Of a DNA stretch of 46,014 nucleotides, positions 1 to 46,014 are shown piece after piece. The notes below the pieces were generated by a model, which worked only from the letters and a program-made list of their open reading frames with translations, ran no database searches and had not been told where the DNA came from. Position numbers and translations under genes: made by a program. This stretch comes from a virus (Duplodnaviria; Caudoviricetes): positions 1 to 46,014 of the IMG/VR virus record IMGVR_UViG_3300048851_000104. One strand, given 5' to 3'. Within the stretch, counting starts at the first letter, position 1, and each line of letters opens with the position of its first letter.

Positions 1-126
1 CTTGAGCAAGCGGACTCCCGCAACCTCGGCGCCCTGTGTTGGGAAATCTTCCTCGACGAGTACGGACCCGAAGTCGCAGGCAAGTATCTCGACGCCTGTG
101 AGGCGGGCGACCTCCATACCCAGGTC
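1..126. repeat. Exact 126-bp terminal duplication (copy 1); assembly circularisation overlap
   Basis: 1-126 is identical to 45889-46014 and lies in frame inside the polymerase CDS. Confidence 0.95.
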
Positions 127-840
127 TGCCGTATGTCCAACCCGCAGCTTCCCTGGGGTGATGGGCGTACCGACCGCGAGATCGCCGACGTTGTATTCTA
201 CCGAGGCAAGACCTACCGCGATGCGTCCAAGGTCCTCGGCCACGGCAGCAACTTCCTCGGCAAGCCTGCGACGATGGCGAAGCATACCAAGTTCCCCCGA
301 GGCGAAGTTGAAATCTTCCAGCACAACTACTTCCAAGCATTCCCCATCATCCCGCAGTATCACAAATACGTCCTCAACCAGCTCAAATCCGTATCGCATC
401 TCACCACCCTCTTCGGCCGTCGCAGGTTCTTCTTCGGTCGCGCCGACGACGAGGCCACACTTCGCGAAGCCGTAGCATACTCCCCCCAGTCCATGACCGC
501 AGACGAAATCAACACTGGCATCCTCAACCTCTGGCGCGATGGCAGAGTTCAACTTCTGATCCAGGTTCACGACTCAATCCTTTTCCAGTATCCCGAAGAA
601 CTTGAAGACGAGATTGTTCCGTGGGCACTCCAGGCACTTCGCGCACCTAAGACCCTCAAGGGCGACCGCCCGTTCGTAGTCCCAACCGAAGCCATGACCG
701 GCTGGAATTGGGGATACTACTCCGACGGTAGCGACCCGAAGAAGCCCGCCAATGTTGATGGGCTGAAGAAATACAAGGGGCACGACTCGCGGACGCGCGA
801 AGAGGTCGACCTCAAACTCACATTCCGGGGAATGGTATGA
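1..840 (+). CDS. polA: Family A DNA polymerase, C-terminal part (continues from 45172 across the circular junction; about 518 aa in total)
   Basis: Frame +1 reads LEQADSR (motif A tail), RDASKVLGHGSNFLG (motif B), TTLFGRRR, REAVAYSPQS and IQVHDSILF (motif C). Confidence 0.95.
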   Translation, partial: LEQADSRNLGALCWEIFLDEYGPEVAGKYLDACEAGDLHTQVCRMSNPQLPWGDGRTDREIADVVFYRGKTYRDASKVLGHGSNFLGKPATMAKHTKFPRGEVEIFQHNYFQAFPIIPQYHKYVLNQLKSVSHLTTLFGRRRFFFGRADDEATLREAVAYSPQSMTADEINTGILNLWRDGRVQLLIQVHDSILFQYPEELEDEIVPWALQALRAPKTLKGDRPFVVPTEAMTGWNWGYYSDGSDPKKPANVDGLKKYKGHDSRTREEVDLKLTFRGMV

Positions 841-2030
841 CACGCAAGCTTGAGAGTTGGACGGACTCCTTCAACAGCTACATGGCTAACAAGGGCAGTC
901 CAATTCTATTCACGAAGTGGGCGGGCATCTTCACGATCGCCGCAGCCCTTGAACGGAAGGTTTGGGTTCGCACTGGAAAAGGCGTGCTTTACCCCAACCT
1001 CTACGTTATCACTGTCGGTCCGCCAGGGGCCGGCAAGACACTCGCAACCTCAGTCGCATATGAATTCCTAGGCAGCCTCAAGAACCACCATCTCGCACCC
1101 ACCTCTGTAACCAAAGCATCCTTGATCGACGCACTCGCCGCAGCTGAAAAGAAAATCATCCGCCCGATGGACACTCCCGCAATCACAACATTCAATTCGC
1201 TGATCGTCGCATCGGATGAGCTAGGCGTGTTCCTGCCGTCCTATGAGAGCGACTTCATGCAGGTCCTCACCAACATCTACGATTGCCGAGTCTACTCCGA
1301 AACGCGCCGCACAGCCAAGATCAATATCAAGATGGAAGCCCCGCAGCTTAACTTCACCGCAGCCACAACCCCATCGTACCTCACCGGCCTCCTTCCTGAG
1401 GGTGCGTGGGACCAGGGCTTTCTTTCCCGCACGATGCTTATCTATTCCGGCGCCGACGCACCGAGCGACCTCTTCGCAACCAACGCATACAACGAGAAAC
1501 TTCGCGATGATCTCGAACATGACCTGCATGAAATCGGAGAGATGTATGGAAAGCTTTCCTTCGAGGAGGACGTTAAGGTTGCCTTGAACGCCTGGCACAT
1601 TGCCGGGGGCCAGCCCGCCCCGTCGCATCCGAAACTTTCTCACTATAACACACGACGCACAGCCCACCTTATCAAACTATGCATGGTATCCAGTGTTGCT
1701 CGGTCGAACAGCTACGTGATCACACTGGAGAACTACGTCGAGGCGCTCGACTGGCTTATGGAATGTGAGAGGGTGATGCCGGACATCTTCCGGGCCATGC
1801 GCTCGGGTGGGGACGGTAAGGTCATGGAGGAATGTTATCACTTCCTCTACGAGGCCTGGGTAAAGTCAAAGGCGCCCATCCAAGAGCACCGACTTTACGC
1901 ATTCTTGCAAGAGCGTACCCCGGCACACAACGTTGAGAAGATCATCAACGTGATGGAAAAGGCCGGGCTCATCGAAAGGAAGTTTGGGGATGTAGGACAA
2001 GGCTACATCCCCAGGGCCAAAGCCGCCTAG
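837..2030 (+). CDS. P-loop NTPase, probable replicative helicase (DUF3987/YfjI-like), with no primase domain attached
   Basis: LYPNLYVITVGPPGAGKT (Walker A), IVASDELG (Walker B) and QGFLSR (arginine-finger-like); ATGA-coupled to polA. Confidence 0.75.
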   Translation: MTRKLESWTDSFNSYMANKGSPILFTKWAGIFTIAAALERKVWVRTGKGVLYPNLYVITVGPPGAGKTLATSVAYEFLGSLKNHHLAPTSVTKASLIDALAAAEKKIIRPMDTPAITTFNSLIVASDELGVFLPSYESDFMQVLTNIYDCRVYSETRRTAKINIKMEAPQLNFTAATTPSYLTGLLPEGAWDQGFLSRTMLIYSGADAPSDLFATNAYNEKLRDDLEHDLHEIGEMYGKLSFEEDVKVALNAWHIAGGQPAPSHPKLSHYNTRRTAHLIKLCMVSSVARSNSYVITLENYVEALDWLMECERVMPDIFRAMRSGGDGKVMEECYHFLYEAWVKSKAPIQEHRLYAFLQERTPAHNVEKIINVMEKAGLIERKFGDVGQGYIPRAKAA

Positions 2031-2470
2031 CGCGGCCTTTGCTTTTCAATCCGGGTCAGGATTTCCTTCACCACTTGCATGTCCCCGGACATCTTATTGA
2101 GTGCGGCGGTTGTGTTCGCCGCATTCGTCTCTACCGTGTCGATGGATTTCTCCAGAACACTCACTCGTTGAGTAAGGTTATCCAGCATTCGCGCATCCAC
2201 AGTTCGGTTCTTCTCCGACTCAAGCAAGCGAGCACTTACCTGGCCTTGAATTTCCTTCGTCTCGGCGAGCCGATCACGATGGTATTCCATGTGGTTTACC
2301 TGCCATCCTTTCAGTAAATTGATGTCGGTTTCAACCGTGTTCTTCCAGGCACCTGCCGTAGCGAACACTGCCAAAAACCCCCCGACGAGCATCACAAAAT
2401 TAATCAGCGACCCGAACCTTTGAAATGTCTGCTCCACTTGCTTCCCCGACTCAACGACTTGGTTCATCAC
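2027..2470 (-). CDS. Single-TM coiled-coil membrane protein, holin candidate
   Basis: Hydrophobic LINFVMLVGGFLAVFATAGAW followed by a heptad-rich tail; last gene of the lysis cassette; its stop overlaps the convergent helicase stop (CTAG). Confidence 0.5.
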   Translation of the reverse strand: MMNQVVESGKQVEQTFQRFGSLINFVMLVGGFLAVFATAGAWKNTVETDINLLKGWQVNHMEYHRDRLAETKEIQGQVSARLLESEKNRTVDARMLDNLTQRVSVLEKSIDTVETNAANTTAALNKMSGDMQVVKEILTRIEKQRPR

Positions 2471-2742
2471 TTAAGCTCCGCTCTGCGCTCCGCACTTGCC
2501 CGAGTGTGGACGTCACATTGACTGGCCCCCAAAATTCCTGTCGCGCAACTTTTCGCGACAGACTTATCGATGTTCCGCTGATCCCCCAGCGTCGCACCCT
2601 TCGTTCCGGGCAGGTCAATGACTACCGTGGAGAGTTCCAGGTAGTTGACAGGTGCCCTTTCCAAAGTTGTACACGCCGTCAGCCCGATCGCAAGTATCAA
2701 AGTCAACAGCACCTTTTGCAGCACGTACTCGAAACTCTGCAT
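2467..2742 (-). CDS. Outer-membrane spanin (Rz1-like lipoprotein)
   Basis: Signal peptide with lipobox LLTLILAIGLTAC; overlaps the 3' half of the i-spanin gene in another frame. The true start may be a few codons downstream. Confidence 0.75.
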   Translation of the reverse strand: MQSFEYVLQKVLLTLILAIGLTACTTLERAPVNYLELSTVVIDLPGTKGATLGDQRNIDKSVAKSCATGILGASQCDVHTRASAERRAELK

Positions 2743-2863
2743 TCGCTTTCTCCTGCTTCAGCTGTTCTTCAACCCTGGCCTGTTGCGCCGTCTGGTGAAG
2801 AAAGTAGGCCCCGATAAGGAGGGCGCCGAATGCCGCCATCCCGATGATGTAGAATTTGATCAT
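2615..2863 (-). CDS. Inner-membrane spanin (Rz-like)
   Basis: MIKFYIIGMAAFGALLIGAYFL N-terminal TM, coiled coil and two Cys; ATGA overlap with the endolysin stop. Confidence 0.75.
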   Translation of the reverse strand: MIKFYIIGMAAFGALLIGAYFLHQTAQQARVEEQLKQEKANAEFRVRAAKGAVDFDTCDRADGVYNFGKGTCQLPGTLHGSH

Positions 2864-3690
2864 GCCTCGAGCTCCGCTTTGATTGCTTTGATCCGCTGCA
2901 CCATCCACTTCCCGCCGACGAGTACCGCCAGCGTCACTACCACCCCGATCCCGAAGATCAGGATGAGCCCATCACGATCCATGCCCGCGAGCCAGGAGCC
3001 GCCAAAGCCGGCACCGAAGACTGTGGTGAAGATCGTGGTGAACCAGTTCGTTTTCTGATTAACCTCCCGTTCAATCGTCTTCGGCACGACAGGCTTTTCA
3101 ACCTCGACCGGAACCTCGACCGGGACTTCAACCGTCACAGTCGGCTGCCCGAGGGCGTGGCGCTTTTTAATCTCGGCCAGGGTTTCGCGAACCCGCGCGA
3201 CACCAACGCGAGCGTTCTGGCCATCGTAGTGTCCCTTGCCCTTGGTCGTCGGCAGACTCGCCCACTCCTTTGCCAGATTATTAATGAGGGTATCTTCCTT
3301 CAGCCGCCCAGCGAGATACTTATCGATCCCGCGGACACCGAGGAGATAACACGCCATACGGTCCTGCATGTCGGCATCGAACTTTTCGAGCCCCGTCAGA
3401 CTGAGCGTCCGTTTGATCTCCCGCATCGTCGTCCGCACGATCTGGTAGCGCCCAATCGCGGAAGAGTTAAGACGGGCGTTGTCCGGGTCCGCCAGCATCT
3501 TCGTCTGGAGCTTGTCGATCTCAGCCAGCGACATTGTGGTGAGGATGACGTCGGGGCCTGAGCCCCGAGTCTTCTTTCCGTCGAGCATCTTACCGTAGGC
3601 AAGAGTCTCGTTGTAGCCGTCGCCCTCATCCGTGCCCTCGGTGTATCCGATCAGGTCGAGAAGCGGGCGGTAAACGTAGTACTTATCCAT
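2860..3690 (-). CDS. Endolysin, lambda-R/GH104-like lysozyme fold, with C-terminal membrane segments
   Basis: LLDLIGYTEGT, SSAIGRYQI, QDRMA and LAKEWASLP motifs; GGAG RBS before ATG 3690; two hydrophobic stretches at the C terminus. Confidence 0.85.
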   Translation of the reverse strand: MDKYYVYRPLLDLIGYTEGTDEGDGYNETLAYGKMLDGKKTRGSGPDVILTTMSLAEIDKLQTKMLADPDNARLNSSAIGRYQIVRTTMREIKRTLSLTGLEKFDADMQDRMACYLLGVRGIDKYLAGRLKEDTLINNLAKEWASLPTTKGKGHYDGQNARVGVARVRETLAEIKKRHALGQPTVTVEVPVEVPVEVEKPVVPKTIEREVNQKTNWFTTIFTTVFGAGFGGSWLAGMDRDGLILIFGIGVVVTLAVLVGGKWMVQRIKAIKAELEA

Positions 3691-3707
3691 GTTAGGTCTC
3701 CATGAGT

Positions 3708-6020
3708 TTAAAGGACGCGATAGACCGCAGTGAAGCTGAAGCCGATTGATGCCGTGCTCGGCGCCAGCCAACGAACTTCCAGTGTGTCGGTCGTCGGATC
3801 GGCGACAACGCCCCCGGCGACATTGAGACCGGTCGACGTGGCAATAAAGGTTCCCGAGGCGTGACCGTTGTTAGCGAAGTCCGAGGGCTTCGGAAGAGAA
3901 ACGCGAAGGACACAAGCTCCCGCCGTTGTCACCTGTGCCGTGATGCGGCCCGACACTTGGATATAGCCTTCGGCGATCTCCACCCAATCAAAGGTGGTTG
4001 CCGCACTTGCGGTAAGGCCCGCAGTGACGGGCGTGATCGTCGGCGCATAGGTGGTGTGACGATCAACGATCACGTCGGCGGCGTTGGCACCCGAGGTTGC
4101 CGGCGTCGTATTGGCGCCCGAGCGGCGGCGACGATCCACGTTGATCTTGTTGCCGGTGCCCGAGTTGTGAACGAACGAGCGGCGGTTAGCCGTGGCGATC
4201 AGCACCGGACGATTGATCTCGATATCGCTGTTGTTGGCCTGGACGAGGAACGGCGAGAAATCTCCCGGCGTCTTGTAGCCGATGCCGTCGAAGATGAAGT
4301 CATTGAACTTGGTTCCGAGAAATTGCGTCCCGGCAGTCATGACGACTGCATCTTCTTCGCTCAGCCCGAGTTGGAAATCAGAGAAAATCCCGCCACGGTA
4401 GATGCCAGTCGTTCCGCCTGCATCCGCGCCAGCTTCCAGCCTGACAAGGTTTGTCGGCGTCGTCGTATCGTCGGCGCTCGTCCCGCCAAACCCGATGATC
4501 CCGGAGAGAATGAAGTTGCTCCCGCCCGTGAGCTGAAGGACTTCCGTCCGAGTGTTAAACGCCTTCGCGTTGATGATAGTGGCCTTCTCACCCAGGTGTC
4601 CGACAAACAGCCGGCGGCCGATATCCATCTGGATATTATCGACGCTCAGGCCGCGCATCTTGTGGCCGTTCACTCCGATATTGGCGATTGCCGCAATGTC
4701 GAAGGAGTGGAACCGGGTGTTCGAGATCATGAGCCCCCGGAAAGCCGCGTCGTCAGAGAAGGCATAGCCTTCGTCTTGCCCCGTATAGTCGGCGGCGTTA
4801 TGGAAATCGAACTGCACGCCATAGCGGCAGGACGAGAAGTGATTGACATGAGCCGAAAGGCCACGCCCACGATGGAGGATACCGGCTGCAAAACCGGCGA
4901 TGCGGCAGCGGTTCAGCGTCATGTCAACGTCCGCCGTCTCGCCAATGCCCTTATCGTTCCGAATGCCGATCTTCCCCGCGTTCCACATTTCAGTGTTTCC
5001 GCCGGGAGGCGTGACAGTGTTAACTGTCATATCGAACATCTTGAATTCCTGGGACTTGTTGTCGATGACGGGCTCCCCGTCTACGACGGCGCAGCGGATA
5101 TTCGTGTCCCAGAAGGATGCGCCGTTGAAAGAAATGCCCGTTATGTCATTCGGGATTTCAATACCGGTGACATCGAAGATGCCTCGCTCAAACGTCAGAG
5201 CGCGCGAACGGAGCGGGTAAAACTCCATCCAGTAAACCGCATCTTGAATGGCCTGAGTGTCGTTGGCCAGGCCGTCGCCCTTCGCCTTGAACGCATCACG
5301 GACGCCCGGCTGATCGCCCTTCAAGCGGCGATACCACGCACCCGTTGCGAGCGGGATATTGTCAGCCTTGACCACGATATTTTCACTCGGGTCAAGCGCC
5401 GCCGCAGCAACGCTGTCGATCGCCTTGAAATCGAAGCCGGTATCATCGGGCAGGAAGGCGAGTTTGGTCAGGCTGGTGTTGAGGGGTTTCAGTTCCGCAA
5501 TGTCCACCACACGCTTGATCGAGACACTTTCGGCAGCCAGCTGAGCAGCTTCAGCCGCGGCAAGTGCATCCGCAGCGGCGTCCACGGCCTGATTGATTTC
5601 ATCCAGCGTCGGCGGGGTTGCGCCGGGAGACACGAGAAGACTGCGCGACTGGATTTCAGCAAGCTGCTGAATTTGCATAACGATCTGATCGAGCTGCTGC
5701 TCCACAACCTCGGGATTAAACCCGCCGGTGGGCCGGATAGCCAGTTCTTGAGTATACGGAACCTCCCGAAGAATAACAATCCCCTTCGTCTCATCGAGCG
5801 GTGCGGATGCAGGCGTGTAAGTTACAACGCCGCCTGCAGGATCGTCAAGCCCAATAACCGAGTAGTCACCGGGGGAAATGATTTCGAGTATCTCTTTCGT
5901 CTCCCAGTCCTGGATACTCACGATAAGAGTATCCTCCGGGATTTCGAAGTTAAACGGAAACTCCGTCGCGATGCCGTTGCCCCGGTAAATAACCAGTCGA
6001 CTCGTCGTTTGCACAGTCAT
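3708..6020 (-). CDS. Tailspike / receptor-binding protein, probable polysaccharide depolymerase
   Basis: N-terminal T7-gp17-like anchor (YRGNGIATEFPFNF...ILREVP...LDQIVMQIQQL), then VRDAFKAKGDGLANDTQAIQDA, a pectate_lyase_3-type start of a beta-helix. Confidence 0.85.
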   Translation of the reverse strand: MTVQTTSRLVIYRGNGIATEFPFNFEIPEDTLIVSIQDWETKEILEIISPGDYSVIGLDDPAGGVVTYTPASAPLDETKGIVILREVPYTQELAIRPTGGFNPEVVEQQLDQIVMQIQQLAEIQSRSLLVSPGATPPTLDEINQAVDAAADALAAAEAAQLAAESVSIKRVVDIAELKPLNTSLTKLAFLPDDTGFDFKAIDSVAAAALDPSENIVVKADNIPLATGAWYRRLKGDQPGVRDAFKAKGDGLANDTQAIQDAVYWMEFYPLRSRALTFERGIFDVTGIEIPNDITGISFNGASFWDTNIRCAVVDGEPVIDNKSQEFKMFDMTVNTVTPPGGNTEMWNAGKIGIRNDKGIGETADVDMTLNRCRIAGFAAGILHRGRGLSAHVNHFSSCRYGVQFDFHNAADYTGQDEGYAFSDDAAFRGLMISNTRFHSFDIAAIANIGVNGHKMRGLSVDNIQMDIGRRLFVGHLGEKATIINAKAFNTRTEVLQLTGGSNFILSGIIGFGGTSADDTTTPTNLVRLEAGADAGGTTGIYRGGIFSDFQLGLSEEDAVVMTAGTQFLGTKFNDFIFDGIGYKTPGDFSPFLVQANNSDIEINRPVLIATANRRSFVHNSGTGNKINVDRRRRSGANTTPATSGANAADVIVDRHTTYAPTITPVTAGLTASAATTFDWVEIAEGYIQVSGRITAQVTTAGACVLRVSLPKPSDFANNGHASGTFIATSTGLNVAGGVVADPTTDTLEVRWLAPSTASIGFSFTAVYRVL

Positions 6021-9000
6021 TTAGTTCTCCTTTCGGGAAGCTTACTACCTAGGGCTTCCTCTACAGCATCTATGGCCTCACGGAGGCCTACGGCATTTTG
6101 AAATGGTGTGAGTCGGCGTAGCTGTTTCAATGTCCCCTGCGTTGGTTGATCTATCCCCGAGATAACCCCGGTGGCATTTTGTACGAAGTCGAAGCTCGGC
6201 CCAAAGAGCGCCTCGACCACATCGTCTCCGGGGCGCCGAGTCTGGCGCGTTCCGCTGAACGACGAGTAGGGCTGAAAGAGCGGGATGGTCTGCGCAATCC
6301 GCTGCACTTCTCCGGCGTTACCGAGGATACCGGAACGGCTGATCGCCTCGTCAGCCCACTTACCCGGACCGGCGTTCAGCATCTCTTCATAAGACTTCCC
6401 TCCGGTAGCGACGGCCCACAGATAATAGCTGAGCATTCCCATACCCATCGAGGCTAGGGCTCCGGAAAGGGCTGCCATATCTCGCTGCTGCGCACCTGCC
6501 ATGGTGATCTTCGCCATCGAGGACATGCCGAAGGATTTGAACTGATAGAGCATCCGGCCCACCATATTCGCATCGCTAAGCAGCGCCCGTTCGGCTCCGG
6601 GCCGCGGGATGGTTTTGTAGACCTCTCGAGAAAGCGCCGCACGGTAGGTACGAAGGGCTTCTTGGTCCGACCAGTTCTCAGTGTTCGGCCACCAAACTCC
6701 CTCGACTTTTCCGCCACCACCCATCTTCACCTGATCCCAGGCACGTTCCGCCAGCACGCCGTCGAAGCCGTTCTCTGCGAGGAAGGTTTCGGCCTCCTTC
6801 AGCGGCATAATCCCCTCGCCGGTATTGACACGAGCCAGTGCGTCCATCAGTTTTGCATTCGCCACGCTTGACGAAATGGTCTCCATCGCTTGGGTCCAGT
6901 AGTCAAACAGCGCTACAACACCCATTCGGTTCGTGGCCCACTCGACACCTTTTTCCAGCGCATTCCCTCGATAGAGTTCGTCGGTCACGTCGCGGAATGC
7001 CAATGCCCGCATATGGGCCGAAACGTCGTTTGCCACGCCCGCCAAACGGGCCTCATGCCGCGTCAGCTTCAATCCTTTAAGATTGTTGATCATCGGCACG
7101 AAACCGTCCCGAAACGCGCGTGTGAGTCCGTATCGCATGATCGGGCGACCGACATCGGGCAATGACGACACCGTGACCATGCCCATCATGCGAAGCACGT
7201 TCAGGTTCATAATCGTGCGAGCGGCGCGATATGCGAACCCATCGGGGTCCGAGGGCAGTCCCCGCGTACCACGCAACCGTTGCACGACCGCCTCAACGTT
7301 CCGCTTGTGGAGTTCGAACTGATCGTTGATTTCCCCAGTACGTTTGGTGATCTTAGCTTCCCAAGCTTCCTGTGTCATGTTTTCAGGCTTCGGTGCCTTC
7401 GACAGCGCTTCGATCTTCGCATACCGTTCTTCACTCGCGGGTGCAATCCACTCCGAAGCGTTGAGAGTGCCGAACTTCCTCTTGAGTTCGATGTCCGGGC
7501 CCAGGGTGCGAGTGTAGATGCGCGTCAGGCTGCGGATGTCGGTATCGAGGAATTCCGCGATTTGCTGTGAAGGAATGTGAAGTACGCGACGAAGTTCAGC
7601 GCCCCGCTCCATCTGCATGACTTCGGAATAGGGAAGGCGAAGATACGTACCAGTGATCTTGTCGGTGACATCGCGAGCTGCCTCCTTCGCCACATCGCGA
7701 AAGTCTGCGACGCCCTTCTCGAGGTCAACCGAGCTGGCTTTGTACTCCGTTTCCCACCGACGAGCGAAGTCGCCCTCGGCACGCATCGGAGCACTCTGCG
7801 CATCGAGCAGCCGCTGTTCGACAATCTTCGGATCGAGCTTGGCGACCTGCTCCTTCAGTCGCTGGCTGCGGAGGACACGGCGCGAATTCAGGTTATTAAC
7901 CTTCACAAGCGCTTCGTTCAGTCCATCTTCCAGCACTGCGCGGAGCGAATCGCGGTCGAGGTTTTCGGCAGTTTCAAGCCGATCCGAGATTTCGTTGAGG
8001 CGATGAGCACGGGTCTCTTGCACGTCTTCCACTGCTCCAATGCGGTGGAAGTCCGGGTCCTCATCCGCGGCCAACTTCACGAGGCGTTCTTCGCCTCGAT
8101 CGTAAACCTCGCCTGCACGGTTGAACATCGTCTTCAGTGCGGAGACTTCCTTATCGAGCACCTTATCGCTGACGCGATCGAGTTTCTTCAAGATAGTCTG
8201 CGCCTTCGAAACCACCCGCATCAGGGAGTTGAGTTCGAGTTCCTCCGTCTTCTCAATCTTCTCCAGCTTCGCGGCCCGCCGTGCATCAACAGCGACCACG
8301 GCCTTGTTCAAGTTCGACAGCCGCTGACGAAGTTCCCGGCGCTTCCCCTTCACCTCGGCGTACTGAGGCGAGGCCGCTTCCATATCGCGGATGTCCTGCC
8401 GCAGTTGCTTCATCGTCGCCTCGTCAGCGATCGACACGTTCTCAGCCTGACGCATGGCACGGAGGGTAGCCCGGTTTGTAGCGATGGCCTCCTCAAGCAT
8501 CTGGATTTCCTCAGGCAGGTTCTCATCGAGCGCCTTGAGTTCCTCGCGGAACTTTTCCTGCAGCTCCTCAACCTCACTTTCGGGGCGGGCCAGGTCCTCG
8601 GCCAGCGTCGTCTGCTTCGCCTGTTTACCCTTGAACTTCTCGAGTTCGTCGGCGAAACGCTGGTTCAGGTTCTGCTCATAATGCCGTGTCAGAATGTCAA
8701 TGAATTCCTGGGTCTTCAGCTTGATAGCCTGCGTGTTGTAAACGCGGTTTACATAGGCCTCATCCCCAACGACTTTCACATCGTCGGGGAAAAGCTGAAC
8801 TTCCTGCGCCATCTTCAACAGCGGTTCATAAACTTCCTTGGATATAGCCTGAGCGGCCTTAACCACTTCCGGGACTTCATGCTGAAAGCCATTCCAAATC
8901 GCCCGCGAGACTTCATCAGCGAACTGTGCGGCGGAGAGCTTCTGCCCGGAAAGTGCGCCGCCGATCTCGGCCCGCAGGTTCGGAGCAACTCGAGGCACAG

Positions 9001-9964
9001 CGCCGTCGAAGTAGTACTTGGAGTACGCATCATTGAAAGAGTCGTCAGAGCGCACCAGCATACCAGTGTAGAAATTAAGTCGATTTTCAATCGTACCTCC
9101 AACACTTGCGGGGATGAAATCCTCATTCTTCGCCATCTGCAGCCCCGAGTCGGAAAGCTGCTGCATCAAGACGCGGAAGCTCTCGAACTCAGTTTGGTTG
9201 ATGGTTTGCGTCACCGGGTTGGTGAAGACCTTGGTTGCGTCGTTTACCCGAGCGATGGTCTGAGCACCTGTCGCCAGCCCGCCCGCATCAACGAAGGGTT
9301 CCGCAACGTCAGCGGATAGACCACCTGGGCGCGCCACTTGCGTCAGCTGCTGTTCGAAAAGCTCCCGTTCCCCCGGACGCAGTGCTGCCACTGCCCCGCC
9401 GAGGATACCCCCGAGGGCCGTTGATGCGGCGAGCCCGAAAGCAAGCTCACCTTCGGTCCGAGTTTCCTGATTAGCGTAAAGCGCGAGTTCCGAGGGCACT
9501 GCCCCGGCGAGCCCCGCAGCCGCGCCACGGGCTACCGCAGCAACGCCTCGACCCCCCGCAACGAAGGGGAGGAAAACCGTGGGACTTGCGAGGCCGGCGC
9601 TGACCGCTGCGGTGACACCGAGCCAGCCGGCGCGTGAGATCGTTTCCCGGTCAGCTTCCTGCTTCCGGATGCGCTGAATCTTGTAGAGCATCTCCTCCTC
9701 AGAAGACACGCCGAGGAACTGGTCCCGATAGTCCTCGAAAAGGCTCGATCGATTTTGCACGTCATAGTCACGAAGTGACTTGCCGATCTGAAAGCCTTCC
9801 TGCGGGGCAAATGCCGGACGCGACAGTGCGTCGAGCACGTTCGTCACGTCGTTCTCCATACGGAACGCCGCGCCGATCGTCTCGCTGAAGGTCGGCTCCG
9901 GGGCATCGACCTCAGGTGCGGTGAACTGGTTAAACCCGCGAGGTGTATCTTCAACGAAAGGCAT
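6017..9964 (-). CDS. Large internal virion (ejection) protein, T7 gp16-like position
   Basis: 1315 aa, helical/coiled-coil, Gly/Ala-rich hydrophobic patch near the N terminus, LYQFKSF motif; syntenic position. Confidence 0.75.
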   Translation of the reverse strand: MPFVEDTPRGFNQFTAPEVDAPEPTFSETIGAAFRMENDVTNVLDALSRPAFAPQEGFQIGKSLRDYDVQNRSSLFEDYRDQFLGVSSEEEMLYKIQRIRKQEADRETISRAGWLGVTAAVSAGLASPTVFLPFVAGGRGVAAVARGAAAGLAGAVPSELALYANQETRTEGELAFGLAASTALGGILGGAVAALRPGERELFEQQLTQVARPGGLSADVAEPFVDAGGLATGAQTIARVNDATKVFTNPVTQTINQTEFESFRVLMQQLSDSGLQMAKNEDFIPASVGGTIENRLNFYTGMLVRSDDSFNDAYSKYYFDGAVPRVAPNLRAEIGGALSGQKLSAAQFADEVSRAIWNGFQHEVPEVVKAAQAISKEVYEPLLKMAQEVQLFPDDVKVVGDEAYVNRVYNTQAIKLKTQEFIDILTRHYEQNLNQRFADELEKFKGKQAKQTTLAEDLARPESEVEELQEKFREELKALDENLPEEIQMLEEAIATNRATLRAMRQAENVSIADEATMKQLRQDIRDMEAASPQYAEVKGKRRELRQRLSNLNKAVVAVDARRAAKLEKIEKTEELELNSLMRVVSKAQTILKKLDRVSDKVLDKEVSALKTMFNRAGEVYDRGEERLVKLAADEDPDFHRIGAVEDVQETRAHRLNEISDRLETAENLDRDSLRAVLEDGLNEALVKVNNLNSRRVLRSQRLKEQVAKLDPKIVEQRLLDAQSAPMRAEGDFARRWETEYKASSVDLEKGVADFRDVAKEAARDVTDKITGTYLRLPYSEVMQMERGAELRRVLHIPSQQIAEFLDTDIRSLTRIYTRTLGPDIELKRKFGTLNASEWIAPASEERYAKIEALSKAPKPENMTQEAWEAKITKRTGEINDQFELHKRNVEAVVQRLRGTRGLPSDPDGFAYRAARTIMNLNVLRMMGMVTVSSLPDVGRPIMRYGLTRAFRDGFVPMINNLKGLKLTRHEARLAGVANDVSAHMRALAFRDVTDELYRGNALEKGVEWATNRMGVVALFDYWTQAMETISSSVANAKLMDALARVNTGEGIMPLKEAETFLAENGFDGVLAERAWDQVKMGGGGKVEGVWWPNTENWSDQEALRTYRAALSREVYKTIPRPGAERALLSDANMVGRMLYQFKSFGMSSMAKITMAGAQQRDMAALSGALASMGMGMLSYYLWAVATGGKSYEEMLNAGPGKWADEAISRSGILGNAGEVQRIAQTIPLFQPYSSFSGTRQTRRPGDDVVEALFGPSFDFVQNATGVISGIDQPTQGTLKQLRRLTPFQNAVGLREAIDAVEEALGSKLPERRTK

Positions 9965-12573
9965 CAGTCTCTCCCCGACATTGCGCCGATAATCGCACCG
10001 GCATTACCTGCGTTGCGGCTCTGTTCATCCAGCACCCGAAGTTCTTCTTCCGCCTGTGCAGCGGCCTCGACGTCTTCCGGCGGAATTTCGCCCTGGGCGT
10101 AGCTTTGCATCATGCGATAGTTGCTGATCGTTTCTTCGAGTTCGTACCTGCGGGCCTGCCAATCGTACTGCGCAGCTTCCTTAGCCTTAGCCTCTTCGGA
10201 GACCTTGAAGTTCAGTCGAAGTGGGCGGCCCTGATCGTTGTAGCGCTCACGGTAAACCCCACTCTCATCCTTCACGAAAACACGATAGCTCGGCGGCGCT
10301 GCATCAGCGTTTCGCTGGAAGGCTTGAAATTCCTGCCGTGTCTTTTCATCCGAGAAGAGATCGAACTCGGCGTCTTCCGGAAGCTGCAGGTCCTTTCGAA
10401 CGCTTTCATTGATCCAGTCGTAAGAACCAGCAACGGCTCGATACCCTACCTTCTCCGGCGGATACTTCATCAGGTCACTTCCGCCGCCGACCGAGGTCGT
10501 GCCCCACTCCCGCTGCAATTGCTTCTTCGCCAACTCCGCAGCGGTCTCCGCATTCCCGGTCTTCGAGAACGCCTCGACGAACAGCGCGTTGAACTCTCGA
10601 GAAAGGCTCTGCTTCGCCAGTGGAACGTTTATCGTCGCGCTCGAGCCGAAAACTGAGAACCCTGTGTCGAAGGTGTTGATTGCATCATCGAGGAGCTTCT
10701 GCCCCTGCGATACACCACCCTCACTCCGCGTCAGGAAATCACGCGCTTCTTTACGAAGGACGTCTTGCTCCTGCCGCTCCGCCTGCGTAGTCGCACCCCG
10801 TACACGGTTAAGGAGTTCGGCTTGATCCGTCGGCAGTGTCTTGATCGCATCCCAAAGTTCCACCTGCTGGGCGACATCACTCGAAACGCGCTGGTTAAAG
10901 GCGATCGGCGAAGCGTCTCGAAGTTGTGCGAAAGCGTCGAGGGCAAACATCATCTGTTGATTGTTCGAGCCTCGGATCATTCCCGCAAGTGTGCCGGCGA
11001 CATCAGTCGGGATATCACCCACCTGCGATACCATCGGAACGATATCAGAGGCGAAATATTGACGATCCCCCTCAGCAATACGAGCAAGGCCGTTGCCCTG
11101 CTTAACGACCGCGTTGAGCATCTTCTTATCGTCCGAGTCCGTCGGATCGAATGGGGCGCCCGCAGCCATCTTTGCCAGCCCGCCGAGGGCCAGGTTCTGA
11201 CTCGTGTCCCGGTCTTTCAGAATACCGAGGGCTTTGTTGACACTCTCGTAGTCGTCGAGGGTGCCGTCACCTCGCGCCGCATCGATATCGGCCTGACCCA
11301 ACTTACCATCGAGCAGTCCGAGGTACAGATTGTTCTGTGCGGCGTCCCGAGCGGCCTTCGCCTGCGCCGCAGTCTGACGCTGTTCTTCCGCGGCCTGACG
11401 TTCGGCATCGTTGAAGAGGGCGACCTTGTCCTCATAGGGGATCGACTCAAACCGAGGGTCGGTTTCGAGCGTGGCATTGCCCATCTTCCGCGAGGCCCAG
11501 GCACGAACCTCGCCCGCGGTCTTCCCCTCGAGGATCGACTTGTTCGCAGCGATCTGATCGGCGCCGAGGATTTGCGACACTGGCGTATCCGGCGAGGCCC
11601 GCCCAACAGCGATCGCCCCGGCTGGCCCGAGGAAGTGACCGAGGTAGACGTTGCCGTTCGTGGGGCTAACCCCCGCTTTGGCCAACGTCTCAGCATTTTC
11701 CTCGGCATACCGAGTGGTCATCTCGCGGCTGAGCGCCGGATCACGCTTCATCGCCAGAATTTCAGCGTCGGAACCCTGGATATCCGGACGGTACTTCCGC
11801 ATCATTCCGAGCCAGGTACTATCGATGAATTGGCCCAGTCCTTCGGCGGAAGAATTGGGGTTCTTTGCCGAGGCGTTTCCGCCAGACTCCACCCCAATAA
11901 TCCGATCGACCACTGAGGTGGGGTCGCCGATACCGAGAGCGCCTCGCGAGCCGGCGTCCCGCCGAACCTCGGCCTTGTACGTAACCGCGGCCAGTCCTAC
12001 TGTGGCCTGTCGCTGCAGTTCCGCCTTCTCGACCTCGGTGAGATCAGAGTTCTGGATGACTTCGAAGATACGCTGCTGCTCGGCTTCTAGAGCTTGCGGC
12101 GTTTGGTCGAGGACTGTCTTGGATTTCGAAAGCTCGTCGGAGATGCCCTGACGGAACCAGGCGTCGCCGGCTTCATACTGGAACTTCAGTGCGTCGTTCA
12201 GAATACCCTGGCGAGACTGCTGTGTGCGGAAGCGAAATTCTTCCTGCAAGTCCTTGGGAACATTCGGCAGCCACTGCTGTTCAAGTTCCGCATAGGTCGC
12301 ATTCGCGGTATCAACGAAACCCTTCCCGTCGGGGGAATAGTTGCGCTTGAGTTCGGTAAGTTTCGAAGCGACCTCGGTTTCGAACTGCGAGAAGCTACGA
12401 AGCGTGTTGAAGCGCTCGGTTTTCTCATTCCGCGCAGCGATCGTGGCCCCGAAGCTTTCCAGCCCCCGAGAAATAAGCTGCGCTCCCGCGCCGACGTTGC
12501 TGGCCCCTTGCGTGTAGGTCTGCTGCTGAAGTACCGGACGTGTCCGGCCTTGAGTAGGTGAAGGAACCTTCAT
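9964..12573 (-). CDS. Internal virion protein with lytic transglycosylase domain
   Basis: IIGVESGGNASAKNPNSSAEGLGQFIDSTW and YLGHFLGPAGA motifs within an 869-aa helical protein. Confidence 0.85.
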   Translation of the reverse strand: MKVPSPTQGRTRPVLQQQTYTQGASNVGAGAQLISRGLESFGATIAARNEKTERFNTLRSFSQFETEVASKLTELKRNYSPDGKGFVDTANATYAELEQQWLPNVPKDLQEEFRFRTQQSRQGILNDALKFQYEAGDAWFRQGISDELSKSKTVLDQTPQALEAEQQRIFEVIQNSDLTEVEKAELQRQATVGLAAVTYKAEVRRDAGSRGALGIGDPTSVVDRIIGVESGGNASAKNPNSSAEGLGQFIDSTWLGMMRKYRPDIQGSDAEILAMKRDPALSREMTTRYAEENAETLAKAGVSPTNGNVYLGHFLGPAGAIAVGRASPDTPVSQILGADQIAANKSILEGKTAGEVRAWASRKMGNATLETDPRFESIPYEDKVALFNDAERQAAEEQRQTAAQAKAARDAAQNNLYLGLLDGKLGQADIDAARGDGTLDDYESVNKALGILKDRDTSQNLALGGLAKMAAGAPFDPTDSDDKKMLNAVVKQGNGLARIAEGDRQYFASDIVPMVSQVGDIPTDVAGTLAGMIRGSNNQQMMFALDAFAQLRDASPIAFNQRVSSDVAQQVELWDAIKTLPTDQAELLNRVRGATTQAERQEQDVLRKEARDFLTRSEGGVSQGQKLLDDAINTFDTGFSVFGSSATINVPLAKQSLSREFNALFVEAFSKTGNAETAAELAKKQLQREWGTTSVGGGSDLMKYPPEKVGYRAVAGSYDWINESVRKDLQLPEDAEFDLFSDEKTRQEFQAFQRNADAAPPSYRVFVKDESGVYRERYNDQGRPLRLNFKVSEEAKAKEAAQYDWQARRYELEETISNYRMMQSYAQGEIPPEDVEAAAQAEEELRVLDEQSRNAGNAGAIIGAMSGRD

Positions 12574-13124
12574 ACCGTTACACTCCGTAGGCCATTCCAG
12601 GGATCAAGCCTGTTCGGGCTGCGAACACTGCGGGCGCCGCCAGCGAGACTGGGCTTAAGTTTTCCAGCAACGTCTAGCGCCCCGCCGATCGCAGCGCCAA
12701 ACATATTGCTCTTGGCTACCCGAGCTTCGCCAAGGAAATTTTCCCGCTGCTGCAGGAAGCCTTGGATGTTCGCGTTGCCCTGTTCGCGGATACGCTGGGC
12801 GTCAGTCCGCCCAAGCCGTTGAGCCGTGCGGCGAGTACGCAACTGCGAGCCTGACCCCAGGTTCAGTCCACTTCCGCCCTGAATGGCTTCCTGTTCACCA
12901 ACCAGTGCTACTGTTTGCTGGTCGGAGAGAACCTGTTCCTGCTGCGCCTGATCACTTGCCTTTTGAGCATTCTCAGCCGCAATCGAAGCATTGTTCTTCG
13001 CAACCTGCGCTTGGTAGTTCATCTGCCCGATGGAGCCGAGAGTACCGATGATACCCCCGCCGACCTGCAGCGCGGTACCAAGTCCACCACCAAGGGCGCC
13101 CGCCAGCGGGGCAAGGAAACTCAT
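12570..13124 (-). CDS. Small internal virion protein (T7 gp14-like)
   Basis: Gly/Ala-rich hydrophobic N terminus, Gln/Ala-rich helix; synteny. Confidence 0.7.
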   Translation of the reverse strand: MSFLAPLAGALGGGLGTALQVGGGIIGTLGSIGQMNYQAQVAKNNASIAAENAQKASDQAQQEQVLSDQQTVALVGEQEAIQGGSGLNLGSGSQLRTRRTAQRLGRTDAQRIREQGNANIQGFLQQRENFLGEARVAKSNMFGAAIGGALDVAGKLKPSLAGGARSVRSPNRLDPWNGLRSVTV

Positions 13125-13540
13125 AGAGGCCTCCTGTAAATTTCATAAGGGGTTTCCTCGAAGAGGAATTCTGTCCCGGTTGCACTATAGCCGAAGAAGC
13201 GGGCAAGCCTATCGGCGCCGCTGTCCAACTTGTTAATGTAAGTCTCCGTTCCTGGAAAAAGTCCGTCGCAGTAACGTCGGATCGCCCGATAATCGGAGAC
13301 TGAAATATCCCGCATCTTTGGAGAGACGAGCGCCCAAAGATGCGGATAGCTTACGAAGGAACTCTGATAAAGCCCGCCGATCAGGAGGATATCATCCCCC
13401 GCATAAACGGCCTTCATCTGCAATGACTTCTCAACCAGCGGACGCCAGTATTCTTCCGGCAAAGACTGCCGTTCAAACATTGACGTGGAGGTGAGATCAA
13501 TCTCCGGCAAATCTCGTATGTCCTCAATCCGAGTCATCAC
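13121..13540 (-). CDS. Virion assembly protein, GNAT-like (T7 gp13-like position)
   Basis: Sits between the nozzle and gp14-like genes; C-terminal RLARFFGY resembles the GNAT motif B. Confidence 0.55.
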   Translation of the reverse strand: MMTRIEDIRDLPEIDLTSTSMFERQSLPEEYWRPLVEKSLQMKAVYAGDDILLIGGLYQSSFVSYPHLWALVSPKMRDISVSDYRAIRRYCDGLFPGTETYINKLDSGADRLARFFGYSATGTEFLFEETPYEIYRRPL

Positions 13541-16316
13541 CCACCTCTATCTCAAATACAATACCGAGGAGTGTGGCGGGCAGCGGATTGTCCTGCACGA
13601 AATAAGTCTGACCGTTCTCATTCCATTCTGGGTCGATGAGCTGAGTGCGGACACCCGAGAACATCCGAATGGGCTCGCCCCAAAGTTCATTCGTGCGCTC
13701 CTTGGCCGCATAGAGAGACGTGAGGCTACGTCCGGTTTTCAACCCAACAGTATCATTAACCCGAGTGGCCACCCCGATAACTCGCTTACGGCGGGCCTCG
13801 ATAACTGCGTCTGATACTACAGGCGGAAGGGTTTGTGCCACGGCCTGATAAGCCAGCCCGATGTTAACCGTGGTCGCTGGAGTGTCAAGTGTTATACCCC
13901 CGCCCACGACAACCTTCGGGTTTTGAACACTTCCATCGGCCAGGATAGCGACGGTTTCACCCTCCAAATGCCAAAGTCCTGAAATGCTCGTGATGGGTGT
14001 GTCAAGTGTCCAAGTACCCGAGGCCTGTTCGAGCACCAGATTACTCGGGTCCTCGGAAAGAACGTCAGTGATCGGGCGAACAATCTCGGCCTTTATCTCG
14101 GTCGAGGATAGATACTCAGTTACAACTGCCTTACCCCCGCCCATGCGAAGAATTTTCCCCACGTCTCCGAGGGAAAAGACCCCGGCACTTGCGGTAAACG
14201 TGGCGACGCCTGAAGTTGCAGATGCCGTAAGCATAGCCGCGGGGTAGGTATGCCCCAGCCGCAGCCCCGCGTCCACGCAGAACGCATCTTCAACGAAGGA
14301 GAATTCCCTGGTCGACATGCGCTCGATAAACTTCGTCCAGCGCCCGTTAATGCGGCGCCGAACTACTACGTAGAGGCGATCAACGTTATCCTCCTGAATA
14401 ACCTTGCAGTCCTTGAACTGCCCCTTGGTTACGCCCCAGGTCCAGGCCCAAACCTTTTCCTCTTTAACAAAGGTGAAGTTCAAAAGCGCGCCGTCGCTGC
14501 GGACAGCGTGGACTATCTTATACGGGTTCTCAGCGAAGGCCCACGATGTGATGACTTTTTTCGAGGAAAAGAGATGGCTGCTGAGGATGGACTTGTCTTC
14601 GCCTGCGTAGACCTTCGCGAACTCGTTGTAGGACAGGAGCCGAACGCTGAAACCTTTGCTCTCATTGTAGAGGATATCGGTGCCAATCGGGATCGGCCCA
14701 ACCTTACTTACCCCAGTGTAGGTCTGCGGATCGGCAAGTGCGTTCGTGGGAGTTACCACGCCAGAGTTACCGCCGCTCAACTGCCAAATTCCAGCCCGCG
14801 ACATAAGAACCAAACCTCCGCGGGTTGGAATCATATGCAGGATGGGAGAGACTTCCTTCGAGTCGATCTCAAACTCATACGAGTCATTATCGAGGGTTAG
14901 TTCACTGTAGGTGAAATCGGAATATCTTCGCGGGCGGCTTCCCCAAACGGTGAGCGGGTCTTGGATGGTGGAGGCGTAAACCTGGCGCTGCTGGAAAACC
15001 GTAGACACGCCGGGGGTAAATCCCTCCGACGCGGATTTGGTAACTGTAGCCGTGGCGCCTGTGCCCCCGCTGAAAACCACAGTTGGATTTGCGTAATCGC
15101 TGCCGCCGGAGATTATCTTAACCGCGGTGATGGCCCCGGTGCTATCGACAATCGGGAAACCAACGAAGCCAGAGCCACTACCATCGGTGAGTGTCACCGT
15201 GTCATTTACACTGTATCCAGTCCCGCCGTCCGTGACCTGAATGAACTCAACCGAGTTAGCCACGAAGGGGTTCTTATTCACCGAGGGGGTCTTGGTGAAA
15301 TCGGGAATGATGTTGCTGTCGATGAACTGAGTTCCGACGGCCTTTCCAATGTAACCCAATTCCGCACCCTTCGTCAACTTCGTGCCATCACTAGCGACAG
15401 TCGATCGATAGACATTGTAGTACTGAGCGCCGTTGAAACGGTTCCAGTTTACCGTGACGAAACCTTCCGTCACCGTGTAGTTTACGATGTCTCCGAGATG
15501 GAATGGCACGGACATGAGGGTTTCACTGCCATCCTCAAGAACGGCAGTTACGCAATAGAGAACTCCGGCGTCCCCGGCAGCGGAAGCAACCGCGGTGATA
15601 CCGCTTACTCGGCTAGAACTAACCGCGGTGTTCTCTATGGAGAGTGTCCACTCCGCGTCGTCAATGCGGGTCAGGTTTCTGATCCGATAACGCGGGTGCG
15701 TGAAACGGAGAAGATCGCGCCACTGATCGACCTTGAGGTCTTCCAGCTGCGTTGAAACCCAGGGCGACTCCACGGTGTAGATGCGAGAAACATTTCCGCC
15801 CGAAACATACGCGCCTGAGGCGGCGAATGGCGTGAGGGTGGGAACCTCCAATACTGTGAAGGTATTGGTAGTTACGCTGGCGACCTGAAAGGTGCGGGTA
15901 TTGACATTGTTAAGACCGACTACTTCCGTAACCTTCACCCAGTCTCCAACGCTATAACCATGAGCAGCCGCCGTTACGGTGTCGCCGCTGAACGCGGTGA
16001 TGGTTTTGGGCGCCTCCAAAACATACGCGCCATCCTGGATGAAGCGGATGTAGTTGTGACCTACGAGAATGAGGTAGATGTTGGGAAGGTCCGGGGAGAA
16101 GCGGAAGTCAAAGAACTTCGTCTCCAGATCATCGTGCATGATGAAGTCGCAGAATTCAAAACCTGCGCGCGTGCTCAGCCCGCCACGATAATCGACGAAC
16201 CAATTCTTCGCGAGGGCAAGTCCCAAATCGTACTGCTCAAGGTCCGAACGACCGAACAGCGTGGGGGATACTTCGCCCCCAGTAAAAGCGTATTTGATGA
16301 TTTCGTTAGACACCAA
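13524..16316 (-). CDS. Tail tubular protein B / nozzle
   Basis: N-terminal FTGGEVSPTLFGRSDL...NW..GG..TRAG motif and FQQRQVYA; 930-aa beta-rich protein. Confidence 0.85.
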   Translation of the reverse strand: MVSNEIIKYAFTGGEVSPTLFGRSDLEQYDLGLALAKNWFVDYRGGLSTRAGFEFCDFIMHDDLETKFFDFRFSPDLPNIYLILVGHNYIRFIQDGAYVLEAPKTITAFSGDTVTAAAHGYSVGDWVKVTEVVGLNNVNTRTFQVASVTTNTFTVLEVPTLTPFAASGAYVSGGNVSRIYTVESPWVSTQLEDLKVDQWRDLLRFTHPRYRIRNLTRIDDAEWTLSIENTAVSSSRVSGITAVASAAGDAGVLYCVTAVLEDGSETLMSVPFHLGDIVNYTVTEGFVTVNWNRFNGAQYYNVYRSTVASDGTKLTKGAELGYIGKAVGTQFIDSNIIPDFTKTPSVNKNPFVANSVEFIQVTDGGTGYSVNDTVTLTDGSGSGFVGFPIVDSTGAITAVKIISGGSDYANPTVVFSGGTGATATVTKSASEGFTPGVSTVFQQRQVYASTIQDPLTVWGSRPRRYSDFTYSELTLDNDSYEFEIDSKEVSPILHMIPTRGGLVLMSRAGIWQLSGGNSGVVTPTNALADPQTYTGVSKVGPIPIGTDILYNESKGFSVRLLSYNEFAKVYAGEDKSILSSHLFSSKKVITSWAFAENPYKIVHAVRSDGALLNFTFVKEEKVWAWTWGVTKGQFKDCKVIQEDNVDRLYVVVRRRINGRWTKFIERMSTREFSFVEDAFCVDAGLRLGHTYPAAMLTASATSGVATFTASAGVFSLGDVGKILRMGGGKAVVTEYLSSTEIKAEIVRPITDVLSEDPSNLVLEQASGTWTLDTPITSISGLWHLEGETVAILADGSVQNPKVVVGGGITLDTPATTVNIGLAYQAVAQTLPPVVSDAVIEARRKRVIGVATRVNDTVGLKTGRSLTSLYAAKERTNELWGEPIRMFSGVRTQLIDPEWNENGQTYFVQDNPLPATLLGIVFEIEVGDDSD

Positions 16317-16995
16317 GCTCTCCTGCCGAGAAGAGATCTCCCATCGGGTAGAAGTACCGAGTTGTGCTCATTGCCCCGGTGTAACCCCGAGCGGCAATCC
16401 AAGAGGGGATCGTATCGAGGCGATCAACATCATCGTTCGCGACTTCTTCCCTAGCCTGCATGATGAGACTGTTCGCCTGCTCGAGCGCGTTACGGGCGCG
16501 AGATGCTTTGCCGTGCAGGGGCATAGCGATATGCGCTGCGAGCGCGTTGACGATGGCCATCTGGAGCCCGACATCCCACAAGCCGATTACCTCTTGGCGG
16601 CGGGTGTAACACAGGAGCGCCGAAGGCTCATTCGTCATGATAGCTTTTTTGTTGCCCGGGTAGGAACTCAGCGTGAAACGCTGAAACCCCGCCAAGTAGC
16701 GGGGTGCAAGCATATCCTGGGGAACGCCGTAGGCGTAAGCGTACTCGGGATCGGGATCATCCGCCACCCAGTTTTCATTCGTATCCCGCTCTTTCAGCAA
16801 AGCAAGGCGGGACCAGGCCCTTGTACTGGGCCAGGGTGCCGCGCGAAGCACCCGATCTCGAACCGGACCGAACCACAGGCGGCAGATCTCAGCTTCGCGC
16901 GACTCTTCCGAAGGCAGTGCCACGTTACTGCGAGTCCCGACCGAGCTCAACGCAAGATTATAGATCGAAACTTCATCAGTAATCATGACACCCAC
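16306..16995 (-). CDS. Tail tubular protein A / adaptor (T7 gp11-like)
   Basis: VSIYNLALSSVG...VLRAAPW...YAYAYGVPQD...LAAHIAMPL pattern; synteny. Confidence 0.85.
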   Translation of the reverse strand: MGVMITDEVSIYNLALSSVGTRSNVALPSEESREAEICRLWFGPVRDRVLRAAPWPSTRAWSRLALLKERDTNENWVADDPDPEYAYAYGVPQDMLAPRYLAGFQRFTLSSYPGNKKAIMTNEPSALLCYTRRQEVIGLWDVGLQMAIVNALAAHIAMPLHGKASRARNALEQANSLIMQAREEVANDDVDRLDTIPSWIAARGYTGAMSTTRYFYPMGDLFSAGELGV

Positions 16996-16998
16996 CTT

Positions 16999-17280
16999 TT
17001 AGATTTTGAGGTCAGACTTCTTCACCGTTGCCGGTACTTCCACCTTGGCCTCATTGGCCTTCTTCTCCGCGATCTCCGAGTCTTCCTCGATGTTACGGAG
17101 CTTATCGACTTCGACGAAATCGTCGCCGTCCTTCACGAGTGCCGAAGAGGGAAGCTGTTCGAGCGCCCTCTTCGGGAGGGTGTGCGGGTTGTCCTGCGGA
17201 CGCAACAGCCGGGCACCGGAGTACCAGTCGTTGCGAAGCTGAACTTCGATGGTCGAGGGGTTCTTGTCTTCCTTGGTCAT
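16999..17280 (-). CDS. Hypothetical small virion-associated protein
   Basis: Fills the gap between the cement and adaptor genes, with consistent codon usage. Confidence 0.65.
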   Translation of the reverse strand: MTKEDKNPSTIEVQLRNDWYSGARLLRPQDNPHTLPKRALEQLPSSALVKDGDDFVEVDKLRNIEEDSEIAEKKANEAKVEVPATVKKSDLKI

Positions 17281-17283
17281 GGC

Positions 17284-17766
17284 TTAGAACCCTGTGTTGG
17301 CGCCGTAGACCTTACGGCTGATGGCATCGGCAGCGCAGAATGCGTTGACGGTACCCGCAGTCGTCGTGGTCGTGCCGACGGTGACGAGAACTCCGAGATA
17401 CCGTTCGTAAACGGCGCCCTCGGACGGAAGAGCCACGCAAGCGATGATGCCGCCTGCGTTAAGCCGCTTGTCGTTCGCAGCCGCATCGTCGGTGACGATG
17501 TTACCCGAGTCCCAGTGGACGGTTGCGGAACCGTCGGTCGCGATTGCGGCCTGGGCGTCGGAAACGAGCTGGAATCGGATCGTGCCGGCAGTACCGCCGG
17601 TGATGATCTCCGTGCCGGTCGTGATGATGAAGTAGGTTTCGTTGCCGAGACCGACATCACGCTGCGGAGTCTGAAGGTCGACCACGTCTCCAAGGAGGGT
17701 GGTGCCTGCAGCCGCCGCTACGGAAAGATTGTCAGCGAATTCCAGGAAATCGTCCATGATTGCCAT
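17284..17766 (-). CDS. Capsid cement/decoration protein (Bbp16-like)
   Basis: MAIMD..LEF, beta-rich, YERYLGV...TAGTVNAF; directly after the MCP, with an AGGAGG RBS. Confidence 0.75.
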   Translation of the reverse strand: MAIMDDFLEFADNLSVAAAAGTTLLGDVVDLQTPQRDVGLGNETYFIITTGTEIITGGTAGTIRFQLVSDAQAAIATDGSATVHWDSGNIVTDDAAANDKRLNAGGIIACVALPSEGAVYERYLGVLVTVGTTTTTAGTVNAFCAADAISRKVYGANTGF

Positions 17767-17778
17767 TGGATCACCTCC

Positions 17779-18792
17779 TTAGGTTGCCGGCACGTAGGCT
17801 TCATCAGCCTTGAGTGCGTCAGCGCGTTTGATGGGAACACCGTTGAAGTCCTGGCGCATGACACCGCCGACATTGTCGATGGTGAGCGTGGAATTCTTGA
17901 CGGCGTTGGCGGACTGCTGGCGCAGCTTGGTAATGATCGCTCGGGAAGCGTAGAAGACCGGGGTCACGCCGCCGAGAGACTGGATGCGCTCGAGCGCCTC
18001 GAACATAAGGTTCGGAAGGTTCGGGCCGGTTGCTGCGTCGGAGGTGAGGGCTGCCTTGGAGATGTTGGCGATGCGAACCACGTAGCGCCAATCACGGACT
18101 ACGAGGCCCATGTCCCAGCGGTAGTGCGTGCGATAGCCTTCCATCCGACCGCCCTGACCGTCGGCGTTTTCGATCGTGACCTGACCCTTGTCGGTGATCT
18201 GGAGGCCGGCGTTCGAGCCCTTCGGGATGATACCGTGGACGGTGTTGGCTCCCCAGCCGACGAGCCAGATGGACTGGTTGTCCGTGGTCGGCGCGCCGTC
18301 GTTACCAGCATTGATGATGTTGGCGCCGGAGACTGCGGTGCGATCGGAGTAATGCGGGGTGAGTCCGGTGAAGGCTTCGGGCTGCGAACCTTCGTTGCCG
18401 TAGAAGATGGTGCGTTCAGCTTCCTGACGCATACCTTCGACGTGACCCCACTCCTCCGTCATCCGCCAGGTTGCTTCGTTGCCGTTGAGGTCGGCGAGGG
18501 CCTTGTCAACTTCAGCGTAGGCTTCCATCATACCGGTGTTAGCGGTGATCTGGGCCGTGGTGGATTTCGTCGGCTGGACGCCGCCGTTGATCTTACGCCA
18601 GGTCGGCGTGGGGATACCGGTCCGCACCGTGGTGCGATGGCCGGTGGGAAGGTTGCCCTCCTGGAACGTCATGTCCTGGAGGATGGGCAGTTCCTGCTCG
18701 AGCAGTTCCACGATCTCAGCGATATTCCCATCGGGGTCTGTACGCTTGGAGAGATCGAGAAGTGTCGGGCGCGTGGTTGGCAATACAGCCAT
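17779..18792 (-). CDS. Major capsid protein (BPP-1 Bbp17-like)
   Basis: TLLDLSKRTDPDG...EGNLPTGHRTTVRTGIP...WDMGLVVRDWRYVVRIANI...FNGVPIKRADAL. Confidence 0.9.
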   Translation of the reverse strand: MAVLPTTRPTLLDLSKRTDPDGNIAEIVELLEQELPILQDMTFQEGNLPTGHRTTVRTGIPTPTWRKINGGVQPTKSTTAQITANTGMMEAYAEVDKALADLNGNEATWRMTEEWGHVEGMRQEAERTIFYGNEGSQPEAFTGLTPHYSDRTAVSGANIINAGNDGAPTTDNQSIWLVGWGANTVHGIIPKGSNAGLQITDKGQVTIENADGQGGRMEGYRTHYRWDMGLVVRDWRYVVRIANISKAALTSDAATGPNLPNLMFEALERIQSLGGVTPVFYASRAIITKLRQQSANAVKNSTLTIDNVGGVMRQDFNGVPIKRADALKADEAYVPAT

Positions 18793-18793
18793 C

Positions 18794-19405
18794 TTAAGCT
18801 CCTTGCTTCTTCATGGAGGGGTACATACGATCCGCAAGCGACTCTTTGGCTGTCGTCGGAGCGCCCAAAACAGGCCCGCCTTCGCCGAGGTCTTTCGCGA
18901 GTTTGTGGAGAAACCTAACCACCTGCGGGTGGTTGCCCGCGCCGGTTTCGGTCAGTGCGAGGCGCAGCTCCGGAGAGCCGTACCGATCGAGCAGTTTGGA
19001 GATCTCACCCAATGCAGGTGCGAGCTTCTCACCGCCGATTTCCGGGTCGGCGCGAACTTCTTCCTGCCATTTGTCTTGCAGGTCAGTCCAGGCCTTGTAA
19101 TTTGCTTCGGCCACCTTGGTCATGAGGCCGGTCTGAATGTCGACGAGCTTCTGCGCCCGTTCGGCGGGTGTGAGCTTTTCGTCGTTCATGGCGCTGAGGA
19201 ATGCGTCACGATCGGCGTCCTCGACAGTGAAACCCTCGGGGATTTTGATGGCATCCCAAGCAAGCGGCTCGGGGGCCGGCGCCGGAGGCTCAACTGCCGG
19301 AGGTGTTTCACTTGGCGGGTCTGCCGTGGGGGTGGGTGTACTTACGAGGCTCGGCGGATCAGCGCTCGGCGGCTCGGATGGCGTCACTACGGGTTCGGTC
19401 GGCAT
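18794..19405 (-). CDS. Capsid scaffolding protein
   Basis: Pro-rich N terminus, DPEIGG, GAGNHPQVVRF and LADRMYP C terminus; directly upstream of the MCP. Confidence 0.8.
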   Translation of the reverse strand: MPTEPVVTPSEPPSADPPSLVSTPTPTADPPSETPPAVEPPAPAPEPLAWDAIKIPEGFTVEDADRDAFLSAMNDEKLTPAERAQKLVDIQTGLMTKVAEANYKAWTDLQDKWQEEVRADPEIGGEKLAPALGEISKLLDRYGSPELRLALTETGAGNHPQVVRFLHKLAKDLGEGGPVLGAPTTAKESLADRMYPSMKKQGA

Positions 19406-19685
19406 CGTTTACTTCCTGTTGCATTCGGGACCAGCCGATGGGATCGACTGAGGTGATGTCGGCCATTAAGCGCTGGCCTATGCTCATTTCTCCACAGTTA
19501 AAGCTCGTCGTAAGAGCGTTACCGGTGAAGGGGTTCTGCATGAACTTGGTAAGTCCGAGCAGATAGAAGAGAAATTTGCGACCGCGAGGGGTAGAAAGAA
19601 GTTCGCGGTACTGGGTTTCTATTTCGAGTCTGTCCTCTTCGGCCCACTGGTTGCGGAGGTCGTCAGGGGTGATTTCATCGCTCAT
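19359..19685 (-). CDS. Bbp19-like head protein
   Basis: LLSTPRGRKFLF...FNCGEMSIG motif; lies between portal and scaffold genes. Confidence 0.7.
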   Translation of the reverse strand: MSDEITPDDLRNQWAEEDRLEIETQYRELLSTPRGRKFLFYLLGLTKFMQNPFTGNALTTSFNCGEMSIGQRLMADITSVDPIGWSRMQQEVNDADRTRSDAIRAAER

Positions 19686-19713
19686 TATTACACCATCTTC
19701 CTTGGATTGTCCA
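19685..19713 (-). promoter_or_regulatory. Candidate sigma70-type late promoter (TGGACA-17-TAATAA) for scaffold/capsid genes
   Basis: 17-bp spacing; palindrome 19715-19733 abuts the -35 box. The -10 box overlaps the Bbp19-like start codon. Confidence 0.4.
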
Positions 19714-19714
19714 G

Positions 19715-19733
19715 ATATGGCGCGGGGCCATAC
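19715..19733. promoter_or_regulatory. Palindromic operator-like site, short form RTATGGY-N5-RCCATAY
   Basis: ATATGGC-GCGGG-GCCATAC. Confidence 0.7.
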
Positions 19734-19744
19734 CGTTAACTCAG

Positions 19745-19987
19745 GTAACTCGGCGGGGACAGATCAGCCGGGGCCCGCATTTGCACATGACAACGACTCC
19801 GCCCGATTTTCACCGTGACTCGCCGCCCGCGGGCGCTGAAGCGCCCGCGGGGCAGGGCGGATCACTGGGTGATAATCCGGGGTCGGAGGTCTTTTGTCAA
19901 TGCACAAATTCTTCCCCTGCATGATCCGCACCCTCCGGGTCACGTGCCCCGTCAGCCCCGCCTGCCACTGTGTTACTCTCCGTAACT
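19745..19987 (-). other. Rod-like imperfect hairpin element B containing TTGACA-17-GATTAT (Frpo/sso-like or 6S-like)
   Basis: Long imperfect inverted repeat centred near 19838 in the 354-bp portal/Bbp19 gap; begins (minus strand) with AGTTACGGAGAGTAACAC. Confidence 0.7.
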
Positions 19988-20007
19988 CGAACTCTGGTCG
20001 GAGGCGG

Positions 20008-20040
20008 GTATGGTTCGTACCATTTCGTTACGTGCCATAT
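20008..20040. promoter_or_regulatory. Palindromic operator-like site, long form (14+5+14)
   Basis: GTATGGTTCGTACC-ATTTC-GTTACGTGCCATAT. Confidence 0.7.
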
Positions 20041-21698
20041 CAGCCTCCGAGAATCTGTTGAAGCGCGTTGCTGCCGCCGCCCACGTCGGTCGCACTCAGT
20101 TGCTGTGCGGCGCCGGTGAGTTCGGTGCCGACCTGGACTGCTTGCTGGTCCGCAGCGGCCTGCTTCTGCCCTTGGGTCATGGCCTGGCTTTCGCGAGGGT
20201 CCCTCATGTCCTTCGCCCGGACGCCGAGGTCGCTGCCGTAGTTCCGGACCACCTCTTCCCAGTTAGGAATGTTGAGTACTTCGGGGGCAACAGCGGCGAG
20301 GTTGCCGATGAGGGCGAGCCAGCGCTCCGTCGGAACGGTGGCCACAGCGCGCTGGGCAGTAGAAAGGATGGAGACGTACTGGATTTCAATATCAGCATCG
20401 GCGATCTCCTCGGGCGGTTCGGGCAGCAGCCCGCTTCGTTGCATGATGGCGAAGACGCGGTTGATCGCGGGATCGAGGGCCTCGTTCTCGAACCGTTCCA
20501 GCACCGGACCCAGGAGCACCAGCTTTTCCTCCCGGCGCGCATCGATTTCGGTCGCGCTGCGAACCGTATCGAGTTGGGAGATCATCTGGAAGAGCGGGTT
20601 GTGGAAGGTTTCGCGAATGCGAAGCTGGATCAACTGGATGTCGGCCGAGAGTTCGCCCAGCGGGGGCGCGATCTGATAGAGCGGTTTGGCCCCGATCGAG
20701 TTCGCCCCGGCCACGTAGGTGATCCCGCCTGGGATCGTGGCGGTCGGGCGGTGCTTCAGCTGGATATCCGCGATGATCGGGGGGTTGACGACCTTGTCGA
20801 TGCCCTGAGCTTTGCGGAGTGTTTCCTGCTGAAGTTGTTTCACATCGCCGAGGGACTCAACCGCGGGGCAGGACCCGTACGCGTCGTTGCCTGCGAGTTC
20901 CCAACGGACGAACAGTCCGGGCATCTCGTTGAAGCCCTTCTGGGCCAGGATCGTACCCTTCGGCGCGTCCTTCTCCCAGTAGGTTTCGCGATACTTGAAC
21001 CGCTTCGAGACCTTCCCAGCGCCGTCCGAATTCGGCTCGATCATGTGGTAAACGGTGCGGGGGTTCTGCGCGGCGGCGCCGCCCTTCTTCCACAGGTTGA
21101 GCACCGTCTTGCTGACGTTCTCTTCGCCCCACCGCGAAACCAGCTGCTCAACGGTGTATTCGAACTTCCTCGCGAAAGTGTTGACGGCGAGCCGGTCGTC
21201 CTGGGCGAGGTAGAATTCGCCGAGGGCCGGATTGTAACACCGGATGACGGAGTCGAAATCTTCGTAGATGAGCATCGCGGCTGTGCCGAAGACCACGAGG
21301 TCCAGGTACATAACCGCCATCGCGTTGTAGAAGTTCGACTCCGCGAGCACCATCGACATCCGGCGCGTCACCTCGTCGAGCCACACCCGAACAGGGTTGT
21401 TCGACACAGTGTCGTCCTGGCCCGCAATTCGGAGGCTGAACCACGGACGAGCCGGCGACGTGATGCCGTTCATCATCCCGCTCGCCAGGGTGCGAGCCGC
21501 GATCGTCCCCGTCGAGTCGAGGACCTTCGGGTTCTGCATCGACCGGACGCGGGTTGAGGAGTTCTCGAGCCAGATGTACCGGCGCGGGAGGTAGTAGTCC
21601 GCGAGTTCGCGCCACAGCTGAAAGTACGGCTGCCGCACCGTCTCGAGCTTGCCGACCTTCGCGATCAGCTGGTTGTGAAGTTTGGTGTCAATTTCCAC
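20040..21698 (-). CDS. Portal / head-tail connector (Bbp21 / T7 gp8-like)
   Basis: WRELADYYLP, LASGMMNGITSPARPWF and RSATEIDARREEKLVLLGPVLER. Confidence 0.93.
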   Translation of the reverse strand: MEIDTKLHNQLIAKVGKLETVRQPYFQLWRELADYYLPRRYIWLENSSTRVRSMQNPKVLDSTGTIAARTLASGMMNGITSPARPWFSLRIAGQDDTVSNNPVRVWLDEVTRRMSMVLAESNFYNAMAVMYLDLVVFGTAAMLIYEDFDSVIRCYNPALGEFYLAQDDRLAVNTFARKFEYTVEQLVSRWGEENVSKTVLNLWKKGGAAAQNPRTVYHMIEPNSDGAGKVSKRFKYRETYWEKDAPKGTILAQKGFNEMPGLFVRWELAGNDAYGSCPAVESLGDVKQLQQETLRKAQGIDKVVNPPIIADIQLKHRPTATIPGGITYVAGANSIGAKPLYQIAPPLGELSADIQLIQLRIRETFHNPLFQMISQLDTVRSATEIDARREEKLVLLGPVLERFENEALDPAINRVFAIMQRSGLLPEPPEEIADADIEIQYVSILSTAQRAVATVPTERWLALIGNLAAVAPEVLNIPNWEEVVRNYGSDLGVRAKDMRDPRESQAMTQGQKQAAADQQAVQVGTELTGAAQQLSATDVGGGSNALQQILGG

Positions 21699-21885
21699 TG
21701 GTGGAGCTCCCGATTAGCGAGGGCTTGATGGTGCGGGCCTTCCGGGTCAGCCCCTGACTCGAGGTGGAGATCATCGACCCCGGAACAGTGGCGGCGTTGG
21801 CGGGATCGGCCTCCGGCGCCTCGGCCTGAACCGCAGTGGTCGGGGCTGGTACGGGCTTCGGGGCCTTGGGGAATAGAAAGCTCAT
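21688..21885 (-). CDS. Small Pro/Ala-rich virion protein upstream of the portal gene
   Basis: AGGAG RBS before ATG 21885; MSFLFPKAPKP...SLIG pattern typical of this position. Confidence 0.7.
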   Translation of the reverse strand: MSFLFPKAPKPVPAPTTAVQAEAPEADPANAATVPGSMISTSSQGLTRKARTIKPSLIGSSTSGN

Positions 21886-21899
21886 CGCGGTCTCCTGAG

Positions 21900-23408
21900 T
21901 TAGGCCCAAAGGGTTTCCTGGGCGAAGGGGTTGTAGTCAGATGCGACGGCGGGCGCTTCCATCGCGAATTCCTCTGCGTCCTCAACCGTGAAGGCGAGGT
22001 GCGGCATCGCAAATGTACAGGCCAGGGCGTCGGCGACGTTCGGGCTCGGCACCTTCCGCTTTCGCATGTCCTGCTTCGACTCGAGAAGGATTTCCTCCTT
22101 CTTATTCAGCCCGTACCCAGGCCCGGTGAGTTCGCTCGCCAGCGTGGTGTTTTCCCCGGTGGGGATGTCAGGGATTGAACCCGTCTTCAGCCATTCCCGC
22201 ATGGCGCCCCAAATCTCGGCGCGCTTGTTCGCGTACTTTGTGCCGTCATCTGGGTTCACCCCGTCGGGGCCGGACCCGAAGTCCACCCCGTAGACTGGGA
22301 TTTGCAGTTGCCGGAGGCGGTCCACCACGCCGCCCCCGACACCGCCCTCGTCCACGAACACGATGGAGGCTTTGTGGCGCAGGAACGCGGTTGCCACTTT
22401 GCCGGCTGTTGCCATCGTGTCGAGGCCCGGAAGGATTTCGATGGGGCGCGAACTTGCGTCGGCGCCGCATCTCGGGTAGATGACTGAGGGGTCGTCCCCG
22501 AACCGGCCCACGTCCACTCCGAGAACAACGCTCCCACGCTGCGGAAGTATCTCGCGGTTGACGGCGCGGAGGACGAGGTCAAGGGAGATGAAGCTTTCCG
22601 TATCGACGCGGGGGAACACTCCTCGAACGCGGACGCGCACGAAGTCCGAGTCCTCGCCGTAGTCGTCCACCCACCGCTGGATTTGGGCCTTGTCCGTGAT
22701 CGTAACCTCACGGGAGTCGATCGCGGCGTAGGACCACCGATGAGAGAAGCGCCCGCCAGCAAAGCACTCGCGGAACCGGCCCTTGTTTCGGGTGGGGTTG
22801 CCGAACACGCACCAGAGGATTTGGGTGTTCTTGTCGGTCAGGGCGCCTTCGGTCGTTTCCCAAATGATGTCGGGGATGGCTGAGGCCTCATCGAAGATTA
22901 CCAGGATGCGCTTGCCCTGGTTGTGGAGGCCGGCGAATGCTTCCGTGTTCCGCTCCGACCACGGCACCATGTCGATGCGCCAGGTGCGTTCGTGCGCGGG
23001 GTCCGCCGAGAAGAGCGCCGTTGCGGTCATCTTGAAGAGATCGCGCCCGATGAAGAGGCGGTACCACTTTGCAAGCTCGACCCACGTCTTCGTCTTCAGC
23101 TGATTTTCCGTGTTCGCCGTGACCACACCCTTCGTGTCGGGGAAGGTGGAGATCGCCCAGAGGATGATCCAGCTCACGCAGGCGGACTTACCAATCCCGT
23201 GACCGGAGGTCCGGGCCATTTGGATCGCCCCCGCGAGATCGATCTCCCCGGTGCGAAGGCGCGCCCCGACGTCGCTCAGGAGCTTTTCCTGCCATGCCTC
23301 GGGGCCGAGTTGATCCGCGAGTTCTCCGGGCTCACCCCAGGGAAAGCTGAAGATCACGAACCCCAACGGGTCGTCGGAGAACTCGATCAGGGTTTCAGTC
23401 AGGTCCAC
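21900..23408 (-). CDS. terL: Terminase large subunit
   Basis: SGHGIGKS (Walker A), VIFDEAS (Walker B), FGNPT, and nuclease motifs GVDVGRFGDD and SPNVADAL. Confidence 0.95.
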   Translation of the reverse strand: MDLTETLIEFSDDPLGFVIFSFPWGEPGELADQLGPEAWQEKLLSDVGARLRTGEIDLAGAIQMARTSGHGIGKSACVSWIILWAISTFPDTKGVVTANTENQLKTKTWVELAKWYRLFIGRDLFKMTATALFSADPAHERTWRIDMVPWSERNTEAFAGLHNQGKRILVIFDEASAIPDIIWETTEGALTDKNTQILWCVFGNPTRNKGRFRECFAGGRFSHRWSYAAIDSREVTITDKAQIQRWVDDYGEDSDFVRVRVRGVFPRVDTESFISLDLVLRAVNREILPQRGSVVLGVDVGRFGDDPSVIYPRCGADASSRPIEILPGLDTMATAGKVATAFLRHKASIVFVDEGGVGGGVVDRLRQLQIPVYGVDFGSGPDGVNPDDGTKYANKRAEIWGAMREWLKTGSIPDIPTGENTTLASELTGPGYGLNKKEEILLESKQDMRKRKVPSPNVADALACTFAMPHLAFTVEDAEEFAMEAPAVASDYNPFAQETLWA

Positions 23409-23900
23409 CTAGAGCACCTTTCGAACTTTGCAGGTGATGGAATAACTTGCGCCGATTGCGAGGGTCGGGGCGGTCACGACAACCTTGATCTTCCCGGCAT
23501 TGTCGCACCAGCCCGAGTTCTGAACCAAGTACCCTGCGGGGACTGTGATGGGGAGGATGAGGTAGGTCTCCCCGACTGCGGCCTGGGGGTAGGGCAGCTC
23601 AACAACGCGGGGACCCGTCGTAATCGCAACCACTGCGGTTTGGGTGATGACGAGGGGGTCGAGGATGGCGAGGCCCGGATCACCCTTCGGGCCCTGATCT
23701 CCCTTATCCCCCTTCACCGAGTCGCCCTTGGAACCTTGCGGGCCTTGAGACCCGGAAGGACCCTGAGCCCCCTGAGGGCCTTCTACACCCTGCGCGCCCT
23801 GAGGACCCTGGGGGCCAACTTGTCCTGCCGCCCCGCGGATGGGGAGCACCCCGACCTGTTGCCGGGGCGCCTCGTCTCGCCGAAGTCGGATATCACGCAT
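23409..23900 (-). CDS. Collagen-like (Gly-X-Y) protein
   Basis: 13 consecutive GXY triplets, an interruption, then 5 more; small beta-rich C-terminal domain. Confidence 0.85.
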
Positions 23901-24447
23901 CGTTCGCCCTCCGAGCTGCGAGTCGGGCCCGCGCCGCTTCCATCCGCATCGCGAGGCCGTCGTTCACGTTGACGTGCTGCGTCGACTGTGGGCCGTTCCC
24001 GGTGCGGTCCGTACCCATCGTTACGACCTGAAGGAGCTGGCCGACGGTCAACTTCTCCGGTTCGTCCTCGAGGCGCGTCTGGAGTTCATCCAGGGCATCG
24101 CCCGCGATCCCGGCGAGCTTATCCTGCACCGAACGAAACGCCCGGTCTTTCTCCTCGCGGTAGAATTCGAGGAGTTCCCGGAACGCCGGATCGGCCTTCA
24201 GAATGCTCACCCGCGAGATATCGTACCCGCAGACGATCGCGGCCTCGCCCTCACCCATCCCCGAGGCAATCGCCCTCGCAAGTGCGTGATGGCGGTCCGA
24301 AATCCGCTTGATCGCCGAGGGCTTCGTCCCCCGTTCCGCCGCCAAGAGCGCCACGTCCGCCTCCCCCAGCGACCGCACCGTCCGAGCCGAGACCGGCACG
24401 GCGGCCCGCCCCCGCGTCCGCGGCACTACATCCAGGTCCAGGTCCAC
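23893..24447 (-). CDS. Probable terminase small subunit
   Basis: GAGGGA RBS before GTG 24447; HTH-like [38 protein letters not shown]; first late gene, upstream of terL. Confidence 0.65.
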
Positions 24448-24479
24448 AGCATTTCCCTCGCATTGATTGACTCGGGGGG

Positions 24480-24508
24480 ACTTTACCACGCTTTGGGGAG
24501 GGATGCAA
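24480..24508 (-). promoter_or_regulatory. Late sigma70-type promoter TTGCAT-17-TAAAGT
   Basis: Correct spacing, about 30 bp upstream of the terS start. Confidence 0.6.
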
Positions 24509-24511
24509 GGG

Positions 24512-24530
24512 GTATGGCTTTGAGCCATAT
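24512..24530. promoter_or_regulatory. Operator-like palindrome, short form
   Basis: GTATGGC-TTTGA-GCCATAT, 3 bp upstream of the late -35 box. Confidence 0.75.
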
Positions 24531-24556
24531 CGAGTTTCTCAACACAAAATGCCAGA

Positions 24557-24660
24557 GGGACATGGGTAGGGGGGATGCCGGGGGGTACCAGCGAAGGCCG
24601 GGGGGTGCCTGCGCGCATGAGAGCCGGGGGGTGGGTGCGCCTCGGGTGCATTGCGGGGGC
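24557..24660. repeat. G-run cluster with three GCCGGGGGGT copies
   Basis: Copies at 24577-24586, 24597-24606 and 24623-24632, plus further G3-G6 runs. Confidence 0.8.
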
Positions 24661-24735
24661 GCGAGCCATGCTCGGATTGCATATCGAATTGTGGAGGTGG
24701 GGATAAACAACGCAATAATATTGCTCGAAAGGGGG

Positions 24736-24764
24736 TTGAACCCCGTATGGCTTTGTGCCATATT
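24736..24764 (+). promoter_or_regulatory. Early promoter TTGAAC-17-CATATT, overlapped by operator palindrome 24745-24763
   Basis: Spacer and -10 box contain GTATGGC-TTTGT-GCCATAT. Confidence 0.6.
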
Positions 24765-24799
24765 CAACTCATCGAACAACACAACACACGGAGTTGGAC

Positions 24800-24904
24800 A
24801 TGCAAGACGCGGGACTGGCCATCGGGATTGCGGTATTCGCCCCCTTCCTTTTCGTCATCGGTTTCATCGTACTCGATTGCATCTTTGGGTTCACACAGGA
24901 ATAG
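24800..24904 (+). CDS. 34-aa hydrophobic membrane peptide (not in the ORF track)
   Basis: GGAG RBS; MQDAGLAIGIAVFAPFLFVIGFIVLDCIFGFTQE. Confidence 0.65.
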   Translation: MQDAGLAIGIAVFAPFLFVIGFIVLDCIFGFTQE

Positions 24905-24981
24905 CATGGTTTGCCCCCTGCGGGGGGCTGATCGGGCAATTCCGCCCCCGGCACGAGGTGCCGATTTGATGGAGAAGTGTT

Positions 24982-25500
24982 ATGCAGGTAGTTCGCAACT
25001 TTGTGAAGCGCGCAACGGAAAAGTCCTCGTGGGACGGCGACATCGGGCGTGTGATGCTCGAGACCGATGCGACGGTGATAAAGCTGAACGGCAAGCCCAT
25101 TCCCGCGCAGTCGATGGAATATCTTCTGACTTTCGCCCTGCAGTCCTTGCAGGACGCGTATGCAGGGGCGCAAAGCCTCGACGAGGCGAAGGGGAATTGG
25201 GAGAAGAAACTCGCGGCCATCACGGAAGGCACGCTGGGACAGCGCAGCGGCGGCGGCAGTGTCTCGGAAGAGACGAAGGTCGCCCGGCAGATCACGAAGC
25301 AGGCCCTGAAGGCCAAGATTGCCAAGGGGGAAATGACCGAGGAAGAATGGAAGGACCTTTCGGACGAACGCCTCGACGAGGTGTTTGGGAAGAACGAGGC
25401 GAAACTCCGGCCGCTCGTCGATGCGCGGATTGCCGAACTCAAGAAGGAGCGCGAACGCAAGGCGAAGCTGGCCCAGAGCGCGAGCGACCTCGATCTCTAA
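24982..25500 (+). CDS. Hypothetical early protein, Lys/Glu-rich, ends DLDL
   Basis: GGAG RBS; 172 aa; partial similarity to 36902..37396. Confidence 0.85.
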   Translation: MQVVRNFVKRATEKSSWDGDIGRVMLETDATVIKLNGKPIPAQSMEYLLTFALQSLQDAYAGAQSLDEAKGNWEKKLAAITEGTLGQRSGGGSVSEETKVARQITKQALKAKIAKGEMTEEEWKDLSDERLDEVFGKNEAKLRPLVDARIAELKKERERKAKLAQSASDLDL

Positions 25501-25554
25501 GGACGAAACCGGGCTCCGGCCCGGTCCATGGGTAAGGCCCATGCTGATGAGTCC
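25501..25554 (+). ncRNA. Type II hammerhead ribozyme 1
   Basis: GGAC-GAAA-CCGGGC(TCCG)GCCCGG-TC-CATGGG(TAAGG)CCCATG-CTGATGA-GTCC: complete core and three stems; predicted cleavage after C25526. Confidence 0.92.
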
Positions 25555-25573
25555 AAATTGTGGAGATTGAAAC

Positions 25574-25900
25574 ATGTGTTACGCGCGGGTGGCTGCTGGC
25601 CAGATCAATGCTTATTGCCGGCTGAAGTGGCCCGAGAAGGGCTTCGCCGATATGGCCTCGACGTTGGCCAACGGCTCGGTGATCGACTCGTACGATCACG
25701 TAGGTGGCGGCAGCCACAAATACATTCCGGCGGACGAATTCACGCAAGCCCTCGGCGAACCGATCGGAGCCGGCGTGTATGGATACTGGCAGATGAAAGA
25801 TGGTTCGCTCTTGCTCCGCACTTGCAAGGGCCCTCTCGCATGGGCGCCCCCGTATGTCGAGGGCGAGCCCCGCACCGCACAATGGGGAGAATTCGCATGA
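25574..25900 (+). CDS. Hypothetical early protein
   Basis: GGAG RBS; ATGA-coupled to the next gene. Confidence 0.75.
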   Translation: MCYARVAAGQINAYCRLKWPEKGFADMASTLANGSVIDSYDHVGGGSHKYIPADEFTQALGEPIGAGVYGYWQMKDGSLLLRTCKGPLAWAPPYVEGEPRTAQWGEFA

Positions 25901-25998
25901 CCGCACTGGTTGAATCCGCCATCGCCCGCTACGAGTCGGGCAAGATCACGAAGCGCCAGCTCATCTCGATTTTGAAATGGGCGCTCGGCCACAAATAG
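25897..25998 (+). CDS. 33-aa hypothetical protein
   Basis: GGGGAG RBS, ATGA overlap; MTALVESAIARYESGKITKRQLISILKWALGHK; followed by a terminator. Confidence 0.65.
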   Translation: MTALVESAIARYESGKITKRQLISILKWALGHK

Positions 25999-26022
25999 AC
26001 TGAGCGAGCACGAGCCATACCG

Positions 26023-26056
26023 ACCCCCGTATTTGACCGTACGGGGGTTTTTCTTT
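26023..26056 (+). terminator. Intrinsic terminator
   Basis: ACCCCCGTA/TACGGGGGT stem followed by TTTTCTTT. Confidence 0.85.
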
Positions 26057-26181
26057 GCCCGGCCACCCATGTACCAGACCGCCCCGCCTCGCGCGTCCTG
26101 CCCCCCGCCACGGGCCGGGAAATGGCCATTGGCGCGATGCGCCACCCCCGATCCAATCCCGCCATTCCCCCGCCCCCCTGA

Positions 26182-26577
26182 GTTGGCCTAGCGTAATCCC
26201 CTCGGGCTCGCGCTGGTTCCGGCTAGGGCCCGCTGGTTCAGCCACCTCGCCACATTGCGGTTTTTGGGTTACGTGCCATATCGGGAGGTGGGTATGGTTC
26301 GTAACATGGTGTTACGGTATGGCTCCACCTCCCCCGCATTTGTTTGGGGGTCTACTCCTCTCCTCTTTTGTTTTACCAGTTTTTTTTTTTTTCAGAAATT
26401 GTGGCGAAAATGTGGCAAGACCCGTTACGAGCCATATGGGGCTCACGCCCCATCACCTCCCATCCCCTCACCTCCCGATATGGCACGTAACCCATTTCAC
26501 ACAACATGGGCGTGGCGTGAAACTAGCTAGGCGTAGGTGAAACTAGGGCATACCACAGGACATTACGCTAGGCCAAC
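26182..26577. repeat. Nested, co-centred inverted repeats around a T13 run; candidate replication origin
   Basis: Perfect 16-bp IR (26182-26197 / 26562-26577) and perfect 26-bp IR (26265-26290 / 26469-26494), both centred at 26379.5; T run at 26380-26392. Confidence 0.85.
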
Positions 26578-26620
26578 CTAGCGCCACGCGGGCGGGATGC
26601 GGTATGTATGCGCTGGGTAT

Positions 26621-26655
26621 GTATGGTTGACAACCATACCAGTTTTGGGTAAAAT
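26621..26655 (+). promoter_or_regulatory. Near-consensus sigma70 promoter TTGACA-17-TAAAAT, with an operator palindrome centred on the -35 box
   Basis: GTATGGT-TGACA-ACCATAC (26621-26639); -35 at 26627-26632, -10 at 26650-26655. Confidence 0.85.
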
Positions 26656-26987
26656 TGGCGCATTGTCCCGGCCCCGCGTGGTTTCGGGATACCTGATCAA
26701 CGAGGGGCGCGGCCCCACATGGGAGGTGCATCATGTAAAGGACTGGCCACGTAAACCGCCGCAACCTAGTCCCTCGCGGGGTGGCCCGCGAACAATCCGC
26801 GAGGGGCGCCCCGGTGTCACATGGTGAGTCCCTCGGGGGATTGATCGGGCGACACCAGCCCCCTCGCCTCGGCGAGTGTTCTTTGAATCGGTCTGGAAAA
26901 CTACCACAACCAATGCAAGGTATTGCATGGCGGGGGGCGCAATTGCGCCCCTCATCGAGCAATCCCGCTCAACCCTCGGAGCACCTT

Positions 26988-27209
26988 ATGCAAACCATCC
27001 ACGCACCAGCCGGTCTTACCATATTCCGGCCCGACTCCCGCAACGGCTCAAAGGATTTCTTCATCGACCGCGAACAGGCAAAAAAGTTGTTCGCCGAGGG
27101 CGTTATATATGGAGACGCCACGAACGGCGGCTACATGCCCAGCCCCAAAACGCCGCACAATTTCAAAGCCCTCTATCAGGTTGTGCCGAAAAAGCGCAAA
27201 TCTCGTTGA
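26988..27209 (+). CDS. Hypothetical early protein (73 aa)
   Basis: GGAG RBS before ATG 26988 (MQTIHAP...). Confidence 0.75.
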   Translation: MQTIHAPAGLTIFRPDSRNGSKDFFIDREQAKKLFAEGVIYGDATNGGYMPSPKTPHNFKALYQVVPKKRKSR

Positions 27210-27234
27210 CATTCCGCAGCGGGCGCACTACGGT
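27206..27234 (+). promoter_or_regulatory. Candidate promoter TTGACA-17-TACGGT
   Basis: Perfect -35 box, correct spacing, intergenic position. Confidence 0.5.
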
Positions 27235-27279
27235 GCGCTCATTGAGTAATGTCGCTCACCCCAACCTTCGGAGTCGCAA

Positions 27280-27381
27280 ATGCGCACCGCACTTTCCTAC
27301 CTCTACGATGCCGCCGTCATGGCCCTCGAGGCCGCGGTCCTCACCGCCTTCCTCGCAACCCTTTTCGTATGGCTGGTGTGA
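27280..27381 (+). CDS. 33-aa hydrophobic membrane peptide (not in the ORF track)
   Basis: GGAG RBS; MRTALSYLYDAAVMALEAAVLTAFLATLFVWLV; next ATG follows 1 nt after the stop. Confidence 0.65.
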   Translation: MRTALSYLYDAAVMALEAAVLTAFLATLFVWLV

Positions 27382-27382
27382 C

Positions 27383-27640
27383 ATGAGCAGTCTTTCCGAC
27401 TACAGCGATATGATCTCACGACTGGGGGATGAGCGCCGAGTTAAAGAAGCCCGGCTGGTAGAAAATCTAACCAACGAACTTCCTGAGTGGTCGGCCAAAT
27501 TGACCGGCTACGGAATTGAAGAGTTGTTTGATCTGTATGATCAGGCGCTTGTCGGCGGCATCTCAAATCCTCGTATTCTCGCAGTATTGATGACTCGTAA
27601 AGGGCTCATCCGAGATGAGATTATTCGGAGGACAAAATAA
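27383..27640 (+). CDS. Hypothetical protein
   Basis: MSSLSDYSDM... portion of the track ORF; TAATG-coupled to the next gene. Confidence 0.65.
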   Translation: MSSLSDYSDMISRLGDERRVKEARLVENLTNELPEWSAKLTGYGIEELFDLYDQALVGGISNPRILAVLMTRKGLIRDEIIRRTK

Positions 27641-27966
27641 TGCCCGTCGATATCGCCCAGCTCCCCCTCTACATCGAGCGCGTCACCAAAGCCATGCGCG
27701 ACAAACGTGCCCAGGCGGATATGATCTCCCCCGAGGACCAGAAGCTCATGAAGGAGCGCCGCATGGCCCAGATCGACGCCCTCTCCCCCGAGCTTCGGGC
27801 CCTCGTCCACGAGTACGGCTGGCTCGTGGTCCGCAAGTACGTCGCCGCAGGCATGTCCCCCAAGGCCATCAAGTTCTCGATAGAAAAGAACTTCGAGGAT
27901 TGGCGGAAGCTGCAAGAGCAGCGGGACTACGAAGCGGCCCTCGCAACGCTGGAGTTGGAACTATGA
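27640..27966 (+). CDS. Hypothetical protein, ends LELEL
   Basis: GGAGG RBS; coupled at both ends. Confidence 0.8.
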   Translation: MPVDIAQLPLYIERVTKAMRDKRAQADMISPEDQKLMKERRMAQIDALSPELRALVHEYGWLVVRKYVAAGMSPKAIKFSIEKNFEDWRKLQEQRDYEAALATLELEL

Positions 27967-28160
27967 ACGCACTGCGCGAAGCGTATCTCGGGTTTTACGA
28001 GAACGAACTCGAGCATCTCAGCCCCGAGGCCCGCACCGGTGAGGTACGGAAGCTCATTGCGGCACACAAGCCCAAAGAGCGCCTCGCCGTGTACCTCATG
28101 TGGAACGGCATCTATGGCTACACCGACCAGATTTTCGCAATCGCAACGGGAGAACACTGA
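27963..28160 (+). CDS. Hypothetical protein
   Basis: ATGA overlap; MNALREAY... Confidence 0.75.
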   Translation: MNALREAYLGFYENELEHLSPEARTGEVRKLIAAHKPKERLAVYLMWNGIYGYTDQIFAIATGEH

Positions 28161-28411
28161 TGTCCACTCTCAATCACCTCCTCGCAGTCACCGGCCCGAT
28201 GACTAACGAACTCGCCGACGAGATCAAGTATCATTTCATCCGCCACGAGTCCCAGGAAGTCATCGCCCTGGCCCAAGAATTCCAGCGCCTCGCACAGAAG
28301 GCGCCGGAAGGCAATTTCGTGCCTGCCCCGAATTACATCCGTCAGGCGATGGCCTGCAAAGACTTCGAGCAGGCCCGCCGACTCACCAACGCAATCGAGG
28401 CACTTTCGTGA
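28160..28411 (+). CDS. Hypothetical protein
   Basis: TGATG coupling, GGAG RBS; MSTLNHLL... Confidence 0.75.
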   Translation: MSTLNHLLAVTGPMTNELADEIKYHFIRHESQEVIALAQEFQRLAQKAPEGNFVPAPNYIRQAMACKDFEQARRLTNAIEALS

Positions 28412-28695
28412 TGTCGCCGGAACTCAAAGAAGTCCTTCGCGAGTGGTACGAGGACGCCACATCCGAAAATCCCTCAGCTAGGGTAAAGGAGTACGGCCTT
28501 TGCAGTTACGCTGAGGATTTCGGTGGAAGGCGTCTCGAAGATGAGCTTTCATCGACACTTTACGTAAGTACAGGGAATGCATCCTTCCCGTTCGATCTTG
28601 GCCCAGTTGAATATTGGGCCGACCGGAACAAACACCTCAACCCCCGCCGCCTCGCATGGGTGCGCAGCATGATTGGAGAGCCCAATGCTGACTAA
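28408..28695 (+). CDS. Hypothetical protein
   Basis: Coupled to the upstream stop; part of a contiguous operon. Confidence 0.7.
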   Translation: MMSPELKEVLREWYEDATSENPSARVKEYGLCSYAEDFGGRRLEDELSSTLYVSTGNASFPFDLGPVEYWADRNKHLNPRRLAWVRSMIGEPNAD

Positions 28696-29038
28696 GCAGG
28701 AAATCTTCACCAAGGTATATGTGGCCCTGCGCGAGCGGGGCTTCACTCGTGCGGTGCTCGAGGAGAACAACGTGACCGTGTGCGCCTATCGCGGGGATGT
28801 CGGCCCGTGCGCAGTCGGCATTCTTATGACCGATGAGGAATACAGCCCGGCCTTCGAGGGAAAAAAAGGCCGCAATCTAATACCACATATCGCGGCACTC
28901 GAGGGATATGATACTCGGGAAGGCCGCATGTTCGTTAGCCAACTTCAGAGCGCCCACGACAGCGGCGTCCATCCGGAAGGGATGCAATGGCTTCTTTCCG
29001 CGATGGCCGACCGCTACGACCTCGAAGTGCCCGCATGA
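28685..29038 (+). CDS. Hypothetical protein (CAYRG..CAVG..LQSAHD motif, possibly metal-binding)
   Basis: GGAG RBS before MLTKQEIF; Cys/His pattern. Confidence 0.8.
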   Translation: MLTKQEIFTKVYVALRERGFTRAVLEENNVTVCAYRGDVGPCAVGILMTDEEYSPAFEGKKGRNLIPHIAALEGYDTREGRMFVSQLQSAHDSGVHPEGMQWLLSAMADRYDLEVPA

Positions 29039-29235
29039 ACATCACCCTCCAGCGCCTCGGCGTCTCCACCCGCGAGATCGCCTACGACAACCAGACCGTC
29101 GCGGTCGCCCGCATCCTACAGGCTGCGGCCCAGGGCCGGCCCATCCGTCAACCCTCGAGCGTCTTCCTCGCACAGGCCCACGCCCTCAACAGCAACCCGC
29201 GCCTCGCCGCGCTTCTTAAGGAGTACGTTCGATGA
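29035..29235 (+). CDS. Hypothetical protein
   Basis: ATGA overlaps at both ends. Confidence 0.7.
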   Translation: MNITLQRLGVSTREIAYDNQTVAVARILQAAAQGRPIRQPSSVFLAQAHALNSNPRLAALLKEYVR

Positions 29236-29432
29236 AGGTTCGTTGCATCAGGGCCGGGGCGGACGTTGCCTATCTCACCGCCGGCAAAATCTACGAGGCC
29301 TATGACATCAACGAAATGTCGTTCCTCGTCCATGACAACGACGGCGACGAGCTTTATTGCCTCTGGGAAAGCTGTTTCCACGCAGAATGGGAGCGCCTCG
29401 AAAGCACTGAAGTTACGGAGAGTAACACGTGA
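29232..29432 (+). CDS. Small beta-barrel-like hypothetical protein
   Basis: AAGGAG RBS; MKVRCI...LTAGKIYE...DNDGD pattern common in phage small proteins. Confidence 0.75.
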   Translation: MKVRCIRAGADVAYLTAGKIYEAYDINEMSFLVHDNDGDELYCLWESCFHAEWERLESTEVTESNT

Positions 29433-29666
29433 GGGGCCCCGACCGGGCGGGCGTTCACGCCCAGGTCGAAAAATTGGGAGGGGGAGACCCGCGCGTTACC
29501 CCAACGGGGTTGACAGACTGACCACCCCCAATCATTCCCCAGTTGGGGACAAGCCGCGGCGGGCCTGAAAGGCCCGCCGGGCGCAGGCCCCATGGGAATG
29601 GGGTGGGAAGGATGTCACCGCGAGGTCGGGCCCCGACAATTTTTGACGGGCCTCCAGTTACGGAGA
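29411..29666 (+). other. Rod-like imperfect hairpin element A containing TTGACA (Frpo/sso-like or 6S-like)
   Basis: Imperfect IR centred on 29567-29569 in a 240-bp gap; starts with AGTTACGGAGAGTAACAC and ends with AGTTACGGAGA. Confidence 0.7.
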
Positions 29667-29672
29667 AGTTTC

Positions 29673-29861
29673 ATGGGTTATTTCGTTGTATGCAAATTGG
29701 TCGAGGAAAAGCTCGACATCCCCGATCCGATCGTCAAGGAGTTCATCTTCGTGATGTCGGAAAAGCTCACGGACAAGGTGAAAGCCTGCGCCATGGCTAT
29801 TTCGGCCATGCGCATCCTCGGCTATAGGGAAGACCAATTCACCTTCGAGCTGATGAAATAA
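29673..29861 (+). CDS. Hypothetical protein (62 aa)
   Basis: GGAG RBS before MGYFVVC... Confidence 0.7.
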   Translation: MGYFVVCKLVEEKLDIPDPIVKEFIFVMSEKLTDKVKACAMAISAMRILGYREDQFTFELMK

Positions 29862-29863
29862 AA

Positions 29864-29923
29864 TTCCGAAACCGCGCAAGCGGTCCAGCGCACATAGCCC
29901 CGCGCTGCTGACGAGGAAGGCTA
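29864..29923 (+). ncRNA. Type II hammerhead ribozyme 2, with loop I / 3' tail pseudoknot
   Basis: TTCC-GAAA-CCGC(GCAA)GCGG-TC-CAGCGC(ACATAGCCCC)GCGCTG-CTGACGA-GGAA-GGCTA; predicted cleavage after C29885; TAGCC pairs with GGCTA. Confidence 0.93.
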
Positions 29924-29934
29924 AGGAGACCCAC

Positions 29935-30240
29935 ATGACTGAACTCACCCCTGCCGATCACGCATTTCAGGATGCTTGCGTGGAATATCTCAAAGCCGGC
30001 TGCGAAGCGGGCGACTCGCCCCCTCAGGTATTCTACGACGCCATCGGATGCCTCGCCTCTTCGTTCGCTGCCGCGGCGGCAGCCCCCGACGTTGAACTCG
30101 AACACATTCGGGCAATGACCGCCGGAATGCTTCGCGCGGCAAACGCGGCCATCCTCGACCTCATGGGCGAGGCGACGAAGGTAAATGTCGAGGCTTCACT
30201 GGAGCAGATACTGAAGGAGCGCGACAATGCACAAGGATGA
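29935..30240 (+). CDS. Hypothetical protein
   Basis: TAAGGAG RBS directly after the ribozyme. Confidence 0.8.
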   Translation: MTELTPADHAFQDACVEYLKAGCEAGDSPPQVFYDAIGCLASSFAAAAAAPDVELEHIRAMTAGMLRAANAAILDLMGEATKVNVEASLEQILKERDNAQG

Positions 30241-31012
30241 GCGAGTAACCGACGCGATGGTCGAGGCCGGTCTGCGTATCACTCTGTCGAGTGTAGGCGT
30301 TCCGGCCGGCGAATGCCTTCATGAGACGGATGTGCGCGAGATTGTTACCGCCGCTCTCGCCTCTGCCGAGGAAGAGAAGGCGGTAGTCCCCACGGCGAAC
30401 TGCTGCATATGCGGCCGTGTCATCGACACGCGCGAGAAGTCGGAAGGCGGTGATGATTTCGGCGCTGAGACTGCCCCCGGCAAGTGGACGTGCTCGATGG
30501 AGTGCGACGACAAGGTCACGGGGTATGTCCCAGATGTGCCGGCGGTAGAGCAGGAGACGGAGTTCCTTCACCGTCTCGTTGAAAACGCATTCTCTTGGGG
30601 CAAGCAGGACTGCAACTATCTCAACCCGAAACACATCGAGGCATTTATCGCCGCGACGAGAAACGGCATGTTGCCAGAGTCTGCGGGGTCGTGGACGGCT
30701 GGCGGGCTAAGAAGCAGCCATCGCACCCACCCTCCCCGCTCCGCTCTCGTAGCCTCACCAGAGGCGAACGCTAGGGCGTGGCATCTCGGCAGCATGAACG
30801 ACGGGTTATTCATCATTGATAGTCTGCCGCGCCCGTCGAATGACTACGTATACGAGGAACGTCAAAACGGTCCATCGGTTGTTTTGAAAGTAAGCGGGCT
30901 TTCTAATGCGGACGCTCAAGCTGTCTGCGATGCCCATAACGCGGCCCTCTCCCGTAACTCCTCCACAGAGGAAACAGTAGGTGACGCCATAACAGCGAAG
31001 GGAACCCCATGA
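30227..31012 (+). CDS. Mosaic hypothetical protein with a Zn-ribbon-like segment
   Basis: AAGGAG RBS; CCICG...TCSMEC; low-complexity linkers between blocks. Confidence 0.75.
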   Translation: MHKDERVTDAMVEAGLRITLSSVGVPAGECLHETDVREIVTAALASAEEEKAVVPTANCCICGRVIDTREKSEGGDDFGAETAPGKWTCSMECDDKVTGYVPDVPAVEQETEFLHRLVENAFSWGKQDCNYLNPKHIEAFIAATRNGMLPESAGSWTAGGLRSSHRTHPPRSALVASPEANARAWHLGSMNDGLFIIDSLPRPSNDYVYEERQNGPSVVLKVSGLSNADAQAVCDAHNAALSRNSSTEETVGDAITAKGTP

Positions 31013-31320
31013 CTAACCCAACAATCTCCATCGCCCCATCCGGCAACCTCCTCGTCGAGTTCCCCTCCGTCCTCGCCGAGGGCCGATCCCACAGTGTGGA
31101 AATCCCCTTCACCCTCGCTGGCCTCAGCGCCCTCAAACGCGCCCTCGTCGCTCGGAAGGAAACGGCGGTCCCCCGCATCGGTTCCCACGCCTCCCCGGTC
31201 GCCAGTGACATCCAGAAATACCTCGCCGACCGAGCCCGCGAAGAACGCGTCGTCAGCATCCAGCACGCTCGGACGATCGAGAAGAAGTACCAAATCGAAA
31301 ACCTAGACCTGGAGCTTTAG
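31009..31320 (+). CDS. Hypothetical protein, ends LDLEL
   Basis: ATGA coupling; typical codon bias. Confidence 0.8.
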   Translation: MTNPTISIAPSGNLLVEFPSVLAEGRSHSVEIPFTLAGLSALKRALVARKETAVPRIGSHASPVASDIQKYLADRAREERVVSIQHARTIEKKYQIENLDLEL

Positions 31321-31323
31321 TCC

Positions 31324-31683
31324 GTGAAAACCATCTCCCAAGTATCAACCCAGTTCGCGCCGATCAAGGCCATCCTTGATTCGGCCCTCCTCCACGGCGG
31401 CGGGCGTTACGACGCCCCCTCCCACGGTTCCGCTGTCAACTTCCGCCAGCGTGCCTATGCATTCCGCAAAGCATACCGCGAGGCCTGCGCCCCCGGCGCA
31501 TCCCCTTACGACGCCCTCACAATCCGCAAGCTCGGCGCCGAGGACACCCATGTCATCATCGAGCCTCTCAGCCTCCCCGGAACGTTCGTCCCCGCCGACG
31601 GACCGGCCCTCGCGGTTCCCGCAGATGACGACGACCCCTTCCTCGAAGAAGCCCTTCGCCTCAAACAGGACCTCGGCCTTTGA
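31324..31683 (+). CDS. Hypothetical protein, ends QDLGL
   Basis: Contiguous operon; typical codon bias. Confidence 0.8.
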   Translation: MKTISQVSTQFAPIKAILDSALLHGGGRYDAPSHGSAVNFRQRAYAFRKAYREACAPGASPYDALTIRKLGAEDTHVIIEPLSLPGTFVPADGPALAVPADDDDPFLEEALRLKQDLGL

Positions 31684-31958
31684 ACACCTACACCATCAAT
31701 CTCCCCGATAACGTGGCGCTCAGTTCCGTCCACCGGTTCGCCCCGTCGAGCGGTAACCACGTACACCACTGGTCCGTTTCGGTCCGCCCGACCGAGGACC
31801 AACCTCGGTCCGCATATTGTTGGGGTACGGCCCGCCATACCGATCTCCAGCAAGCGGCCGACATGGCCGCGGCTAACCTCCAAGCCGCAATCGACAACCT
31901 GGATAAAATCCACACTCTCGCCCCGAAGATGTCCATCGACATCGACCTCGACCTCTAG
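31680..31958 (+). CDS. Hypothetical protein, ends DIDLDL
   Basis: TTGA overlap with the upstream stop. Confidence 0.7.
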   Translation: MNTYTINLPDNVALSSVHRFAPSSGNHVHHWSVSVRPTEDQPRSAYCWGTARHTDLQQAADMAAANLQAAIDNLDKIHTLAPKMSIDIDLDL

Positions 31959-31967
31959 GAGACTCCC

Positions 31968-32363
31968 ATGGACTCGCATGAAATTCAACAGCAACTCGAC
32001 ACCGCAGTCCGTCGCCTTCTCGACAAGGGTGTCGGGCAGCCCTCTGTCACTCTCCAATTCCGATCGGAAGGCGAATGCCTGGCCCAGGTCTGCTTCTACG
32101 AGGCGGGCGAGTACGAGGTCAAGAGCTTCTGGGCCCCCGAGCCGGGCGTCGCACTGAACCAGGTATGGAACCTGATCCGCGAGATGCCCGACCTCGCCGA
32201 GCGCGAACGCACCCTTTACCTGAAGAAGGTCGCCGAAGCCGTCGAGTACGGCCGCAAGGTCGGCGTTGACCAGGCCCTCATCAACCCGCTGCTCGAGCAG
32301 ATGAAGAAACTTTCCTCGAACATCATCGAGCACAAGCCCTCGCTCGACGACATCCCCTTCTGA
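31968..32363 (+). CDS. Hypothetical protein with SSB-like C-terminal tail LDDIPF
   Basis: AGGAG RBS; terminal DDIPF. Confidence 0.85.
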   Translation: MDSHEIQQQLDTAVRRLLDKGVGQPSVTLQFRSEGECLAQVCFYEAGEYEVKSFWAPEPGVALNQVWNLIREMPDLAERERTLYLKKVAEAVEYGRKVGVDQALINPLLEQMKKLSSNIIEHKPSLDDIPF

Positions 32364-33661
32364 TGGCTCGCCGGCGCCCCCCCAACGCTCCCCGCTCGCC
32401 GTATGATCCGCGGGCGAAGGAGTCCAAAATTAAAACTACCACTTGGTACTCCCCCGAGGGTATTTGCAACTGCGCCATATGTCGCGCCGAACGAGGTGAA
32501 GATATGAACGATCCCAAGAATTTCAGCGTACAAGAGCTGTACGAAAAGATGATAAGACAAGAGTCAGTCCGACTTCGAGTACCCCCGCAGTTCATCAACC
32601 CCGAGGGTATTGGCCGCACCGCCGCCGGTCGCGACAAGGTCGAGCGCTTCATCCTCCAGTACAACCACGAAGTCGCCTGGGACGACGTCATCGGCAACGA
32701 CCGTGCCCGCGAAGCCCTGCTCGAGGCCATCGAAGCGCCGACCAAGCACCGCGCCCTCTACGAGTTCTACGGCATGAAGCCTCTCAAGGGCGTCATGCTC
32801 TACGGCCCTCCCGGCTGCGGCAAGACCATGTTCGCCAAGGCGGCGGCCTCCGCAATCTCCCGCATCCACGGAACGAAGGCCGAGTGCCTTGTCGTCAACG
32901 GCCCCGAGATCAACTCGAAGTGGTGGGGCGAGACCGAGGAGAACCTCCGCAACATCTTCACCTACGCTCGCAACTACGCCAAGCTCCACAACCACCCGCT
33001 CGTCGTCTTCTTTGACGAGGCCGACACCCTCTTCCCCGACCGCAATCGTGGCGGTACGTTCCGCCCGAACGAGGCGACCATAGCACAGATGCTCACCGAA
33101 CTTGACGGCATGAACGAGCTCGGCGCCTTCGTCATCCTCGCGACGAACCGCCCCGAGGTCATGGACGAGGCCCTCCTCCGCGACGGGCGCATTGACCTCA
33201 AGATCAAGGTCGAGCGCCCAACGAAGGTGGCCGCCGCCCAAATCCTCTACAAGGTCCTGGAGGATATACCTTCCGAAACCCGCCTCGACGACCTCGTCTT
33301 CGCCGCCGTCGAAGCATTCCACGACCCCGCCTACGTCATCCACGAGGGGCGCATCCTCATCGGGGAGAACAACGAGATCGTGAAGGACATCGCCCAGAAC
33401 TTCTGCCTCGAGCACGTAATCAACGGCGCCATGCTCACCGGTATCGCCGGCAGGGCGAAGTCGCGGGCGTTCAAGCGCGACCTCGTCTCCGGTTCCCAAA
33501 CGGGCGTTAAGGTCCAGGACATTCTCGACGCCATTCGCGAGGTCTACGAGGAGACCAAGTTGATGAACCATCAGTACGCCATTCAGGAGTTCGTCGAAAA
33601 ACTCCGGCCGATGGCCGAGGCCCTCGCCGAGCAGCCGAAGAAGAAAGGAAACCTGCAGTGA
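32363..33661 (+). CDS. Classic-clade AAA+ ATPase (CDC48/ARC-like); alternative start at 32504
   Basis: GPPGCGKT, pore loop KWWGE, VFFDEAD, SRH ATNRPEVMDEALLRDGRID. Confidence 0.92.
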   Translation: MARRRPPNAPRSPYDPRAKESKIKTTTWYSPEGICNCAICRAERGEDMNDPKNFSVQELYEKMIRQESVRLRVPPQFINPEGIGRTAAGRDKVERFILQYNHEVAWDDVIGNDRAREALLEAIEAPTKHRALYEFYGMKPLKGVMLYGPPGCGKTMFAKAAASAISRIHGTKAECLVVNGPEINSKWWGETEENLRNIFTYARNYAKLHNHPLVVFFDEADTLFPDRNRGGTFRPNEATIAQMLTELDGMNELGAFVILATNRPEVMDEALLRDGRIDLKIKVERPTKVAAAQILYKVLEDIPSETRLDDLVFAAVEAFHDPAYVIHEGRILIGENNEIVKDIAQNFCLEHVINGAMLTGIAGRAKSRAFKRDLVSGSQTGVKVQDILDAIREVYEETKLMNHQYAIQEFVEKLRPMAEALAEQPKKKGNLQ

Positions 33662-33855
33662 AATACATCCTTCTCGCCCGCGACTACACCGGCCCCGGCA
33701 CCGAGCACTACTTCATGGGCTCGGGCATGTGGTCCAGCGAAGTCGCCGACGCCCACCACTTCGCCTCCAAAAGCGACGCCGCGGAAGCACTCAGCTATTC
33801 CGCGTTTCGCACCATCGCGCAGATCATCGAGGTCCCTGATGCCCAGGAAGAATAA
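33658..33855 (+). CDS. Hypothetical protein (similar to 41505..41693)
   Basis: GTGA overlap; AAAGGA RBS. Confidence 0.75.
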   Translation: MKYILLARDYTGPGTEHYFMGSGMWSSEVADAHHFASKSDAAEALSYSAFRTIAQIIEVPDAQEE

Positions 33856-34063
33856 CCGCAGCCCGCTGGACGAGGGCGAAATCGCCCGCCGGAAAGTCTG
33901 GAAGCACAACAGCTATTTCGGCCACGCCCGCATGATGCAGGCGCAGTGCGAAAACATCATCCACTCCCCGACCACCACCGAGGCGGCGAAAGAGACCGCC
34001 CGCCGCATCCAGATGCTCACCGTACTGCTTACGCAGAACCTCAAGGAAAGGGTCGACAAATGA
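33839..34063 (+). CDS. Hypothetical protein
   Basis: GAGGT RBS; contiguous operon. Confidence 0.75.
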   Translation: MPRKNNRSPLDEGEIARRKVWKHNSYFGHARMMQAQCENIIHSPTTTEAAKETARRIQMLTVLLTQNLKERVDK

Positions 34064-34344
34064 TCGAACTCACCAAATACATTCCGCCGACATCCGGCGG
34101 GCGTTTCACCACTCGTAAAATTTGGATAAATCCCAAACTTATCGCATACATGGAGCCCGGCAAGGTGATTTTCGCTCGAGCAAAATCTGGCGAACAAAGT
34201 TTGGACATGATCCCTGTCGTCTTCATCACATTCGCCGAGAAGGAGATCGACATTACCGTCACCAACACCCCGGAGGACATCCTCAAGACCATCCACTACT
34301 GGAACATCGACAACACCCCAGGCTACAAAGGACTGCACGAATGA
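34060..34344 (+). CDS. Hypothetical protein (IWINP..I motif, FlbD-like pattern)
   Basis: ATGA coupling; MIELT...KIWINPKLIAYMEP...VTNTPEDI. Confidence 0.7.
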   Translation: MIELTKYIPPTSGGRFTTRKIWINPKLIAYMEPGKVIFARAKSGEQSLDMIPVVFITFAEKEIDITVTNTPEDILKTIHYWNIDNTPGYKGLHE

Positions 34345-34547
34345 GAACCTTCTTCGTAGAATTCACCCACAAGTCCTCGAAGGTAGAAACTACCCACGCG
34401 GCAAAATTCGAAGCGGAGTCGATGGACGCCGCTATGAAAATCATGAAGGCCTTTGCGAAAGGTGCCTCGTATTCCGGCGCCGAAGTCGAGGTCACCTCCC
34501 TCGCCGCGTTCAAGACTCGCGGGCGTGAATATGAGGTGCTGGTATGA
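34341..34547 (+). CDS. Hypothetical protein
   Basis: ATGA coupling at both ends. Confidence 0.75.
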   Translation: MRTFFVEFTHKSSKVETTHAAKFEAESMDAAMKIMKAFAKGASYSGAEVEVTSLAAFKTRGREYEVLV

Positions 34548-34969
34548 AGTTCGCCGTCACTACCTACCCCGGCTGGAACGAAGCCGGTAAAGGCCAGCAC
34601 TCAACTGAGCTGGTCTGCAGCGTAACCGGAACGGAGGGCGCCATGGTCTGGCGCCTTTCCACCGGGATGATCCCTGCCGGGCCCTACCCCTCAAACGACA
34701 AGTACTCCAATCTCCTCGAGAAGGTAAACAAAACCTTCCCCTCGTCGATGGGACTCGCAGCACACAGCGAACTTTCGATGAAGAACGCAAGCACGAGTAA
34801 CTATTCGATAACGGATTCTTGCGAGTTTCTTGAAGGCCGCGCTTGCGTTTGCGACCTTTCTCGAAACCTCACCTCCGACTTCACCCAGGCCTTCGCCTGC
34901 GAAGGTTTCGAGGGCGTACGCAAGCTTCTCGAAACCGAATACATCGCGCACTACGGAAAGGACTCGTGA
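34544..34969 (+). CDS. Hypothetical protein with Cys cluster (CEFLEGRACVCD)
   Basis: GAGGT RBS; coupled. Confidence 0.75.
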   Translation: MKFAVTTYPGWNEAGKGQHSTELVCSVTGTEGAMVWRLSTGMIPAGPYPSNDKYSNLLEKVNKTFPSSMGLAAHSELSMKNASTSNYSITDSCEFLEGRACVCDLSRNLTSDFTQAFACEGFEGVRKLLETEYIAHYGKDS

Positions 34970-35238
34970 TGCCCCTCGGCGTTGGAACTATCCTCGGCGG
35001 TCTTCCGGTCGTCGCCGACGTATCATTCGGACGCGACGATTTTACTGGCGAGTATTGGGCCGAGGTCGAACACATATACTGGCTTAAAAAAGGAGACAAA
35101 CCCGGCAAAAAAATTCCTCAGCACGTTCGAGACCGTGCCGCCAAATACGACCATTATTTCTCAAACCTAATCGAACAGGTGAGTGATTATCTCGCCTATC
35201 AAAATTACGAAGAACAGGAAAAGGTACAACTGCTATGA
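34969..35238 (+). CDS. Hypothetical protein
   Basis: TGATG coupling; MPLGVGTI... Confidence 0.75.
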   Translation: MPLGVGTILGGLPVVADVSFGRDDFTGEYWAEVEHIYWLKKGDKPGKKIPQHVRDRAAKYDHYFSNLIEQVSDYLAYQNYEEQEKVQLL

Positions 35239-36722
35239 CATTCTCTCTGACCGACGCCCCCGAGCGTCCGACCATCACCCCGACCGCCGAACAGCTCGCC
35301 ATCATCGAGGCTGGCCGAGACACCGAGGACAACCTCATCATCAGTGCCCTCGCCGGCGCGGCCAAGACCTCCACCTTGGTGATGCTCGCCGAGGCGGTCC
35401 CGGTCCGCACCCTCTGCCTCGCCTTCAACAAGAAGATCGCGGACGAGATGAAGTCCCGGCTTCCCCGCCACTGCGAGGCCATGACCCTCAACAGCCTCGG
35501 CCACCGCATCTGGGGCGACACCATCGGTCGCCGCCTCACCATCAACTCCCAAAAGATCGGCGACCTGCTGAAGGACGAGATCGCCAAGCTCGAGGACAAG
35601 GAACTCGAGAAGGCTGCGTGGGAAATCTTCACCGATCTCCTCCGCGCTATCTCCTTCGGCAAGTCCTGCGGTTACATCCCCGACGGATACAAGGCACCGC
35701 GAGATGCCAAGTACGTCGCCCTCATGGGAGACGATGACTTCCAGGACCACCACGAGGAGAAGCTCGCGGACTGGGAATGGCACCTCATCCGCAGCGTCAC
35801 CCTCCGTAGCCTCGACCTCGCGTGGAAGGGCGAGTGCGACTACGACGACCAGATCCTCATGCCCACCATTTTTCAGGCCGTCTTCCCACGTTACCCCCTC
35901 ATTCTGATCGACGAGGCCCAGGACCTTTCCGCGTTGAACCACGCCACGCTCCGCAAGCTCGTCAAGAAACGCCTGATCGCCGTCGGCGACCCGTGCCAGG
36001 CCATCTATGGATTCCGGGGCGCCCACGAGGAGTCGATGGAACTTCTCGAGGAGTCCTTCCAGATGCGAAAGCTCATGCTTTCCGTCTCCTTCCGATGCCC
36101 CCGCAAAGTGGTCGAGCACGCTCGGTGGCGGGCGCCGCACATGCAGCATCCGGAATGGGCACAGCTCGGTGAGGTCCAGTACCTGGGCTCATGGTCGGTC
36201 GACGACCTTCCAGCCCACGCTGCGATCATCTGCCGCAACAACGCTCCGCTCTTCGCGATGGCGATCAAGTTGCTGAAGAACGGGCGTTACGCCCAACTCG
36301 TCGGCAACGATATCGGCAAGGGCCTGGTCCGCATCATGTCCAAGTTCGGCCCGCGCAACATGCCGCAAGAAGACCTGCTGGCGGCGATCGATGAGTGGTC
36401 CGCGAAGAAGGAGGAGAAGACCAAGAACCCGGGCTCCATCCGAGATCGCGCCGAGTGCATGAGGATTTTCGCCCGCCAAGGCAAGGACCTCTCCGACGCC
36501 ATCGCATATGCCGAGCATATCTTCAACTGCGACGGCCCGATCAAGCTGATGACCGGCCACAAATCCAAGGGCCTCGAGTTCGATAACGTCTTCATCCTCG
36601 ACCGGGACCTTATCAGCGACAAAGGCCAGGACCGCAACCTCCGCTACGTGATGCAGACGCGGGCGAAGCACAGCCTCACTTACATCAACTCGGCGGACCT
36701 CATGGAGGACGGTCCAGCCTGA
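35235..36722 (+). CDS. Superfamily 1 (UvrD/Rep-like) helicase
   Basis: ALAGAAKT, LAFNK, LIDEAQD, VGDPCQAIYGFRGA, SFRCP, ICRNN, TGHKSKGLEF and YVMQTRAK. Confidence 0.93.
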   Translation: MTFSLTDAPERPTITPTAEQLAIIEAGRDTEDNLIISALAGAAKTSTLVMLAEAVPVRTLCLAFNKKIADEMKSRLPRHCEAMTLNSLGHRIWGDTIGRRLTINSQKIGDLLKDEIAKLEDKELEKAAWEIFTDLLRAISFGKSCGYIPDGYKAPRDAKYVALMGDDDFQDHHEEKLADWEWHLIRSVTLRSLDLAWKGECDYDDQILMPTIFQAVFPRYPLILIDEAQDLSALNHATLRKLVKKRLIAVGDPCQAIYGFRGAHEESMELLEESFQMRKLMLSVSFRCPRKVVEHARWRAPHMQHPEWAQLGEVQYLGSWSVDDLPAHAAIICRNNAPLFAMAIKLLKNGRYAQLVGNDIGKGLVRIMSKFGPRNMPQEDLLAAIDEWSAKKEEKTKNPGSIRDRAECMRIFARQGKDLSDAIAYAEHIFNCDGPIKLMTGHKSKGLEFDNVFILDRDLISDKGQDRNLRYVMQTRAKHSLTYINSADLMEDGPA

Positions 36723-36779
36723 TATGGCTCGTAACATTTCGTTATGAACCATACAGCCCCGTATGGTCAGAAGCCATAT
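36722..36779. promoter_or_regulatory. Tandem long and short operator-like palindromes
   Basis: ATATGGCTCGTAAC-ATTTC-GTTATGAACCATAC (36722-36754) and GTATGGT-CAGAA-GCCATAT (36761-36779). Confidence 0.75.
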
Positions 36780-36831
36780 CACTTTTTATGTTCGATGTGG
36801 CAAAAAACCATACCACCCTGCGTAAGGGGGG

Positions 36832-36859
36832 TTGACATAGCCCCCCGCCATGTTAATAT
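36832..36859 (+). promoter_or_regulatory. Sigma70-type promoter TTGACA-16-TAATAT with extended TG
   Basis: Intergenic, about 40 bp before ATG 36902. Confidence 0.65.
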
Positions 36860-36901
36860 CGCCACGTTATCAACAACCCACCCCCACAGAGGAAATACGA
36901 A

Positions 36902-37396
36902 ATGCCCGACATGAAGAACAAGATGATTGCCGGCGAGACCTTCCAGATCTCCGCCCCGTATGCCGCCGGTCACACGCTGACGGAGGCCGAGGCCAAGACC
37001 CTCAATCAGGTCCGCTCGGAAAACATCGGCAACAACGTCCGCGAGAAGGTCAAGGAGCTGGTCGAGGCTGGCAAGCTCGACGAGGCTCGCGCACTGGTCG
37101 CCGAGAAGGACTCCACCTACGAATTCACGATGGCCACCGTCGGCGCCTCGCAGAAGCTCGATCCGGTCGAGCGCGAAGCACGTTCGATCGCCAAGGAAAT
37201 CGTCAAGGCGAAGCTCGCCGAGAAGGGTCTCAAGATCAACGTCGCTCCCGACGGCGAAACCAAGGAGTCCTGGGCCGAAAAGATCGAGGCGAACATCGAG
37301 AAGTTCGCCGCGGCCGAGCAGGTTATCAAGGAAGCCAAGAAGGCTGTCGACGCGAAGAAGAAGCGCTTCGACTCCCTCGCCGGCCTCGAGGTCTAA
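36902..37396 (+). CDS. Hypothetical Lys/Glu/Ala-rich protein, probably abundant
   Basis: Own promoter, GAGG RBS, strong codon bias, downstream hairpins. Confidence 0.88.
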   Translation: MPDMKNKMIAGETFQISAPYAAGHTLTEAEAKTLNQVRSENIGNNVREKVKELVEAGKLDEARALVAEKDSTYEFTMATVGASQKLDPVEREARSIAKEIVKAKLAEKGLKINVAPDGETKESWAEKIEANIEKFAAAEQVIKEAKKAVDAKKKRFDSLAGLEV

Positions 37397-37416
37397 GGGC
37401 TTCGCCCTCTGACCTC

Positions 37417-37517
37417 CGCCCCGCACACAATCCCCAAGGTGTGTGCGGGGCGTCCGCCGTCTACCGTTTCACTAGGAGCTTATCAACAATGGGCTCGTAC
37501 ATGTGGCGGTAGACGGC
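37417..37517 (+). other. Two intergenic stem-loops
   Basis: 12-bp IR 37417-37428 / 37441-37452 and 11-bp IR 37456-37466 / 37507-37517. Confidence 0.7.
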
Positions 37518-37547
37518 ACCCCTCAATCTCCTGAAGGAACCGAACCA

Positions 37548-37892
37548 ATGGAAATCCACACCACAATCGCAGGCCTGAACTTCCGCCCCGCCTCCGCTAA
37601 GGAAGCTGTCGACGCCCTCGAGATTGGCGATGAGCTTCGCCTCGAAGCAGACTTCGACAATGAATACGACCCCAACGCTGTCAAGGTCATCGCTGATGTC
37701 GGTCGCGGTGACAGCGGCCCGATCGAAGAGTTCATCGGCTTCATCCCGAAGACCGACAACTGGGAAATCGCAACTGCGATCCGCGAGGGCGCCACGCCCA
37801 TCGCCACCGTCGTTGCCTGGGAGGGCACCCGCAAGCCCACCCTCAAGGTCACCCTTCGCGACGGCATCGAGCCCGGCCCCGACTCGGAATGA
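37548..37892 (+). CDS. HIRAN domain protein
   Basis: IAGLNFR...LRLEADFDNEYDPNAVKV...IGFIPK. Confidence 0.88.
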   Translation: MEIHTTIAGLNFRPASAKEAVDALEIGDELRLEADFDNEYDPNAVKVIADVGRGDSGPIEEFIGFIPKTDNWEIATAIREGATPIATVVAWEGTRKPTLKVTLRDGIEPGPDSE

Positions 37893-38122
37893 CCGGAGAG
37901 CTCGACCTCCTCGAAAAGCTCTACGACGCGCTTCGAGAACCCCTCGGGATCGTTGTTGAGACCGAGGACCCCGAGCGTCTCCGCCAGCGCCTTTACGCCC
38001 TTCGCAAGGCCCGCATCGATGATGACCCGCAACTGCGGGTCCTCTCCTTCCTAATAAGTCCAACCAATCCCGGCTCTGAGCTGTGGATAGTGAAAGCGAA
38101 GCAACCCAATGTCGAAGACTAA
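37889..38122 (+). CDS. Hypothetical protein
   Basis: ATGA coupling. Confidence 0.75.
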   Translation: MTGELDLLEKLYDALREPLGIVVETEDPERLRQRLYALRKARIDDDPQLRVLSFLISPTNPGSELWIVKAKQPNVED

Positions 38123-38291
38123 CGACGACACTACGAAGCATACGCTTCATCTTCGCACGGGTGACTACCAGCGGCTGCGGGATATGTTTCCCGAGGTCGG
38201 TGCCGCGTTCGTCATCCGTAGACTCGTGAGCCAGTTCCTGGACAGCGACAAGCGAACCCTTAATCTCGAGGCTGAGGAGATTCAGTTGTGA
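38109..38291 (+). CDS. Small hypothetical protein, possibly ribbon-helix-helix
   Basis: KHTLHLR strand followed by two short helices. Confidence 0.6.
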   Translation: MSKTNDDTTKHTLHLRTGDYQRLRDMFPEVGAAFVIRRLVSQFLDSDKRTLNLEAEEIQL

Positions 38292-38479
38292 ATTACATCA
38301 TGCGGCTCTCTGCGGAAGACTATGAAACGCTCCAGAAAATAATGATTAGCGAGCGTTACCACGCTGCTAAAGAAGTTGCTGACTTCAGTAAAGTGGGTGA
38401 TGCAACTCGGATGATGGCCAGTCAAACCAGACTGAATTTCACCCATGAATATCACGAGAAAGTGGAGCCAATCCTGTGA
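38288..38479 (+). CDS. Hypothetical protein
   Basis: GAGGAG RBS; GTGA coupling. Confidence 0.7.
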   Translation: MNYIMRLSAEDYETLQKIMISERYHAAKEVADFSKVGDATRMMASQTRLNFTHEYHEKVEPIL

Positions 38480-38679
38480 GCGACCTTCAAACCCTTTTCT
38501 CCCGCGACCCCCTCAGCCTCGAGAAGAAAGACTTCGAAACCATCATCGAACAGTTCCGCGCGTCCCGTCACCAGTTCAATCTCGGAAACAAGATGGCCGG
38601 CTCGACCAAGCCGAAGACGGAAAAGCAGCAGAAGACTTTCGACCTGGCCTCGAAGATTGGCGGAGACCTGGAGCTATGA
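38476..38679 (+). CDS. Hypothetical protein, ends GDLEL
   Basis: GGAG RBS; coupling at both ends. Confidence 0.78.
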   Translation: MSDLQTLFSRDPLSLEKKDFETIIEQFRASRHQFNLGNKMAGSTKPKTEKQQKTFDLASKIGGDLEL

Positions 38680-38894
38680 ACGACGAAGCCCTTCTCTACG
38701 GCCTCAAAGCCCGCCTCACCTCCATCGAGCACGAACTACTTCTCATCGCCAGCAACCTTGACGATTGCCAGGTTGAAGTTCTTCGTGACCTTACTTTTGG
38801 TGAGATCGAAGATCGCTACATCCGCGTCACCCTGCAAACCTCTCGCCTGCGCCTTACGATCAACGCGCTGACCCAAACCATCGAGGCCATCTGA
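38676..38894 (+). CDS. Hypothetical coiled-coil protein
   Basis: ATGA and TGATG coupling. Confidence 0.7.
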   Translation: MNDEALLYGLKARLTSIEHELLLIASNLDDCQVEVLRDLTFGEIEDRYIRVTLQTSRLRLTINALTQTIEAI

Positions 38895-39856
38895 TGAACG
38901 CCGTGACCGAACCCAAAGCATTCCGCGACGGCATCCAGTTCGGCTGGGACTCGACGTCCATCAAGCTCGCTGAGGAATGCCTCCGCAAGTACCAGCTCCA
39001 GATGATCGAAGGATGGAAGTCCTCGAACGAGTCCGTCCACCTCCGCTTCGGCGGTCACTACGCCACGGCGCTGGAACACTTCTACAAGCACCGCGCCGTC
39101 GGCATGTCGTATGACGAAGCCGCCCTTGAGGTTGTGCGTGAGGCGATGATCGAAACCTGGGATCACGAACTCACCGCCGAGGGCGAGCGCATTCCGGGGA
39201 CCGGCACCCCCTACGCACCGCCGGTCGACGCCGCAGGGTCGGCCCGGATGAAGACTCGGGAGAACCTGATCCGCACTCTCGTCTGGTACCTCGAACAGTT
39301 CCGCGACGACAGCGCGAGCGTGGTGATCCTCGACGGCGGCAAGCCGGCAGTGGAATATTCCTTCGCCCTCCCCGTCGATGACGACATCATCTTCTCTGGC
39401 CACATCGACCGGCTCGTTACCTACGCAGACAACATCATGGTGATGGACCAGAAGACGACCGGCACTACGATCACCTCGCGTTACTTCGAGGGCTTCAAGC
39501 CGGACGTGCAGATGTCCATGTATACCTTCGCAGGCAAGGCCATCTACCAGATGCCAGTCCGCGGTGTGATCATCGACGCTGCGCAGATCGCAGTGGGCTT
39601 CACCCGGTTCGAGCGCGGTCTCACTTTCCGCACGGACAGCGAACTCAACGAGTGGTACGACACCACCATGTACACGATTGAAGGGGCGCGCAGCGCAACC
39701 AAGCTCGGCTACTTCCCAATGAACCGCACCTCGTGCGACAAGTTCGGCGGGTGCCCCTTCCGTCCCGTCTGTTCCCGTTCCCCCGAGGTTCGCGAACAGT
39801 TCCTCAACGGCCTCTTCGTGCGCGGAGACCGGTGGGACCCACTTCGCGCACGTTGA
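38894..39856 (+). CDS. PD-(D/E)XK nuclease, Cas4/AddB-like with Fe-S cysteines
   Basis: N-terminal CLRKY, VEYSF, GHIDRL, MDQKT, QMSMY and C-terminal CDKFGGCPFRPVC. Confidence 0.88.
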   Translation: MNAVTEPKAFRDGIQFGWDSTSIKLAEECLRKYQLQMIEGWKSSNESVHLRFGGHYATALEHFYKHRAVGMSYDEAALEVVREAMIETWDHELTAEGERIPGTGTPYAPPVDAAGSARMKTRENLIRTLVWYLEQFRDDSASVVILDGGKPAVEYSFALPVDDDIIFSGHIDRLVTYADNIMVMDQKTTGTTITSRYFEGFKPDVQMSMYTFAGKAIYQMPVRGVIIDAAQIAVGFTRFERGLTFRTDSELNEWYDTTMYTIEGARSATKLGYFPMNRTSCDKFGGCPFRPVCSRSPEVREQFLNGLFVRGDRWDPLRAR

Positions 39857-39870
39857 AGGACCGAACCAAA

Positions 39871-40146
39871 ATGCACTATTTCCTCGAACAATCAAACATC
39901 GCAGCTTCCCGGATCGTAGAGCTTACAGGGCGTCTTCGTTCTCTCAACGATCAACTCGTCGGCAGCGTTCCGGAAGATGCCACGCGCAAGATTGATCAGT
40001 CTACGACTGGGGCCATCCTTCCGGAGCTGAGCAGTTCATTCGAGAATACTCACGCTGCTATCACACGGCTGAGCAATGAAATTGATCGGCTGCAGTCAGC
40101 ACTTCAGCTCGGCGGTGATGCGCTCCGCGTTCCGGGAGGTTACTGA
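39871..40146 (+). CDS. Hypothetical coiled-coil protein
   Basis: AAGGA RBS; TGATG-coupled to the next gene. Confidence 0.7.
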   Translation: MHYFLEQSNIAASRIVELTGRLRSLNDQLVGSVPEDATRKIDQSTTGAILPELSSSFENTHAAITRLSNEIDRLQSALQLGGDALRVPGGY

Positions 40147-40916
40147 TGCCAACTCTTGACGAGCACCCCTCATCCGAATTCGTGAAGCTGATCTACATCG
40201 GCGACTCAGGCACCGGTAAGACCGGTTCCCTCGTCAGCCTGTTAGCCGAAGGCTACAAGTTCAAAATCCTCGATATGGATAATGGGCTTGGGTTCTTCAA
40301 GAACGAAGCCAAGAAACTCGGCCTTGGGGACAAGCTGAAAAACGTCGAGTTCGAAACGTATCGTGACACTTACGTAGCGACACCGACGGGCATGGCCCTC
40401 AAGGGTTCGCCGAAGGCAGCCACAAACGCACTCGCCAAGATGCAGGAATGGTCAGCCGTCAACGACCCGAACACGATCTTCGTTCTCGACAGCCTCTCCG
40501 CTTACGGGCGGGCCGCTTTCGAATGGGGCAAGTATCTGAACGCAAATATCAAAGACCCTCGCCAGTGGTATGGCACCGCTCAGAAGATGGTCGAAGATAC
40601 GCTGGCGAACCTGACCAATCCGGCGTTCGCTATGAACGTGATTATCATCAGTCACGTTAACTACAAGGAAGTAACAGAGGGCGTGAACAAGGGCTACGTC
40701 AATGCCATCGGCACGGCGCTCGGTCCGGTTATCCCCCGATACTTCGACACCATGCTCCTCGCCGAGTCTACGGGCTCGGGGAAGCAGACCAGGAGGAAGA
40801 TCAAAACAATGCCCACGGGCATCATCGACCTCAAAATTTCCATCCCGGATTTCGACGCGGAGCTTCCGCTCGAGACTGGTATGGCAACCATCTTCAAGAA
40901 GCTCAAAGCTAATTGA
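40146..40916 (+). CDS. AAA_24 / Sak4-like ATPase (probable ssDNA annealing/recombination protein)
   Basis: IGDSGTGKT, ILDMDNG, FVLDSLS and IIISH; lies between the nuclease and SSB-like genes. Confidence 0.8.
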   Translation: MPTLDEHPSSEFVKLIYIGDSGTGKTGSLVSLLAEGYKFKILDMDNGLGFFKNEAKKLGLGDKLKNVEFETYRDTYVATPTGMALKGSPKAATNALAKMQEWSAVNDPNTIFVLDSLSAYGRAAFEWGKYLNANIKDPRQWYGTAQKMVEDTLANLTNPAFAMNVIIISHVNYKEVTEGVNKGYVNAIGTALGPVIPRYFDTMLLAESTGSGKQTRRKIKTMPTGIIDLKISIPDFDAELPLETGMATIFKKLKAN

Positions 40917-40951
40917 AGCAATCCGCATCTCAACGCTAAAGGAAGCATCAG

Positions 40952-41419
40952 ATGTCTTTTAACTTTAACGATATCGCAGGTCAGAAACTCGAAGAAGTCA
41001 AGAAGGTCCCGCTCGCACCGGTCGGCACGTATCGCTGGATGATCACGAAGCTCCCGTCGATCCGCGACTTCAAGGGCAACGACGGCACGGAATACCAGGC
41101 CATCGATTTCCCCTGCCAGGTCGTGGAGCCGCTCGAAGACGTCGACGTCACCGAGTATCCGGGCGACGTGACGGACATCCGCCAGACCCTCTCGTTCATG
41201 TTCAACAAGAACGACGAGGTCGCCTTCATCCAGTGCCAGAACCAGGTCAAGCGTTTCCTCGTCGACACCCTGGGCTGCATCGGTGAGGACGCCTCGATCA
41301 AGGAGGGCTTCAACGCTGCGGTGAAGAAGCAGTTCCTCGCCCCGATCAACCACAACGTCGACAAGCGCGACGAGTCGATCACCCGCGCCAACATCGGCAG
41401 GGCGATGCCGCTCGACTAA
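40952..41419 (+). CDS. Probable ssDNA-binding protein (DUF669-like OB fold)
   Basis: PLAPVGTYRWMI N-terminal motif; directly after the Sak4-like gene; followed by a terminator. Confidence 0.65.
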   Translation: MSFNFNDIAGQKLEEVKKVPLAPVGTYRWMITKLPSIRDFKGNDGTEYQAIDFPCQVVEPLEDVDVTEYPGDVTDIRQTLSFMFNKNDEVAFIQCQNQVKRFLVDTLGCIGEDASIKEGFNAAVKKQFLAPINHNVDKRDESITRANIGRAMPLD

Positions 41420-41444
41420 TCCTCCCCAGGGTCGAGCGTGAATT

Positions 41445-41473
41445 GTCGGGGCGCGAATGCCCCGACCTTTTTT
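41445..41473 (+). terminator. Intrinsic terminator
   Basis: GTCGGGGC/GCCCCGAC stem followed by CTTTTTT. Confidence 0.8.
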
Positions 41474-41504
41474 CCAGAAGGACCGAACCATCGAGGTACT
41501 CCTC

Positions 41505-41693
41505 ATGACATACATCCTCCTCCATAAGAGCGCCGGCTGGTTGACGACCTCCGGCGTTTGGCACTCCGACTATCGGCAAGCTCAGAAGTTCGACGAAGCC
41601 GAGGCGCAGGATATGATCCGCATCCACAGCGGCAAGCTCGTCCCCGTCCCCCTCGACTTTTACACCGAAGCACTCAAAGGAGTCAAGCTGTGA
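41505..41693 (+). CDS. Hypothetical protein (similar to 33658..33855)
   Basis: GAGGT RBS before MTYILLH... Confidence 0.75.
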   Translation: MTYILLHKSAGWLTTSGVWHSDYRQAQKFDEAEAQDMIRIHSGKLVPVPLDFYTEALKGVKL

Positions 41694-41839
41694 TCCAGAC
41701 CTCCCTTCGCCCCGAATACCGCCGCGAAATCCGGCTTGCGAAGCAGGCCGCAAAGCGGAGCAAGTTCAACGCCGAACAGCTCGATGCCCTTCTGGCCCGA
41801 GCCAAAGCTCGCCATGAAGAACGGAAGGCCGCTCGATGA
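41690..41839 (+). CDS. Small basic protein (49 aa)
   Basis: AAGGAG RBS; GTGA and ATGA coupling. Confidence 0.7.
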   Translation: MIQTSLRPEYRREIRLAKQAAKRSKFNAEQLDALLARAKARHEERKAAR

Positions 41840-43119
41840 CCTCGGGTATTTTCAACTCCACCCCGATCGACTCGATCATCATCAACCGGGACGAACGCCA
41901 GCGGCGTGAACTCCGGGGGATCGAAGAACTCGCCGAGTCCATCAACCGCCTGGGCCTCATCCATCCCATCGTCATCGATGAGCAGGGTGTGCTGATCGCC
42001 GGCGAGCGCCGCCTCACTGCTATGAAGCTCTTGGGCTGGACCGCGGTGCCGACGCAGCTTGAGTCCTCCCTCGATCCCCTCAAACACCAGGCGATCGAAC
42101 TCGAAGAGAACATCAAGCGCCTCGACATCACATGGCAGGAACGCGCCCTCGCCATGCAGCGGTTTGCTGAAATCCGCCGGGAGGAAGAGCCGGCCCTTTC
42201 CCAGGCAAAGATCGCTGAGGAACTCGGGCTTAGCTCGATGGACGTTTCGCGCAACCTCGCAGTGGCGAAGGCCCTTACCTCCGGCAACGACCGAGTTGCA
42301 AAAGCCGACCGTTTTTCCACCGCGCTCAACATCGTCGAGCGGGAGAATTCCCGCAAGGCTGCGTCGACCTTTGACAAGGTGGAGACGAAAGCAGCGGCGA
42401 CCATCGCCCTCCCGGACGACGAGCCCGTCGCACCGAAGGTTCGCAAACCGCCCCTCCTGAACGAAGACTTCCACGAGTGGGCCGCGGCCTATTCGGGGCA
42501 GCCCTTCAACTTCATCCACTGCGATTTCCCCTACGGCGTGGGGATGCACAAGTCCGATCAGGGCGCCGGCCAGGAGTACGGGGAGTACGCCGACTCCCCC
42601 GACGTGTACTGGGAGCTTCTCGAAACCCTCAAGATGGGGATGTCCAATGTCGTCGCTGAGAGTGCACATCTTATGTTCTGGTTCTCGATGGACTTCTATC
42701 AGCGAACTTTCGACCTGCTTACGGAGATGGGCTGGCGGGTCAACCCTTTTCCTCTGGTCTGGGTCAAGTCGGACAACACAGGAATTATTCCTGATGCTAA
42801 CCGAGGTCCACGCAGGATTTACGAAACGGCATTCTTCGCGTCACGTGGCGACCGTCAAATCGTCGGCGCGAAAGCTAATGCGTACTCCCACCCAGGCCGG
42901 GACAAGTCCATCCACATGAACGAGAAACCAGTGCCGATGTTGAAGCACTTCATGGAGATGTTCGTCGATGAATACTCTTTCGTCCTTGATCCGACAGCCG
43001 GGTCTGCCAACGCGCTTAAGGCTGCGGAAGCTTTGGGCGCAGGTCGGGTCCTCGGCCTCGAGCGAGACCCTGAGTTTTTCGCTCGAAGCTCCGAAGCCTA
43101 CTTCGCCGACGAGTTGTGA
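41836..43119 (+). CDS. ParB/Srx domain + HTH + N6A/N4C DNA methyltransferase-like fusion
   Basis: LAESINRLGLIHPIVI..LIAGERRLTA (ParB); SQAKIAEELGLSSMDVSR (HTH); IHCDFPY, HMNEKP and VLDPTAGSA (beta-class MTase motif order). Confidence 0.88.
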   Translation: MTSGIFNSTPIDSIIINRDERQRRELRGIEELAESINRLGLIHPIVIDEQGVLIAGERRLTAMKLLGWTAVPTQLESSLDPLKHQAIELEENIKRLDITWQERALAMQRFAEIRREEEPALSQAKIAEELGLSSMDVSRNLAVAKALTSGNDRVAKADRFSTALNIVERENSRKAASTFDKVETKAAATIALPDDEPVAPKVRKPPLLNEDFHEWAAAYSGQPFNFIHCDFPYGVGMHKSDQGAGQEYGEYADSPDVYWELLETLKMGMSNVVAESAHLMFWFSMDFYQRTFDLLTEMGWRVNPFPLVWVKSDNTGIIPDANRGPRRIYETAFFASRGDRQIVGAKANAYSHPGRDKSIHMNEKPVPMLKHFMEMFVDEYSFVLDPTAGSANALKAAEALGAGRVLGLERDPEFFARSSEAYFADEL

Positions 43120-43151
43120 ACCATACCGTAACGAAATGTTACAAGCCATAT
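43118..43151. promoter_or_regulatory. Operator-like site, long-form variant
   Basis: Its reverse complement ATATGGCTTGTAAC-ATTTC-GTTACGGTATGGTTC matches 26292-26325 (GTATGGTTCGTAAC-ATGGT-GTTACGGTATGGCTC). Confidence 0.7.
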
Positions 43152-43174
43152 CCACCTCAGAAAAGGAATTACCG

Positions 43175-43501
43175 ATGAGCGATTTGGATTTTACGAAAGT
43201 TGAACAGGGAGTAGACGACGAACTGACTGACGTCCGCTACGAAACCTCCCTCCTCAACCAGCGCGAGTCCACCCACGGTGACTACGAGGACACAGCCCGC
43301 ATCGCTGGCAAGCTGAAAGCCCTGATCCACCAGGAGACGGTCAACCGTCAGCGCCGCGGTCAGCAGAACCTGACCTTCAAGCAGCTCGAGTCCCTCGATC
43401 TCATCAGCACGAAGATCGGACGGATCATCGCCGGCGACGCAAATAACCCGGAGCACTGGGAAGACATCGCCGGCTACGCCCGTCTTATCGTGGAGGGCTG
43501 A
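43175..43501 (+). CDS. DUF6378-like protein
   Basis: AAAGGA RBS; RESTHGDY...KIGRI..GD...HWEDIAGYARL. Confidence 0.8.
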   Translation: MSDLDFTKVEQGVDDELTDVRYETSLLNQRESTHGDYEDTARIAGKLKALIHQETVNRQRRGQQNLTFKQLESLDLISTKIGRIIAGDANNPEHWEDIAGYARLIVEG

Positions 43502-44548
43502 ATGACCCAGTACCCAATCATGTTGATTGGCGAAGCGTACGGTGAGGAGGAGGAGGCCGCCCAGGGCCTCCCCTTCGTCGGGAAGTCCGGCTGGTTCATC
43601 AAACAACTTCTCGCCCAGTCCGGCATCGAGTTCCGCCAGTGTTACGCCACCACCGTTTTCAACCTTCAGCCCAAGCCTACAAACGACATCGTCAATCTGT
43701 GCGGGCCGAAGATAGAGGGCATCCCAGGAATGCCCGCGCTTGTGAAAGGGAAGCACGTCAATGCCCAATACACCCCCGAGCTTCGCCGCCTCTACGAAGA
43801 GATCAACGCTGTCAACCCTAACCTCATCATTGCGTTGGGCGCGACGGCGGCTTGGGCTCTACTCGGAACCAGCGGTATCAAGACTATACGTGGTGCACCT
43901 ATCGGCGCGACTGCTCCGGGAGCCGCTGCAACCGGGGTCAGTCTATCTCGTACCTTCAAAGTACTACCGACGTATCATCCAGCGGCTGTCTTACGTGAGT
44001 GGTCTTTACGACCCGTTATTCTGGCGGACCTTGATAAAGCCCGCCGCAATTCCTACGAGCCAGACATTCGTCGTCCTTCCCGTGAGATCTGGATTGAACC
44101 AACCCTCAGCGATCTTGAAGAGTATGAGCAGCGGTACATCGTACCAGCGAGTCGACTCTCCATCGACATCGAAACTAAGGGCGATCAGATAACCTGCGTT
44201 GGCTTCGCCCCCTCCACGTCGAGCGCGATGGTCATCCCGTTCTGGTCCGCGTCGCAGCGTGACGGCAACTACTGGCGAACCCTGGAAGACGAGCTAATCG
44301 CATGGGACTTCGCCCGCCGTTGGTGCGCCATGAAACCCTCCGTTTTCCAGAACGGACTCTACGACATCCACCGCCTGTGGCGCACCTACGGCATCACATG
44401 CAACCTCGCCGAGCACGACACCATGCTTCTGCACCATGCGCAGCAACCGGAAATGGAGAAGGGCCTTGCCTTCCTCGCCACCGTGTACACCGAGGAAGCA
44501 AGCTGGAAGTTCATGTCCAAGACAGACACGCTGAAGAAGGAAGATTGA
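43502..44548 (+). CDS. Family-4 UDG-like domain fused to the N-terminal part (Exo I/II) of the PolA 3'-5' exonuclease
   Basis: IGEAYG, PFVGKSG, ALGATA and TYHPAAVLR (UDG); SIDIET (Exo I), QNGLYD (Exo II) and HDTMLLHH. Confidence 0.88.
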   Translation: MTQYPIMLIGEAYGEEEEAAQGLPFVGKSGWFIKQLLAQSGIEFRQCYATTVFNLQPKPTNDIVNLCGPKIEGIPGMPALVKGKHVNAQYTPELRRLYEEINAVNPNLIIALGATAAWALLGTSGIKTIRGAPIGATAPGAAATGVSLSRTFKVLPTYHPAAVLREWSLRPVILADLDKARRNSYEPDIRRPSREIWIEPTLSDLEEYEQRYIVPASRLSIDIETKGDQITCVGFAPSTSSAMVIPFWSASQRDGNYWRTLEDELIAWDFARRWCAMKPSVFQNGLYDIHRLWRTYGITCNLAEHDTMLLHHAQQPEMEKGLAFLATVYTEEASWKFMSKTDTLKKED

Positions 44549-44549
44549 G

Positions 44550-44834
44550 ATGGACGACCGCCACATTGCCACAATCCGCTCCCTCGTTCACGCCCCGGTA
44601 GTCGGCGGCATCATCGTCGGGGACGACGGTTTCTACGAACTCGAGGTCCACGTCAACGAACTCGAGATCGAAAACTCCCGCGATCCGCAGGGGTACGTCA
44701 ACCACCAGATCGCACGGCACCTCGCCTCGTGCGCCCAGCGCACCAAGGTTCCGATGGGGGAGAACCTATGGTTCGTCCAGTTCCACCCCCAGGCACAACG
44801 CGACTTCAACCTTCCGAAGGAGGCATGGTTCTAA
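44550..44834 (+). CDS. Hypothetical protein between the two polymerase parts
   Basis: AAGGA RBS; TAATG-coupled to the next gene. Confidence 0.75.
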   Translation: MDDRHIATIRSLVHAPVVGGIIVGDDGFYELEVHVNELEIENSRDPQGYVNHQIARHLASCAQRTKVPMGENLWFVQFHPQAQRDFNLPKEAWF

Positions 44835-45184
44835 TGATCTACCTCGCATCCCCATACAGCCACCCCGATACGCTGATCATGAAGACGCGGTTCCTCTTGG
44901 CCGAGCAGGCCACCGCCATCCTCACGATCGCCGGCCAGCACGTCTATTCTCCGATCGTCCACTACCACGAGATCGCCAGGAAGTTCACCCTCCAGACCGA
45001 CTTCGCTTTCTGGAAGTTCATCAACTTCGACATGATCCGCAAGGCCGATGCGTTCTACATCCTGAACATCGACGGCTGGGAAACGAGTAAAGGCGTGGCC
45101 GCTGAGAAAGCCTTCGCACAGGAATGCGGCCTCACCATTTCCGCCGTGAACCCCGAGGGAGTCGTATCGCCGTGGCTCGCATAA
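44834..45184 (+). CDS. DUF1937 / nucleoside 2-deoxyribosyltransferase-fold protein
   Basis: MIYLASPYSHP...VYSPIVH...GWETSKGVAAE. Confidence 0.82.
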   Translation: MIYLASPYSHPDTLIMKTRFLLAEQATAILTIAGQHVYSPIVHYHEIARKFTLQTDFAFWKFINFDMIRKADAFYILNIDGWETSKGVAAEKAFAQECGLTISAVNPEGVVSPWLA

Positions 45185-46014
45185 TCAATACCGCCGATCT
45201 CACGCCAGCCGCCGTCGCCGCCATGTCGAAGGATACTTCGTATTGGGTTTACAACGGCCTCGACGTCTGCGTTACCGAGGAAGTTCTTCAGGCCTGCCTT
45301 CCGAACCTCGACGCCACCAGCGCCGCGACCTACAAATTCTCCCGCGAACTCCAGGCGCCGGTTTTGGAAATGATGATGCGTGGGCTGAAGGTCAACCAGT
45401 CCCGACGCCACGTCGTCATCAAGGAGTTCGAGGCAAAGCTTGCTATCCTCGAGGCTCAGTTCCAACGCCTGTGTATGGAGGGCATCGGCCTTCCCTCCCC
45501 CGTAAACTGGCGGTCGCCCAAGCAGCTCAACCAGCTTCTTTACGAGGTGATGAACCTCCCCATCCAACGAAAGAGGAACACCAATGGTATCTTTGCTCCG
45601 GCCTCCGGGCGAGAACAACTTGAAAAGCTTTCTCAATACTTTATCGCAGAGCCAATCGTTTCGCATCTTCTTGCGCTTCGAGACCTCGGGAAATCTCTTG
45701 GATTCCTACGAACAGGTATTGACCCAGATGGAAGGATGCGAACCAATATCAATATCGCTGGAACAAATACTGGTCGATGGGCGTCCAGTGAAAGCGATTA
45801 TGGTACTGGCACAAATCTCCAAAACGTAACCTCGTCCCTTCGCTCCGTCTTCGTCGCTGACCCAGGAATGAAGCTTTGCAACATGGACCTTGAGCAAGCG
45901 GACTCCCGCAACCTCGGCGCCCTGTGTTGGGAAATCTTCCTCGACGAGTACGGACCCGAAGTCGCAGGCAAGTATCTCGACGCCTGTGAGGCGGGCGACC
46001 TCCATACCCAGGTC
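45172..46014 (+). CDS. polA: Family A DNA polymerase, N-terminal part (Exo III, thumb, motif A); absent from the ORF track because it runs off the end
   Basis: GTG start after GAGGGAG; WVYNGLDVCVT (Exo III), NWRSPKQL, TNTGRWAS, NLQNV, RSVFVADPG and MDLEQADSR; in frame with position 1. Confidence 0.93.
   Translation, partial: MARIINTADLTPAAVAAMSKDTSYWVYNGLDVCVTEEVLQACLPNLDATSAATYKFSRELQAPVLEMMMRGLKVNQSRRHVVIKEFEAKLAILEAQFQRLCMEGIGLPSPVNWRSPKQLNQLLYEVMNLPIQRKRNTNGIFAPASGREQLEKLSQYFIAEPIVSHLLALRDLGKSLGFLRTGIDPDGRMRTNINIAGTNTGRWASSESDYGTGTNLQNVTSSLRSVFVADPGMKLCNMDLEQADSRNLGALCWEIFLDEYGPEVAGKYLDACEAGDLHTQV
45889..46014. repeat. Exact 126-bp terminal duplication (copy 2)
   Basis: Identical to 1-126. 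Confidence 0.95.

What the first reader, a model, noticed from the sequence alone, without database searches (positions are those of the whole stretch)
19745..29666. Candidate undescribed system: primase-free bidirectional replication from a symmetric origin with two oppositely oriented single-strand origins
Seen: the symmetric IR structure at 26379.5 is flanked by element B (minus strand, about 6.5 kb left) and element A (plus strand, about 3.2 kb right). Both begin with the identical 18-mer AGTTACGGAGAGTAACAC (29411-29428; reverse complement at 19970-19987), fold as rods, and place TTGACA 57-61 nt before the loop, with otherwise different sequence. Inference: a rightward strand-displacing fork exposes the plus strand on the right and a leftward fork exposes the minus strand on the left. 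These are the strands on which A and B carry their promoter arm, so host RNAP could prime second-strand synthesis there. This would explain the missing primase and fits the atypical split PolA. I have not met this arrangement in tailed phages but cannot search the literature here.
Basis: inference. Interest (0 to 1): 0.82.

Follow-up and report, generated by a model that had tools for sequence, protein, structure and literature searches.

The report
Promoter-mimic hairpins in primase-less phages
This soil phage has no recognisable primase, carries a T-run inside a large inverted repeat that nearly all its relatives share, and has two optional long hairpins that likely fold in single-stranded DNA into a fake promoter so that the host's RNA polymerase would start the second DNA strand, a trick known from plasmids.

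Summary
In detail: the 18-mer, both rods (z about -6 to -7), the TTGACA positions and the inverted repeat centred at 26379.5 are real. The system as proposed is only partly supported. The centre (T-run plus nested inverted repeat) is a clade-wide element: 20 of 22 near-complete relatives have it. All 22 share a split PolA and a stand-alone MCM-like DUF3987 helicase, and no primase was found. A and B belong to one family of promoter-mimic rods (9 members). They covary, avoid G-T pairs (5% against 13% in terminators) and often have GAA triloops, so they likely fold as ssDNA. But only 2 of 22 genomes (sisters) have both, 3 have one and 17 have none, so they cannot be the general replacement for primase. 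The split PolA is unrelated to them. Strand skew and the one-strand T-run argue against symmetric forks, and in phage Kuura the T-run lies beside the terminal repeat. Best reading: accessory sso-like priming signals beside a conserved origin or genome-end site.

The parts
19745..19987 (-). Element B: promoter-mimic rod between portal and capsid-assembly genes; -35 TTGACA 19900-19895, 17 nt, -10 GATTAT 19877-19872, apical loop TTCA at 19837-19840
19970..19987 (-). 18-mer (small hairpin with GGAGA loop) at the 5' end of B; not found in the other family members
29411..29666 (+). Element A: promoter-mimic rod in the early arm; -35 TTGACA 29510-29515, 17 nt, -10 candidate CATTCC, side hairpin before -35, GAA triloop 29567-29569
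29411..29428 (+). 18-mer at the 5' end of A, written into the last codons of the 66-aa ORF 29232-29432
26182..26577 (.). Central site: nested imperfect inverted repeat with TATGG/CCATA boxes; candidate origin and/or terminal-repeat junction signal; clade-wide
26380..26392 (+). T13 run, the only A/T run of 8 or more in the genome; single such locus in 20 of 22 relatives
26627..26655 (+). First early sigma-70-type promoter TTGACA-17-TAAAAT just right of the inverted repeat; equivalent seen in G001-G003
19684..19735 (-). Late promoter after B (TGGACA-18-AATAAT) with TATGG/CCATA boxes; present also in relatives without a rod
837..2030 (+). Stand-alone DUF3987 protein, MCM-like AAA+ (SF6) helicase, no primase domain; PHROG label 'DNA primase' is not borne out by the model
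45175..45888 (+). Family A DNA polymerase, first part (continues across the circular junction)
1..840 (+). Family A DNA polymerase, second part (same reading frame after the junction)
43502..44548 (+). Uracil-DNA glycosylase plus N-terminal polymerase (exonuclease) part, separate gene
35235..36722 (+). SF1 (UvrD-like) helicase
40952..41419 (+). Probable single-strand binding protein (look-alike cluster with DUF669 in 16% of members; a lead only)
20040..21698 (-). Portal (head-tail adaptor), directly upstream of B
24982..25500 (+). Conserved 172-aa protein of unknown function between small terminase and the central site

Best explanation
A and B are two members of a small, patchily distributed family of long imperfect hairpins with a -35/-10 promoter on one arm, which likely fold when that DNA strand is displaced and would then let host RNA polymerase lay a primer for the second strand, as an accessory to a clade-wide T-run inverted-repeat site that is likely the origin and lies near the likely genome end. 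Shown: the folds, covariation, promoter geometry, distribution, and lack of a recognisable primase. Inferred: the MCM-like DUF3987 helicase and PolA open the centre and displace a strand; the rod folds on it with -35 at the base and -10 toward the loop; polymerase copies the 3' arm toward the loop and the primer is extended back toward the centre or genome end. One rod per displaced strand would be enough on a rolling-circle or concatemer tail. B-side rods (7 of 9) and strand skew point to the late-coding (minus) strand as the one mostly displaced. Relatives without rods must prime another way, most simply with host primase or primosome, so the rods are a booster and not the core of the system.
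For: Nine members, three of them (G002B, L210, G010) found by a model that was not trained on them, E 5.7e-9, 3.1e-9, 1.1e-11. Compensatory changes: 11 of 70 pairs winA vs G003, 10 of 77 G002B vs G001B, 16 of 77 winB vs G002B. All 9 have a TTGAC-like hexamer (8 TTGACA/G, 1 TTTACT) 53-60 nt before the loop, 17-18 nt spacer and A at -11, and an unpaired patch in or next to the -10. An A/T tract pairs across the base and swaps between A-run and T-run; in A-type members it is 31-34 nt from -35 on the 5' arm but 19-23 nt on the 3' arm because a side hairpin loops out. G-T pairs 35 of 647 against 37 of 291 in 25 phage terminators (p 1.8e-4), 8 of 62 in one 6S RNA, 21 of 229 in Frpo1/2. Arm mismatches A.G 24, C.T 11, G.T 8, A.C 7 (8 members). 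Loops: GAA triloop in 4 of 9, GNAA in 3, none of 25 terminators with a GNA triloop. DUF3987 model (pLDDT 87.9) matches only MCM chains among the listed top hits; a DUF3987 protein is a shown helicase (PMC11724360, passages) and the family is usually tied to a primase (PMC4889955, passages). Two opposite rods flank the equivalent site in PaMx41/119X (z -3.9 to -5.8) and VS-ABTNL-3 (z -7.0, -5.9, paralogous).
Against: No functional data. All 9 rods point with local transcription, so the same arm reads as an ordinary promoter in duplex DNA (B is the second-best sigma-70 match of 8 in 10.8 kb), and the TACCCC..GGGTTGACA context recurs at a rod-free promoter at 36810-36850. Many pairs are broken between members (15-37 per comparison, partly misalignment). 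The reverse strand folds nearly as well and better in 2-3 of 8 members. No CS-6 in the loop and no rolling-circle initiator found. 17 of 22 near-complete relatives have no rod. Rods of the distant phages share architecture but no detectable sequence likeness with A/B, and the left VS-ABTNL-3 rod has non-canonical spacing.
Confidence: 0.45

Rival explanations
1. One reading: symmetric bidirectional strand displacement from the centre, with A and B as the obligatory second-strand origins that replace primase.
For: Polarity of A and B fits; no primase found; opposite rod pairs flank the centre in G000/G002, PaMx41/119X and VS-ABTNL-3.
Against: Both rods in 2 of 22 genomes, which are sisters; T-run on one strand only; fourfold-site GC skew of late minus early coding strands is positive in 21 of 22, mean 0.36, where symmetric forks predict no difference (codon bias is a confounder); A and B cover 10.6% of the two strands.
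Confidence: 0.15
2. The rods are ordinary duplex sigma-70 promoters whose transcript carries an antisense copy of its own promoter, used for self-silencing, attenuation, or an R-loop whose 3' end points back to the centre.
For: 9 of 9 in sense orientation, each upstream of genes; purine 7 nt after the -10 in most members; promoter context shared with rod-free phage promoters; a terminator-like hairpin at 29625-29637; the post-portal site holds other accessory inserts in relatives.
Against: The 3' arm is 5-11 nt shorter than the 5' arm and skips a whole side hairpin, which weakens an R-loop; G002B keeps the perfect -35 on the 3' arm but not on the 5' arm; the T-run in the 3' arm swaps to an A-run in 3 members; GAA triloops suit DNA (triloop preference recalled).
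Confidence: 0.2
3. The rods are ~240-nt non-coding RNAs read from upstream promoters that act as RNA-polymerase decoys, like a phage-made 6S RNA.
For: Sense orientation; strong RNA folds; GNAA and UUCA loops in 4 of 9; B lies after a TATGG/CCATA box pair that may be a promoter.
Against: No Rfam match; G-U content less than half that of terminators and 6S; no large central bubble in most members; exact -35 and an A/T tract are read from B-form DNA (established knowledge); -35 lies at the base, opposite to 6S geometry (recalled).
Confidence: 0.13
4. The central site is mainly a terminal-repeat duplication and packaging signal at the concatemer junction (as the T7 junction palindrome, recalled), and the rods help finish the genome ends.
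For: In Kuura the A-run ends 55 nt before a 606-bp PhageTerm terminal repeat (PMC9959647 passages); PaMx41 and 119X records begin and end at the equivalent site; A and B would both prime toward the predicted ends.
Against: Ends of this phage are not known (one search gave one flat contig); Kuura's inverted repeat is not above background (10 of 150 random windows as good) and it is a distant relative; contig breaks at the T-run can be assembly artefacts; an AT-rich core between inverted boxes is also origin-like. Not exclusive of the origin role.
Confidence: 0.3
5. The rods are selfish or neutral palindromic inserts with no role in replication.
For: Patchy, three different intergenic sites, an 11-nt direct repeat flanks A.
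Against: Fixed promoter geometry and covariation; always sense; no transposase found; no matches outside the clade in two pattern scans.
Confidence: 0.07

Closest known systems
RNA-polymerase-dependent single-strand origins (ssoA, ssoU) of rolling-circle plasmids
   Same: Long imperfect hairpin, polymerase-binding part at the loop-distal base, primer made toward the loop, flexible position, orientation fixed to one strand (PMC8860593, PMC5703833, passages).
   Different: Host is a tailed dsDNA phage with PolA and an MCM-like helicase, no rolling-circle initiator found; no CS-6 in the loop; tight GAA/GNAA loops; optional within the clade.
Frpo/ssi single-stranded promoters of F and ColIb leading regions
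   Same: Rod that rebuilds -35/-10 in ssDNA and can prime (PMC9849209, PMC11541004, passages); in my fold of F, TTGACG also sits on the 5' arm at the base.
   Different: No sequence match in plasmids; Frpo's folded strand is the template of the downstream genes, here it is the coding strand, so a transcript from the fold would run antisense toward the centre; shorter rod.
IncQ (RSF1010) oriV with ssiA/ssiB (recalled)
   Same: Two opposite single-strand signals and strand-displacement synthesis.
   Different: Needs a plasmid primase; signals lie inside the origin and prime outward; here they are 2.3-9.1 kb away and would prime inward.
Fredfastierviridae (PaP2, 119X, PaMx41), Caulobacter phage Kuura, Vibrio phage VS-ABTNL-3
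   Same: Two divergent arms, PolA followed by a stand-alone DUF3987 protein (25-34% identity); rods in PaMx41/119X and VS-ABTNL-3; T-run site in Kuura and VS-ABTNL-3.
   Different: Different capsid and portal modules; rods share no detectable sequence with A/B; Kuura, Tiera and Mel-JY34 show no intergenic rod.
6S RNA
   Same: Rod of similar size that could mimic a promoter.
   Different: No Rfam match, low G-U content, literal -35 box, opposite geometry.

Membership tests
ssoA-type single-strand origin | Long imperfect hairpin when single-stranded | tested here: met
   (predicted), covariation
ssoA-type single-strand origin | Promoter-like boxes in the stem, polymerase site at the loop-distal base | tested here: met
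   feature as described in PMC8860593 passages; sequence geometry only
ssoA-type single-strand origin | CS-6 in the terminal loop | tested here: not met
   loops are GAA, GTAA, GCAA, TTCA, CCTG, 3-4 nt; CS-6 letters recalled
ssoA-type single-strand origin | RSB sequence | not tested
   no RSB sequence was fetched
ssoA-type single-strand origin | Rolling-circle replicon with a nicking initiator | tested here: not met
   no such family among proteins scanned; small ORFs of relatives under 170 aa were not scanned
ssoA-type single-strand origin | Orientation-specific, RNA-polymerase-dependent priming | not testable with these tools
   needs bench work
Frpo/ssi | Sequence likeness to known Frpo | tested here: not met
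   blastn of A against plasmids gave two 27-nt chance hits; B was not searched there
Frpo/ssi | Folded strand is the template of downstream genes | tested here: not met
   F: TTGACG arm is antisense to ssb and ygeA; here it is sense in 9 of 9
Frpo/ssi | Active as ssDNA, silent as duplex | not testable with these tools
   needs in vitro transcription
6S RNA | Match to the Rfam model | tested here: not met
   5 weak matches in the window, none in A or B, none 6S
6S RNA | Expressed as a stable RNA bound to holoenzyme | not testable with these tools
   no RNA data
IncQ oriV (ssiA/ssiB) | Element-encoded primase | tested here: not met
SF6 / DUF3987 helicase | DUF3987 domain with MCM-like AAA+ fold | tested here: met
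   Pfam E 5.7e-16; Foldseek E 1e-9 to MCM
Terminal-repeat junction signal | Lies at the physical genome end | tested here: inconclusive
   true for Kuura; no end data for this phage

The most novel reading that the evidence does not exclude
A widespread group of tailed dsDNA phages replicates with no primase of its own: an MCM-like helicase loads at a conserved T-run inverted-repeat site at the genome ends, PolA displaces strands in both directions, and host RNA polymerase primes the second strands at two opposite folded ssDNA promoters, an arrangement that arose or persisted in at least three lineages (this clade, PaMx41/119X, VS-ABTNL-3), with rod-free relatives using folds that my scans missed.
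Probability: 0.2. Interest if true: 0.85.

Novelty: new variant of a known kind. Interest (0 to 1): 0.6.

Why it matters
DUF3987 helicases normally come with a primase (PMC4889955, passages); this large phage group (1,418 homologues among 7,998 scored candidates) has none that I could find, so how it primes DNA is open. The work gives two concrete handles: a clade-wide T-run inverted-repeat site and a family of promoter-mimic rods. If the rods prime, RNA-polymerase-dependent single-strand origins, known from plasmids and filamentous phages, extend to tailed phages. PaMx41, a cultured laboratory phage, has a rod pair, so the idea can be tested directly. Searches listed no paper that describes such elements in a tailed phage; subscription papers, including the PaMx41 transcription map, were not available.

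Tried and rejected
Rfam: no family for A, B or the centre. blastn of B and A against 50,697 phage records: no match; A against plasmids: chance hits. The 16-mer from the shared 18-mer hit 11 viral contigs, none with the rod model, so it was dropped as a family marker. My de novo scan misses weak members (L010 was found by eye). The covariance model R1 has only 32 pairs and its training members match by construction. Sequencing runs: no RNA holder listed; the one DNA run may be the source of the window and gave no end or depth signal. Atlas look-up of the 172-aa protein gave nothing. The PaMx41 transcription paper is not held. Two earlier scan notes returned by words concerned other elements in other genomes and were not used; look-ups by place and sequence were empty. 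The PHROG label 'DNA primase' for 837-2030 was rejected because Pfam and the fold show only the helicase part.
Full report
Setting. The window is one complete, circularly permuted phage genome of 45,888 bp (126-nt end overlap). Two gene arms diverge from about 24.5-26.6 kb: a late arm on the minus strand (terminases, portal, capsid, tail) and an early arm on the plus strand. Replication genes are an SF1 helicase, a Sak4-like protein, a PD-(D/E)XK nuclease, a probable SSB, a UDG+exonuclease gene, a PolA polymerase gene that runs intact across the junction, and a stand-alone DUF3987 protein. The nearest named phages by DUF3987 are Kuura (34%), LS06 and the PaP2/119X/PaMx41 group (25%). The only run holding the DNA is a soil metagenome; the host is not determined.

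Observation. The central inverted repeat is the best such window in the genome, score 117 against 68 for the next.

No primase. 60 window proteins against PHROGs, 26 against Pfam, and 103 further ORFs (98 from relatives, picked from 313 unassigned ORFs of 170 aa or more as cluster representatives and early-strand singletons, plus 5 window ORFs) gave no primase domain. The PHROG name 'DNA primase' falls on the DUF3987 protein, whose model matches MCM AAA+ domains. Kazlauskas et al. (PMC4889955, passages) class DUF3987 as SF6 helicases usually tied to a primase; one member unwinds 5' to 3' (PMC11724360, passages). A small or very divergent primase is not excluded.

The centre is the conserved part. 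I assembled 22 near-complete genomes (G000-G005, G007-G022). All 22 have the split polymerase, the DUF3987 gene and the SF1 helicase. 20 of 22 have a single locus with an A/T run of 8-29 nt between the arms, T on the early-coding strand; the two without it are linear records 94-95% complete. The flanking inverted repeat beat all 150 random windows in 18 of 20 and all but one in the other two. Similar sites occur in Mel-JY34, LS06 and VS-ABTNL-3. The arms carry TATGG/CCATA boxes that recur at other intergenic sites, probably sites for a phage protein (inference). An AT-rich core between inverted boxes fits an origin. But in Kuura the A-run sits 55 nt from a 606-bp terminal repeat found by PhageTerm (PMC9959647, passages), and the PaMx41 and 119X records end at the equivalent place, so the site may also be the end-processing signal. 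I put origin at about 0.5 and mainly end signal at about 0.3; both can hold.

A and B are one family. Members: winA, winB, G001 and G010 (after portal), G002 (early arm and after portal), G003 (between terminase and portal), and two partial contigs L010 and L210 (after portal). Shared anatomy: -35 hexamer at the base of the 5' arm, 17-18 nt, a -10 with A at -11, an unpaired patch at or beside the -10, a GC-rich tip, a 3' arm 5-11 nt shorter than the 5' arm that always keeps GTCA, an A/T tract paired across the base, and a closing GGG(G/C)(A/C)CCC-like helix. Compensatory changes are frequent, but so are broken pairs in the automatic alignments. The fold is therefore selected on a single strand. 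For DNA over RNA: few G-T pairs (5.4% against 12.7% in phage terminators, 12.5% in random coding folds, 12.9% in one 6S, 9.2% in Frpo), G.T about equal to A.C, GAA triloops in 4 of 9. A.G over C.T mismatches and the loops point to the TTGACA strand; folding energies favour it only slightly. This evidence is circumstantial.

Distribution. Among 22 genomes: both rods in 2 (G000, G002, sisters, support 0.77), late-arm rod only in 3, none in 17, by the model and by an arm-alignment scan with score 42 or more; ten shuffled genomes gave one hit at 37 and none higher. Lower hits inside genes were not counted. In 2.06 Mb of partial loci the scan gave 16 hits at 40 or more, of which 7 were known members. 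So the rods are accessory. Of seven named relatives scanned, PaMx41 and 119X (one lineage) have a plus-strand rod after the portal region (TTTATA-17-TAGCGT) and a minus-strand rod in the early arm (TTAACT-18-TATAGA); VS-ABTNL-3 has two paralogous rods in opposite orientation 1.9 kb left and 2.9 kb right of its T-run; Kuura, Tiera and Mel-JY34 have none, and LS06 has only unclear AT-rich hits.

Mechanism. On a displaced strand the 5' arm supplies the non-template -35/-10, the 3' arm is the template, and polymerase moves toward the loop, as described for plasmid sso elements (PMC8860593, passages). The primer would extend toward the centre from both A and B. From a theta bubble that fills only 3,181 and 6,549 nt (10.6% of both strands). 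On a rolling or concatemer tail one rod per genome length is enough (inference), which fits genomes with one rod. At fourfold sites the late coding strand is G-richer than the early one in 21 of 22 genomes and T-richer in 18 of 22, as expected if the minus strand is displaced genome-wide; codon bias could produce the same and the genomes are related, so this is weak. Against the ssDNA reading stands the fact that every rod is also a sense promoter in duplex DNA, with upstream context shared with rod-free promoters.

Literature seen. Passages: PMC9959647, PMC11541004, PMC9849209, PMC4889955, PMC11724360, PMC4595007, PMC5714925, PMC8860593, PMC5703833. Whole text: PMC13348215 (Shea, a PaP2 relative with terminally redundant ends). 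Recalled, not read: RSF1010 oriV, the T7 junction palindrome, 6S geometry, stability of DNA GNA triloops, the CS-6 letters. Searches listed nothing on sso-like rods or this T-run site in tailed phages. Supplements were not opened; the Frpo figures in PMC11541004 and PMC9849209 could confirm the -35 assignment I made on F.

Verdict. Real and undescribed as far as I could search. It works like an RNA-polymerase-dependent single-strand origin but is not a member of ssoA or Frpo by the tested features. The strong version (obligatory pair, symmetric forks) is unlikely at about 0.15-0.2. Interest 0.6.

Noticed in passing
window 20007-20040, 24511-24530, 36721-36780, 43120-43152, 19714-19733 and the central arms: Recurring TATGG/CCATA boxes, often paired about 25 nt apart right after a stop codon or before a -35; same places in G001, G002, G010. 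Probable binding sites of a phage regulator or initiator.
   Followed up: partly
window 24982-25500, 27640-27966, 31009-31320, 31324-31683, 31680-31958, 38476-38679: Six small proteins end in an acidic-leucine tail of the type (D/E)L(D/E/G)L; the 131-aa protein at 31968-32363 ends in DDIPF like a bacterial SSB tail. May be a shared docking motif.
   Followed up: no
window 43502-44548 and 45175-840: PolA is split in all 22 relatives, with UDG fused to the first part and small genes in between; one fused gene in Mel-JY34 and LS06.
   Followed up: partly
window 37330-37520: The strongest local fold of the genome in the sliding scan (z -6.1): three tandem hairpins before the HIRAN gene; low-energy windows at the same place in G001-G003 and G005.
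   Followed up: no
L002 11730-12050, L004 1630-1740, L001 5920-6100: The gap after the portal gene holds different inserts in close relatives: what reads by eye as a GIY-YIG-like ORF, a remnant of it, and a small cysteine-containing ORF (names by eye, not searched).
   Followed up: no
G010 15652-18084; G007 23753-26029: In-frame insertions of about 250-300 aa interrupt PolA in G010 and the SF1 helicase in G007, possibly inteins.
   Followed up: no
window 24982-25500 and 36902-37396: A conserved protein family of unknown function with two probable paralogues, one next to the central site; 13 members in 11 genomes.
   Followed up: partly
L029 2450: A palindromic rod with promoter-like boxes on both arms in a distant portal relative.
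   Followed up: no
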